Positions 1 to 41,363 of a stretch of DNA of 41,363 nt are shown in pieces. The stretch comes from Anaerolineae bacterium (GTDB lineage Bacteria; Chloroflexota; Anaerolineae; B4-G1; DUEL01), in contig JANXAH010000035.1 of assembly GCA_025062415.1 (NCBI GenBank), positions 1 to 41,363 on the forward strand. The letters are read 5' to 3'. How positions within the stretch are numbered: position 1 is the first letter of the stretch; each line of letters starts with the position of its first letter. Under the pieces are notes generated by a model. That model was given only the letters and a program-made list of their open reading frames with translations, searched no databases and was not told the origin of the DNA. A program made the translations under genes and the position numbers.

Positions 1-1104
1 TGGAGTCCCTGTGACGATGGGCACGGGGACGGGCGTCGGCGTCGGGGTGGAGGGAGGGAGAATCTGGCAGCGGGAGACCCCCCAGCCGCTCAGGACGAAG
101 ATGGCCAGGGCTGCGCCGCTGGCGACGGTGCGCCGGGCCCATGCCCCCCAGTCGGGGGGAACAGGCACCCGCTCCAGGGCCAGGCGCATCTCCCGGGCCG
201 AGGAAAAGCGCTGATCCGGGTCTTTTTCCAGGGCCCGCAGGACGATTTCCTCCAGCAGCGGCGGGATGGCCGGGCGAATCTGCCGGGGAGGCAGAGGCCG
301 ATACTGGGGGTCCACGATCAGTGCGATGTTCTCAAAGGGGAGCCGTCCCGTCAGCATCTCATAGAGGACGATACCCAGGGAGAAGAGATCGGTGCGGACA
401 TCCACCGGACGGCCCCGACGGGTCGTCTCCAGAGCCTGTTCGGGGGAGACGTATTCCGGGGTGGCAACGCCCAGGAGACCAAAGCGGGGATAGCGCAGGT
501 CCCGGGCGATGCCGAAGTCGCACAGGACAGCATGAGGGACACTGCTGCGCAGGTAGTTGAAGGAGCGCTTCCGGAAGAGGATGTTCCCCGGCTTGATATC
601 CAGGTTGATGACGAAACGCTCGTGGATGTGCTCCAGGGCAGAGACCAGTTGACGGGCGATCCCGACGGCTTCCAGCAGGTGCAGGGGGTGTTCCTCCCCG
701 TTGGCTGGAGGCCGCAGGATGTCGGTCAGCGTGGTGGGGCGGCAGAGGTGTTTCTGCAGCGAGCCTCCGGTCAGCAGTTCCATCGTGTAGTACCACCCTG
801 GGCCAAAGGGGAAGTCCCCGCGCGCAGCGTAGACGAACTTATGGTAGCCCAGAATCGGGTAAATGCGCACCACGTTGGGGTGGTCAAAGCGAGAGAGGTA
901 GTCGGCCTCGGCGACCAGGGCGGCCTGGTGTTCCGGCTTGGCGACCTTCATCGCCATCCGGATGGGGAACCCAGGGCGGCGGTACTTTTCCCGGACCTCC
1001 ACCTCAAAGACGCGCGCCATCCCGCCCCGCCCGCGGAAGCCCCGGACGATGCGGTAGGGGCCCACAACAGTTCCGGGAATAAGTTGGTCCAGTTCCTGGC
1101 TCAT
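1..1104 (-). CDS. Membrane-anchored Hanks-type Ser/Thr protein kinase (3' end truncated by window edge)
   Basis: Absent from the ORF track (no stop inside the window). Manual translation from ATG 1104 (MSQELDQLIPGTVVGPYRIVRGFRGRGGMARVFEV) gives a Gly-rich loop, MAMK lysine, catalytic loop INLDIKPGN, DFG, TPEYVSPEQ, TDLFSLGIVLYEMLTGRLPF, then a TM segment (SGAALAIFVLSGWGV) and a PT-rich stretch. GAGGA RBS follows the upstream stop. Confidence 0.92.
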   Translation of the reverse strand, partial: MSQELDQLIPGTVVGPYRIVRGFRGRGGMARVFEVEVREKYRRPGFPIRMAMKVAKPEHQAALVAEADYLSRFDHPNVVRIYPILGYHKFVYAARGDFPFGPGWYYTMELLTGGSLQKHLCRPTTLTDILRPPANGEEHPLHLLEAVGIARQLVSALEHIHERFVINLDIKPGNILFRKRSFNYLRSSVPHAVLCDFGIARDLRYPRFGLLGVATPEYVSPEQALETTRRGRPVDVRTDLFSLGIVLYEMLTGRLPFENIALIVDPQYRPLPPRQIRPAIPPLLEEIVLRALEKDPDQRFSSAREMRLALERVPVPPDWGAWARRTVASGAALAIFVLSGWGVSRCQILPPSTPTPTPVPVPIVTGTP

Positions 1105-1109
1105 ATCCT

Positions 1110-3170
1110 CTACGGCACCACTTTTCGGGTGGGCCCGCCAGTCTGTGGAGTTCCTGGAGAGGGGGGAGAGGCTGGCGGGGCTCCCGGGCTCGGGTAGGGG
1201 TGAGTGGGGGGAGCACCGGTAGACGGTGGGGGCATCGGGCCCGGATGGGGCGGAGATGGAGGCCCACCGGGGCCAGGCGGCGGAGGCACGACGCCGGGTT
1301 GCTGGATTTGCCGGGTCGTTCCGCCCACGCGCTTGAACTGCAGGCGGGTCATCCCTACCTCAATGATCGCATCCGGCTGAAGCAGGATGCGGGTGTGGGG
1401 CGGAATCGGCATCCCGTTGACCCGCGTCCCGTTTGTGCTCCCCTCGTCCACGATGTAGAACTGGGTCTGTTCCAGGTGGATGGAGAAGTGGGGATTGGAG
1501 ACGTACTCGTCGTAGAGGGCAAAGTCGCCGAACTGGGGGTCTCGGGCCACTTTGGTGACCGGTCCTGCGATAGGGATCTCCCGACCGGGGTTGGTGCCCT
1601 TGACGACCACCAGCCGGGCTACGGCAGGGGGTGTCGCCCCCAGGCGCCGGGTGACCCCTTTGAGAACTCCTGTCGTTCCAGTGACGATGCGCTGGGCCAG
1701 TTGGGAGCGGGTCCGCAGCAGCACCGCCAGCAGGACCAGCAGGCCCAGCAGCAGGGCAAACAGCAGCATAAGGATCCACCAGTACATCCCCAGCCAGAGC
1801 AGCGCGCGCCGGAGGAAGGGAAGGGGCTCCCAGGTGACCTGGATTCTCACCGGTTGGCTGGTGATGCGGACATCCAGATAAGGGTCGTCGGCCTCGGCCT
1901 GGAGGGTGTACTCCTGGCTGGGGGCATGCAGGGAGGGGCGGACCAGGGCTCCCAGGTCCCAGGTAAACTCAAAGGAGGGAGGGGTTCCTCCTCGGCCGAT
2001 CAATTCCCCATTGGCGTAGTAGCGGACTTCCGTCGGGGTTCGGAAGACGCCATCGGTGGGCGCCACGGCTACGCTGAGAAGCAAGGTGCCCGTATATTGG
2101 CCAGCGGAGTAGGGGACAGTGACCGTCATCCCTTCGGTAGGGGCGGTCAGCGTTAGGCGCAAGGGCTCCAGGATGGAGTCAAAGGCGACCGACCGTTCGG
2201 CGGAGCCCAGGTCGGTATTGACGGTCACGTTCAGCGTGTAGCGTCCTTTCGGCTGGCGGGTGCGGTAAGTCAACACGTACTGATTCCGCTGAGTCATCAA
2301 CCGGTCAAAGAGGGCCAGGACAGCCTGGCGGGTGGGTTCGTCCCGGTGAATCTGATAGGCGCCACCCGTCTGGCTTGCCAGGCGGATCAGGTTCCCCTCC
2401 GCGTCCCGGCTGAGAACCCCGCCCTGGGGAGCCATCCCGATGGCATAGAGGGAGATGCCCGACTCGTTGGCCTTCCGGATGATGTCTTCCTCCCGTGCCC
2501 GATTGCTGAAGTTGGGGTCAATCCCGTCGGAGAAGACGACAATGACTTTGCGCCGGTGGGCAAGAACGTCCCGGATAACGGCGTCGGGGTTCTCTCGCAG
2601 TAGCCGCAGGGCCTCGTCCAGCCCCTCGTAGAGAGGGGTACCGCCGCGAACCGTCTCTCCTTCCATCTCTACCAGCGCATTGAGGACCAGGTTGATATCC
2701 ACCGGATTATACGTGAAGTTCTCCTCCGGTTGGAGTTTCCCTCCTTCGCCGACGCCCACAATGGCGATCACGTCGTCCTCCGGCGCGCCGGTGACGCTGA
2801 GCCGGTTGACCAGTTCCCGCACCAGGTCGGTGGCCTGCCGGATGCGCGGGTCGCCACGAGCGGAGATGCCGCCCCGGTCCACCACCACCACGATCGCCAG
2901 TCCCACGGGCCGGTAGGCCACCTCGGCCAGCGGGACCGTCGCGCCCGATTCCTGAACCAGGAAGGCGTCGGCGCCGAGGCCCTCTATGCTCTGGGAGAGT
3001 TGGGGGTCCAGGACGGAGGCGTAGATGCGCACCTCTGGCGGCGAGGAGATCGCATCGGGGGGGTGAAGGATCAGCAGGGGGCCAGGGGCCTGAGCCCGGG
3101 TGGTTCCGAACATCCCTCCGAACAGGACGAGAAGGGCCACCAGCCAGAGGAAGGTCTTGTTCGCATTCAT
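1110..3170 (-). CDS. Signal peptide-VWA-Ig-like-TM-FHA domain protein with Pro-rich tail
   Basis: N-terminal signal peptide; VWA motifs VVVDRGGIS, GGTPLYEGL, VFSDG, LYAIG; Ig-like beta region; TM helix YWWILMLLFALLLGLLVLLAVLL; FHA motifs ARD, VSNPH, GSTNGT. Confidence 0.88.
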   Translation of the reverse strand: MNANKTFLWLVALLVLFGGMFGTTRAQAPGPLLILHPPDAISSPPEVRIYASVLDPQLSQSIEGLGADAFLVQESGATVPLAEVAYRPVGLAIVVVVDRGGISARGDPRIRQATDLVRELVNRLSVTGAPEDDVIAIVGVGEGGKLQPEENFTYNPVDINLVLNALVEMEGETVRGGTPLYEGLDEALRLLRENPDAVIRDVLAHRRKVIVVFSDGIDPNFSNRAREEDIIRKANESGISLYAIGMAPQGGVLSRDAEGNLIRLASQTGGAYQIHRDEPTRQAVLALFDRLMTQRNQYVLTYRTRQPKGRYTLNVTVNTDLGSAERSVAFDSILEPLRLTLTAPTEGMTVTVPYSAGQYTGTLLLSVAVAPTDGVFRTPTEVRYYANGELIGRGGTPPSFEFTWDLGALVRPSLHAPSQEYTLQAEADDPYLDVRITSQPVRIQVTWEPLPFLRRALLWLGMYWWILMLLFALLLGLLVLLAVLLRTRSQLAQRIVTGTTGVLKGVTRRLGATPPAVARLVVVKGTNPGREIPIAGPVTKVARDPQFGDFALYDEYVSNPHFSIHLEQTQFYIVDEGSTNGTRVNGMPIPPHTRILLQPDAIIEVGMTRLQFKRVGGTTRQIQQPGVVPPPPGPGGPPSPPHPGPMPPPSTGAPPTHPYPSPGAPPASPPSPGTPQTGGPTRKVVP

Positions 3171-3248
3171 CTCTGTCCTCCGAAGCAGGGGTGGGGCAGA
3201 ACGTTGCTGTGGAAGGAGACGTCAAGAGGCGCTGATAACTTTAAATGG

Positions 3249-3277
3249 ATTATACACCTTCGCCGATGCTTGTGCAA
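3249..3277 (-). promoter_or_regulatory. Sigma70-type promoter for the VWA-FHA/kinase genes
   Basis: Minus strand TTGCAC-N17-TATAAT, about 80 bp upstream of ATG 3170. Confidence 0.65.
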
Positions 3278-3315
3278 GTCGCACGGTGGCCAATTGCAAA
3301 TGGTCGTTCCATATA

Positions 3316-3392
3316 GCGGCCTCCATCAGCGGGTCGCAGGCTTCCTGAGGGGAGATGGGGGGCCACCAGATGTGCTGGATATGCCCGGCGGG
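3316..3392 (-). pseudogene. Degenerate duplicate of the 3' part of the adjacent PP2C gene
   Basis: 77-bp ungapped match to 3482-3558 with 15 mismatches by manual alignment; translates as PAGHIQHIWWPPISPQEACDPLMEAA versus PDEHIWHIWRTSTSPQEACDRLVEAA. Confidence 0.8.
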
Positions 3393-3413
3393 GCAACTGC
3401 TTGCAGTTGCCCC
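3390..3413. repeat. REP-like palindrome downstream of the PP2C gene
   Basis: Perfect 11-bp inverted repeat GGGGCAACTGC-TT-GCAGTTGCCCC, 10 bp past the stop codon. Confidence 0.7.
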
Positions 3414-3423
3414 ACCAACTCCT

Positions 3424-5178
3424 CTAACGTCCCACCTGAACGACGATGACGCTAATGTTATCCTCCCCTCCGGCACTGTTGGCCGCTTCCACCAGCCGGT
3501 CGCAAGCCTCCTGAGGGGAGGTGGAAGTCCGCCAGATGTGCCAGATATGCTCGTCGGGAACCATCCCGCTTAGCCCATCGCTGCAGAGCAGGAGGGCCTC
3601 GCCGGGCGCTAACCGGCGCTCAAAGAAATCCGCTTCCACCCGGGGCTTATCGCCAAGGGTGCGGTAGATAACATTTTTTTGAGGGTGGGTGGCGGCTTCT
3701 TCGCGGGTGATCTGGCCCGTGGCGACCAGGCGCTCCACCAGGGAGTGGTCCACGGTAATCTGCTCAATGCCGTCGGGACGGAGGTGGTAGGCCCGGCTGT
3801 CGCCAATGTTGGCAATAGTCGCCGCATCGCCCAGCATCAGCGCGACCACGAGGGTGGTGCCCATATCGGTTCCAGCGACCCGGCGCTGGTTGTAGATGGT
3901 CCAGTTGGCCTGCTGGATGACAGCAGAGAGCCACTCTCGGGGTGTGGGGAGGGGCTGTCCGGCCGCGTGGGGGGCCAGGATTTCGCCGCCGACCCGCTGA
4001 GCCAGGGTGCGGATCACTATCTGGCTGGCCACATCCCCTGCCTCGTGCCCGCCCATCCCGTCGGCGATGGCCGCAAGGGCGACGGGAATCCCCTGGGAGC
4101 GGAAGGCCATCACCGTCTGAAGGGCCAGCAGGCTATCTTCGTTGAGGGTCCGTTCCATTCCCACGTCGGTGCGGCAGCCCAGCGTCAGCGTGACGTGGGC
4201 GGGGCGACGCATCTGAGCCAGCCGTTCCTCCAGCATGGCGGCCACCTGACCAGCAGTGAGCGCTCCTGGGTTCGCCAGGACCCGGACAAGAACTTCCAGT
4301 TCCGGCGGGAATGGCCCTGGCCGTCGGAGGTCCCAGGCCCGGCCGGTCGCCAGGTACAGAAGGAGGGCGGCCATTCCAGCCAGGTCTCGGGCGAAATAGG
4401 CAGTGGCCCGGCTCTGCTCCGCAGCCGAAAGTACCTGGGCGTTCTCCAGGGAGAGCCAGAAGGCCCGATCTCCCTCCACACCGATCCGGCCCAGGTCCAT
4501 CTCGCCAAGCGTGATCCCTTGCCGGTGCAGGTGTTCCAGCGCGCGGGCCAGCGTGATTCCCCACTCCAGAACCCGAAGAGATTCTTGAGGAACGGGGAGG
4601 GAGGCAGCCAGCACAGGAAGGTGTTCCGTCTCCACAGCGTAGGCGCGAGGCGGGCCATAGGGGGCCTCGGTAAAGACCTCCCGGGGCAGGAAAAGGCCAG
4701 GATGGTCCACTCCGGCCTGGAGGAGGAGGGCCGGAACCACGAAGGCCCGCTCGTGCGCGCTCTCCCGCACCCGATAGCGCAGCAGAACGGGCGCTGCATC
4801 GGAGAGGTCGGCGCCGCAGGCGACGCAGAACCGTTCGTCCGGAGAGCGGACTTCCGCGCGACACTGGGGACACAGGCGGACGGGCTGCGTCTCTTCCACC
4901 AGGTACTCGTTCATTTGCTCCCCGGCTGCGCGCACCTCCAGCACCGCGTACTGCCCCTCCTTCAGCAGAGCCCCTTCCGGCAGGGGAGCGAAGGCGACGG
5001 GGGCGGGCAGAGGACGGGTAGGGACATCGGCAGTCTGGGCGTGGGATGACGTTGGGAGAAGAGGCTTTGTGGGCTGCCGGGAGGAGCGAATCCGGGAAGA
5101 GGCTTCCAGCGCTGCGCCGCAATTCTGGCAGAACCGCGCGCTGGGGCGGTTCTCCGCACCGCATCGGGAGCACCTCAT
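3424..5178 (-). CDS. Zinc ribbon + pseudokinase + PP2C (Stp1/PrpC-type) Ser/Thr phosphatase fusion
   Basis: Start placed at ATG 5178 (ATGA overlap with upstream stop, AGGAGG RBS). CxxC..FCxxCG ribbons; kinase-like region with HRD read as LGE and DFG as SLE; intact PP2C motifs TDVG-R-NEDS, ADGMGGH, MGTT, GDSRAY, DHS, CSDGL, GGEDN. Confidence 0.9.
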   Translation of the reverse strand: MRCSRCGAENRPSARFCQNCGAALEASSRIRSSRQPTKPLLPTSSHAQTADVPTRPLPAPVAFAPLPEGALLKEGQYAVLEVRAAGEQMNEYLVEETQPVRLCPQCRAEVRSPDERFCVACGADLSDAAPVLLRYRVRESAHERAFVVPALLLQAGVDHPGLFLPREVFTEAPYGPPRAYAVETEHLPVLAASLPVPQESLRVLEWGITLARALEHLHRQGITLGEMDLGRIGVEGDRAFWLSLENAQVLSAAEQSRATAYFARDLAGMAALLLYLATGRAWDLRRPGPFPPELEVLVRVLANPGALTAGQVAAMLEERLAQMRRPAHVTLTLGCRTDVGMERTLNEDSLLALQTVMAFRSQGIPVALAAIADGMGGHEAGDVASQIVIRTLAQRVGGEILAPHAAGQPLPTPREWLSAVIQQANWTIYNQRRVAGTDMGTTLVVALMLGDAATIANIGDSRAYHLRPDGIEQITVDHSLVERLVATGQITREEAATHPQKNVIYRTLGDKPRVEADFFERRLAPGEALLLCSDGLSGMVPDEHIWHIWRTSTSPQEACDRLVEAANSAGGEDNISVIVVQVGR

Positions 5179-5960
5179 GACACACCTCCTTCCCCGGTCC
5201 GAAAGATGAAGGTTACGCTGCCGATTTGGAGTTCCCAGCCATCCCGGAGTAGGTTGTGCCGGGTCCGGCGGCCGTTCACGTAGACGCCATTGGTGGAGCC
5301 CAGGTCTTCCACAGCCCAGTCGTTCCCCCGGCGGTAGAGGCGAGCGTGGCGGCGGGAGACAGTCTCCCATCCCGCGAACTCGGCGGTGATGACCAGATCG
5401 TTATCCGGCGCGCGCCCTATCGTCAGCGATTCCTTCTCCAAGGGCCAGCGAAAGCGCCGCCCGGCCAGGGTGGCCTCCAGCGAGGGTGGGGTGGGGGGAG
5501 TCGGGGGCAGGGGTCGGGTAGGCCTGCGGGGCCGGGGGCGCCTCCGGAACAGGGAGACCCCGATCAGAACCAGCAGCAGGAGGACCAGCAGCCCTGCGCA
5601 TCCCGCTCCGAACAGGGGCCAGTAGGGGACAAGCACTTGTATAATCCCTATCATCCCGGAGACGGTCGGGGTGGTCCCAGGCGTCGGCGAGGGTGTTGGG
5701 AGGAGCGGGACGGTCGGGGTAGGGGAGGGAGGGAGTTCGGTGGGGCTGGGGGAAGGGGATGGGGGAGTAGGAGAGGGCGTCTCGCTGGTCGGGGTCGCCG
5801 TTGGAGTGGGTTCCGGAGGGGGAGGGGGAGTGGCCGACGTGACTTCCGGCAACTGAAAGGTGGGCATCGGGGGTGGGGAGAACCCCACCACCAGCGCGAG
5901 GGAGGTCACGATGCCGAGGACCAGAAGAACCCGGAAAGCGGGAACACCGAAAGCGCTCAT
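5175..5960 (-). CDS. Membrane protein with Pro/Thr-rich ectodomain and C-terminal FHA domain
   Basis: Start placed at ATG 5960 (AGGAGG RBS). Signal/TM segment, PT-rich linker, second TM, then FHA motifs IGRAPDN, VSRRHA, GSTNG. Confidence 0.88.
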   Translation of the reverse strand: MSAFGVPAFRVLLVLGIVTSLALVVGFSPPPMPTFQLPEVTSATPPPPPEPTPTATPTSETPSPTPPSPSPSPTELPPSPTPTVPLLPTPSPTPGTTPTVSGMIGIIQVLVPYWPLFGAGCAGLLVLLLLVLIGVSLFRRRPRPRRPTRPLPPTPPTPPSLEATLAGRRFRWPLEKESLTIGRAPDNDLVITAEFAGWETVSRRHARLYRRGNDWAVEDLGSTNGVYVNGRRTRHNLLRDGWELQIGSVTFIFRTGEGGVS

Positions 5961-5986
5961 ACAGGCCTCCTGAGGAGAAACCTCGC

Positions 5987-6601
5987 TTACGGGGCGGCGT
6001 CCGTGAACACGCATCGGACCGCGCCAAAGCTGATCACATCGCCGGAGCGAAGGACATAGGGCTGATGCGGAGGGAGCATGGTGCCCCCCACGAACGTTCC
6101 GTTGCGGGAGGGGAGCGGGATCAGGACCCACCGGGTTCCCTGCTTGCGCAGCCGGGCATGGGTTCTGGAAACGGTCTCTCCGCCGGGCTGGGTAGAGAGG
6201 TCTATATCCGGCTGCTGTCCCCGTCGGGCATCCCCCCGGCCGACCAACAGTTCCGGCTTGCCCAGATGGTCCAGCAGAACCGGCTGGCCCGAGACAAACC
6301 GGAGGGAGGCCGAACCCCGAACGGGCCAACCGCTATGGTGAGACAACTGGAGGGAATACCGGATCAGTTCCAGCCGGTCTCCCATCTTCACCCCCAGTTC
6401 GTCCAGAGTCCGGCCGTCGGGAAAGGGCTGCCCTCTCCGGCCCAGGCGATACTCCACCAGCCAACCGGATACGGTGGTGGGAATCTGGAGGGCCTGGATC
6501 AGTGCCACCGTCAGATGCCGAACCGGCACATCTTCCGGGACTTCCAGGTCCCGGCTTCCCTGGAGGGGATCAGGGAGTTTCACCGTGATGACGACAGCCA
6601 T
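5987..6601 (-). CDS. EsaB/YukD-type ubiquitin-like domain fused to FHA domain
   Basis: N-terminal DLEVPEDVPVRHL..TLDELGVKMGDRLEL fits the YukD/EsaB pattern; C-terminal FHA motifs VGRGD, VSRTHA, SRNGT; adjacent to WXG100 and essC. Confidence 0.85.
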   Translation of the reverse strand: MAVVITVKLPDPLQGSRDLEVPEDVPVRHLTVALIQALQIPTTVSGWLVEYRLGRRGQPFPDGRTLDELGVKMGDRLELIRYSLQLSHHSGWPVRGSASLRFVSGQPVLLDHLGKPELLVGRGDARRGQQPDIDLSTQPGGETVSRTHARLRKQGTRWVLIPLPSRNGTFVGGTMLPPHQPYVLRSGDVISFGAVRCVFTDAAP

Positions 6602-6612
6602 ACCTGTTATAG

Positions 6613-6640
6613 AGTATACTCCTTACTGCCCGATTTGCAA
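6613..6640 (-). promoter_or_regulatory. Sigma70-type promoter for the yukD-FHA operon (near-leaderless)
   Basis: Minus strand TTGCAA-N16-TATACT; the -10 box ends 11 nt before ATG 6601. Confidence 0.55.
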
Positions 6641-6697
6641 ATTCTGGCTGTGTTGGTGAGGCATCGGCTCGCAGTTGTTCCCTTTCGGCTCCAGAAC

Positions 6698-6725
6698 TTG
6701 ACAATCGGCGGAAAGTCGCTATAAA
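6698..6725 (+). promoter_or_regulatory. Sigma70-type promoter for the WXG100 gene
   Basis: TTGACA-N16-TATAAA; strong AAGGAGG RBS before ATG 6805. Confidence 0.65.
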
Positions 6726-6804
6726 AGAAGGTAGGGCTTTTCTCCAGAACTTTGTCTGCCGCCCAGACTGTATCGTTCCCCCAGACTTTAGAAGGAGGAC
6801 TGCC

Positions 6805-7083
6805 ATGGTGGAGATCCGCGTATCCCCCGAGCGGCTTCGCAGTGTCGCCAGCCAGCTGGAGCAGAAACGGCAGGAGGCCGACCAGATTCTGGCGACCATG
6901 ATTCAGACGGTCAACAACCTCAGCGGCGAGTGGACCGGCCTGGCTCAGGTGGACTACGCCAACATCTTCAACGAACGGGTGCCCGCGATGAGGACTAACC
7001 TCAGCGAAGTGCTGGAGAACCTGATCCGGGCCCTGCGCCACATCGCCGACGAGTTTGAACGGGTGGACCAGACGGTCATCTAA
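6805..7083 (+). CDS. WXG100 family type VII secretion substrate (EsxA/YukE-like)
   Basis: 92 aa, N-terminal IRVSPERL, central W-T-G motif (SGEWTGLA), predicted helical hairpin, C-terminal FERVD resembling the YxxxD/E signal. Confidence 0.93.
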   Translation: MVEIRVSPERLRSVASQLEQKRQEADQILATMIQTVNNLSGEWTGLAQVDYANIFNERVPAMRTNLSEVLENLIRALRHIADEFERVDQTVI

Positions 7084-7094
7084 TGTAGCGACCA

Positions 7095-7130
7095 AACGTG
7101 CCAGGCGCTGCGGGAAGCGCCTGGCACGTT
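7095..7130. repeat. REP-like hairpin / probable bidirectional terminator between convergent WXG100 and essC genes
   Basis: Perfect 15-bp inverted repeat AACGTGCCAGGCGCT-N6-AGCGCCTGGCACGTT; related copy at 16718-16751. Confidence 0.75.
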
Positions 7131-7153
7131 CCCTGCCTTCCGCTTTTCGTTTC

Positions 7154-10100
7154 TTATTCTTCAGGCCAGGCCGCCGGGGGCACTCCCACCTGGGTCCAGT
7201 GGTCGCGGATTTCTGTTGCCCGGCGGGCGATGGTATTCGCGTCGCCCGCAAAGGCTACCTGCACCATCTCCTCCTGGCCGTGGCGGGCAAGGAACCCTCG
7301 CCCTGCTACCATCCGGGTCAGGTCTGAGGCCCGGACGCGAACCCCCAGGGGGTTCTGGTCTCCCGCCTCCAGGGGCCGCAGGACAAACCCCGATCGCCAC
7401 AGCCGCACCTGTCTGGGCAGCGGGTCGCTGTATCCCACTCCCAGGTTGGGCAGCGGGCCCGCAAGAATGATGTGGAAATGGACGTCCCGGCCCCGTCGGG
7501 ACAGCAGGTCCAGCCCCTGCTGGATATCTCTCTCCCCGCTGAGCGCGTTGGAGAAGTCATCGTAGTCGTCCCAAACGGCCACAATGCGGGGCAACTGGTT
7601 TCCAGCAGAGATATCCTCGGCGAAGAGAGCGTCCCGCCGGTGGATCTCCCGGATGATTCGGGCCATCGTTCCCTTTTGCTGGAAATCTCGGTAGGAGCGG
7701 GCGAACTCCAGAATGTGGGGGAGCCCGTCCAGGGGTTGGAGGCTGTTGCGGCGCCCGGAGATCAGGATGAACTGGACCTCCTGAGGCGAGTAGAGCGTCG
7801 CCAGGGCCAGCATCCAGGCCATCAGCAGACTCGTCTTTCCGCTCTGGGGGGTACCGGTGACCACGAAATCGGGGCCGTCCTCCACCAAATCTATCCACGT
7901 GGGGCGCAACCGGATGCTCTCCACACCGATGGGCACAGCCAAAGCCGAACCGGCTGGCCGCCCTCCGGCACGGGCCAGTAGATTGTCCAGGGGGAGCAAT
8001 TCCGGCATCGTCGCCACCGGCTCGGGCAGAGGGCCCTTCCAGGCCCGGCGCATCTCCGTGGCCAGTTGGCGCAGTTCCTTCGCTTGGGCCTCCTCGTCCT
8101 CCTCGTACCCGGGAGAAGCGGTCTGAAACTCCAGCGGGGGACGACCGTACCAGCCCCGGCCCGGGGGCATTGGGTCGTCCTTCCCCATCCGGGGACGCTG
8201 TCCCAGGATCAGGGAATACTCGTCCGGGTCCCCCAGGCGCAAAACCGCCCGACGGGCCACAACGCTGCTGATGGCCGCAGGGATCTCCCCAGGCCGGTCT
8301 CCCACCATCACCACGTGGATGTCGTAGTTTCCCCCCTCCCGCACCAGCCGAAGCAGGGTGCTGTATTCCTCCGGGAACTGCTGACGAAAGTCGCCGAACC
8401 CAGTTACCACCACCACCAGGGCCGGCGGCACATCGCCCGGCCTTTGCTGGCGCAACTGGCTCAGCCGGTCCACGTGAGCCCGATGGCAGAGTTCTATGCG
8501 GGCCTCCAGTTCGTCCTCCAGGCGGACCCAGGCCCGCCGGATCCGCTCCTCGTCCATCGGAGTGAAGACGCCCACCACGTGGGGCAGCGGTTCCAGAACT
8601 CGCAGCGCCTGCCCGCCAAAGTCCACCAGGTAGAAATGGACCTCCTCCGGGGTGTGGGTCCGGGCAAGGCTGACGACCAGAGTGCGCAGCCACATCTCTT
8701 TGCCCGAAGCGGGAGCCCCGATCACCAGCAGGTGTCCGTCCTGGTCTCCCAGGTCCAGCCGCCAGGGCTCCTGTCGCTGATGGGCAGGGTCGTCCAGCAG
8801 GCCCAGGAGGGCCCGTAGCCAGGGGCGGTTGGGGAGGTCGGGGGCGCGCGGGGTGGGGGAGTCCGGCGGGGATAGGCTCTTCCCGCAGGACGCACAGAAG
8901 CGGGCTCCGATCCGAACGGCTCCCTGGCAGTGCGGGCAGCGGAGCGTCACAGGAGCCCCACAGCGGCCGCAGAAGCGGGCCCCTGGTCGGAGTGAGGCCC
9001 CACACTGACCGCAGAAGTGAGGCGGGCGGAGGCGGGGAAAGGGCTCAAACCACCACCCCTCTCCGTCCCATCCAGCCAGCCCCTCCTGTTTCAGTAGCTT
9101 GGGAAGGGGGATATGCGCCGGCAGTGGTTCCGGCCAGGGGCTGGAAAGTTTCTTCAGCCCCATGCGCCTGGCTATGGCGGCCAGGTGCTGGGTCACCACC
9201 TCCAGGTCCGTCCGAGCGGTTCCGGACTTCTGCTGGGGGAGAAACTTGCGGGAATCGTAGAGTTCTCGCCGTTCCCCTGTCGCCGTGACCTCCCGGATCA
9301 CGATGCGCTCGGTCGGCTGGCCGATCAGGGTGTCGGTATCTCCGGCAGCCCGATAGGTGCTGGCCACCCGTGCGACCTGAAAGAGTTCAAAGACCTCGTT
9401 ATCCCCCACCTGCAGGTAACCCCGACCCGGCATCCGGGGAAGGTAGGCGGCATCCGGTCGGCGAAGCATATCCTGGCTTTCCGCCGTATCCTCCACCCGC
9501 AGGCAGATACGAAAGCGGGAGTTGGCCCAGATTTGCTGGCTCACCTTCCCCCGCGGGCTCTGAGTCGCCAGGATCAGGTGGATCCCCAGCGACCGGCCGA
9601 CCCGGGCCACCCGGACCAGGCCGTCCATAAACTCCGGGTAGTCGGTGACCAGTTCCGCAAACTCGTCCACGATGATGACCACTCGGGGAAGGGGCTCCAT
9701 GCCCTGACCCTGTCGCTGCCAGTAAAGTTCCTGATAGCGGGCAATATCGTTGACGTTGAACTGGTTGAACAAATGTTCTCTGCGCTTGATCTCCGCCTCC
9801 AGTGCCACCAGGGCCCGCTCGGCCAGGTTGCCGCTGATATTGGTCACCAGCCCCAGGACGTGGGGAAGAGGGGCCAGAGGAGAAAACGCGCCGCCGCCCT
9901 TGAAGTCCACCAGAATGAAGCCCAGGTCGTGGGGATGGTGGCTCAGGGCCAGGCTGATCACCAAGGTCTGGAGCAGTTCGCTTTTGCCGGAGCCTGTAGT
10001 CCCGGCGATCAGTCCATGGGGGCCGTGACCGGTGTGGCTTAAGTCCAGCACCAGCGGCTGGCCGCCCTTTCGGACCCCCAGCACTGCCTTCAGCAGGCGG

Positions 10101-11461
10101 TCCGGGGCCCGCCGGGTCCACGCAGCCTGTGCATCGTACTGCTGGATATCCCGGATTCCCAGGACCTCCAGCAAGCGGATGCTGGAGGGAAGGGCTACCG
10201 CACTCTCCGGGGAGAAGACTCGCAGAGGCGCCAGAGCTCGGGCCAGACTCTCGCTCCAGAGGGGATCCACCTGATCGGGTGTACCAAAGAGGGGCGGGGC
10301 CGCCACACCCACCATCTGGATCATGACGGAGGCGGAAGACGAGACCTCCGCCACATACGCGCATCCCTGAGGCAGCCGGGACAGGTGGTCGGCCAGAAAA
10401 ATCGCCGTCGCGTTCAAATGTCGCCCTTCTGCCAGGAGCAGGTGGAGCGCCGGGTGATGCAGGTCCAACCGGTCGTCCTCCACCAGAAGGACCAGCCAGG
10501 GCCAGTCCGGCGGAGCACTGTCGGCGCGGCGGGAGGAGAGCCGATTCTTCCGCTCGCTCAGTTCGTCCAGCAGCCGGTGCAGCAGTTCCTGGGCAGAAGC
10601 GGCGTCGCAGGCCAGGTGGGGAAAGCGGACGTTCCCGTCCAGGACGTGGGTGTGAGGAAGCCACTTGAGCCACTCCCATTCTGGAACCCGCTGGGGGGAG
10701 TAGATGGCCAGCAGGTGGGCTTCGTCGGGAACGTGGTGGACGACCAGACTGGCGATAAGGGCCCGGGCCAGGCCATTGCGTAGGGGGAGGCTGCCAGTGA
10801 TCCCCAGCGGTCCGGCCCGCAGGTTCACCGTAAGGGGAACATCGGGCACCTGCTGGTACTCCGATTCCAGGTTCAGCACAGGCTGGTAGCGGGGGTCCGA
10901 GATCTCCGGGCGAGGTGCAGAAACTTTCACCGAAGAGGGAAGAGTGCCCACACCAATGCGAAGGCTCAGGAAATCCTCGTCGGTGGGGCGTCGCTCCCAG
11001 AGGCGGCGGTCCCGGTTCTGAGCCCGGATCAGCAGAATGTGGGGGTCCGGGTCCTTCTCCGTCCGAATGTGCTGTTGCCGGACCCGGAGTTGGTGGAGAT
11101 GCTGGGCGTATTGCTGGAGGGCCTGCTGGTAGGCCTGCTCTTTGGCCTCCTGTTCTCTCCGGTGTTGACGGCGCTGAGATTGAGTCCCCAGGATGCCTCC
11201 CAGGGCCGACATAATGGACATCGCCAGCATCCCCGCCGAGGCAAGATACTGCATCTTTCCCGGGCCATGGTCGCTGGCCAGGCCGCTGGCGAGTAGATAG
11301 ACGCCCACCATCAGCAGTACACCGGCCACCGGCAGGAGGGTGGTGTACCAGCTGAACCAGGGAGGCGGAGTAAGGGACGGAGGAGGTGGGAGTTTGACCT
11401 CTCCTGAGGGCAGCGGCTCCAGAATGCGCGGGGGACGGTTAAAATCTATCGTGGCGCTCAT
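7154..11461 (-). CDS. essC: Type VII secretion FtsK/SpoIIIE ATPase (EssC/EccC) with inserted double zinc ribbon
   Basis: Start placed at ATG 11461 (AAGGAG RBS, MSATIDFNRPPR). Two TM helices, LWERRPTDEDFL DUF region, HGPHGLIAGTTGSGKSE with IVDEFAEL (ATPase 1), GAPASGKE (ATPase 2), GTPQSGKT (ATPase 3). Confidence 0.93.
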   Translation of the reverse strand: MSATIDFNRPPRILEPLPSGEVKLPPPPSLTPPPWFSWYTTLLPVAGVLLMVGVYLLASGLASDHGPGKMQYLASAGMLAMSIMSALGGILGTQSQRRQHRREQEAKEQAYQQALQQYAQHLHQLRVRQQHIRTEKDPDPHILLIRAQNRDRRLWERRPTDEDFLSLRIGVGTLPSSVKVSAPRPEISDPRYQPVLNLESEYQQVPDVPLTVNLRAGPLGITGSLPLRNGLARALIASLVVHHVPDEAHLLAIYSPQRVPEWEWLKWLPHTHVLDGNVRFPHLACDAASAQELLHRLLDELSERKNRLSSRRADSAPPDWPWLVLLVEDDRLDLHHPALHLLLAEGRHLNATAIFLADHLSRLPQGCAYVAEVSSSASVMIQMVGVAAPPLFGTPDQVDPLWSESLARALAPLRVFSPESAVALPSSIRLLEVLGIRDIQQYDAQAAWTRRAPDRLLKAVLGVRKGGQPLVLDLSHTGHGPHGLIAGTTGSGKSELLQTLVISLALSHHPHDLGFILVDFKGGGAFSPLAPLPHVLGLVTNISGNLAERALVALEAEIKRREHLFNQFNVNDIARYQELYWQRQGQGMEPLPRVVIIVDEFAELVTDYPEFMDGLVRVARVGRSLGIHLILATQSPRGKVSQQIWANSRFRICLRVEDTAESQDMLRRPDAAYLPRMPGRGYLQVGDNEVFELFQVARVASTYRAAGDTDTLIGQPTERIVIREVTATGERRELYDSRKFLPQQKSGTARTDLEVVTQHLAAIARRMGLKKLSSPWPEPLPAHIPLPKLLKQEGLAGWDGEGWWFEPFPRLRPPHFCGQCGASLRPGARFCGRCGAPVTLRCPHCQGAVRIGARFCASCGKSLSPPDSPTPRAPDLPNRPWLRALLGLLDDPAHQRQEPWRLDLGDQDGHLLVIGAPASGKEMWLRTLVVSLARTHTPEEVHFYLVDFGGQALRVLEPLPHVVGVFTPMDEERIRRAWVRLEDELEARIELCHRAHVDRLSQLRQQRPGDVPPALVVVVTGFGDFRQQFPEEYSTLLRLVREGGNYDIHVVMVGDRPGEIPAAISSVVARRAVLRLGDPDEYSLILGQRPRMGKDDPMPPGRGWYGRPPLEFQTASPGYEEDEEAQAKELRQLATEMRRAWKGPLPEPVATMPELLPLDNLLARAGGRPAGSALAVPIGVESIRLRPTWIDLVEDGPDFVVTGTPQSGKTSLLMAWMLALATLYSPQEVQFILISGRRNSLQPLDGLPHILEFARSYRDFQQKGTMARIIREIHRRDALFAEDISAGNQLPRIVAVWDDYDDFSNALSGERDIQQGLDLLSRRGRDVHFHIILAGPLPNLGVGYSDPLPRQVRLWRSGFVLRPLEAGDQNPLGVRVRASDLTRMVAGRGFLARHGQEEMVQVAFAGDANTIARRATEIRDHWTQVGVPPAAWPEE

Positions 11462-11496
11462 CCGGACTCCTTGTCCCGTGGCGTCCACCTCATTAG

Positions 11497-11525
11497 AGTA
11501 TACCAGATTTCGGGGGAACGGGCAA
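11497..11525 (-). promoter_or_regulatory. Sigma70-type promoter for essC
   Basis: Minus strand TTGCCC-N17-TATACT with TG extended -10, 35 bp upstream of ATG 11461. Confidence 0.6.
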
Positions 11526-11569
11526 CGGGGGGCTGGCTGATGTTGGGGCCAGGTGGGCGCGCTCATTTT

Positions 11570-11597
11570 GATTCGGATAGTGTATCTTATCCGAATC
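11570..11597. other. dif/lox-like tyrosine recombinase site
   Basis: GATTCGGATAG-TGTATC-TTATCCGAATC: 11-6-11 geometry, arms inverted with one mismatch, 18/28 identical to E. coli dif (GGTGCGCATAA-TGTATA-TTATGTTAAAT); about 160 bp upstream of a Xer-family gene. Confidence 0.7.
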
Positions 11598-11641
11598 ATA
11601 GGCCGGCGCAGGCCCCACACATGCCCCACCCTGCCGGAAGT

Positions 11642-11669
11642 TTGACAGATCGGCCATCTATCTTACAAT
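11642..11669 (+). promoter_or_regulatory. Sigma70-type promoter for the tyrosine recombinase
   Basis: TTGACA-N16-TACAAT. Confidence 0.65.
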
Positions 11670-11756
11670 AGAACGGATGGAGTAAAAACAGGAGATAACT
11701 CTGGCCCAGACACGCCTTTCGTCCAGAGGTCGGGAGAGACGGGAGCGAAAACCCAG

Positions 11757-12740
11757 ATGACCGATGTGACCCTCCGGGATGCCCTACAGAAGTTCCTGGA
11801 CGAGATCGCGGCCAGCCGCAGCCCCAACACCCACAAGGCCTACCGCCAGGCCGCGGCCCGCTTCGCCGAGGTTCTCTCCGCCCATGGCATCTCCCCTGCC
11901 CTGACCCCCGTCTCCGACCTCTCCGTAGAATGGATGGGCTGGTACATCCAGGACCTCCACAACGCCTCCGTCGCCACTGAACAACTGTACATCACCGCCC
12001 TCCGGGCCTTCTACGAGTACGCGGCCGCGCAGGAATGGGCCTCGGTCAACCTGCCCGCCCTGCATCGCCTCTGCCGCCGACGGGCCCGCCGGGAGGCAGC
12101 GCGACTGCCACCGTTTCCTCGCGCTGAAATAGAGAAAATTTTGGAGACCGTCGCCCAGGCCGCCGCTGCCCCACCCCAAGACGAGCGGAAACTCCTGCGA
12201 ATTTTAAGAGACCGTGCTCTACTTTATGTCCTGGCCGACACGGGCCTGCGGGTCTCCGAGGCCTGCTCCCTGACCCGCGGGCATATGGATTGGACGGAAG
12301 CGCGGGCGCGCGTCCTGGGAAAAGGCGGACGGGAGTCCATCGTCCGCTTCTCCGAACGGAGCCTTCGCTACCTGCGGGCCTACCTGGACGCCCGTGCCGA
12401 ACTGGACGGACGCCAGGGCCGTCCCCTGACCAGTTTGCCCCTCTTTGCCCGCCACGACCGGAGGGCCGGGAAACGGGTGCTCCCCCTCTCCGCCCGCTCC
12501 GCCGAGAAGGTCGTTGAGGAATGGGTTGTACGGGCGCTGGGCGAAAGAGCCCGCGGGACCATCACCCCCCACACCTTCCGTCATTATTTTGTGACCGTGG
12601 TCCTGCGGGGCAGCGGCGGCAACGTCCGGCTGGCCCAGGAACTGGCCCGCCACCGCAGCATCACCACCACCCAGCGCTATACCCACTTAAGCGACGACGA
12701 ACTGGACCGGGGATACCACGAGATTTTCAACGAAATGTAG
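11757..12740 (+). CDS. XerC/XerD-family tyrosine recombinase
   Basis: 327 aa; N-terminal SAM-like region (SPNTHKAYR); catalytic motifs DTGLRVSE, GKG, HTFRH, ARH and QRYTH. Confidence 0.93.
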   Translation: MTDVTLRDALQKFLDEIAASRSPNTHKAYRQAAARFAEVLSAHGISPALTPVSDLSVEWMGWYIQDLHNASVATEQLYITALRAFYEYAAAQEWASVNLPALHRLCRRRARREAARLPPFPRAEIEKILETVAQAAAAPPQDERKLLRILRDRALLYVLADTGLRVSEACSLTRGHMDWTEARARVLGKGGRESIVRFSERSLRYLRAYLDARAELDGRQGRPLTSLPLFARHDRRAGKRVLPLSARSAEKVVEEWVVRALGERARGTITPHTFRHYFVTVVLRGSGGNVRLAQELARHRSITTTQRYTHLSDDELDRGYHEIFNEM

Positions 12741-12839
12741 AACAACTGCTTTTGGATATTTTCAAGCCGCCCTCCGCAAAAGGCCAAACTTCAGGGATGG
12801 CAGTGTAGCCGCCGGGGGTGGAGCGAGGCAATGGGTAAA

Positions 12840-12883
12840 TCAAGCCCCACGGGGCTTGACAATTCCCCCGCAGGGAGTATACT
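12840..12883 (+). promoter_or_regulatory. Sigma70-type promoter overlapped by a palindrome
   Basis: TTGACA (12856)-N16-TATACT (12878); perfect 9-bp inverted repeat TCAAGCCCC-AC-GGGGCTTGA (12840-12859) overlaps the -35 box. Confidence 0.6.
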
Positions 12884-12922
12884 TTCGGCGGAAAAACGCC
12901 TGCTGGACCCGAGTCTACCCAT

Positions 12923-13471
12923 ATGGAACAAGAGACCGGACGACGGCTGACCCCTGTCCAGATGACCCTTCTGGGCATCATCCTGCTGACCATCCCCTGC
13001 TACTGCCTGGGGTTTTCCCTGCTCTACCTGTATTCCACACCGGCGCGTCCGACGCCCGTGCCGACCGTTGTGACCGATACGCCCACGGCGACGCGCACTC
13101 CCGCCCTGCCCACGGCGACGCTGGAGCCGACGCCGACCCAGTGGTGGCCCCCCACCAACACGCCGACCGCCACCCCCACGGCGACCCTGACCCCAACCCC
13201 GACACCGACGCCGACGGCCACCGCCACGCCGACCCAGACGCCCACTCCGACGGCGACGCCGACGCTTACGCCGACCTGGACACCTGTTCCGCCGTCCCCC
13301 ACCCCGACGGCCACCCCCACGCCGACCGCGACGCCCCTGCCCCCGTCGCCGACGGAGACCCCAGTTCCACCGACGCCCACTCCGACCCCCTCCGCCCAGG
13401 CGCTGCCGACTGAGACCCCCACGCCGACAGAGGCGCCAGCGGGCACCCCTTCCCCCACCCCATCTGTCTGA
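12923..13471 (+). CDS. Membrane-anchored Thr/Pro-rich low-complexity protein
   Basis: N-terminal TM ([22 protein letters not shown]) followed by about 145 aa of TPT/ATP repeats. Confidence 0.75.
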
Positions 13472-13505
13472 ATTCCGTCCATCTTTCAGGAGAGACTGGA
13501 CCGTT

Positions 13506-14558
13506 ATGGATACTGTTCGCCTGCTGAAACAACTTTCGGAGACTCCAGGGCTCCCTGGGCACGAGGAGCCGGTACGGGCCCTCGTCCGGGAACTGTGGGC
13601 CCCACTGGTAGATGAACTGCAGACCGATGGGCTCGGCAGTCTGATCGGTCGCCGATACGGAAGTGGCCCGGAACCTCGCCCGGCCCTGATGTTTGCCGCC
13701 CATATGGACGAAATTGGCCTGCGGGTGACCGGCATAGAGAAGGGCTTTTTGCGCGTGACCCGCGTGGGTGGGGCCGACCGCCGTATCTTGCCGGGCACAG
13801 AGGTCGTCGTCCACGGCCGGCGCGACCTTCCCGGCGTCGTCGGTATGCCCCCGCCCCACGTGATCCCCCCTGACCAACGGAATAAGACGCTCCCCTGGGA
13901 GGAACTGTTCGTGGACGTGGGACTGCCAGAGGAAGAGGTGAAGGCTCTCGTCCAGGTGGGAGACCCCATCTCCTTTCGGCGGGAGGCCGTGGAACTGAAG
14001 AACGGCCTGTTTTCCGGTAAGGCCCTGGACAATCGGGTCTCTGTGGCGGTGGTAACTCTGGCCCTGGAGCATCTCTTCCGCCTCTCCCATGCCTGGGATA
14101 TTGTCGCCGTAGCGACTGTGCAGGAGGAGGTGGGGCTCTATGGGGCTGCCACCGCGGCCTACGGCGTCGCTCCCGATATGGCTGTCGCCGTGGACGTGAC
14201 CTTTGGACGACAGGCCGGGGTCTCCAACCATCTGACTTTCCCCCTGGGTGAGGGCATCGCCATCGGCGTCGGCCCTAACTTCCACCCGGCGGTCGTGGAG
14301 CGGTTGAAGAAGACCGCCGAGGCTAACGAAATTCCCTACCACATAGACCCCATTCCGGGCCGCAGCGGCACCGACGCCTGGGCCATCCAGGTCAGCCGCG
14401 AGGGGATTCCCACTGGTCTGGTCTCCATCCCGCTCCGCTATATGCACCAGCCGGTGGAGATCGTTTCGGTGAAGGACGTGGACCGGGCCGGGCGACTGCT
14501 CGCTCTCCTCGCCGCCGGACTGGAGCCCGACTTCCGGCCCCGCTGGGAGGACGAGTAA
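13506..14558 (+). CDS. M42 (TET/FrvX) family aminopeptidase 1
   Basis: AAHMDEIG, KALDNR, QEEVG, VDVT, GTDA, YMH motifs. Confidence 0.93.
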   Translation: MDTVRLLKQLSETPGLPGHEEPVRALVRELWAPLVDELQTDGLGSLIGRRYGSGPEPRPALMFAAHMDEIGLRVTGIEKGFLRVTRVGGADRRILPGTEVVVHGRRDLPGVVGMPPPHVIPPDQRNKTLPWEELFVDVGLPEEEVKALVQVGDPISFRREAVELKNGLFSGKALDNRVSVAVVTLALEHLFRLSHAWDIVAVATVQEEVGLYGAATAAYGVAPDMAVAVDVTFGRQAGVSNHLTFPLGEGIAIGVGPNFHPAVVERLKKTAEANEIPYHIDPIPGRSGTDAWAIQVSREGIPTGLVSIPLRYMHQPVEIVSVKDVDRAGRLLALLAAGLEPDFRPRWEDE

Positions 14559-14625
14559 GGGGTAAGCGGCCTCCGTACTACCGCCGACCACTTGATTGAA
14601 CAAAGAAGCCTGAGGTGAGCGAACT

Positions 14626-15660
14626 GTGGAACTCCTGAAGGAACTCTCTGAAGCCTTTGGCCCTTCTGGCTATGAGAAGGAGGTCCGGCAGGTTTTGCGC
14701 CGGACCTTGGAGGGATACGCCGACCGGATGTGGGTGGACGCGCTGGGGAACCTCCACGTCGTCCGGGAGGGGACGGCCCCGGAGCGCCTCCGGGTCTTGC
14801 TGGCGGCCCATATGGACGAGATCGGCCTGATGGTCGTGGGGCACGACGAATCCGGCGGGCTGCGGGTGAAGGCCATCGGCGGGATAGACGACCGGGTCCT
14901 GCCCGGCACCCAGGTCTGGGTGGGGCCCGACCGAATTCCCGGCGTCATCGGCCTCAAGCCCGTTCACCTGCTGGAGGAAGGGGAGGACGAGAGAGTCGTT
15001 AAAATAGAACAATTACTGGTGGACATCGGGGCGAAGGGGAAAGAGGAGGCTCAACGGTTGGCGCCTCTGGGAACCCCGATGGTCTTTGCCACCCGGTTTG
15101 AGTCCCTGGGTACGCTGGTCAAGGGGAAGTCCTTTGACGATCGGGCCGGATGCGCGGTGTTGGCGGAATTGGTGCGCGGCGACCGTCTGCCCCACGACCT
15201 GCACGCCGTCTTCACTGTACAGGAGGAGGTGGGGTTGCGGGGCGCGCGCGTGGCCGCCTACGCGGCCCGGCCCGACTGTGCCTTCGCACTGGAGGGAACC
15301 ATCGCCAACGACCTGCCCAAGAAGAAGGACGTCAGCCCGACTTCCGAACTGGGAAAGGGGCCGGCCATCACGGTGATGGACCGGACCTTCATCGCCCATC
15401 GGGGGCTGGTCCGCCTGCTGATGGAAACGGCGGAGACGCTGAATATCCCCTATCAGGTCAAGCAGCCGGGGATCGGCGGCACCGACTCCGGCGCGATCCA
15501 CCTGGCCCGCGAGGGCATCCCCTGTGGCACTGTTGCCGTCCCCTGCCGCTACATCCACAGTCCCGTCAGCCTGCTCTCCCCGAAGGACCTGGAAAACACG
15601 GTCTGGCTGATGCGGGAGAGCCTGGCCCGGCTGACGCGCAAAACTCTGGAATTCTCCTGA
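14626..15660 (+). CDS. M42 family aminopeptidase 2
   Basis: GTG start; AAHMDEIG, KSFDDR, QEEVG, LEGT, GTDS, YIHSP motifs. Confidence 0.93.
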   Translation: MELLKELSEAFGPSGYEKEVRQVLRRTLEGYADRMWVDALGNLHVVREGTAPERLRVLLAAHMDEIGLMVVGHDESGGLRVKAIGGIDDRVLPGTQVWVGPDRIPGVIGLKPVHLLEEGEDERVVKIEQLLVDIGAKGKEEAQRLAPLGTPMVFATRFESLGTLVKGKSFDDRAGCAVLAELVRGDRLPHDLHAVFTVQEEVGLRGARVAAYAARPDCAFALEGTIANDLPKKKDVSPTSELGKGPAITVMDRTFIAHRGLVRLLMETAETLNIPYQVKQPGIGGTDSGAIHLAREGIPCGTVAVPCRYIHSPVSLLSPKDLENTVWLMRESLARLTRKTLEFS

Positions 15661-15729
15661 TTCCCGTCGGACTAAAGGAGGTTTTAGCACATTATCGCCA
15701 TCCTGGCAATCCTTTCCGGAAGGAGACCT

Positions 15730-16710
15730 ATGTACGACCTGATCCGCAGATTGACCGAAGCCTACGGTCCATCGGGTTTTGAAGACAACATCCGCTCGGT
15801 TCTGCGTGCCGAAGTGGAGCCCTTCGCCGACGAAATCCGGGTGACCCCCCTGGGGAGCCTGGTCGCCGTCCGGCGGGGGAGTGGCAACGGGCGCCGTGTT
15901 CTGCTGGCGGCACATATGGACGAAATTGGCGTGATGGTCACCTATGTGGATGAGAAGGGTTTCCTGCGCTTTACCCCCATCGGCGGCGTCTCCCCACTCA
16001 CGTGTGTGGGCGCGCGCGTCCGCTTTGAGAATGGCACCTTAGGGGTCATCGGTGTGGAGAAGCGGGAGGACCCGAACAAACTCCCGACGTTTGAACAACT
16101 GTACATAGACGTGGGGGCGACCGGCCGCGCCGATTGTCCGGTTCGGGTGGGCGACGCGGCGGTTTTTGAGCGGCCCTTCGCCGCCCAGGGGCGACGGCTG
16201 GTCGCCAAAGCGATGGACGACCGCATTGGCTGCGCGGTGCTGGTGGAAACGCTGCGGCGGCTCCGCACGACGCCCCACGAGGTCCACTTCGTCTTCAGCG
16301 TCCAGGAGGAGACGACCCTCTCCGGCGCCCGGACGGCAGCCTATGGGATTGAGCCGGATATGGCCGTCGCCGTGGACGTGACGGGGACGGGGGACACGCC
16401 GGAGAGCCGACCGATGGCAGTGGAACTGGGCAAGGGGCCAGCCATCAAGGTCCAGGACGCGGGGATGATCGCCCACCCGATGGTTCGGGATTGGCTGGTG
16501 CGCGCGGCGGAGGCGGCAGGAGTGCCCTATCAGATGGAGGTCCTGGAGCGGGGAACGACCGATGCCGCAGCCATGCAACTGGTCCGCTCCGGCGTTCCAT
16601 CCGGCTGTCTCTCCATCCCCTGTCGGTACATCCACACTCCCAGCGAGATGGTGGATGGGGACGATGTGGAGATGGCCGTCCGGGTCCTTGTGCAGGCTCT
16701 ACAGATGTGA
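15730..16710 (+). CDS. M42 family aminopeptidase 3
   Basis: AAHMDEIG, KAMDDR, QEE, VDVT, TTDA, YIHTP motifs; AAGGAG RBS. Confidence 0.93.
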   Translation: MYDLIRRLTEAYGPSGFEDNIRSVLRAEVEPFADEIRVTPLGSLVAVRRGSGNGRRVLLAAHMDEIGVMVTYVDEKGFLRFTPIGGVSPLTCVGARVRFENGTLGVIGVEKREDPNKLPTFEQLYIDVGATGRADCPVRVGDAAVFERPFAAQGRRLVAKAMDDRIGCAVLVETLRRLRTTPHEVHFVFSVQEETTLSGARTAAYGIEPDMAVAVDVTGTGDTPESRPMAVELGKGPAIKVQDAGMIAHPMVRDWLVRAAEAAGVPYQMEVLERGTTDAAAMQLVRSGVPSGCLSIPCRYIHTPSEMVDGDDVEMAVRVLVQALQM

Positions 16711-16717
16711 GGCTCCG

Positions 16718-16751
16718 ACGTGCCGGGCACTTCCGGGGTGCCTGGCACGTT
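16718..16751. terminator. REP-like hairpin / terminator between convergent genes
   Basis: ACGTGCCGGGCAC-N7-GTGCCTGGCACGT followed by T residues; same family as 7095-7130. Confidence 0.7.
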
Positions 16752-17492
16752 TTATGTTTTCCACAGGCGGGCCAGTTTCCGGTATTTGACCATCTCGTAG
16801 TAGGCCATCAGCCCCGAAAGCCGCAGCCCGTGCCACCCGTCCCGAATCCCCCGCAGCGTCACAAACCGCCACCAGAAGTGGCGCAGGGCCTGGGTGTATG
16901 GGGTGTAGAAACGAGGGCGGACCCCTTCCTGGAAGAGCACGCGGGCGTCGTAGTCCGTGTACCGCTCCTGTCGGGCGACGAAGTCCGCCAGGTCGTCGTA
17001 GTTGTAGTGGATGAGGGGGCTCTTCAGATAGCCGGTGGGACCGTCCACAATGGCGATCTCGTGAACCGCCCGCTCCCAGCGGGCGAACCCTCGCCGGAAA
17101 AGGCGGAACTGGTAATCCGGATACCATCCGGCGCCCCGCGTCAGCCGGCCGAAGATGTAGTTGTGGCGGGGAACCCACCAGCCGACTTCCGGCCTCTCCT
17201 CCGCCAGGATGGCCCGAATCTCGTCCGCCAGATCCGGTGTGGCCCGTTCGTCGGCGTCCACGAAGAAAATCCAGTCGGCAACAACCTGCTCCAGCGCGGC
17301 GTTGCGCTGCTGGGCGTAGTTCTCAAAGGGGTGCTGAAGGACCTCTGCCCCCAGCGCGCGGGCCAGTTCCACGGTTCGGTCGGTGCTGAAGGAGTCAAAG
17401 ACAATGCGCCGGTCGGCCCACGCGAGGCTCTCCAGACAGGCCACGATATGGGCCTCTTCGTTGTAGGTCAGGACAACCGCAGCCAGGCTCAT
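16752..17492 (-). CDS. Glycosyltransferase family 2 (WaaE/KdtX-like)
   Basis: Start placed at ATG 17492 (ATGA overlap). VLTYNEE, DSFSTDRT, QRNAAL, FVDADE, WYPDYQFRLF, VHE motifs. Confidence 0.9.
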   Translation of the reverse strand: MSLAAVVLTYNEEAHIVACLESLAWADRRIVFDSFSTDRTVELARALGAEVLQHPFENYAQQRNAALEQVVADWIFFVDADERATPDLADEIRAILAEERPEVGWWVPRHNYIFGRLTRGAGWYPDYQFRLFRRGFARWERAVHEIAIVDGPTGYLKSPLIHYNYDDLADFVARQERYTDYDARVLFQEGVRPRFYTPYTQALRHFWWRFVTLRGIRDGWHGLRLSGLMAYYEMVKYRKLARLWKT

Positions 17493-18403
17493 CGCTGTCG
17501 CTCCCAGGCCTGAAGGACTTGTTGAATGGCAGCACGCCACTCTGGAGGGGCGCCCTGCATCCGCCGTCGCAGCCCGACCCGGACCAGGAGACGGGCCAGG
17601 TGAAAGACGGGCCGGGGATGGTGGCGGGCGTAAAGCCGGGCTCGGCTGGTCCAGAGGTTTACAAACGAGGGGATGGGGACCTGGCCCGTAGAACGGCCCG
17701 CGTAGTGGATGACCTGTGCTTGTGGAACGCAGAGGGCCCCCCACCCTGCCCGTCGCATTCGCCAACACCAGTCAATCTCCTCGCAATACAGGCGATATCC
17801 TTCGTCCATCAGGCCGACCCGGTCCACTGCCTCTGTCCGGACCATCATCGCGGCTCCCAGGGGGTGGTCCACCGGGAATGGCCTCTCCCCTTCGTAGAGG
17901 CGACGGGGGTACCGTCCGTTCAGCGGGGTCTCGTAGAGCCGCGGAGGGAGGGGGAAGAGGTCAAAGGCCAGTTGGACCAGGCCGGGAAAGCGGAAGGCCG
18001 AATGCTGGAGGGCGCCGTCGGGATAGAGGAGTTTCGGTCCCGCGACGCCGACGCGCGGGTTCTCCTCCAGGGCCCGAACCAGCGTTGCCGTCGCGCCGGG
18101 GAGGACTTCCGTATCGGGGTTCAGAAGCCAGAGGTAGCGGGGGCGGTCCGGGGAAGGAGCATCCAGCAGGGCGTGCAGGGCCCGGTTGTTCCCAGCCGCA
18201 AAGCCGACGTTCTCCCCCAGCGCCATCAGCCGGACGTCCGGGAACTCCCGGCGGATCATCTCCGAGGTGCCGTCGGCCGAGCCGTTGTCCACCACCCACA
18301 CCGGGGCATCCAGCCCTGAACGTTCCAGGTCTGCCTGCAAACTCTGCAGGCAGGCCCGCAGCAGGTCCCGGACGTTCCAGGTCACGATGATGACGGCGAG
18401 CAT
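17489..18403 (-). CDS. Glycosyltransferase family 2 (WbbL/GT2-like)
   Basis: IIVTWN, VVDNGSADG, NVGFAAGNN, LLNPDT, GAAMMVR, YCEEIDWC motifs. Confidence 0.92.
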   Translation of the reverse strand: MLAVIIVTWNVRDLLRACLQSLQADLERSGLDAPVWVVDNGSADGTSEMIRREFPDVRLMALGENVGFAAGNNRALHALLDAPSPDRPRYLWLLNPDTEVLPGATATLVRALEENPRVGVAGPKLLYPDGALQHSAFRFPGLVQLAFDLFPLPPRLYETPLNGRYPRRLYEGERPFPVDHPLGAAMMVRTEAVDRVGLMDEGYRLYCEEIDWCWRMRRAGWGALCVPQAQVIHYAGRSTGQVPIPSFVNLWTSRARLYARHHPRPVFHLARLLVRVGLRRRMQGAPPEWRAAIQQVLQAWERQR

Positions 18404-18421
18404 CGGTATTGCCTATTGCGC

Positions 18422-18464
18422 ATTCGTGCAATTCGTTTCATTCGTGCAATTTGTGCAATTCGTG
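18422..18464. repeat. 9-bp tandem repeat (ATTCGTGCA), about 4.8 copies
   Basis: ATTCGTGCA ATTCGTTTC ATTCGTGCA ATTTGTGCA ATTCGTG in a divergent intergenic region. Confidence 0.85.
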
Positions 18465-18541
18465 TGATGCGACTCGGCGCCCTTTGCGACCTGCGACATG
18501 ATACCTGTGCCGTACAGATATGACAAGTGGGGAGACAGACG

Positions 18542-19537
18542 ATGGACTACCGACATCTTTTCCTGGGCGTGGACGCGGGGGGAACGCACACCCGCGCGCT
18601 GGTGGCGGACGAGGGGGGCAACATCCGCGGCGCGGGAAGGGCTGGTCCGGGCAACTGGGAGGGCGTTGGGTTGGAGGGAACGCTGGCCGCGCTCCGACAG
18701 GCGGTGGGCGAAGCGCTGGCGATGGCCGGTGCCCGGCCGGAGGATGTGACCGCGTCTGCGTTCGGTCTGGCCGGGCTGGATTGGCCTTCGGACGAGGAGC
18801 GGCTTCGGCCCGTGGTGGAGCAGTTGGGCCTTTCTGGCCCGAAGGTCCTGGTCAACGATACCTTTGTGGCGCTGCGGGCCGGAGCGCGGGACCCCTGGGG
18901 CGTCGTCATCGTCGCCGGGACGGGGACGACGGTCGCCGGACGCAACCGGGAGGGGAAGACGGCGCGCACCCTGGGGCTGGGGTATCCCTTTGACGACTGG
19001 GGGGCCGCTCCGGATGTGGCCCAGGCGGCCTTTCACGCTGTGGCGCGGGCCTACACCGGTCGGGGGCCAGCGACGGCGCTCACCGACCGCCTGGTCCGCC
19101 TGGTGGGTGCGCGGGATGTCGCTGATCTGCTGGAGGGGGTCAGCCGCTGGCGCTACAACCTGTTTCCCCTGGTTGCGGAGATCGTCCGGGCCACCATGGA
19201 GGAGGCTGAAGCGGGCGACGCTGCGGCCTGCCAAGTGGTCCAGCGGGCGGGGCGGGAACTGGGTGGCGGGGCCGTTCTCGTCATCCGACGGCTGGGGATG
19301 GAGCAGGAGACGTTTGACCTGGTCCTTGCAGGTGGGCTGTTTCGGTCCGCCAGCCCGCTCCTTCTGGAAGCGCTGGTGGGAACGGTCCGGGAGGTGGCTC
19401 CGGGAGCGCGGCCGGTTCGGCTGGAGGTGCCCCCGGTGGTGGGGGGCGTCCTGCTGGCGATGGACGCGGCGGGCCTGGAGGCGACCGCGCAGATACGGGA
19501 TCGCCTTCAGCAGGCCTGCGCCCTCTTTCCCGGATGA
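18542..19537 (+). CDS. BadF/BadG/BcrA/BcrD ATPase family N-acetylglucosamine/MurNAc kinase-like protein
   Basis: LGVDAGGTHT, GLAGLD, VND, IVAGTG, GYPFDDWG, LAGGLF motifs; ATG 18542 preferred over GTG 18527. Confidence 0.88.
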   Translation: MDYRHLFLGVDAGGTHTRALVADEGGNIRGAGRAGPGNWEGVGLEGTLAALRQAVGEALAMAGARPEDVTASAFGLAGLDWPSDEERLRPVVEQLGLSGPKVLVNDTFVALRAGARDPWGVVIVAGTGTTVAGRNREGKTARTLGLGYPFDDWGAAPDVAQAAFHAVARAYTGRGPATALTDRLVRLVGARDVADLLEGVSRWRYNLFPLVAEIVRATMEEAEAGDAAACQVVQRAGRELGGGAVLVIRRLGMEQETFDLVLAGGLFRSASPLLLEALVGTVREVAPGARPVRLEVPPVVGGVLLAMDAAGLEATAQIRDRLQQACALFPG

Positions 19538-19543
19538 GGATGC

Positions 19544-19586
19544 GGCGGGGGCGGCGGCCCGCCTGCGGCGGGCCGCCGCCCCCGCC
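19544..19586. repeat. All-GC 20-bp perfect inverted repeat between convergent genes
   Basis: GGCGGGGGCGGCGGCCCGCC-TGC-GGCGGGCCGCCGCCCCCGCC. Confidence 0.8.
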
Positions 19587-19593
19587 ATCGCCC

Positions 19594-20544
19594 TCAGGCC
19601 ACGTCGGCTGTCCCAAAGCGGGTCAGGACCACGGCGCCCAGCCCAACGCAGGTGACCAGCAGGCCGAGGGCCCAGCCGAGACAGGGAACCAGGTCCAGCA
19701 GCCGGAGCAGCAGGGTGATCAGCCCGCCCCCCAGTGCGGCCACCCAGAAGGGCGCGACCGTTCGGGCCGTGAGGGCCGCAACAACGCGCTCCCCCAGCAG
19801 AATGCCCAGGGAGAGCCGTCCGAAGAAGACCGCGACGACCAGCGCCAGGAGGACGGCCACGCCGATGGGAGAAAGGCAGAGGGTCAGAATCAGCACAATC
19901 CCGATGACCGTTGCAGCCAGGAGAGTCAGCAGGCCCATTCCAAAAGACGCCAGAGGGACTTTGACCGCGCTCCGACCGACCCGTGCAGCCCCCTGCGGCC
20001 AGAGCACCACCAGAATCCCTGCCAGGGCTGCCATCAGCAGGGTCTCCAGAGTAACCCGAAGTCCCTGCCAGAAAAGCGCAGTCAGGAATTCCCCGGGACG
20101 GCCGACGGGGAATCCCCTCCAGGGCCAGATGTGCCACTGGCTCCAGGCCCATCCCGTGGTATTGAGGACCTGTTGACCGCGAACGACGGCCCCCTCTTCC
20201 AGTTGGCTCTCCCCACCGAAGACCATCAGGTCTCCGTTGACCCGTGCGGTCTCCGCCAGGTATACATTTCCGCCGAAGGCGACGACGTCTTCTTCTACCT
20301 CACCGGCGATTTCCACGTCGCCCCCCCAGGCAATTACATTCCCTTCTACCCGGCTGTTCTGCTCTATGGTCACATTGCCCCCGAAGACAACCAGGTCCCC
20401 TGCGAGGGACTCTCCGCTCCGGAGCGTGAAGTCCGACCCGAAGACGACTTGTCCTGGCGGTTGACCATCGGTCGCAAGAACTGGCCCGGCAGCGATCATC
20501 AGGGAGAGAACGACAAGCGCAAGAACACGGTACAGGGCTTTCAT
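19594..20544 (-). CDS. Membrane protein with bactofilin-like beta-helix repeats and C-terminal multi-TM domain
   Basis: Signal peptide; repeats GDLVVFGGNV, GNVIAWGGDV, EDVVAFGGNV, GDLMVFGGES; about five C-terminal TM helices. Confidence 0.75.
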   Translation of the reverse strand: MKALYRVLALVVLSLMIAAGPVLATDGQPPGQVVFGSDFTLRSGESLAGDLVVFGGNVTIEQNSRVEGNVIAWGGDVEIAGEVEEDVVAFGGNVYLAETARVNGDLMVFGGESQLEEGAVVRGQQVLNTTGWAWSQWHIWPWRGFPVGRPGEFLTALFWQGLRVTLETLLMAALAGILVVLWPQGAARVGRSAVKVPLASFGMGLLTLLAATVIGIVLILTLCLSPIGVAVLLALVVAVFFGRLSLGILLGERVVAALTARTVAPFWVAALGGGLITLLLRLLDLVPCLGWALGLLVTCVGLGAVVLTRFGTADVA

Positions 20545-20556
20545 AGTTCTTTCTCC

Positions 20557-21435
20557 TTACTGGCTCGTTTCTATTCGCACATTCCCGATCCCGCTGAGCA
20601 GCGTCACGTTCAGCGTGGTGGGAGATGTCCCGTAGGCTTTATTAACGTAGGTGCTCCCGGAGAGTCGCCACTCTGGATCGGCCTGGATGTTGCCCAGGTT
20701 GCCCTCCACCAGGACCCGGGCGCCCACGTCCTGCGGGAAACGGAGTGTGATACTGCCGACTCCGGCCTTGATGTCTATGTCTGCGGATTCCGTCCAGGGG
20801 CCAGCAAAGTCCAGTGTAAGGCTCCCCACCCCACCCTCAACGCTCACCCGGCGGGGCCTGAGGTAACCGATGCCGGTGATCTCTGCGTTCGCCGCGCCTG
20901 CGCGCAGCAGGAACCGCTCCAGGGTGGCTGGGTTGGGACCGGCGGTTCGCACAGTCAGGTCGGAAGCGCCGGTCTCTATGGAGAGGTCAGTCAGAGCCAG
21001 TCCCGTCAGGTCCAGGCGGCCCCGCGCAGCCCCCAGTGTCACCCTCAACCGCAGGGGAACGCGGGGGGCCAGCCGGATTTCCCACTCATTTTCCGCCCCT
21101 GGTTGAGGGACGCCGCGAACGGAGGGCTGTTCAACAGTCAGCCTTCCTGTTTCTCGGACGATCGTTGGAACCCAGGCAGAGACGTTCGTCCGAAATAGGC
21201 CTGAGAAGAGGGTTTCTGGGTCTCCTGGCTCCAGGGTCAGTTCCCCGACGCCTATACGGATGTTCACTGTCGTTTCCGTCGCCGTTTCCAGAGGGATTTC
21301 CTCCCGATATTCCTGCATTGGTCCCGTCTCCAGAGTGGGCACTTCCGGAAGCGGGATGCTGGGCAGGGTGATCGTGCACCCCAGGCTGAGCAGCAACAGG
21401 ACTCCGAGAATCAGAAAAGGTGTCTTCTTCCTCAT
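20557..21435 (-). CDS. Lipoprotein with LiaG/toast-rack-like beta-repeat domain
   Basis: Start placed at ATG 21435 (ATGA overlap, AGGAGG RBS). Lipobox LSLGC; repeats IGVGELTL, GGVGSLTL, AGVGSITL, SGIGNVRI. Confidence 0.78.
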   Translation of the reverse strand: MRKKTPFLILGVLLLLSLGCTITLPSIPLPEVPTLETGPMQEYREEIPLETATETTVNIRIGVGELTLEPGDPETLFSGLFRTNVSAWVPTIVRETGRLTVEQPSVRGVPQPGAENEWEIRLAPRVPLRLRVTLGAARGRLDLTGLALTDLSIETGASDLTVRTAGPNPATLERFLLRAGAANAEITGIGYLRPRRVSVEGGVGSLTLDFAGPWTESADIDIKAGVGSITLRFPQDVGARVLVEGNLGNIQADPEWRLSGSTYVNKAYGTSPTTLNVTLLSGIGNVRIETSQ

Positions 21436-21971
21436 ACCGACCTCCTGATTGGATAGAATCTGCACACCAACGAGAGCCATATCGCAACGAGACCCAGGCC
21501 CAGAACGATTCCACATAGGAGAAGAGGCAAAATCAGAGTTAAGAAAGCAGTGGCACTCAAGCAAAGGGAATTCAGAAACGACCCGAAACCGCTGATCAGA
21601 CGGTCTCCCAGGACCTCCCCTGTGCGCAGAGCTATTCGCAGGGCCCCCGGCAGGCCGGGAAGGATGCCCAAAAAGGGAAGCACTGTAAGCAGCAGGAATG
21701 TCCCCAGTCCTATTGCAAAGGCCAGGCCGCCGAGGATCCGTTGGCGACGGCGATGGCGTTCCAGGCGGGCCAGAACCCGACTTGTCAGCCCAGGCGCAGG
21801 GGAGACCAGAGGCGCCGTCCGAAGAACCCGTTCCACTCTCTGGAGGCGCTCCCAGCGACTGCGGCAAACCCGACAGGTCCTCAGATGTTCCAGCAGAAGG
21901 GGTTGGGCGTCTGGAAGGGCCTCTGCATTCAGCACTTCCATCATCCCGTTCAGGGCTTCCTCGCAGTTCAT
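21432..21971 (-). CDS. Zinc-binding (ZAS/zf-HC2) membrane anti-sigma factor
   Basis: Start ATG 21971 overlaps the sigma factor stop; MNC..HLRTCRVC (HxxxCxxC), APGLTSRVL, then TM helices. Confidence 0.85.
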   Translation of the reverse strand: MNCEEALNGMMEVLNAEALPDAQPLLLEHLRTCRVCRSRWERLQRVERVLRTAPLVSPAPGLTSRVLARLERHRRRQRILGGLAFAIGLGTFLLLTVLPFLGILPGLPGALRIALRTGEVLGDRLISGFGSFLNSLCLSATAFLTLILPLLLCGIVLGLGLVAIWLSLVCRFYPIRRSV

Positions 21972-22510
21972 CGTTCCTCCGCGTCCTGGTCCTTCAGCAT
22001 TTCTGCCAGTGCCAGGCGGGCCCGATAGAGGCGGGATTTCACCGCGCTGACTGTCGTGCCCAGAATCCCGGCAATTTCCTCGCAGGAAAAGTCGTACCAG
22101 TACATCAGCGTGATCACCGCCCGGTCGTCCGGGCTCAGCCGCATCAACATCTGCTGGATGTGTTCCCGCTGTTCCCATGCGGCCACTGCGTCGGTAGGCG
22201 ATGGTGAAGGGCTGTTCTGTGCGATCTCATCGTTCAGGGTGACCTGCGGACGCCGTCGGCGAAGGATATCTACGCAGTAGTGGGCGGCAATAGAGAGCAG
22301 CCAGGTACGAAAAGGACGGGCCGGGTCGTAGCGATGGAGGTACTGAAATGCCCGCAGAAAGGTCTCCTGGGTCGCGTCCTCTGCGTCCATCGTTTCTCCC
22401 AGCATCCGGTACGCCAGGTTGTAGATGGGTGTCTGGTAGAGGCGGACCAGGTGACCGAAGGCTTCCAGGTCTCCTTCCTGAGCCTGCCGAACCCAGCGCT
22501 GTTCGTCCAT
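21968..22510 (-). CDS. ECF sigma-70 factor (SigW-like)
   Basis: GDLEAFGHLV, DAEDATQETFLRA, FRTWLLSIA, EIAGILG..VKSRLYRAR. Confidence 0.93.
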   Translation of the reverse strand: MDEQRWVRQAQEGDLEAFGHLVRLYQTPIYNLAYRMLGETMDAEDATQETFLRAFQYLHRYDPARPFRTWLLSIAAHYCVDILRRRRPQVTLNDEIAQNSPSPSPTDAVAAWEQREHIQQMLMRLSPDDRAVITLMYWYDFSCEEIAGILGTTVSAVKSRLYRARLALAEMLKDQDAEER

Positions 22511-22559
22511 CGGCTTCTCTCAACCTATTCTACGCAGAATGTATCCCAGGGTCGCGAAA

Positions 22560-22589
22560 TTGGCAAACCCCCATATTTGGTGGTATAAT
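22560..22589 (+). promoter_or_regulatory. Sigma70-type promoter for the amrB operon
   Basis: TTGGCA/TGGCAA -35 region and TG-G-TATAAT extended -10 at 22581-22589. Confidence 0.55.
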
Positions 22590-22657
22590 CAAAGAGGGGA
22601 TTTGATATCCTGCGTGAGAAAGCGGGATTAACTGGTTGCGAGTTATAGGGAGGAGAT

Positions 22658-23524
22658 ATGCGTGTCCGAAGACCTGTGGTGGCTGGGCAATTCTACCCGG
22701 CAGACCGTGCCGGGTGTATTCGGATGATTCAGGAGTCTCTCCCGAAGGAGATCCCCTCGGACCTCCCCAGGCCCATTGTTGCCGGCATTGTCCCCCACGC
22801 GGGCTGGGTCTATTCGGGGCCCATCGCGGCGAAGGTCTTTGCGGCGATTCAGGCACAGGGGACTCCGGATACAATTGTGCTGGTGAGCGCTGACCACCGA
22901 TGGGGATCGCCCCTGGCGGCTCTCTATGGGAGCGGGGCCTGGCTGACTCCCCTGGGGGAAGTGCCGGTAGACGAGGAACTGGCACGGGTGGTTCTGGAGG
23001 AGGGAAAGGGCCTGGTAGAGGATGCCCCACAGGCCCACAGCGGCGAGCATTCCGCTGAAGTCCAGGTTCCGTTCATTCAGTACCTCTTTCCCCAGGCCCG
23101 CATTCTCCCGGTTCTGGTTTCTCCCACGGAACGGGCTGTGGCGGTTGGCGAGGCTCTCGCCCGGGCAGTCAAGAGGGCGGGGAAGCCCGTGGTGGTCGTG
23201 GGAACAACCGACCTCACTCACTACGGTGCGATGTTCTATGGATTTGCTCCGGCGGGAACGGGTGAGCGCGCGCTGGCCTGGGCCCGGGCTAATGATGAAA
23301 GGATCATCCGGCTGATGCTGGAGATGCGGGCGGAGGAAGTGGTCTCTGAGACGGAGATACATCACAACGCCTGCGGCGGCGGTGCGATCGCTGCAACCAT
23401 CTCGGCGGCTCGCGCCCTCGGGGCCCGGAAAGGAGTGCTGCTGGAATACACCAACAGTCATTTCATTATGCCGCGCGGCCCGGCGACGGATTTCGTGGGC
23501 TACGCGGCGGTCGTCTTTGGGTAG
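22658..23524 (+). CDS. amrB: AmmeMemoRadiSam system protein B (MEMO1 family)
   Basis: RRPVVAGQFYP, PHAGWVYSG, WLTPLG, EHSAEVQVPF, TDLTHYG, NACG, VGYA. Confidence 0.93.
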   Translation: MRVRRPVVAGQFYPADRAGCIRMIQESLPKEIPSDLPRPIVAGIVPHAGWVYSGPIAAKVFAAIQAQGTPDTIVLVSADHRWGSPLAALYGSGAWLTPLGEVPVDEELARVVLEEGKGLVEDAPQAHSGEHSAEVQVPFIQYLFPQARILPVLVSPTERAVAVGEALARAVKRAGKPVVVVGTTDLTHYGAMFYGFAPAGTGERALAWARANDERIIRLMLEMRAEEVVSETEIHHNACGGGAIAATISAARALGARKGVLLEYTNSHFIMPRGPATDFVGYAAVVFG

Positions 23525-23571
23525 ATACCTTGTGCTTTGAGAGCCACTCACGCTGACCGAGGAGGCCACTT

Positions 23572-24141
23572 ATGCCGCTTTCTCCCGATGACCGCCGGTT
23601 TTTGCTTTCCCTGGCCCGTCGGGCTATCGCCAGTATGTTGGAGAGCGGGGAACTTCCCGAAATAGACCTGAACGCTGTTTCGGAGGACCTGCGCCGTCCG
23701 GGGGCGTCCTTTGTGACCCTGACCATAGGGGGAGAACTGCGGGGATGCATCGGCTCTATAGAGGCCCGTCGTCCTCTTGTGCTGGACGTCCGGGAGAACG
23801 CAATTGCGGCGGCATTTCACGACCCTCGCTTTCCTCCGCTGAGTCGCCAGGAACTGGACCGAACACACATAGAGATTTCCGTGTTGACCCCACCCCAGCC
23901 TCTGGGATATACCGACTACTTAGACCTGTTGACCAAGCTTCGGCCTGGGGTGGATGGAGTTATCATAGAGCGGGGCTGGCATCGGGCGACCTTTCTGCCC
24001 CAGGTTTGGGAGAAGTTGCCTGATCCTCGCGAATTCCTGGCCCACCTTTGCCTGAAGGCGGGCCTTCCTCCCGACGACTACCGCCGACCCGGTTTGCGGG
24101 TGTATACTTATCAGGTGGAGAGTTTTAAAGAAAAGCACTAA
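23572..24141 (+). CDS. amrA: AmmeMemoRadiSam system protein A (AMMECR1 family)
   Basis: ASFVTL, LRGCIG, DPRFPP, EISVL, ATFLPQVW, LCLKAG. Confidence 0.93.
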   Translation: MPLSPDDRRFLLSLARRAIASMLESGELPEIDLNAVSEDLRRPGASFVTLTIGGELRGCIGSIEARRPLVLDVRENAIAAAFHDPRFPPLSRQELDRTHIEISVLTPPQPLGYTDYLDLLTKLRPGVDGVIIERGWHRATFLPQVWEKLPDPREFLAHLCLKAGLPPDDYRRPGLRVYTYQVESFKEKH

Positions 24142-24160
24142 CATAGCGTGTGAGGTGTCT

Positions 24161-25825
24161 GTGGAGTATCCCAGGATTCAGTGTGTCCGCTGTGGTTATC
24201 AGGAGCGCTTCTACCGCGCACTGGAACAGTGTCCAAGGTGCGGTGGGGATTGGCTGGATGTCATTTACGACTACGGTCGCGTGGCCCAGGTCTGGCGGGA
24301 AGAGTTGCCCCGTCGCGCCAACACGATGTGGCGCTATCGGGAACTGTTGCCCCTGCGCGATGATGCAAACCGCATCAGCCTGGGTGAGGGAGGTACTCCT
24401 TTGTTGCGCGCGACCAACCTCAGCTTGATGCTGGGGACTCCCCATCTCTACATCAAGGATGAACGGCAGGGTCCAACCGGTTCCTTCAAAGATCGCCAGG
24501 CCTCTCTGGCCATCTCTGTAATGAAAGAACTGGGGGTCACCGAGGCAGTTCTGGCTTCTACGGGCAACGTGGCCATCTCCTACGCCGCCTACTCCGCCCG
24601 GGCCGGGATTAAAATCTGGGCTTTCCTGACCAGCCTGGTGCCCGCAGAAAAAATGCGGGAGGTCGCAATTTATGGGGCCCAGGTCATCAAGGTGACCGGG
24701 ACCTACGATCAGACCAAGCGAATTGCAGCCGACTTTGCCCGGCGGCGGGGGCTCTACTTGGACCGGGGGATTCGTTCCATCGCCGCGCGGGAGAGCATGA
24801 AGACTGTAGCGTTTGAGATCGCGGAGCAACTGGCGGCGTATCTGGGCCCCTCCTCTCCTTCGGTTCCCTGGCGGGCACCGGATTGGTATGTTCAGGCTGT
24901 CAGCGGTGGACTGGGACCGGTAGGCGTCTGGAAAGGATTTGAGGAACTCTACCGAATGGGCTTGATAGACCGGATGCCCCGGCTGGCCTGTATTCAGGCT
25001 GAGGGGTGTGCTCCGATGGTCCTTTCCTTTGAGAGAGGCTTGGATAAGGCCGAGCCTATATTGAACCCCCGGACCCGTATCATTACTGTCGCGACGGGTG
25101 ACCCTGGACCGGCCTATACCTTCCTGGCCCGAGTGATTCGGGAGCATGGAGGGGCTTTTGAGATGGCCAGCGATGAGGAGGCTTTCCGCGCGATCCACGT
25201 CCTGGCGAAATTGGAAGGCCTCTCCATGGAACCTGCGGCCGCGTTAGCGTTTGCCGGACTTTTCAAGCTGCTCAGCAAGGGTGTGATCCGTCGGGATGAG
25301 GTTGTCGTTGTGAACTGTTCTGGCCATACTTTCCCTGTAGAGAAACATCTTTTAGGAGAGGACTGGTTCCAGACCATAGAGGCCACCCGTGCACCGGCGC
25401 CAGAGGAGGGATTGTTGGGGTCTCTGGAGTCCCTGGGGCGGCATGCACAGCGTATCGCGATCCTGGAAGACGATCCTGGTGCCCGGCGGTTGCTCCGGCG
25501 GATTCTCCAGGCCCGCGGCCACTACCAGATTTTTGAGGCCGAGAACGGACGCCAGGGGCTGGAACTTATCCGTCGGGAGCGTCCGGATGCCATCCTTCTG
25601 GACCTGATGATGCCGGAACTGGATGGATTTGGCGTTTTAGAGGCGCTTCAGGAGGACGAGGACCTTCGGACTATCCCCGTGATCGTGATCACGGCGAAAG
25701 AACTGACTCCCGATGAACGAGCCCGGTTAAGTGGTCACATCCAGGCCCTTCTCCAGAAAGGAGATTTCACCGACGAGGAACTCCTCCGGGAAATCAGTGA
25801 GCGGGCAGGTGAGGAGATCCAATGA
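24161..25825 (+). CDS. Threonine-synthase-like PLP enzyme fused to a C-terminal receiver (REC) domain
   Basis: GTG 24161 (or 24155). N-terminal CxxC..CxxC, MWRYRELLP, SLGEGGTPL, PLP lysine PTGSFKDR, ASTGN; C-terminal ILEDD..LLDLMMPELDG..ITAK receiver motifs. Confidence 0.9.
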   Translation: MEYPRIQCVRCGYQERFYRALEQCPRCGGDWLDVIYDYGRVAQVWREELPRRANTMWRYRELLPLRDDANRISLGEGGTPLLRATNLSLMLGTPHLYIKDERQGPTGSFKDRQASLAISVMKELGVTEAVLASTGNVAISYAAYSARAGIKIWAFLTSLVPAEKMREVAIYGAQVIKVTGTYDQTKRIAADFARRRGLYLDRGIRSIAARESMKTVAFEIAEQLAAYLGPSSPSVPWRAPDWYVQAVSGGLGPVGVWKGFEELYRMGLIDRMPRLACIQAEGCAPMVLSFERGLDKAEPILNPRTRIITVATGDPGPAYTFLARVIREHGGAFEMASDEEAFRAIHVLAKLEGLSMEPAAALAFAGLFKLLSKGVIRRDEVVVVNCSGHTFPVEKHLLGEDWFQTIEATRAPAPEEGLLGSLESLGRHAQRIAILEDDPGARRLLRRILQARGHYQIFEAENGRQGLELIRRERPDAILLDLMMPELDGFGVLEALQEDEDLRTIPVIVITAKELTPDERARLSGHIQALLQKGDFTDEELLREISERAGEEIQ

Positions 25826-27066
25826 ACCAGGAACCGATCCGGATTCTTTATGTAGAGGACGATCCATCCAGTGCTCGTCTGGTTCAGCGGATATTAGGAG
25901 CAGAGGGATTTGATGTGCGAGTGGTGACGGACGGAATTGCCGCACTGGAGGCAGCCCGTCAACTTCGCCCCGCGCTGATCCTGATGGATATCAACATCAG
26001 CGGACTGGACGGGTATGAGGTGACCACACGCCTTCGGTCCCTGGAGGAGCTGAGGGATGTGCCCATTATCGCGGTGACTGCTGCAACCCTGAAGGGGGAC
26101 CGAGAGCGAGCCCTGATTGCTGGTTGCGATGGCTATATCCCCAAGCCCATAGATGTGGACCGATTCCCGGAGCAAGTACGCTCGTTCCTGAGAGGCCTGC
26201 GGGAACGGATAGAGTCTCCCCAGGAAAAGGCTGAGTACTTGGTAGAATACAGTCGGCGCCTCGTGGAGCGGCTGGAGGAAAAAATCCGTGAACTGCAGAA
26301 GGCCAACGCGGAACTCCAGCGCTTAGACAAAATGAAGACCGACTTCATTATCCTGGCAGGCCATGAACTGCGCACTCCATTAACAGCTATTTACGGATAT
26401 GCTCAGATTCTGGCCTCCCTTCCTGATCTACCGGGTTCTGTGGATGAGGAAGGGAGCCCTCGGCATCTTGTTCACCAGGTCATCCAAGCTACCCGTCGTC
26501 TGGGCCAGGTGGTGGACGATATTCTGAATGTCTTCCTGATTGAGGCCAACAGGTTAGAACTGTGTCTTGGGCCAGTATCATTGAACTCTCTTATCCAGAA
26601 TGTAGTTCGGAACATTCGGAGCCTGGGGCCAGAGCGAAAGTTGACCTTTGAGTTTGAGGGATTGGAGAACTTGCCAACCTTGATAGGCGATTCTCAGCGG
26701 CTCTTTCAGGCTTTCTGGCATGTGGTCAGCAACGCCGTGAAGTACACTCCCGATGGAGGGAAAATCCGAATCTCGGGCCGGGTGGTAGACCACACCATTC
26801 ACGTGGTTATCCAAGATACAGGGATCGGGATTGACCCGGAAGACCGAGAGCGGGTCTTTGAGCGTTTCTACGTGGTGGAAAACACCATTCTCCATCACTC
26901 CAGCAAAACGGCTTTCAAAGGCGGGGGGTTGGGATTGGGGCTCAGCCTGGCCCGTGGGATTATAGAGGCTCACAAAGGAAGGATCTGGATTGAGAGTGAG
27001 GGCCGGGATGAGCAACGGCTTCCCGGGACGACGGTGCATATCCTGCTGCCGTTGCCGCAGACTTAG
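25822..27066 (+). CDS. Cytoplasmic hybrid histidine kinase (REC-HisKA-HATPase_c)
   Basis: YVEDD..LMDINISGLDG..KP receiver; GHELRTPL H-box; NAVKYT, DTGIGI, FERFY, GLGLGL boxes; ATGA overlap with the upstream gene. Confidence 0.93.
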   Translation: MNQEPIRILYVEDDPSSARLVQRILGAEGFDVRVVTDGIAALEAARQLRPALILMDINISGLDGYEVTTRLRSLEELRDVPIIAVTAATLKGDRERALIAGCDGYIPKPIDVDRFPEQVRSFLRGLRERIESPQEKAEYLVEYSRRLVERLEEKIRELQKANAELQRLDKMKTDFIILAGHELRTPLTAIYGYAQILASLPDLPGSVDEEGSPRHLVHQVIQATRRLGQVVDDILNVFLIEANRLELCLGPVSLNSLIQNVVRNIRSLGPERKLTFEFEGLENLPTLIGDSQRLFQAFWHVVSNAVKYTPDGGKIRISGRVVDHTIHVVIQDTGIGIDPEDRERVFERFYVVENTILHHSSKTAFKGGGLGLGLSLARGIIEAHKGRIWIESEGRDEQRLPGTTVHILLPLPQT

Positions 27067-27089
27067 AAGCCCGGCGGCTTGGTTTGCAT

Positions 27090-27986
27090 TTATACCCCCT
27101 GTGCGGAAGTTCTGGCTCCCAGAAGAACACTGAAAACCAGGATGAGACCTCCAATCCACTGAAGGAGGGTCAGGCGTTCTCCCAGCAACAGGAACGCCAG
27201 GACGAGGGAGACAACCAGTTCCAGCAGACTAATGAGGGCAGTTTCAATTCCTCCCAGCCGGCGCAGCCCGGCAAACATTAGCAGGCGGGAGATGACAGTG
27301 GTAACCCCCAGGGCGAGAATGGTTCCCCACCCTGCTTCCGAGATTGGTTCTATTGGCTTTCCCTGGGCGAGGCGTGCCAGTCCGACGGTGATCGCCATTG
27401 CGGTCAGGATGTACGGGGATGCCGTTTGCGAGGGAACGTCGGCAAGAATCCACTGTCCCATAACCAGGTGCCACCCATAGGTTGCCGCAGAGGCCGCCAT
27501 CAGCATAGCCCCAAGCCAGTTGGGCTCTCCCTCTCCGCCTCCAGTGAGAATGTACACCCCTGCTATGGCCATTCCAAGGCGAACCAGGGTTAACCGCCCC
27601 ACAGGCTGGCCCGAGGCTGCCAGAAAAATAACCACCCAGAGTACGTAGAGAGTGTTTAAGAAGGAAGCGCGGGATGCGTCCAGGCGCGAGAGGCCAGAGT
27701 AGTACAGGAGTGACCCAATTCCGTTGACCGCGCCGACTGCTAAACATCCCAGCAGTTCCTGCCAGGTGATGCGCTTTAGATAACTTCGCCCGAACAGCAG
27801 ATACCATCCCCAGAGAAGCAAAACAGCGACTAAAGTCCGGAGAGCGGCGAGAGTGAATGGGGTTACTCCGTTGGCATAGGCAAATTTGCCCAAGATGGGT
27901 GCCCATCCCAGGAAGAAAGTGGAGAGGACGGTATTGCGAATTGCCCGACGACGAATATCCTGCGAGAAACTAATCGTGCGTTGCAC
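27090..27986 (-). CDS. EamA/DMT family transporter
   Basis: About 10 TM helices in two repeats; LAALR, ELVVSLVLAFLLLGERLTLLQWIGG. Confidence 0.9.
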   Translation of the reverse strand: MQRTISFSQDIRRRAIRNTVLSTFFLGWAPILGKFAYANGVTPFTLAALRTLVAVLLLWGWYLLFGRSYLKRITWQELLGCLAVGAVNGIGSLLYYSGLSRLDASRASFLNTLYVLWVVIFLAASGQPVGRLTLVRLGMAIAGVYILTGGGEGEPNWLGAMLMAASAATYGWHLVMGQWILADVPSQTASPYILTAMAITVGLARLAQGKPIEPISEAGWGTILALGVTTVISRLLMFAGLRRLGGIETALISLLELVVSLVLAFLLLGERLTLLQWIGGLILVFSVLLGARTSAQGV

Positions 27987-28111
27987 GTTGCCCTACCCTA
28001 ATGAAATCATATCACGATCCTTGCTTAAAACAACCTGTGAGTCGCGGGAATTTCGTATAGCCTAAAACTTGCCCTCAAGCAACAAGAATCAGTCCCGTAG
28101 CGCCACCCCCT

Positions 28112-28191
28112 CTGATGACTATACGAAACAACCGCGCGAAACACAGCGCCCAAGTATTTGCCAAGGGCTGATGACTACACGAAACCACCGC
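28112..28191. repeat. Two 24-bp direct repeats 56 bp apart, with a partial inverted copy at 28051-28062
   Basis: CTGATGACTATACGAAACAACCGC (28112-28135) and CTGATGACTACACGAAACCACCGC (28168-28191), 2 mismatches; TTTCGTATAG at 28051-28060 is the reverse complement of the core. Confidence 0.8.
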
Positions 28192-28215
28192 TTGCCCCCC
28201 CTGTCACCCTCCGGC

Positions 28216-28243
28216 TTGACAAAAATCTGCTTTGGATTAAAAT
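28216..28243 (+). promoter_or_regulatory. Sigma70-type promoter for rplY
   Basis: TTGACA-N16-TAAAAT. Confidence 0.65.
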
Positions 28244-28307
28244 ATCGCCGCCAAGAGCGGGCGTTCCCCGCTTTTTTGTTGATTGTGAATCTCAGGGGGA
28301 GGAAACG

Positions 28308-28958
28308 ATGCAGACTGAGCTGAGTTTAAATGCCGAGATTCGGACTGTTGTGGGCAAGAAGACAAAACAGCTTCGGGCCCGGGGATGGATCCCGGCAGTC
28401 CTTTATGGCCCGGGAGTGGAAAATCGCCTCCTTCAGATTCCCGCCAGCGAGGCTGAGACGGTCATCGCGCGGGCCGGCACCAGCCATCTGATTACGGTGA
28501 ATATCCGCGGCGATAAGGGCCCTGTCCAGGTCCTGCTCAAGGGATTCCAGCGGGACCCCATCCGTCGCAACCTGCTGCACGTTGACCTCTACCAGGTCGC
28601 AATGGACAAGCCTATCACAGTAGAGGTCCCAATTGTTCTGGTCGGCTCCTCGCCCGTTCTGGATCGCAAAGAGGGGATCCTGCTGCAGGGCAAGCAGACG
28701 CTGGAGATTGAGTGCCTGCCAAAGGACCTGATAGAGGCAGTTGAGGTGGACCTGAGCCTTCTGACGGAGGTAGACCAGCAGATCACCGTCGCCGACCTGG
28801 CCCTTCCTCCAACCATCCGGGTGCTGGACGACCCCGACGAAGTGATTGTACGGGTCAGCCCGCTGGAGGAAGAGGAGGAGATCGTTGAAGAAGTTCCGAC
28901 CACAGTGGAGCCGGAACTGATCCGTAAGCGGAAAGAAGAGGTGGAAGAAGAGGAGTGA
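28308..28958 (+). CDS. rplY: 50S ribosomal protein L25 / Ctc
   Basis: Start placed at ATG 28308 (GGAGG RBS). LRARGWIPAVLYG, QRDPIRRNLLHVDLY, VEVPIVLVG, acidic tail. Confidence 0.95.
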   Translation: MQTELSLNAEIRTVVGKKTKQLRARGWIPAVLYGPGVENRLLQIPASEAETVIARAGTSHLITVNIRGDKGPVQVLLKGFQRDPIRRNLLHVDLYQVAMDKPITVEVPIVLVGSSPVLDRKEGILLQGKQTLEIECLPKDLIEAVEVDLSLLTEVDQQITVADLALPPTIRVLDDPDEVIVRVSPLEEEEEIVEEVPTTVEPELIRKRKEEVEEEE

Positions 28959-28982
28959 TTCCGCCTTTTCTTCTAATTAACA

Positions 28983-29030
28983 AAAACAGATTGCGGCCGT
29001 GGTCCGTTCGCCACGGCCGCAATCTGTTTT
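28983..29030. terminator. Bidirectional intrinsic terminator between rplY and korB
   Basis: Perfect 20-bp inverted repeat AAAACAGATTGCGGCCGTGG-N8-CCACGGCCGCAATCTGTTTT with A/T tails on both sides. Confidence 0.85.
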
Positions 29031-29901
29031 ACATCGCCTCCTCAAGAAGCCGCCGGACCTGCTCCGGAGTGAGTTTCTCCAGCGGCCGCGGGGCCAGTGG
29101 CCCTGCCCTCAGCGCTGGAACCTGCTCCTCGTAGGCGGGCCGGTCCTCCACCTGATAGAAAACCCCAATGGGAATCCGGTCCCCCCACTCCAGGGCCTTC
29201 GCAAAAGCCGCCATTTTGTCGGTGACGTCGTAGGTTGGATCGTCCTGGAGGTTGTAGACGCGGGGACGATAGTAGTCGTAGGAGTTCTGGCGATTGAAGG
29301 TGACACAGGGCTGGAAGACGTCTATCAGTGCATATCCCCGATGGCCCAGTGCCCGAACAATGGTCTCCGTCAGGTGGTTCAGGTCGCCGGACCAGGAGCG
29401 GGCGACGAAGGTCGCGCCCGCCGCCAGCGCCAGTGCGATGGGGTTAACCGGAAGTTCAAAGGACCCCCAGGGGGAAGTCTTGCTCACTCGCCCCCGGTCG
29501 CTGGTGGGAGAATATTGCCCTTTCGTCAGACCATAGATGCGGTTGTCCTGGATGATGTCCACCAGGCCGATGTTGCGACGGGCAGCGTGGAGCATATGAC
29601 CCAGCCCCTCCGCATAGGCATCGCCGTCGCCATGAGTACAGATGACCCGCAGGCCATGGTTGGCCAGCCGAACCCCCGTCGCCACAGGGACCGTCCGACC
29701 GTGCAGGGTCATATAGCCATTGGCGTGGGTGTAATCAGGGAGTTTGCTCCCACAGCCGATGCCGCTCACCAGCATGACCTGGTGCGGCGCCAGGCCCACC
29801 TGGGCCAGCGCCCGCTTGACCGCGTTCCAGATAGCAAAGTTCCCACACCCAGTACACCAGGTGGGACGAACAGGACTGGCAAAGTCGTCTACGGTAACCA
29901 T
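29029..29901 (-). CDS. korB: 2-oxoacid:ferredoxin oxidoreductase beta subunit
   Basis: WCTGCGN, SGIGC, HGR, TPP motif GDGD..DNRIYGLTKGQYSPT, QPCVTFN. Confidence 0.92.
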   Translation of the reverse strand: MVTVDDFASPVRPTWCTGCGNFAIWNAVKRALAQVGLAPHQVMLVSGIGCGSKLPDYTHANGYMTLHGRTVPVATGVRLANHGLRVICTHGDGDAYAEGLGHMLHAARRNIGLVDIIQDNRIYGLTKGQYSPTSDRGRVSKTSPWGSFELPVNPIALALAAGATFVARSWSGDLNHLTETIVRALGHRGYALIDVFQPCVTFNRQNSYDYYRPRVYNLQDDPTYDVTDKMAAFAKALEWGDRIPIGVFYQVEDRPAYEEQVPALRAGPLAPRPLEKLTPEQVRRLLEEAM

Positions 29902-29921
29902 CGCGTTTCCTCCATCAACGG

Positions 29922-29976
29922 AATCAGCAATACGCAGTACGGGCTATGCGTTGCGTATTCCGTATTCCGTGTTCCG
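29922..29976. repeat. Inverted arrays of 7-bp repeats at the korA-korB junction
   Basis: AATCAGC AATACGC AGTACGG facing GCGTATT CCGTATT CCGTGTT; overlaps the korA stop codon. Confidence 0.65.
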
Positions 29977-31686
29977 CAAGATGTACTCCGGCGAAATGGG
30001 CCGGCCATCCCACTTGAGGATGCGGCGGGAGACGGTGTGACCCGTCGCCATCCGTAACAGATTTGCGAACTGGCCAGAGTAGTTGCCCTCCACAGCCACC
30101 GTCTCGCCCGTGAGCAGGCGCTCCACCCCTTCGGGCACGGGCCAGATATCGGTGAAATGGAGCATCCGGGCCCGAAGGCCCTGCTCGTTCAGCCGATCCA
30201 CCACCTCCCGCAGGGGCCCATAGGTGGAGCCCCACCCAACAAAGGTCAGACTGGCATCGTCTGAACCATAGACGGTGGGCAGGCGCATCTCGGCGCGGGC
30301 CGCCTCCAGTTTGCGCATCCGCTTTTCGTGCATCCGGCGGCGGTTCTCCGCGTTTTCTTCTATGTGGCCGTACTCGTCATGTTCATCGCTGGAGGAAGCG
30401 TAAACGGCCTTCGGATGGCCCGGAATGGCCCGCGGGGAGATGCCACTCTCGGTGAACCGATGGCGCTTGTACTCGCCCTCCAGATTCTCCAGTTCCGCCT
30501 CCGTCAGCAACTCGCCCCGGTCTATGACCACTGCGTCAAAGTTCAGGTCCTCGGGGGCCACATCCCGGACAGAGGTCGCCAGGTAGTGGTCGGAGAGGAC
30601 GATCACGGGGGTCTGGTAGCGCTCAGCGAAGTTGAAGGCCCGCCACCCGGCCTCAAAGGCCTGCTCCACCGTCCCCGGAGCCAGGACAATGCGCGGGAAT
30701 TCGCCCTGGGAAGCATGGAGGACGAAGAGGAGGTCGCCCTGTTCGGTTCGGGTCGCCAGGCCGGTGGAAGGACCGGGCCGCTGGGCTTCGTAGACGACGA
30801 CAGGGACCTCCGTCATCCCGGCCAGGCCAAGGGCCTCCACCATCAGGGAGAAGCCGCCACCGGAGGTGGGGGCCATCGCCCGGACGCCGGCGTATCCAGC
30901 GCCGATGGCCATGCAGAGGGCCGCGATCTCGTCCTCCACCTGAATCGTGACAACGCCGTACTCGGCCGCGTGGGCCGCCATCCACTCCAGGACGGGGCTA
31001 CCCGGCGTCATCGGATAGCCGGCGACGAAGCGACAGCCGCCCGCCAGCGCGCCCATCGCAAAGGCTTGGTTGCCATTGAGGAGAAGCCTTCGCGGCGCGC
31101 CCGGCACTGCCTCCATTCGGAAGGGAAAGTCGGCCTGGAAGGGGCGGGAGGCCTCCACTCCGGCCTCAATCACCCGCAGGTTGGCATCCACCACCGCCTG
31201 CCCCTTGCGGGCAAAGTTATCCCGCGCGACACTCTCAATGTACGTGGGATCAAACCCGATGAGCCCTGCAGCGACGGCGAAGACCAGGGTGTTGCGCATA
31301 ATGGCGCTTCCACCGGTCTCCTCCGCCCGTTTGGAGAGAGGGATAGGGAAATATTGAACGTCGGGCCGCCGAGGGATGTCGGGAAGTCCGTCTTTCTCGT
31401 CGTAGACGACGGCGCCGCCAGGAACAACAGCGCCGATGTGCCGCCGAACGGTCTCCTGGTCCAGCGCCAGGAGCAGGTGGACGGGCTCGGTGTGGCTGTA
31501 GAGGGGACGGCGAGCGATGCGGACGGTGAAGAAGTTATGGCCTCCGCGGATTCGGGAATGATAGTCGGGAAGGCCAAAAACGTGGAGCCCACCCCGCACC
31601 AGGGCCTGGGAGAAACCGACACCGCTGGATTCCAACCCCATCCCAGCCTCTCCACCGATGCGGATGGTCACTTCTGGGGTTTCCAT
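29944..31686 (-). CDS. korA: 2-oxoacid:ferredoxin oxidoreductase alpha subunit (gamma-alpha fusion)
   Basis: Start placed at ATG 31686 (GGAGGT RBS). GGEAGMG, SRIRGGHN, GYPMTP, EDEIAA, TSGGGFSLM, QRPGPSTG. Confidence 0.92.
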   Translation of the reverse strand: METPEVTIRIGGEAGMGLESSGVGFSQALVRGGLHVFGLPDYHSRIRGGHNFFTVRIARRPLYSHTEPVHLLLALDQETVRRHIGAVVPGGAVVYDEKDGLPDIPRRPDVQYFPIPLSKRAEETGGSAIMRNTLVFAVAAGLIGFDPTYIESVARDNFARKGQAVVDANLRVIEAGVEASRPFQADFPFRMEAVPGAPRRLLLNGNQAFAMGALAGGCRFVAGYPMTPGSPVLEWMAAHAAEYGVVTIQVEDEIAALCMAIGAGYAGVRAMAPTSGGGFSLMVEALGLAGMTEVPVVVYEAQRPGPSTGLATRTEQGDLLFVLHASQGEFPRIVLAPGTVEQAFEAGWRAFNFAERYQTPVIVLSDHYLATSVRDVAPEDLNFDAVVIDRGELLTEAELENLEGEYKRHRFTESGISPRAIPGHPKAVYASSSDEHDEYGHIEENAENRRRMHEKRMRKLEAARAEMRLPTVYGSDDASLTFVGWGSTYGPLREVVDRLNEQGLRARMLHFTDIWPVPEGVERLLTGETVAVEGNYSGQFANLLRMATGHTVSRRILKWDGRPISPEYILRNTEYGIRNA

Positions 31687-31801
31687 AGAGGCACCTCCGT
31701 TTATACGTGTTGTGCGCAAGAAGAGCGGCGGGAATGTGAGAAACAGCGAGGGGATAAGCCGCGGATTTGTTTTATCATGGTCTGGGATTTTGTCAAGCCA
31801 A

Positions 31802-31830
31802 TTGCCCTCCCCGCCAAACAGTGGTATACT
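31802..31830 (+). promoter_or_regulatory. Sigma70-type promoter, probably giving a leaderless transcript
   Basis: TTGCCC-N17-TATACT with TG extension; GTG start 7 nt downstream with no RBS. Confidence 0.55.
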
Positions 31831-31837
31831 CTCTCCC

Positions 31838-32302
31838 GTGACCAGCAAACCAACCGTCCAGCGGCCCTCGGCTACTTCGTACCGGCACCTGGTCCGGTGG
31901 CTGGCGATCCTCCTGGCTGCGGTGGGAATCGGGAACATCGGCCGGGCCATCGTTGCGGTTCAGTATATGCAGCGCCTTCCGGACCTTCCCCTGACGGTTC
32001 CACTCCCGTATCTGGCGGTAACGGGAGCAGGATGGGGGATCGTGTTGCTGGCCTGCGCTGCTGGGCTCTGGATGCTCCATTCCTGGAGTCGCCCGCTGAC
32101 CCTGGTCTGCGTGGCCCTCTTTCAGGCCCACACCTGGCTGAACCATCTGGCTTTTGATGCGTCGGACTACGCGTTCCAGACCCGGCCGCGGGACGCGCTG
32201 GTGAGCCTTCTCTTCCTGGCTCTTTTCTGGGGACTGTTGAACCTGCGCGGGGTACGTCGGGTGTTTAAAGAGCGCAAAGACACAAAGGCACGAAGAAATT
32301 AA
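31838..32302 (+). CDS. Hypothetical 4-TM membrane protein
   Basis: Start placed at GTG 31838 from the promoter position; four hydrophobic segments. Confidence 0.7.
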   Translation: MTSKPTVQRPSATSYRHLVRWLAILLAAVGIGNIGRAIVAVQYMQRLPDLPLTVPLPYLAVTGAGWGIVLLACAAGLWMLHSWSRPLTLVCVALFQAHTWLNHLAFDASDYAFQTRPRDALVSLLFLALFWGLLNLRGVRRVFKERKDTKARRN

Positions 32303-32334
32303 ATAAACACCTCGTGCCTTGGCGTCTTCGTGGT
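32272..32334. repeat. Inverted arrays of about 8-bp CACGAAG-type repeats (REP-like)
   Basis: GCGCAAAGA CACAAAGG CACGAAG facing CTCGTG CCTTGGCG TCTTCGTGGT. Confidence 0.6.
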
Positions 32335-32355
32335 TTCTAACTCTGGGAGGTAGAC

Positions 32356-33111
32356 ATGCGTCTGGCAGTGCTCTCCGACATTCACGGAAATCTGCTGGCC
32401 CTGGAGGCGGTCCTGGCCGACCTTCAGGCCCAGGGAACGCCCGACCTCTATTGGGTTCTGGGCGACCTGGTCGCCTTCGGGCCCTGGCCTGTGGAGACCC
32501 TGGCCCGTCTGCGGGCCCTTCCCAATGTCTCCTTTGTCCAAGGAAATACCGATCGCTACATCGTGACCGGGCGAAGGCCCGCTGCGCCAGTCCGCTCCCC
32601 GGAAGACTGGGCCCGAATGCCCGGATTCCTGGAGATGCGGGACGGGATGTTCCGCTGGGCGGTGGAACGGCTGGGCTGGGAGGAGTATCTCTTCCTGCGG
32701 GACCTCCCGACCCAGCTGGAACTGGACGTCCCCGGCTTCGGCCGCGTCCTGGCCTTCCACGCCAACCCGGTGGACGACGAGACCAACATCTTCCCAGACA
32801 CCCCCGACGAGCAGATTCGCCCCCTCCTGAAAGGAGTGGAGGCGCGGCTGATGGTCTACGGTCACACGCACCGGCCCCTGGACCGGACAGTGGACGGAAT
32901 CCGGTTGGTCAACGGTGGGAGCATCGGCTTCCCCCTGGACGGCGTCACTCAACCCGGATACGCCCTGCTGGATTTTGAGGGGAGCGCCTGCGCGGTCACC
33001 CTGCGGCGAGTCTCCTACGACCTGGAGGCTGTGGTGGCAGAACTGGAGCGGGTAGCCCACCCGGCCCGCGCGTGGCTGACCGCTATGCTGCGTCGGGGAG
33101 CCCCTGCGTAG
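32356..33111 (+). CDS. Calcineurin-like metallophosphoesterase (YfcE/MJ0912-like)
   Basis: SDIHGN, LGDLV, GNTD, FH, GHTH, NGGSIG motifs. Confidence 0.9.
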   Translation: MRLAVLSDIHGNLLALEAVLADLQAQGTPDLYWVLGDLVAFGPWPVETLARLRALPNVSFVQGNTDRYIVTGRRPAAPVRSPEDWARMPGFLEMRDGMFRWAVERLGWEEYLFLRDLPTQLELDVPGFGRVLAFHANPVDDETNIFPDTPDEQIRPLLKGVEARLMVYGHTHRPLDRTVDGIRLVNGGSIGFPLDGVTQPGYALLDFEGSACAVTLRRVSYDLEAVVAELERVAHPARAWLTAMLRRGAPA

Positions 33112-33122
33112 AGGCGGAAAAG

Positions 33123-34316
33123 ATGGCGAGGAAAAAGAAAAAGGGCACCCATCCTCTGCTTCGTGTCGGGGTTTTCCTGATCGCCCTCGTCTCCGCGGGC
33201 GCGATGGTGGGTGTAGTCCTGCGGGCAGGAGGAGGCGCGGGAGGGATCGGCCTCTGTAGCCTCAGCGCTCCCCCGGCCCCAAAGGACGTCGCGCTGGAGA
33301 CCTATATCCAGTTGCACGCAGACGAACTGCGGCAGCCTGCCGGGACCGACGACACTCCCGTGACCTTCGTCGTCCAGCCGGGGGAAACGGCGGCTCAGGT
33401 CGCCCAGCGGCTACAGGCGATGGGCCTCATCCGGGACGCGGAACTTTTCCGCCGCTATCTCCAGTACAAGGGGATGGACGCCGGAATTGAGGCTGGAACC
33501 TACACCCTGCGCCGGACGATGACGATCCCCGAGATCGCCGAAGCCCTCCAGACGGGACACCGGCCGGAGCGGGTCCTCACCGTCCGGGAAGGGCTGCGGC
33601 TGGAGGAGGTCGCGGCCGTTGTCGCTGCACAGACGGGAATCCCAGAGGAAGAATTCCGAGACTTTGCGACGACGGGCTGGCGGGCTTCCGACCTTCCGGT
33701 CAAATACGGCTTCCTGAATACCCTGCCGCCCAAAGCGACGCTGGAGGGCTTCCTTTTCCCGGAAACCTACCGATTGCCGGAGAAAGTCACCCCTTACGAC
33801 GTGGTGGCTCGGATGCTGGCGACTTTTGACGCGCGGGTGACGGAGGAGATGCGCCTGGCGGGGGCCAACCAGGGGCTGACCCTCTATCAGATGGTCACCC
33901 TGGCCTCTATTGTGGAGCGAGAGGCAGTGATTCCAGAGGAGCGCCCCATTATCGCCAGTGTCTTCCTGAACCGCCTGCGGGAGGGCTGGCTTCTGGGCGC
34001 CGATCCCACTGTCCAGTATGCGCTGGGATACGACGAAAAGACGGGGAGTTGGTGGCGGCGGCTCTATTTTGACGAACTGGGCATCACTTCCCTGGCCGAT
34101 ATAGATCACCCGTACAATACCTACCGTTATCCGGGCCTTCCGCCAGGGCCTATCTGCAGTCCGGGGCTGGCCTCTATTCAGGCTGTCGCCTTCCCCGCCC
34201 AGACTGAATATTTCTACTTTATCGCCGACTGCCACAAGAGGGATGGCAGCCACCTCTTCGCCCGTACTGAGGCGGAACACAACGCTAACTACGCATCCTG
34301 CGGTGGCGCGCCGTAA
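33123..34316 (+). CDS. mltG: Endolytic transglycosylase MltG
   Basis: Start placed at ATG 33123. N-terminal TM; EGFLFPETY, LASIVERE, ADPTVQY, YNTYRYPGLPPGPICSPG, YFYF. Confidence 0.93.
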   Translation: MARKKKKGTHPLLRVGVFLIALVSAGAMVGVVLRAGGGAGGIGLCSLSAPPAPKDVALETYIQLHADELRQPAGTDDTPVTFVVQPGETAAQVAQRLQAMGLIRDAELFRRYLQYKGMDAGIEAGTYTLRRTMTIPEIAEALQTGHRPERVLTVREGLRLEEVAAVVAAQTGIPEEEFRDFATTGWRASDLPVKYGFLNTLPPKATLEGFLFPETYRLPEKVTPYDVVARMLATFDARVTEEMRLAGANQGLTLYQMVTLASIVEREAVIPEERPIIASVFLNRLREGWLLGADPTVQYALGYDEKTGSWWRRLYFDELGITSLADIDHPYNTYRYPGLPPGPICSPGLASIQAVAFPAQTEYFYFIADCHKRDGSHLFARTEAEHNANYASCGGAP

Positions 34317-34339
34317 CCTGAAAGGGCAAGGCGGTGAGA

Positions 34340-34440
34340 GGTATGGAGTAGGGAGTATGGAGTATGGTGTAGGGCGTAGGGAGACGGGAGTCGGGAGGGC
34401 GGCGGGCGGCGGGAGTCGGGCGGGAGGAGGGGGTGGAGGG
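34340..34440 (+). repeat. G-rich 7-bp tandem repeats upstream of truD
   Basis: About 10 heptamers (GGTATGG AGTAGGG AGTATGG AGTATGG TGTAGGG CGTAGGG AGACGGG AGTCGGG ...) with many GGG tracts. Confidence 0.8.
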
Positions 34441-34443
34441 CGT

Positions 34444-35628
34444 TTGCGTCTGAAGGTTGGTCCCGAAGATTTTATTGTGGAGGAGGTCCTTCGGCCTCTG
34501 GAAGGCAAAGGGGAGGGGAAATCCGGTGGGCCCTGCGTCCTTTACCGGGTCCAGAAGCGGGCCACCACGACGCTGGAGGTGCAGGCCCGGATGGCTCGCG
34601 CCCTCCGTCTTCCCCGGTCTGCTGTCTCCTTTCCAGCGCTGAAGGACCGGGATGCGGTCGCGGTCCAGTACGCGACGGTGCGGGCCGGGGCGCTGCGCGC
34701 CCCGGCCCGCATAGAGGGCCCCGGCTTCGTTGCGGAACGGATAGGCTCCCTACCCCACCCCCTCTCCCCCGCCGACCTGGCCGGAAACCGCTTCGCCATC
34801 ACTGTTCGGGACCTGAGCCGCGAGGAGGCGGAGGCCCTGGGCCAACGGCTGGAGAGAGCCGCCGCAGAGGGGATTCCAAATTATTTTGACGAACAGCGTT
34901 TTGGCTCCCGGACCGCAGCGGGGGATTTCCCCGGCCGCCGGATTCTCCTCCGGGATGCGGAAGGTGCCCTGCGGGCTCACTTGGCCGAACCCCAGGCCGG
35001 AGATCCGCCCCAGGTCCGAGTTTTCAAACAGGAAGTAGCACAGCACTGGGGGGACTGGCACTATCTCCTGAATATTGCACCCCGGCCCTCCAATTTCCGC
35101 TCCGTCCTCACCTTTCTCTGCGACCACCCCACCGACTTCCGCCGGGCGCTGAACCTGGTCACCCCGCGGCTTTTGAGCCTGTATCTGGCCGCGTATCAAT
35201 CGCGGCTCTGGAACCGCATCGCAGCCCGATACCTGACGGTTCTTCTGGGAAACCCTGAGGAGTTTCTGGAAATTGCGGGAGAGCCTCTGCCCCTGTTCTC
35301 CGGGATGGCCAGCCGGCTCCCTGCGGGCCTGGCGGTGTTGCTCCCCCACCACCAGGCCCGCTACGAGGAGCCCCTACTGGCGAAAATCGTCGCCGACGTC
35401 CTGGCGGCGGAGGGGCTGACGGTCTCCGACCTGAAGCCCCGGCTGCTGGAGCGGGCCTATCTCTCCCGCGGGGAACGCGCCCTGGGTCTTTTTCCGAAAG
35501 ACTCGGAAGCCTCGGAGCCCCTTCCCGATGAACGATTTCCGGGGCGATGGAGCGTGAGGCTGCGATTTACCCTGCCGCCCGGTTCCTACGGAACTCTGGT
35601 GATAAAGGCGCTGAAACGTATCGCCTGA
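34444..35628 (+). CDS. truD: tRNA pseudouridine(13) synthase TruD
   Basis: Start placed at TTG 34444 (MRLKVGPEDFIVEE). LKDRDAVAVQ, GNRFAITVR, PNYFDEQRFG, AYQSRLWN, FTLPPGSYGT. Confidence 0.9.
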   Translation: MRLKVGPEDFIVEEVLRPLEGKGEGKSGGPCVLYRVQKRATTTLEVQARMARALRLPRSAVSFPALKDRDAVAVQYATVRAGALRAPARIEGPGFVAERIGSLPHPLSPADLAGNRFAITVRDLSREEAEALGQRLERAAAEGIPNYFDEQRFGSRTAAGDFPGRRILLRDAEGALRAHLAEPQAGDPPQVRVFKQEVAQHWGDWHYLLNIAPRPSNFRSVLTFLCDHPTDFRRALNLVTPRLLSLYLAAYQSRLWNRIAARYLTVLLGNPEEFLEIAGEPLPLFSGMASRLPAGLAVLLPHHQARYEEPLLAKIVADVLAAEGLTVSDLKPRLLERAYLSRGERALGLFPKDSEASEPLPDERFPGRWSVRLRFTLPPGSYGTLVIKALKRIA

Positions 35629-35764
35629 GGCCGGATGGAATGCCCCGCGATAGATCTGCTCATCTGGCCGCGGGAGCGACCAAGGGCTATGCAGAAATGC
35701 TGCGGCAAAAGGGCCAAAGTTGGGGGGAAGGCCAGGGAGAAAATGAGGGGACACAGGTGGAACG

Positions 35765-36874
35765 ATGGGTGAAGACAAATGCTCCGACCGCATTGCTCGC
35801 CTTCAGCAGGAGATGGAACGCCGAGGGCTGGACTGTCTGGCGCTGGTGCCCGGAGCCAACCTGCTCTACCTGAGCGGCCTCTCCTTTCACCTGAGCGAAC
35901 GGCCCATTGTCGCGCTCTTCCCGGTGGATGCGCCCCCGGCCATCGTGCTTCCCGCGCTGGAGGAGCCGAAACTCCAGTATGCGACATGCCGTTTTCAGGT
36001 CTACCCGTATACGGATGAGGAGGGACCGACGCAGGCCTTCCAGCAGGCCTGCGCGGCGCTGGAATTGGCCGATGCGCGCATCGGGGTGGAGGAACTCCGA
36101 ATGCGAGTTATGGAGGCCCGGCTTCTGGAGCGCTACGCTCCTGGCTGCTCCCTGGTTCCAGCGGATGCGGTGATGGCCGCTCTGCGCATTTGTAAAGACG
36201 CCGACGAAGTCGGGCGTATCCGGCGGGCCGTCGCAGTGGTGGAGGGAGCCCTGCGCGCCGTCCTCTCCCAGATTCGCATCGGGATGACGGAGCGGGAGGT
36301 CGCCGGGCTCCTGATGGTGGAAATCCTCCGCGGCGGCGGGGAGGGTGTACCCTTTGAACCCATCGTCGTCTCCGGGCCCAACGCCGCCTCTCCCCACGCC
36401 GTTCCCACCGATCGCCCTCTCCGTCCCGGCGAGACCATCATCATAGACTGTGGAGCGGTTGTCGGGGGCTACATCTCCGACATCACCCGTACCATCGCGT
36501 TGGGCGGACTTCCGGAGGAGATGGTTCGGGTCTACGAGGTGGTGCGCCAGGCCAACGAAGCGGGGCGCGCCGCCGTCCGGCCCGGCCGCCCGGCTCAGGA
36601 AGTAGACCGGGCGGCCCGCGCCGTCATCGTCCGCGCTGGCTATGGCGACCGTTTTCTTCACCGAACCGGCCACGGCCTGGGGCTGGAGGTTCACGAGCCC
36701 CCCTACATTGTGGAGGGGAACCGAGAGCCCCTGCGGACGGGGATGGTCTTCACCGTAGAGCCGGGGGTCTATCTGCCTGGCCGGGGCGGTGTCCGGATTG
36801 AAGACGATGTCCTGGTCCTCCCGGACGGCGCGGAGACGCTGACGACGTTTCCCCGGGAACTGCTGGTGCTGTAA
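35765..36874 (+). CDS. M24 family Xaa-Pro aminopeptidase/dipeptidase
   Basis: Creatinase-N region (NLLYLSG); DCGA, SDITRT, HRTGHGLGLEVHE, EPGVY, RIEDD. Confidence 0.92.
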   Translation: MGEDKCSDRIARLQQEMERRGLDCLALVPGANLLYLSGLSFHLSERPIVALFPVDAPPAIVLPALEEPKLQYATCRFQVYPYTDEEGPTQAFQQACAALELADARIGVEELRMRVMEARLLERYAPGCSLVPADAVMAALRICKDADEVGRIRRAVAVVEGALRAVLSQIRIGMTEREVAGLLMVEILRGGGEGVPFEPIVVSGPNAASPHAVPTDRPLRPGETIIIDCGAVVGGYISDITRTIALGGLPEEMVRVYEVVRQANEAGRAAVRPGRPAQEVDRAARAVIVRAGYGDRFLHRTGHGLGLEVHEPPYIVEGNREPLRTGMVFTVEPGVYLPGRGGVRIEDDVLVLPDGAETLTTFPRELLVL

Positions 36875-36877
36875 CGC

Positions 36878-36906
36878 TTGCCCTATCTTCCAAATTGTGG
36901 TACACT
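36878..36906 (+). promoter_or_regulatory. Sigma70-type promoter for trpS-dtd-minCDE-rodA
   Basis: TTGCCC-N17-TACACT with TGTGG extension. Confidence 0.55.
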
Positions 36907-36939
36907 TTTTTGCGATAACCCGGTTCGGAGGACATGGGA

Positions 36940-37926
36940 ATGAGCGAAAAGAAAGGCCGCGTTTTTTCCGGCGCCCGGCCAACGGGCCGCCAGCACTTGG
37001 GCAACTACCTGGGCGCGATCCGGAACTATGTCGCCCTGCAGGACGACTACGATTGTATCTACTGCGTCGTGGACCTCCACGCCCTGACCACCCTGCGGGA
37101 TACGGAGTACCTGCGGGAGTGGACCTACGAGATGGTCCTGGACTGGCTTGCCGCGGGCGTAGATCCCAACCGGGGGACCATCCTCTTTGTCCAGTCCCAC
37201 GTCCCTCAGGTGACCGAACTGCATACCCTGCTTTCTATGGTCACCCCGCTGGGGTGGCTCCTCCGTCTTCCTACTTTTAAAGAAAAAGTCCGGCAGCAGC
37301 CGGATAACGTTAACTACGGCCTGGTGGGCTACCCCGTCCTGATGGCGGCGGACATTTTGCTGTATAAGGCCGACACGGTTCCTGTCGGAGTGGACCAGGC
37401 CCCCCATCTGGAGTTCACCCGCGAGATTGTCCGGCGGTTCAACGCCCATTTTGGCCCCGTCCTGGTGGAGCCCCAGGCGAAATACACGGACTTTCCGAAG
37501 GTGCTGGGGATTGACGGCCAGCAGAAGATGAGCAAGTCGCTGAACAACCACATTGAAATCGCTGCATCGCCGGAAGAGATTCGCCAGCGGGTTATGCAGA
37601 TGGTCACGGATCCCCAGCGGACCCACCGACACATCCCTGGCCGTCCGGAGGTCTGCAACGTTTTCTCCCTGCATCGCTTCTTCTCGCCGAACGAGGTGGC
37701 CCAGATAGACGTGGACTGTCGGACGGCGGCGATCGGGTGTGTGGATTGCAAGAAGATTCTGGCCCGGAACCTGGCCGACTACTTTGCCCCGTTCCGGGAG
37801 CGGAGGGCTGCACTGGCGGCGGACCCCAACCTGGTCTGGGACATCCTGGCCGAAGGGGCTCGCCGCGCGTCGGTCATTGCGCGGCAGACCATCGCCGAGG
37901 TACGCGCGGCGATGGGACTTCCGTAG
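36940..37926 (+). CDS. trpS: Tryptophan--tRNA ligase
   Basis: SGARPTG, HLGN (HIGH-type), YPVLMAADIL, VPVGVDQ, KMSKS; ATG 36940 is better spaced from GGAGG than 36934. Confidence 0.95.
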   Translation: MSEKKGRVFSGARPTGRQHLGNYLGAIRNYVALQDDYDCIYCVVDLHALTTLRDTEYLREWTYEMVLDWLAAGVDPNRGTILFVQSHVPQVTELHTLLSMVTPLGWLLRLPTFKEKVRQQPDNVNYGLVGYPVLMAADILLYKADTVPVGVDQAPHLEFTREIVRRFNAHFGPVLVEPQAKYTDFPKVLGIDGQQKMSKSLNNHIEIAASPEEIRQRVMQMVTDPQRTHRHIPGRPEVCNVFSLHRFFSPNEVAQIDVDCRTAAIGCVDCKKILARNLADYFAPFRERRAALAADPNLVWDILAEGARRASVIARQTIAEVRAAMGLP

Positions 37927-37962
37927 AGGAGTATTGCGGCCCTTCTTAATAACGGAGGGGGA

Positions 37963-38400
37963 ATGCGCATCGTCGTTCAGCGAGTTCGGCAGGCCAGGGT
38001 ATCGGTCAACGGCGAGACCGTCGCGGCCATCGGGCCAGGCGTCGTTGTACTGGTGGGCGTGACCCACAGCGATACACCGGAGGAGGCCCGCTGGCTGGCC
38101 CAGAAGGTCGCCGGCCTGCGGATTTTTGAGGACGCCGAGGGAAAAATGAATCTGGGCCTGCTGGACGTGGGAGGTGAAGCGCTGGTGGTCTCCCAGTTCA
38201 CCCTCTACGGCGACGCCCGCAAGGGCCGACGGCCATCTTTTACAGAGGCCGCCCCCCCCGAAATTGCCGAACCCCTGGTCCAGCGCTTCGCTGAGGAACT
38301 GGCCGCCGCAGGCGTCCCCGTCCAGACGGGCATTTTCGGGGCCCATATGCTGGTGGAAATTCACAACGACGGTCCGGTCACTATTCTCCTGGAGCGGTAG
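37963..38400 (+). CDS. dtd: D-aminoacyl-tRNA deacylase
   Basis: [25 protein letters not shown]. Confidence 0.96.
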
Positions 38401-38416
38401 CCGCGGTCTGAGTCCG

Positions 38417-39085
38417 ATGGAGCAGGACGTTCTCATCAAGGGAACGCGCGAGGGGCTGCTGATAGAACTGGGGGAAGGGCCCTGGGAGAGACGGCTGGAG
38501 GCACTGGACCAGCGGTTGCAGAAAGGGGCCACTTTCTTTCGGGGCGGCCGCGCAGCGCTGATCGTGGGAGACCGCCCCTTAGGCCTGGACCAAATTCAGC
38601 AGGTCCGGGACCTGCTGGCCCGCTACGAGGTGGACCTCTGGGCCGTGGTGGGGACCGCCGACGCAACGATTCTGGCCACGGTCCGTGCGGGGCTCTCCCC
38701 TCACCTGACCTCCAGGCCTGCTCCAGCGCCCGCAAACGTCCCTCCATCAGAAACGGTCGGGGGCCTCGTCCTTATGCGGACCCTTCGCTCCGGGCAGCGG
38801 GTAGAGCATCCGGGGGATGTTGTCGTTATCGGAGATGTCCACGCCGGAGCGGAGATCATTGCAGGCCGCCACGTCGTTGTCTGGGGAAGGCTCCACGGGG
38901 TTGTCCATGCCGGTGCGGCGGGAGATGAGAACGCCGTCGTCTGCGCGCTGGACCTCTCCCCGACGCAACTCCGCATTGCGGACCGCATCGCTCGCTCTCC
39001 GGAGGAGCGTCGCCGCCGGCCCGTGCCGGAGATGGCCCGGATCCGCGAGGGGCAAATAGAGGCCATCCCCTGGCACAAACAGTAG
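38417..39085 (+). CDS. minC: Septum site-determining protein MinC
   Basis: Start placed at ATG 38417. IKGTREGL, TLRSGQRV, GDVHAGAEIIA, HAGAAGD, PTQLRIA. Confidence 0.93.
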   Translation: MEQDVLIKGTREGLLIELGEGPWERRLEALDQRLQKGATFFRGGRAALIVGDRPLGLDQIQQVRDLLARYEVDLWAVVGTADATILATVRAGLSPHLTSRPAPAPANVPPSETVGGLVLMRTLRSGQRVEHPGDVVVIGDVHAGAEIIAGRHVVVWGRLHGVVHAGAAGDENAVVCALDLSPTQLRIADRIARSPEERRRRPVPEMARIREGQIEAIPWHKQ

Positions 39086-39111
39086 TTCAGATTCCGGTCC
39101 GAAAGGGGCAA

Positions 39112-39906
39112 ATGATGGGCGCACGAGTGGTGACGATTACCTCTGGCAAAGGAGGGGTGGGAAAGACCACCGTCACGGCAAACCTGAGCGTGGCGCTGGC
39201 GATGCGTGGTCAACGGGTCGTGGCGATAGACGCGGACATCGGCCTGCGCAACCTGGACGTGATGCTGGGGCTGGAGAACCGTATTGTCTACGACCTGGTA
39301 GATGTGGTGGAGGGGCGATGCAGGCTCCGGCAGGCCCTGGTACGGGATAAGCGGCTGGAGAACCTTTTCCTGCTCCCCGCCGCTCAGACACGGGATAAGA
39401 GCGCTGTCCGCATTGAAGATATGGTGCGCGTCTGCGAGGAATTGCGGGAGTCTTTTGACTTTCTGCTGATAGACTCCCCTGCGGGGATAGAGCATGGCTT
39501 CCGGACTGCTCTCGCTCCCGCCGATGAGGTTCTGATTGTGACCAACCCAGAGGTTGCAGCGGTGCGGGATGCAGATCGGGTCATCGGCCTTCTGGAGGCG
39601 GAGGGGAAAGGACCCGCCCGGCTCATCATCAATCGGTTGAAGCCCGATCTGGTCCGGCGGGGGGATATGCTGGACACGGCAGCGGTCATAGAACTGCTGG
39701 CCATAGACCTGATCGGGATCATCCCGGAAGACGAGGCGGTCATCACAGCGGCCAACACGGGCCGACCCGTTGCGTTCAGCGACAACAGTCTGGCGGGCCG
39801 GGAGTTTCACAATATCGCCCGTCGGCTGCTGGGAGAGGAAGTCCCGTTCGCTCCCCTGAAGGAGCCCGGTTTCCTGGAACGTCTCTTTCGCCGCATCCTG
39901 GAGTGA
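39112..39906 (+). CDS. minD: Septum site-determining ATPase MinD
   Basis: SGKGGVGKTT, DADIGLRNLD, DSPAGIE, C-terminal amphipathic GFLERLFRR. Confidence 0.96.
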   Translation: MMGARVVTITSGKGGVGKTTVTANLSVALAMRGQRVVAIDADIGLRNLDVMLGLENRIVYDLVDVVEGRCRLRQALVRDKRLENLFLLPAAQTRDKSAVRIEDMVRVCEELRESFDFLLIDSPAGIEHGFRTALAPADEVLIVTNPEVAAVRDADRVIGLLEAEGKGPARLIINRLKPDLVRRGDMLDTAAVIELLAIDLIGIIPEDEAVITAANTGRPVAFSDNSLAGREFHNIARRLLGEEVPFAPLKEPGFLERLFRRILE

Positions 39907-39916
39907 GGGAGAAACG

Positions 39917-40183
39917 ATGAAACTTCTGGAGAAGTTGCGCCATCGGGAGCCGCCCAGCGGAGAGGTCGCCCAGGAGCGACTGCGCCTCATTCTGGCCCAC
40001 GACCGGGCCAGCATCTCCCCCGGCCTGCTGGAGGTCCTGAAGGACGAAATCATCGCCGTTATTTCCCGCCACATTCCGATAGACCCGGAGGGAGTCCAGG
40101 TCACGTTCACCGAGGGCCCGCGCGTTCACCGCCTGGTGGCCGACATCCCGCTGCGCTCTCGCCCCAGAGGGTGGCGGGAATAA
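39917..40183 (+). CDS. minE: Cell division topological specificity factor MinE
   Basis: AQERLRLILAHDR, LKDEIIAVISRH, LVADIP. Confidence 0.95.
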   Translation: MKLLEKLRHREPPSGEVAQERLRLILAHDRASISPGLLEVLKDEIIAVISRHIPIDPEGVQVTFTEGPRVHRLVADIPLRSRPRGWRE

Positions 40184-40219
40184 GCGTTGGCCCCTGTACG
40201 CGTGCAGTTGACCATTGCT

Positions 40220-41350
40220 ATGGAGGCGATTCAGCCCTGGCGGCGGTTTGACTTTGTTCTTCTGGCCTGCGCGCTGCTATTGATCGCTCTGGGAGTGGCG
40301 ATGATCCGGAGCGCCACGATGAATACTCCGGACCTCACCGAACTCTGGCGGCGGCAGGCCACCTATGCAGGCCTGGGCCTGGTCCTGTTCCTGATCCTAT
40401 CGGCAACTCCCTACACCTGGTGGCGTTCCCTCTGGCCTCTGTTGTACCTGCTGGCCGCTGGGCTGCTGGTGCTGGTCCTATTTATCGGCCAGAGCGAGAT
40501 CGGCGACGTCCGGCGCTGGTTCTATATCGGCTCCTTTCGGTTCCAGCCCTCTTTTCCTGGGATGGTTCTCCATGTCCTGACGCTGGCCTCCGTGTTCACC
40601 CTGCGCGTCCGGAAAGAGCGCCGACTCCCCGGCGATGGGAGCGAAGAAGAAAGCCCGCCCGGTCTTCTGCTGTATGGACTTTCGGGCATTCTCACGCTCA
40701 TCCTTGCCGCTCTGGTCTTCCGGGAGCCGGACCTGAGCACGGCGGCCATCTACGGGGTCATCTGGCTGGCGATGGCCTTTGCGGCTGGGGTTCGGCTGAT
40801 CTATCTGGCCGGTACGGGACTTTTGGGGATGGTGGGGGCGATTCCCCTCTGGTATCTGATGGAGGAGTATCAGCGCCAGCGTATCCTGGTCTTCCTGAAT
40901 CCGGAGAAAGACCCCGGTGCGCTCTACAACCTGCGCCAGGCGCTCATCAGTATCGGCTCGGGGGGCTTCTGGGGGCAGGGCTACGGAGGAGGAAGCCAGA
41001 GCCAGTTGCACTTTCTCCGTGTCCGTCATACGGACTTCATCTTCTCGGTCATCGGAGAGGAGTTGGGATTTATCGGGATTATGGTCATGTTTTTCCTGTT
41101 CACCCTCATTGCCTGGCGGCTGCTGCGGGCGGCGGTGCTGGCCCCGGACCGCTTTGGGCGGCTGATTGTGGTCGGCGTGGGCGGAATCCTCTTTATCCCC
41201 CTGGTCATCAACGTGGGAATGAACCTCGGTCTCCTTCCCGTTACAGGTCTTCCTCTCCCCTTCATCAGTTACGGCGGCACTGCCCTGGTCACCAACTTAG
41301 CCGCCCTGGGGCTGGCGGAAAGCGTGGTGATGCGAAACAGGGAGCGGTAG
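40220..41350 (+). CDS. rodA: Rod shape-determining protein RodA (SEDS family)
   Basis: ATG 40220 (or TTG 40187). RRWF..FQPS, EPDLST, IGSGG, HTDFIFSVIGEELG, LPVTGLPLPFISYGG; follows minE. Confidence 0.9.
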   Translation: MEAIQPWRRFDFVLLACALLLIALGVAMIRSATMNTPDLTELWRRQATYAGLGLVLFLILSATPYTWWRSLWPLLYLLAAGLLVLVLFIGQSEIGDVRRWFYIGSFRFQPSFPGMVLHVLTLASVFTLRVRKERRLPGDGSEEESPPGLLLYGLSGILTLILAALVFREPDLSTAAIYGVIWLAMAFAAGVRLIYLAGTGLLGMVGAIPLWYLMEEYQRQRILVFLNPEKDPGALYNLRQALISIGSGGFWGQGYGGGSQSQLHFLRVRHTDFIFSVIGEELGFIGIMVMFFLFTLIAWRLLRAAVLAPDRFGRLIVVGVGGILFIPLVINVGMNLGLLPVTGLPLPFISYGGTALVTNLAALGLAESVVMRNRER

Positions 41351-41363
41351 TCCGGTCACTCCG

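Follow-up and report, generated by a model that had tools for sequence, protein, structure and literature searches.

A minimal type VII secretion locus in an Anaerolineae bacterium and its putative coupling to a Ser/Thr phosphorylation module

The DNA that we analysed (the window; 41,363 nucleotides, GCA_025062415.1 JANXAH010000035.1) is the entire contig C106 of an uncultured Anaerolineae bacterium (Chloroflexota), the genome of which (2.70 Mb) is 93% complete. Positions 1-11461 hold seven tightly packed genes (Table 1). With Pfam we recovered every domain that an earlier, sequence-only reading had named there, and the joint presence of essC/eccC, WXG100, YukD, three FHA proteins, a PP2C phosphatase, a kinase and a VWA protein is borne out, with two corrections: the WXG100 gene lies on the opposite strand from essC, convergent with it and 77 bp apart, and the phosphatase holds zinc ribbons and a pseudokinase domain beyond PP2C. 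That reading also had the locus continuing past the left edge, which is in fact an assembly break, and several genes translationally coupled, where close spacing holds for two pairs: the stop of the Pro/Thr-rich FHA gene and the start of the PP2C gene overlap as ATGA, and a gap of 5 bases separates the VWA-FHA stop from the kinase start. Because 3 of the genome's 12 FHA ORFs, 1 of its 5 PP2C ORFs and 1 of its 4 VWA ORFs fall inside these 7 kb, their clustering at the locus is not chance.

Table 1. Genes and features at the left end of the window, with the Pfam matches on which they were assigned
Feature	Coordinates	Strand	Length	Evidence and remarks
Ser/Thr protein kinase	1-1104	-	368 aa visible	Pkinase E 5.5e-30; C-terminus cut by contig end
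VWA-(Ig-like)-membrane segment-FHA protein	1110..3170	-	686 aa	VWA E 2e-08, FHA E 5e-11
Zinc ribbon-(zinc ribbon)-pseudokinase-PP2C phosphatase	3424..5178	-	584 aa	Zn_Ribbon_1, DZR, PP2C_2 (E 3e-14), PP2C
Hydrophobic segment-Pro/Thr-rich stretch-membrane segment-FHA protein	5175..5960	-	261 aa	FHA E 1.4e-18
YukD-FHA fusion (ubiquitin-like T7SS component + FHA)	5987..6601	-	204 aa	YukD E 6.2e-10, FHA E 6.3e-18
WXG100 (EsxA-like)	6805-7083	+	92 aa	WXG100 E 1.7e-14; W-T-G turn
EssC/EccC-type ATPase	7154..11461	-	1435 aa	FtsK_SpoIIIE E 1.6e-90, 3 stretches
EssC double zinc-ribbon insert, between ATPase domains 1 and 2	8882..9013	-		DZR E 8.2e-11, residues 873-916 of 1491-aa frame
Tyrosine recombinase gene	11757-12740			Directly adjoins essC

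The EssC protein comprises, in order, two membrane segments (residues 36-64 and 73-91; membrane segments were called from hydropathy at a threshold of 1.6), a DUF region and three FtsK/SpoIIIE ATPase domains, and its start at 11461 agrees with an alignment of 11 orthologues. Named Bacillota and Actinomycetota EssC/EccC proteins match it along the full length, and a 15-row split of the EssC tree (SH-aLRT 100) puts it with Actinomycetota sequences. No Pfam match to FHA was found in its frame, N-terminal part included. Across the zinc-ribbon insert the EssC proteins of two relatives (G006 and G031) align unbroken, and six other orthologues give split matches that end at query 804-809 and resume at 871-883. 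The YukD-FHA fusion is the sole YukD match in a genome-wide search; both of its domains are present in 26 of 30 database relatives, which fall into two identity groups (63-100% and 42-46%). The locus thus has what is generally expected of a type VII secretion system (T7SS): a tandem-FtsK membrane ATPase, an adjacent WXG100 gene and a YukD/EsaB component, here fused to FHA. Given that FtsK/SpoIIIE domains are common to DNA translocases and that a recombinase gene adjoins essC, the ATPase might instead serve DNA translocation or conjugation, with WXG100 and YukD incidental and no protein secreted. We regard this as very improbable, since the alignment to EssC/EccC over the full length and an architecture of two membrane segments followed by three ATPase domains in tandem both fit EssC, shorter FtsK genes exist separately in the same genomes, WXG100 genes lie next to essC both here and in relatives (WXG pairs at 25-192 bp), and WXG100-headed hydrolases sit with an inhibitor gene.

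Accessory components of the canonical systems were sought across the 93%-complete genome. Profiles for EssB/YukC, EssA and EsaA (PF10140, PF10661 and TIGR03929), each of which matched in B. subtilis as a positive control, gave no match at E<=0.1, and for EccB, EccD and EccE there was no match to PF05108 or PF19053 and only sub-threshold matches to PF11203 (E at least 0.046). The absence of these components from the window, on which the sequence-only reading had remarked, therefore holds genome-wide in the profile searches that it had proposed. It had also named canonical T7SSb parts lying just beyond the window as grounds for giving up its interpretation; EssB, EssA and EsaA were not found anywhere in the genome.

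Among the signalling proteins, the kinase and the PP2C phosphatase both keep their catalytic motifs. The kinase carries the Lys in AMKVAK, the Asp in LDIKPGN, and DFG, and the phosphatase shows the PP2C motifs DGMGGH, GDSR and DN. Because kinase orthologues in G025 and G031 (60-65% identity) run to ~431-434 aa as stop-to-stop frames, the kinase in the window lacks about 60 aa. Its hydrophobic stretch at residues ~327-345, followed by a Pro/Thr-rich tail, stays under the threshold of 1.6, and of the ‘membrane kinase’ first proposed the kinase stands while its membrane location is only probable. The middle domain of the phosphatase is assigned as a pseudokinase on its model (mean pLDDT 88), for which all 45 Foldseek PDB matches listed are protein kinases or pseudokinases (TMq 0.52-0.61), and on a catalytic Lys and Asp that are unconserved across 11 orthologues. 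The VWA-FHA protein has hydrophobic segments at residues 3-26 (N-terminal and signal-like) and 455-492, a weak Big_7 match (E 0.0017, below the cut-off) and a Pro-rich C-terminal tail; its predicted topology puts the VWA domain outside the cell and the FHA domain inside. The corresponding segments of the Pro/Thr-rich FHA protein are residues 1-32 and 109-142. All three FHA domains at the locus retain the G-R / S-x-x-H / N-G residues, which bind phosphothreonine in such domains.

The complex prediction that had been suggested for EssC and YukD-FHA places the fusion on EssC (residues 100-760), with a model confidence score of 0.77 compared to 0.00 for the best control; at least 68% of contacts were common to the runs, and partner pLDDT was at least 82. 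Of 80 solved complexes used in calibration, 58 reached the mark, as did 2 of 110 mismatched pairs, a guide that is only rough here as our own alignments were used. The modelled contacts on EssC (718-742 and 266-274/408-412) involve the DUF region and the hairpin after the first ATPase domain, and parallel the solved T7SSb contacts in Bacillus subtilis, where, in the excerpts of Oka et al. 2025 (PMC12637312) used here, YukD touches the YukB DUF and the hairpin 918-931. Because of this parallel, the pass may reflect likeness to solved complexes. An FHA domain that is fused to YukD and, in the model, docked on EssC favours post-translational action.

The samples searched contained EssC-type genes in 53 of 401 genomes for Anaerolineae and 72 of 401 for Chloroflexota, and Ser/Thr signalling genes recur beside them. 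Of 39 Anaerolineae loci, 25 have a kinase, FHA or PP2C domain no more than 6 kb from the EssC frame (19 of 26 when the total flank had to reach 8 kb), as do 11 of 20 in other Chloroflexota classes. This amounts to 36 of 59 Chloroflexota loci, with differing kinase/FHA architectures, against a background of 9% (8.9% of 20,000 random 16.3-kb segments of this genome alone, with the same HMMs), where the loci counted come from related genomes and so are not independent, and many contigs are short. Natural fusions connect the two sets of genes. The YukD-FHA fusion occurs in six genomes from five families (f1, f5, f49, f38 and f53), at 70% identity over the full length in G006 and confirmed with Pfam in G253, G391, G272 and G294 as well as the window. 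In addition, the EssC of G183 ends in a Pkinase domain (residues 1467-1717 of 1733), and our own HMM places FHA inside the EssC frame in G554 and G690. In these samples, kinase and FHA genes usually accompany the EssC genes, and known accessory membrane subunits are usually absent.

Conservation beside essC in relatives, by which the sequence-only reading proposed to be judged, is therefore found for signalling genes across Chloroflexota, fusions included, but the specific cassette (membrane FHA, zinc-ribbon-pseudokinase-PP2C, VWA-FHA and kinase) adjoins essC in just two (G006 and G021) of the 40 nearest relatives. This specific cassette is not tied to essC. Of the 35 genomes in the class with the pseudokinase module, 28 have no EssC match at E<=1e-60; EssC, WXG and YukD were sought in 20 kb at the cassette loci of G186, G504, G215 and G207 and none was found; and G016 and G022 have cassette and essC on separate contigs. 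Four close relatives (G018, G020, G023 and G016) share the EssC type, WXG pairs and effectors, and their available flanks are without kinase, FHA or PP2C, while no cassette orthologue was found in G001, G018, G020 or G023. Together with the adjoining recombinase gene, and with EssC loci that are frequently at contig ends and carry effectors differing from genome to genome, these loci are what would be seen if the cassette were a general Anaerolineae envelope or stress module beside which a mobile T7SS island had landed, with no control over secretion. Such independence is unlikely in our judgement, given the fusion of T7SS-specific YukD to FHA in six genomes, the EssC-kinase fusion, the excess of signalling genes over background, and the G294 cassette, which has WXG and YukD-FHA genes on one side and essC on the other. 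A second WXG locus in the same genome likewise lies among kinase, VWA and FHA genes.

At this second locus (contig C247), WXG100 and WXG-Rhs genes directly follow the signalling genes, all on one strand: two zinc-ribbon kinases, a VWA protein, two more kinases and an FHA-FHA-ABC transporter. The effector repertoire comprises a lysozyme with an LprI inhibitor gene (G020), M23, CHAP, calpain-like and papain-like proteases, and Rhs. The cargo is likely to be WXG100 together with WXG100-headed toxins (Rhs on C247; cell-wall hydrolases and cysteine proteases in relatives), which would in turn point to interbacterial antagonism or defence. Anaerolineae are abundant in sediments and reactors, and effectors aimed at the cell wall suggest antagonism between bacteria in these habitats.

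We favour, at a probability of roughly 0.6, a minimal T7SS (EssC, one WXG100 and a YukD domain) functionally tied to a reversible module of Ser/Thr phosphorylation. The YukD half of the fusion would dock on the EssC DUF region and the hairpin after the first ATPase domain, in the way that Bacillus subtilis YukD docks on YukB, and its FHA half would read phosphothreonine written by the membrane kinase. The phosphate could be placed on the kinase itself, on cytoplasmic Pro/Thr-rich linkers or tails in either membrane FHA protein, or on EssC. Phosphorylation would recruit or release membrane partners and so switch EssC assembly or activity, and the pseudokinase-PP2C protein would reset the switch; input would probably enter through the VWA/Ig and Pro/Thr-rich segments outside the cytoplasm. 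The sensor or scaffold roles that the sequence-only reading gave to the two membrane FHA proteins are putative. Knowledge of T7SSs rests on Actinomycetota and Bacillota, and Chloroflexota provide a third phylum for the question of phosphorylation gating, in which the natural YukD-FHA and EssC-kinase fusions indicate contact sites.

With T7SSa (ESX), the locus has in common an EccC-like EssC with two membrane segments and no FHA, the Actinomycetota grouping, and WXG100 pairs in relatives. It differs in that EccB, EccD and EccE were not found, and in that YukD is part of a soluble fusion instead of the N-terminal domain of a polytopic EccD. In T6SS, the membrane kinase, PP2C and FHA protein PpkA/PppA/Fha gate machine assembly post-translationally; the T6SS is an unrelated machine of diderm bacteria, and its likeness to this locus is an analogy only.

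The ‘distinct T7SS subtype’ of the first interpretation does not stand as a new concept, which is already in print for Bacillota (T7SSc-j, PMC11217815) and Actinomycetota (Esr-Esx, PMC13622651), as the excerpts of these papers show. Garrett et al. 2024 (PMC11217815, in excerpt) report that kinases, PPM phosphatases, FHA and vWA proteins belong to T7SSc-j, and already propose both threonine-phosphorylation control and the T6SS analogy, and the preprint of Wang et al. 2026 (PMC13622651, in excerpt) shows an Actinomycetales kinase/phosphatase/FHA pathway acting on Esx. In the literature searched, we found no description of a T7SS wired to a kinase/phosphatase/FHA cassette in Chloroflexota, for which the excerpts give only WXG100 sequences or predicted ESX (PMC10765036, PMC4010439).

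As excerpted from the same source (PMC11217815), Bacillota T7SSc (TscA-G) shares with this locus WXG100, a YukD-like protein, an EssC without N-terminal FHA, a Ser/Thr kinase with conserved active site (TscD), a PPM/PP2C phosphatase (TscF) and vWA, and in both cases T7SSa/T7SSb accessory components were not found elsewhere in the genome. TscD is a membrane kinase with EssB-like topology, to which we liken the locus kinase, although the gene here is incomplete and its membrane segment weakly hydrophobic. In contrast to T7SSc, for which the excerpts of Garrett et al. list no FHA protein, the locus encodes three, one of them a fusion with YukD; the phosphatase has zinc ribbons and a pseudokinase domain; and the phylum is different. 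TscE is predicted to be cytoplasmic, whereas the VWA domain here is probably extracytoplasmic (hydropathy topology) and fused to FHA. For TscG (an EspG-like chaperone) there is no candidate in the locus, where all seven genes are otherwise assigned. Two Paenibacillaceae loci that are possibly T7SSc-like, with YukD, an FHA-less EssC, WXG and a weak PP2C_2 match (E 0.0011), lie across the main EssC split.

The Esr system, too, places vWA, Ser/Thr kinase(s), a phosphatase and an FHA output beside esx genes (Wang et al., PMC13622651, in excerpt), and these control Esx induction transcriptionally. By analogy, the surface VWA protein here could sense an attacker or epibiont and the kinase phosphorylate an FHA output, setting off a broad transcriptional response with the T7SS as one target and no direct gating. 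A general sensor of this kind agrees with how widely the cassette occurs without essC, and Esr FHA outputs are often fused to zinc-finger domains according to the excerpts, while zinc ribbons are present here on the phosphatase, EssC and the C247 kinases. Yet Pfam found in the seven proteins of the locus no DNA-binding output domain, and none of the MoxR-type AAA ATPase, the Ig-filament/beta-propeller sensor and the transglutaminase of Esr; FHA is fused to structural YukD and docked on EssC in the model; and Esr is effectively confined to class Actinomycetes per the excerpts of Wang et al., which leaves a mainly transcriptional mode of action quite improbable. Esr FHA outputs are themselves sometimes fused to the secretion ATPase (EccC, where the partner here is YukD), one copy, Esr2, acts post-translationally on a substrate subset, and a pseudophosphatase-FHA protein stands where this locus has a pseudokinase-PP2C (all from the same excerpts).

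Finally, in the T7SSb complex YukB-YukC-YukD (Oka et al. 2025, PMC12637312, in excerpt; see also Tassinari et al. 2022, PMC9600267), YukD, FHA and a kinase-fold membrane protein likewise meet on EssC. There, FHA belongs to EssC and is without phosphothreonine-binding residues (Garrett et al., in excerpt) and the kinase fold of EssB is dead, whereas here the EssC frame has no FHA, the domain is on YukD with these residues kept, the kinase keeps its catalytic residues, and EssB, EssA and EsaA were not found genome-wide. The YukD/FHA/(pseudo)kinase triad of the solved T7SSb core would in effect recur in a catalytically live form that is fused differently. It is a tentative and rather doubtful extension that the active kinase replaces EssB, with the single-pass FHA membrane proteins and the kinase as the sole membrane partners of EssC, structural subunits in place of EssB/EsaA/EssA or EccB/D/E, and channel assembly written and erased by phosphorylation on a surface cue. 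If true, this would suggest an origin for the pseudokinase-FHA contact of T7SSb.

The first 11,461 nt of the window, which is the entire contig C106 of a metagenome-assembled genome (MAG; 2.70 Mb, 264 contigs, 93% complete), are occupied by seven genes, and the genes and domains that the sequence-only reading had named there were borne out by open reading frames (ORFs) and Pfam. Relatives identified by sequence are labelled as MAGs of Anaerolineae or Anaerolineales, in keeping with an assignment to Chloroflexota. Close packing is seen in two gene pairs, one with a 4-base ATGA overlap and the other with a 5-base gap. By Pfam and hydropathy, EssC has two hydrophobic segments and no FHA domain, and its first and second ATPase domains are separated by a double zinc-ribbon insert, which is matched contiguously in two genomes (G006 and G031), and six other orthologues are split around it. 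Double zinc-ribbon modules recur in the phosphatase, in the kinases of contig C247 and in an FHA protein of genome G021, and may serve the signalling network as a common docking module. On inspection of the sequences, all three FHA domains retain G-R, S-x-x-H and N-G, and the kinase retains its Lys, catalytic Asp and DFG, motifs characteristic of phosphothreonine binding and of kinase catalysis, respectively. The recombinase and peptidase genes to the right indicate that the locus ends at essC. No tRNA genes were found in the window, and a stretch with a G+C content of 0.56-0.59, compared with 0.61-0.70 elsewhere in the window, may be an acquired island.

Coordinates of the features discussed (G, genome; C, contig; L, fetched locus; C106 and C247 belong to the window genome)
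Contig	Feature	Position	Strand	Basis or remark
C106	Ser/Thr kinase gene	1-1104	-	ORF and Pfam; cut at contig end
C106	VWA-membrane-FHA gene	1110-3170	-	ORF and Pfam
C106	Zinc-ribbon/PP2C gene	3424-5178	-	ORF and Pfam
C106	Pro/Thr-rich membrane FHA gene	5175-5960	-	ORF and Pfam
C106	yukD-FHA	5987-6601	-	ORF and Pfam
C106	WXG100	6805-7083	+	Convergent with essC
C106	essC	7154-11461	-	ORF and Pfam
C106	Zinc-ribbon insert of EssC	8882-9013	-	
C106	Tyrosine recombinase gene	11757-12740	+	Directly flanks essC
C106	Three tandem M42 aminopeptidase paralogues	13506-16710	+	After recombinase gene
C106	Low-G+C stretch	~24000-30000		
C247	Second WXG locus (L004)	66-19888	+	
C247	WXG100	15341-15589	+	Second WXG locus
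C247	WXG100-headed Rhs protein	15608-19888	+	1426 aa; second WXG locus
G183:C24	EssC with C-terminal Pkinase (L155)	5123-10321	-	Pfam
G023:C158	YukD fused to ~270 further residues (L038)	16650-17702	+	Pfam finds YukD only
G010:C62	Split zinc-ribbon-pseudokinase gene	15931-16766		In-frame TGA

The lack of T7SSa and T7SSb accessory membrane components, which had been claimed for the window, holds for the whole 93%-complete genome: family searches returned no match to YukC/EssB, EssA, EsaA, EccB or EccD and only sub-threshold noise for EccE, with controls positive where expected in B. subtilis or C. glutamicum. The window copy is the only YukD match in the genome. Since its orthologues are only ~430 aa long, the kinase at the left edge lacks ~60 residues. 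By synteny with genomes G025, G031 and G294, a second PP2C gene and another kinase gene probably lie beyond the edge; the next gene after the kinase in these three has its best match in the window genome at the end of contig C113.

Gene fusions are the strongest evidence that the T7SS is coupled to Ser/Thr signalling. YukD-FHA was confirmed by Pfam in the window and in G253, G391, G272 and G294, and is present at full length with 70% identity in G006; these genomes represent five families. In a collection of 5.8 billion proteins, 26 of the 30 relatives of YukD-FHA carried both domains, falling into two groups and reaching down to 42% identity. The EssC of G183, from another Anaerolineae family, ends in a kinase domain (residues 1467-1717 of 1733); a yukD gene and genes for another kinase and for a papain-like peptidase with a WXG head lie in its vicinity. 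EssC-kinase fusions are not mentioned in the literature examined. At two loci of another Chloroflexota class, our home-made HMMs placed an FHA domain within the EssC frame. In G294, a cassette of the window type (membrane FHA, zinc-ribbon-pseudokinase-PP2C, VWA-FHA and kinase genes) lies between WXG, effector and yukD-FHA genes on one side and essC on the other. The fusion partner of YukD seems to vary between lineages: at locus L038, YukD is joined to ~270 residues with a glycine-rich P-loop-like motif that by eye resemble a ParA/MinD/CpaE ATPase.

When EssC residues 100-760 were modelled with YukD-FHA, the complex scored 0.77 versus 0.00 for the best of three controls, against a mark reached by 58 of 80 solved complexes and 2 of 110 mismatched pairs, a calibration that is approximate here with custom alignments. 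Runs had at least 68% of contacts in common, with partner pLDDT of at least 82. In the model, YukD-FHA touches the EssC hairpin after ATPase-1 (718-742) and the DUF region, paralleling the YukD-YukB contacts described by Oka et al. 2025 (PMC12637312); because a similar complex was already solved, the pass indicates likeness and is no proof of binding. We infer that gating would act through YukD-FHA.

Signalling genes near essC are widespread in the phylum. Home-made HMMs (1-10 seeds each) were used to scan 6 kb around the EssC frame for kinase, FHA and PP2C domains. At least one was present at 25 of 39 loci from 36 Anaerolineae genomes, at 19 of the 26 of these with at least 8 kb of flank, and at 11 of 20 loci in other Chloroflexota classes, all counts limited by short essC contigs. 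The corresponding background was 8.9% of 20,000 random 16.3-kb windows from the window genome only; we give no p-value, given this single-genome background and the relatedness of the genomes compared, which makes them non-independent. The same scan found none of these domains at Bacillus and Streptococcus T7SSb-type loci. Spot checks by Pfam showed nothing missed, yet the HMMs are less sensitive than Pfam, so the YukD counts are lower bounds. Half of the relatives' essC contigs fetched (10/20) were shorter than 10 kb, often with essC at the very edge; assembly of such loci seems to be difficult, possibly owing to effector genes that vary between strains. The flanking architectures vary, from kinase-FHA receptor kinases with TSP3 repeats to FHA/kinase/PP2C trios and VWA-FHA proteins, and because they differ between loci this variety speaks for repeated recruitment of signalling genes rather than one inherited accident.

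The particular cassette of the window is less closely tied to essC. Of the nearest 40 genomes, 10 encode a window-type EssC (at least 50% identity), 10 have full-length zinc-ribbon-pseudokinase-PP2C orthologues and 6 have both; the genes stand side by side only in G006, from the window's genus, and in G021, from a different one. They lie on separate contigs in G016 and G022, and no cassette orthologue was found in G001, G018, G020 or G023, all with a window-type EssC; the available essC flanks of G018, G020, G023 and G016 hold no kinase, FHA or PP2C. In a sample of 401 Anaerolineae genomes, the pseudokinase module was found in 35 and an EssC-type match in 53. Strict co-occurrence is refuted by these counts, and because only 7 of the 401 genomes have both and no T7SS genes lie within 20 kb of four cassette loci from EssC-negative genomes, this cassette is a signalling module of broader use rather than a component reserved for the T7SS. 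Conservation of kinase, PP2C and FHA genes beside essC thus stands only in part at close range, and at long range it is the domains that recur across Chloroflexota.

In the phosphatase of the cassette, a pseudokinase is joined to a PP2C that looks intact. Its middle domain (240 residues, mean pLDDT 88) has a kinase fold, all 45 Foldseek matches listed being protein kinases or pseudokinases, and an alignment of 11 orthologues shows the catalytic Lys or Asp conserved in none. A PDB profile search gave weak kinase matches, mostly with E-values of 0.02-0.2 and at best 2.2e-05, at the catalytic-loop helix. We considered the domain as an EssB homologue and dropped this, as EssB/YukC is absent from the 45 matches listed, all generic kinases. 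The split gene copy of a genus-mate (G010) looks like a decaying cassette.

As for cargo, C247 carries the only other WXG locus of the window genome. Directly upstream of WXG100 and the Rhs protein, and on the same strand, are genes for four kinases (two of them with zinc ribbons), a VWA protein and an FHA-FHA-ABC transporter, along with two proteins that have no Pfam family. In relatives, WXG100-headed proteins adjoin essC (L036, L038, L039, L040, L035, L154 and L155) and carry CHAP, M23 peptidase, glycine-zipper or papain-like C39/C70 peptidase domains. Also WXG100-headed are a calpain-like C2 cysteine protease, beside essC in three genomes, and a phage-type lysozyme in a relative, where the next gene encodes an LprI lysozyme inhibitor. 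We infer that this looks like an antibacterial effector set.

In an unrooted tree built with IQ-TREE in quick mode from 46 rows picked by hand out of 89 (1269 columns, LG+G4), the window EssC falls in a 9-row Anaerolineae clade (SH-aLRT 100) within a 15-row split (100) that also holds Streptomyces, Curtobacterium, Actinomyces and a MAG of Actinomycetota, plus two single rows, one from an unpublished Chloroflexota genome and the other labelled Bacteroidetes. The remaining 31, which include every named Bacillota row with T7SSb among them, all lie on the opposite side, and an 84-row FastTree tree omitting partial or duplicate frames (L045-L048, L065-L067, L069, L090 and L139) agrees with the split. 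A second EssC lineage in the window's genus (L042, L043 and L044, from G002 and G003) groups with L068 from the Bacillota MAG044, outside the window's clade and at 41-42% identity to its EssC, which suggests two independent T7SS acquisitions or transfer between phyla. Two Paenibacillus loci were rejected as T7SSc references: P. aceti (L070), with DUF5050 and Tad genes, fits T7SSg, and the Tad-adjacent P. silagei (L078) fits T7SSh; two further Paenibacillaceae loci (L145 and L146) were assigned to no type. In several Chloroflexota genomes (for example at G464:C91, G594:C5 and G754:C1), FtsK/EssC-like ATPase domains are repeated within open frames of ~2,900-3,000 aa, double the length of EssC.

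Overall, coupling of this T7SS to Ser/Thr signalling is likely (a probability of about 0.6). The distinct phospho-switched T7SS proposed by the sequence-only reading is supported in part, in that neighbourhoods and fusions make its signalling coupling likely, but the concept itself is in print for other phyla. In Bacillota and Actinomycetota, Garrett et al. 2024 defined T7SSc-j, reported kinases, PPM phosphatases, FHA and vWA proteins as frequent, suggested control by phosphorylation and made the comparison with T6SS (PMC11217815); 'Chloroflex' does not occur in the main text, and the supplementary neighbourhood tables might list cases. Wang et al. 2026 demonstrated experimentally that Esx in Actinomycetales is controlled by Esr, a pathway made up of vWA, kinase, phosphatase and FHA proteins. 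In 40% of 3502 cases Esr neighbours esx genes, fusion to EccC occurs in some, and the pathway is reported as confined to the class Actinomycetes (PMC13622651). In the literature searched we found no description of Chloroflexota T7SS architecture, of which the supplements of Garrett et al. and Supplemental Table 3 of Wang et al. might hold cases; what we found were brief mentions of WXG100 sequences or predicted ESX systems in the phylum (PMC10765036, PMC4010439). The natural fusions are useful, and a whole phylum of candidate systems is added to a concept published for others. The window locus is closest to T7SSc in its parts list, but differs in the cytoplasmic-vWA feature of that type, which it lacks, and in adding three FHA proteins and the YukD-FHA fusion; compared with Esr, it is without the MoxR, propeller sensor and transglutaminase.

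Follow-up and report, generated by a model that had tools for sequence, protein, structure and literature searches.

Nearly all bacteria that have circular chromosomes carry out chromosome dimer resolution. To our knowledge, few solutions that use a single recombinase have been described, and they comprise XerS, XerH, XerA and XerL. The location of dif beside the recombinase gene is suggested, in the accessible part of PMC5357621, to be a possible hallmark of single-recombinase systems. For the Chloroflexota we found one systematic dif prediction, which in the accessible part of PMC3025954 concerns three Dehalococcoides genomes only (its Table S1 could hold more Chloroflexi). A full-text literature search returned nothing on Xer or dif in Anaerolineae.

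The locus considered here lies in a 41,363-nt stretch of DNA, all of which was analysed and which we call the window, on a contig of an Anaerolineae bacterium. The host is a heat-loving member of the Chloroflexota. We interpret positions 11569-11598 as a dif site and the adjacent gene as encoding its Xer-type recombinase, the two forming a single-recombinase module like XerS/difSL, XerH/difH or XerL, and we put the probability of this reading at about 0.75. A dimer-resolution module of this kind was one of the possibilities raised in a preliminary description of the DNA, and it is now favoured because the site is unique, lies beside a conserved orthologue and falls at the skew switch of relatives, and because neither XerC nor XerD was found in the genus.

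A unique dif-like site beside an Xer-like gene

The features of the locus are as follows.

11569..11598, no strand assigned: dif-like recombination site, 30 nt; left arm 11569-11579, centre of 8 nt 11580-11587 (GTGTATCT), right arm 11588-11598; counted as dif is (11-6-11), it spans 11570-11597, with centre TGTATC
11757..12740, plus strand: Xer-like tyrosine recombinase P0001, 327 aa (Pfam, NCBIfam, structure alignment, tree)
11642..11669, plus strand: promoter-like TTGACA-16-TACAAT, 44 nt downstream of the site (consensus scan, 11/12 matches)
11497..11525, minus strand: weaker promoter-like TTGCCC-17-TATACT, with TG before the second hexamer, preceding the FtsK/SpoIIIE-type gene (consensus scan, 9/12 matches)
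11708..11730 (approximate breakpoints), plus strand: junction at which about 600 nt are absent (alignment with relatives)
7154..11461, minus strand: EssC/EccC-like ATPase of 1435 aa that contains a double zinc ribbon and three FtsK/SpoIIIE stretches; a neighbour outside the module

The arms of the site, TGATTCGGATA (11569-11579) and TATCCGAATCA (11588-11598), are 11 nt each, 100% complementary and separated by an 8-nt spacer. The 28-mer quoted in the preliminary description is present at 11570-11597, and its symmetry slightly exceeds the near-symmetry reported there, since the 11-8-11 arrangement is perfect. The centre is non-palindromic, so the site has direction. It is AT-rich and intergenic, with 37% G+C compared to 63% for the genome.

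The resemblance to two known sites that had been noted from the sequence holds. By hand count against the E. coli dif sequence in the accessible part of PMC3025954, 18 of 28 positions are identical, and within the central 14 the number is 12. More broadly, the locus shares with XerCD/dif of E. coli and B. subtilis the 11-6-11 frame, the ATA-N6-TAT core, the catalytic residues and an FtsK gamma domain, but those systems employ two paralogous enzymes on unequal arms, and the canonical genes are not beside dif. The loxP spacer, as shown in Table 1 of the partly accessible PMC1479339, has the same 8-nt length, and the inner octamers here, TTCGGATA/TATCCGAA, match TTCGTATA/TATACGAA in loxP at 7/8 positions each; several relatives carry the loxP octamers exactly. 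Cre/loxP of phage P1 is likewise a case of one enzyme, mirror arms and an asymmetric 8-nt spacer. This likeness is confined to the site: loxP has arms of 13 nt (13-8-13) rather than 11 nt and is borne by phage or plasmid, and Cre is absent from the solved-structure matches to P0001 at E<=1e-5.

The 28-mer has a single match at up to 3 mismatches in the whole genome (2,702,142 bases in 264 contigs), a count that had been proposed as a check. Within the window there is likewise one match at this tolerance, and 0 of 100 shuffles gave any. For the 20 arm positions, the next-best genomic place has 4 mismatches. A profile made from related sites recovered the site as its sole match in the genome (E 0.007; the runner-up scored 7.6 bits, E 21). 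Similarly, relatives G041, G042, G043 and G045 have one palindromic match each (0 or 1 mismatch), always beside the recombinase gene, and G044 has no match to the same pattern at 0-1 mismatch. In five long contigs, the profile search matched the known site alone.

The recombinase gene starts at 11757, 158 nt downstream of the site. Pfam scores (Phage_integrase 93.3 bits, Phage_int_SAM_1 25.6 bits) indicate a two-domain tyrosine recombinase, and P0001, which aligns with XerA (5hxy) and XerD (1a0p), has the complete catalytic set R165, K189, H272, R275, H299 and Y308. Its best solved-structure match is XerA 5hxy, at 72 bits. The best NCBIfam matches are XerC (TIGR02224, 146.1 bits, cut-off 335.15), XerD (TIGR02225, 133.9 bits, cut-off 329.6) and XerA (NF040815, 127.3 bits, cut-off 220); with the XerS model at 68.4 bits (cut-off 267), every NCBIfam Xer cut-off is missed. 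No XerH or XerL model is among the family-library matches. In a midpoint-rooted tree of 38 rows, covering XerC, XerD and Anaerolineae sequences, P0001 falls in a separate clade (18/18 rows, support 100/100, branch of 2.32 substitutions), apart from that of XerC and that of XerD. The two E. coli enzymes cluster with canonical Anaerolineae proteins in the same tree, and the recombinase clade mirrors taxonomy. Public records label these proteins merely as 'tyrosine-type recombinase/integrase', 'XerC', 'XerD' or 'hypothetical'. The recombinase looks like a type not yet described in print.

As first described, the site lies between divergent genes, with the triple FtsK/SpoIIIE ATPase to the left, the recombinase to the right and promoter-like elements on both sides. 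The element at 11642-11669 is likely the promoter of the recombinase gene, and the same element can be seen in relatives L037, L039, L040, L043 and L045. The element at 11497-11525 is not conserved because its flank is not common to relatives: the essC-like flank is shared with none of 34 relative loci, the recombinase with all 34. The ATPase matches FtsK_SpoIIIE in 3 stretches (303 bits) and DZR (42 bits) in Pfam; from the sequence, we place its start at ATG 11461, behind AAGGAG. The label 'essC' for this neighbour is fair but unproven.

The approximately 600 nt missing at the junction encode, in four close relatives, a MazE-type antitoxin and a PIN toxin located between promoter and recombinase (in L037, Pfam MazE_antitoxin 43.7 bits and PIN 64.8 bits). 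Specifically, window positions 11624-11707 align with the relatives' promoter and antitoxin start, and 11731-11770 with the toxin end and recombinase start. In some relatives the promoter would drive a vapBC-like pair together with the recombinase.

Conservation of the pair and its position at the skew switch in relatives

Of 24 family genomes, 22 have the recombinase orthologue, each as a single match with 66-90% identity; it was not found in the remaining two (95% and 89% complete). Conservation of the site upstream of orthologues had been named as a check, and the site occurs in 21 of 21 family loci whose upstream sequence is available; in the 22nd, L017, that sequence is too short to judge, and this locus was left out of the count. 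Among 22 family sites, arm positions 4-7 and 9-11 never vary, and the central octamer takes 12 different forms. At arm position 8 the mirror symmetry is broken in 9 of the 22, so a hairpin is not what selection keeps, and we rejected an RNA or DNA hairpin, these changes being uncompensated. Across the Anaerolineae, 66 of 80 loci have their best profile match 43-777 nt ahead of the gene, 62 of them at E<0.02; 50 loci had contributed the seeds of the profile, and in 2 of the 14 misses the upstream DNA is shorter than 30 nt. The pair is kept in related form across the class, and it stays while the flanking genes differ between relatives.

The window's own genome is in 264 contigs, which makes whole-chromosome placement of the site by skew impossible. 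The skew test used those contigs of relatives in which the site is flanked by at least 20 kb on each side (n=4). In all four, the cumulative GC-skew maximum falls 0.07-23 kb from the site. In G023:C195, from the window's family, site and maximum are at 54,432 and 54,501; in G042:C11 at 152,382 and 146,732; in G045:C35 at 89,227 and 100,964. The longest interval is in G041:C8 (site 1,225,311, maximum 1,202,041), where the skew is +0.040 over the left 200 kb and -0.030 over the right 200 kb, and 0 of 10,000 block permutations gave a difference as large. As a control, dnaA in G023 (5863) is beside the cumulative minimum (7275), and with dnaA at the minimum in this one genome the maximum marks the terminus. 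In G045, skew is positive throughout the 50-kb dnaA contig.

The preliminary description had cautioned that genes diverging from the site are not typical of a terminus. That objection loses its force: in the relatives the switch is present in plus- and minus-strand genes taken separately (4/4 contigs), and gene orientation has no consistent replication bias. The expectation that the site would coincide with a skew switch is borne out in the relatives, but within the window there is no lasting switch. Skew there is +0.057 left of the site, negative at 11-15 kb and positive again beyond about 15 kb, with +0.024 overall for the right flank. We also counted GGGNAGGG, a pre-defined word borrowed from E. 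coli and unproven for this lineage, and treat the counts as exploratory. All 14 occurrences left of the site are on the plus strand, the first 5 rightward (to 17.7 kb) are on the minus strand, and those beyond 18.6 kb are mixed. The local switch in skew and GGGNAGGG orientation lies within about 6 kb right of the site. The polarity of this word is weak or absent in G023 (12:11), G013 (17:13) and G041 (27:16). In a de novo search for polar 7-/8-mers around the site the top z was about 4-5, as expected by chance over thousands of tests, and GGGNAGGG was the sole word counted after it.

One recombinase or two, and other readings of the site

No XerC or XerD was found in any of 14 genus genomes (72-97% complete). 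In these genomes a XerD query recovered only sporadic integrases (<=41% identity) and a catalytically dead Xer-like paralogue that all 14 keep. The window's own genome is 93% complete, and a second recombinase could be unassembled. Its only other intact recombinase, on contig C87, scores higher than P0001 with the Xer models (190/176/172 bits) and was considered as a housekeeping Xer, but it was rejected: it is sporadic (4 of 26 family genomes) and adjoins a P-loop protein that, by eye only, looks phage- or plasmid-like.

None of 26 family genomes passes the XerD model cut-off (329.6). In the family, 5 of 11 genera (G016, G017, G020, G021 and G023) have retained a true XerD orthologue, one each, at 257-291 bits and inside the XerD clade. 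Sister genera with this orthologue have no XerC-like partner. Because these five genera keep XerD, either the term 'single recombinase' fails family-wide or XerD does another job there. The canonical dif pattern ATAA-N6-TTATGTNAA has 0 exact matches in five family genomes with XerD, and its one-mismatch matches do not exceed those of a reversed-pattern control. The idea that the whole class is without XerCD proved wrong: many Anaerolineae have canonical XerCD, with 20 of 61 genomes in an evenly drawn class sample over the XerD cut-off. One class genome, G052, encodes canonical XerD as well as a 49%-identical relative, for which no site was found.

Could dif be worked by two proteins, the adjacent recombinase and a second Xer? 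The second could be a XerD missing from assemblies, or the dead paralogue acting as a DNA-binding partner. We regard this as unlikely. Arguing for it, the sister genera keep XerD without a XerC-like partner, as if the adjacent recombinase had replaced XerC, the dead paralogue is retained in every genus genome, and the window's assembly is incomplete. Moreover, the arms of the Anaerolineales sites are unequal, for example TTTCGATAA versus TTATCATAAA, the second of which resembles the XerD-side dif arm in the accessible part of PMC3025954. Counter to this, the arms mirror each other in the window and do so to the same degree in genera that keep XerD, and the failure to find XerD extends over 14 genus genomes. 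Further, G041 and G044 carry the site and have no second Xer-like match >91 bits, and a partner that lacks the Arg, His and Tyr needed for catalysis would be unable to finish both strand exchanges.

Alternatively, the palindrome may be a transcriptional operator only, bound by the recombinase or another dimeric regulator and involving no recombination. Conserved half-sites around a variable spacer also suit a dimeric DNA-binding protein, and in Anaerolineales 35-110 nt separate the site from the gene that follows. In 9 of 22 family loci ATAATA immediately precedes the site; in L040, L042, L045 and L046, where the upstream sequence was read, ATAATA is the -10 of a TTGACA-17-TATAAT promoter, so that transcription would begin inside the site. 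Despite this, we give a purely regulatory role little credence. It leaves the position at the skew maximum in four of four long contigs unexplained, and the ATA-N6-TAT core frame and 18/28 positions agree with E. coli dif. The window has no such abutting promoter, its site being 44 nt upstream of the -35 hexamer, and across the class the site-gene distance ranges over 43-777 nt and a toxin-antitoxin pair can intervene. The site may have an autoregulatory operator role in addition to recombination; the position of the site relative to promoters is not conserved.

The preliminary description had also raised an attachment or resolution site of a mobile island, for example one with T7SS-like genes, in which case the recombinase would be the island's integrase. 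An integrated element needs two related sites. A further copy, even a degenerate one, as would be expected of an island or of an element that exploits Xer, was sought and not found, the window and genome having one site only; together with an essC-like flank found at no relative locus, this speaks against a T7SS island. Differing neighbours in close relatives, the toxin-antitoxin pair beside the recombinase in some of them and scores below all Xer equivalog cut-offs would fit mobility. However, the gene is a single match per genome, vertically kept in the family (22/24), unlike the sporadic C87 integrase (4/26), and the gene-plus-site pair stays while flanks change and sits at the terminus. 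We reject the island reading as very improbable.

We dismiss the possibilities that the palindrome arose by chance or that it is a structural hairpin, for instance a terminator: perfect inverted repeats of at least 11 nt with spacers of 3-12 nt do occur at 5 loci in the window (mean 0.4 in 20 Markov resamples, nested repeats counted), making the palindrome by itself weak evidence for a dif-like site, but the other four are G+C-rich hairpins, whereas the site has low G+C and no T-run, a terminator scan gave none at 11300-13000, and a whole bacterial class conserves the site, with arm changes that do not compensate one another.

Proposed mechanism and comparison with single-recombinase systems

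Under the favoured reading of a single-recombinase dif module, analogy with XerCD/dif, XerH/difH and Cre/loxP suggests that one recombinase monomer would bind each 11-nt arm. The two dif sites of a chromosome dimer would synapse at the closing septum, where Y308 is predicted to cut at the edges of the non-palindromic centre, and the strand pairs would be swapped in turn via a Holliday junction, turning the dimer into two monomers. Because the arms mirror each other and neither XerC nor XerD turned up in any genus genome, we suspect that one protein probably fills all four positions as a homotetramer. Elsewhere, the genome encodes an FtsK that has a gamma domain (69.5 bits), which makes activation of the recombinase by FtsK plausible.

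Tentatively, the Thermoflexaceae may preserve a transition from two Xer proteins to one, in which the dif-side recombinase first replaced XerC and XerD was then lost in the window's genus; the dead, family-wide Xer paralogue is perhaps a leftover DNA-binding factor. In this scenario the sister genera, with the recombinase and a true XerD and no XerC, would be followed by an end state of one enzyme on a mirror-armed, loxP-like dif.

If confirmed, a class-wide module would join the known single-recombinase systems and its sequence could be used to mark the replication terminus when Anaerolineae assemblies are fragmented. It would also offer a thermophilic recombination system of one protein and 30 bp with loxP-like arms. 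Finally, one family with XerD-bearing and XerD-less genomes would bear on the collapse of two recombinases into one.

XerL/dif of Legionellales, as far as it is described in the accessible part of PMC9765430, is alike in having a single divergent recombinase missed by homology searches, a dif near the skew maximum and long uninterrupted inverted arms (10-12 bp). Compared by description, it differs in that dif and xerL of Legionella are >400 kb apart, versus 158 nt here, and in that XerL is longer, with the catalytic Tyr at 387. In XerH/difH of Helicobacter and Campylobacter, the accessible part of PMC5357621 describes a single recombinase with its site near the gene and relatives that use XerCD, a situation resembling that of the Anaerolineae. 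Again by description, the difH arms AGTTATGAAAA and AAAAGTTTGA given there are unrelated to TGATTCGGATA, and XerH is 354-362 aa. XerS/difSL of streptococci and lactococci differs in its dimensions: difSL spans 31 bp, with unequal arms around a centre of 11 bp, whereas the site here spans 28-30 bp, with mirror arms around a centre of 6-8 bp, and XerS is 356 aa versus 327 aa for P0001. In organization the two are alike, as XerS/difSL, in the accessible parts of PMC5357621 and PMC3025954, is a module of one recombinase gene with the site adjoining it, located at the terminus.

The site and the recombinase beside it

The palindrome upstream of the Xer-like recombinase gene, together with that gene, is best read as a dif/Xer module for the resolution of chromosome dimers (probability roughly 0.75). 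A single-recombinase module of this kind was the first interpretation offered in the preliminary description, and it is supported by the conservation of gene and site as a pair and by their position at the terminus in relatives. That one enzyme serves the module is also probable, at a slightly lower level of confidence.

Features of the window
1113-11461, - strand: gene row of VWA+FHA, zinc-ribbon+PP2C phosphatase, FHA, unknown 214-aa protein, triple FtsK/SpoIIIE ATPase
start ATG 11461, - strand, left of the site: triple FtsK/SpoIIIE ATPase with zinc ribbon, 1435 aa, AAGGAG ahead of the start
11525-11497, leftward-facing: weaker promoter-like element
11569-11598: dif-like site, TGATTCGGATA-GTGTATCT-TATCCGAATCA, perfect 11-nt inverted repeat, 8 nt between arms
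11642-11669, 44 nt past the site: strong promoter-like TTGACA-16-TACAAT
11757-12740, + strand, right of the site: two-domain tyrosine recombinase (P0001), 327 aa
7096-7129, 19549-19581, 28990-29023, 34679-34711: G+C-rich perfect inverted repeats, arms 11-14 nt
about 20000-30000: genes for ECF sigma factor, AMMECR1, PLP enzyme-receiver fusion, hybrid histidine kinase, EamA transporter, ribosomal protein L25

The symmetry first described is confirmed as a perfect 11-8-11 inverted repeat. So are two likenesses: by hand count, 12 of 14 central and 18 of 28 total positions equal the E. coli dif sequence printed in PMC3025954, and loxP, as given in Table 1 of PMC1479339, has an equal spacer length and inner arm octamers each 1 base off. 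The site has one match in the window (at most 3 mismatches; any match in 0/100 shuffled controls), and a genome-wide count returned a single match in 2,702,142 bases on 264 contigs, of which the window makes up contig C106 in full, the next best place having 4 mismatches across the site's 20 arm positions. Its G+C content is 37%, compared with 63% for the genome. Perfect inverted repeats of this kind occur at 5 loci in the window, where Markov resamples averaged 0.4 hits; the four G+C-rich ones are probably transcript hairpins unrelated to the site. Since such repeats are not rare here, it is conservation and position, rather than symmetry, that carry the case for the site.

The catalytic residues of P0001 (R165, K189, H272, R275, H299 and Y308) align with the XerA and XerD structures, to which its structure matches score 72 bits (5hxy) and 68 bits (1a0p), respectively. 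Its scores on the NCBIfam models for XerC (146 bits), XerD (134), XerA (127) and XerS (68) are far under the cut-offs of 335, 330, 220 and 267 bits. In a tree of 38 rows, from which the truncated row L110 and the second-copy loci L219 and L221 (no usable frame) were left out, all 18 rows of the P0001 type form a single clade with 100/100 support, and the branch leading to it measures 2.3 substitutions per site. Canonical Anaerolineae proteins fall into an XerD clade that includes E. coli XerD and a separate five-row XerC-like clade, with E. coli XerC branching as sister to both. Judged by score and by tree, P0001 is thus not a member of the XerC, XerD, XerA or XerS families. Public sources give its homologues generic names only.

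Conservation of the pair through changing surroundings

As first described, the site lies between a leftward FtsK/SpoIIIE-type gene and the rightward recombinase, with a promoter-like element on each side. By gene content, the leftward row is a putative EssC/EccC-like cluster, T7SS-like or for FHA signalling, and it adjoins the site in the window's genome only. The left 3 kb beside the site has a match in none of 34 relative loci (from 22 genomes, 12 being represented twice), the recombinase has one in all 34, and the DNA past the recombinase matches the nearest relative only. The flanks differ and the recombinase is kept; thus, gene and site travel together through changing surroundings. Four close relatives have a toxin-antitoxin pair between promoter and recombinase (L037:2362-3003; likewise in L039, L041 and L043), the MazE-type antitoxin scoring 43.7 bits and the PIN toxin 64.8 bits in L037, and the toxin stop overlapping the recombinase start. 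The window is without this stretch of about 600 nt and has its flanking stretches only, with the junction at about 11708-11730.

Among the other 24 genomes of the family (Thermoflexaceae), 22 carry an orthologue of P0001, with one match each at 66-90% identity, and identity drops to 34-39% for homologues in other families of the same order. The site is conserved beside these orthologues, being upstream of the gene in 21/21 family loci with upstream DNA; in the 22nd locus, L017, this DNA is too short to judge. Among 22 sites, including that of the window, positions 4-7 and 9-11 are invariant in both arms (TTCG-ATA / TAT-CGAA), and the central octamer occurs in 12 versions. At sequence level, conserved arms around a free centre are the pattern of a tyrosine-recombinase core site. 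The preliminary description also named an autoregulatory operator as a possibility. ATAATA stands directly ahead of the site in 9 of 22 family loci, and in the four read upstream (L040, L042, L045 and L046) it is the -10 element of a TTGACA-17-TATAAT promoter. Because the window lacks this abutting promoter, the role for which the site is conserved cannot be a regulatory one; autoregulation may have been added in some lineages. Uncompensated arm changes weigh against a selected hairpin, as the variable arm position 8 is unmirrored in 9/22 sites. Where the abutting promoter occurs, it ends 1-2 bases before the left arm, and the transcription start would fall inside the site.

Outside the family, the survey took in 80 loci of Anaerolineales and further Anaerolineae, some of them recorded as Chloroflexia (recombinase identity 48-61%). 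In 66 loci the best match to a site profile, whose seeds came from 50 of the same 80 loci, falls upstream of the gene at a distance of 43-777 nt, with E<0.02 in 62 of those. Of the 14 misses, 2 have upstream DNA shorter than 30 nt, and at least 3 others carry a CTTAAG-core variant. The class-wide sites share the frame TGnTTnnGATAA-N6-TTATCnnAAnCA, in a 30-nt register equal to that of the window. Variant sites with a CTTAAGTA core replacing GATAAGTA occur at the Anaerolineales loci L098, L105, L106 and L108. At L031, from another family of the window's order, a dif-like site, TACTTCGCATAA...TTATCCGAAGTA (3099-3124), lies about 560 nt downstream, not upstream, of a 37%-identical homologue. Genome G052 (locus L189) encodes a canonical XerD (337.8 bits) plus a 49%-identical relative of P0001, with no site in the 1.5 kb upstream of the latter.

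Position on the chromosome

Location at a terminus was assessed on four relatives' contigs having at least 20 kb on each side of the site.

Site and cumulative GC-skew maximum in relatives (genome:contig)
G041:C8 (1.78 Mb): site 1,225,311; maximum 1,202,041; skew left +0.040, right -0.030 (200 kb each)
G045:C35: site 89,227; maximum 100,964; left +0.050, right -0.074
G042:C11: site 152,382; maximum 146,732; left +0.047, right -0.040
G023:C195 (window's family): site 54,432; maximum 54,501; left +0.041, right -0.040

On G041:C8, none of 10,000 block permutations reached the observed skew difference, and windows sampled over the whole contig agree with the switch. The prevailing gene orientation is away from the site, and we therefore checked for a coding-strand effect; this was rejected, as skew drops from left to right in + and - genes separately on all four contigs. 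As a control of sign, dnaA of G023 (5863) adjoins the cumulative minimum (7275), and the 50-kb dnaA contig of G045 has positive skew throughout. These controls indicate a G-rich leading strand, so that the skew maximum at the site corresponds to the terminus. Two shorter family contigs, with only 3-7.5 kb on one side, agree.

The expected placement at a GC-skew switch thus holds in 4/4 long contigs of relatives; in the window itself the switch is local only, with skew of +0.057 across the 11.5 kb to the left, negative at 11-15 kb and positive again further right. Polarity of GGGNAGGG, described as the E. coli-type FtsK-orienting word in a review (PMC5357621), was counted as well. Left of the site (from 1192), all 14 copies are on the + strand; to the right, the first five (11894-17744) are all on the - strand, and orientation is mixed beyond 18.6 kb. 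Copies pointing toward and away from the site number 20:0 in G045 and 26:3 in G042, and polarity is weak or absent in G041 (27:16), G023 (12:11) and G013 (17:13). This polarity is suggestive only. The right flank may have been rearranged, and the stretch at about 20000-30000, with a lower G+C content (0.56-0.61, compared with about 0.65), may relate to the lost skew polarity.

One enzyme or two, and comparison with known systems

The window's genome has five Phage_integrase matches: P0001, an enzyme on contig C87, a paralogue on contig C39 and two fragments. The C87 enzyme is intact, is present in 4/26 family genomes and adjoins a P-loop protein that is phage- or plasmid-like as read by eye only. 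The Xer-like C39 paralogue (G000:C39:860-1654; L004:818-1726, - strand; 302 aa) is without the catalytic Arg, both His and Tyr, having TGIKK for the catalytic Arg, LRWTCA for HxxRH and ISWRE for the Tyr motif. Such dead paralogues occur in all five fetched family loci (L230-L234; 67-85% identity) and in 14/14 genomes of the window's genus; they directly follow ftsZ in the window's genome and G002, not in the other four loci.

No family genome (0/26) passed the XerD cut-off, and a true XerD query of the 14 genus genomes (72-97% complete) found only sporadic integrases (up to 41% identity) and the dead paralogue. Absence of XerCD from the whole class is rejected, as 20 of 61 evenly drawn genomes pass the XerD cut-off, many with two high matches. 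Within the family, 5 of 11 genera (G016, G017, G020, G021 and G023) have one XerD orthologue, which scores 257-291 bits, groups within the XerD clade and in G017 (L200:3104-4000) adjoins a purine nucleoside phosphorylase gene, as read by eye. In these five genomes we found neither an XerC-like partner nor a canonical dif pattern; the site beside their P0001-type gene is as symmetric as that of the window, and in G023 it is exactly at the skew maximum. XerD in these sister genera would either have no task or a different one, or remain a participant. The simplest reading for the window's own genus is that of one enzyme.

By analogy with XerCD, XerH and Cre, each arm would be bound by one recombinase monomer and two sites would then pair. 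Y308 would cut on either edge of the asymmetric centre and strands would be swapped pairwise; the asymmetry would orient the site, as resolution instead of inversion requires. Activation by FtsK would be coupled to the septum; contig C16 of the window's genome encodes an FtsK whose gamma domain scores 69.5 bits and which would fit such a role.

Among Chloroflexi, the dif predictions seen in PMC3025954 concern three Dehalococcoides only, a term search of a tyrosine-recombinase classification paper (PMC8138268) gave no mention of the phylum, and a full-text literature search returned nothing on Xer or dif in Anaerolineae. The review (PMC5357621) suggests that a site adjoining its gene could be a hallmark of XerS and XerH, and here too the site adjoins the recombinase gene. 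Long uninterrupted mirror arms are noted as special to XerL (PMC9765430), and the site has mirror arms like the XerL dif; our comparison of recombinase sequences covered XerC, XerD, XerA and XerS. On the comparisons made, the predicted module is a further example of the single-recombinase arrangement, distinct from the XerC, XerD, XerA and XerS families.
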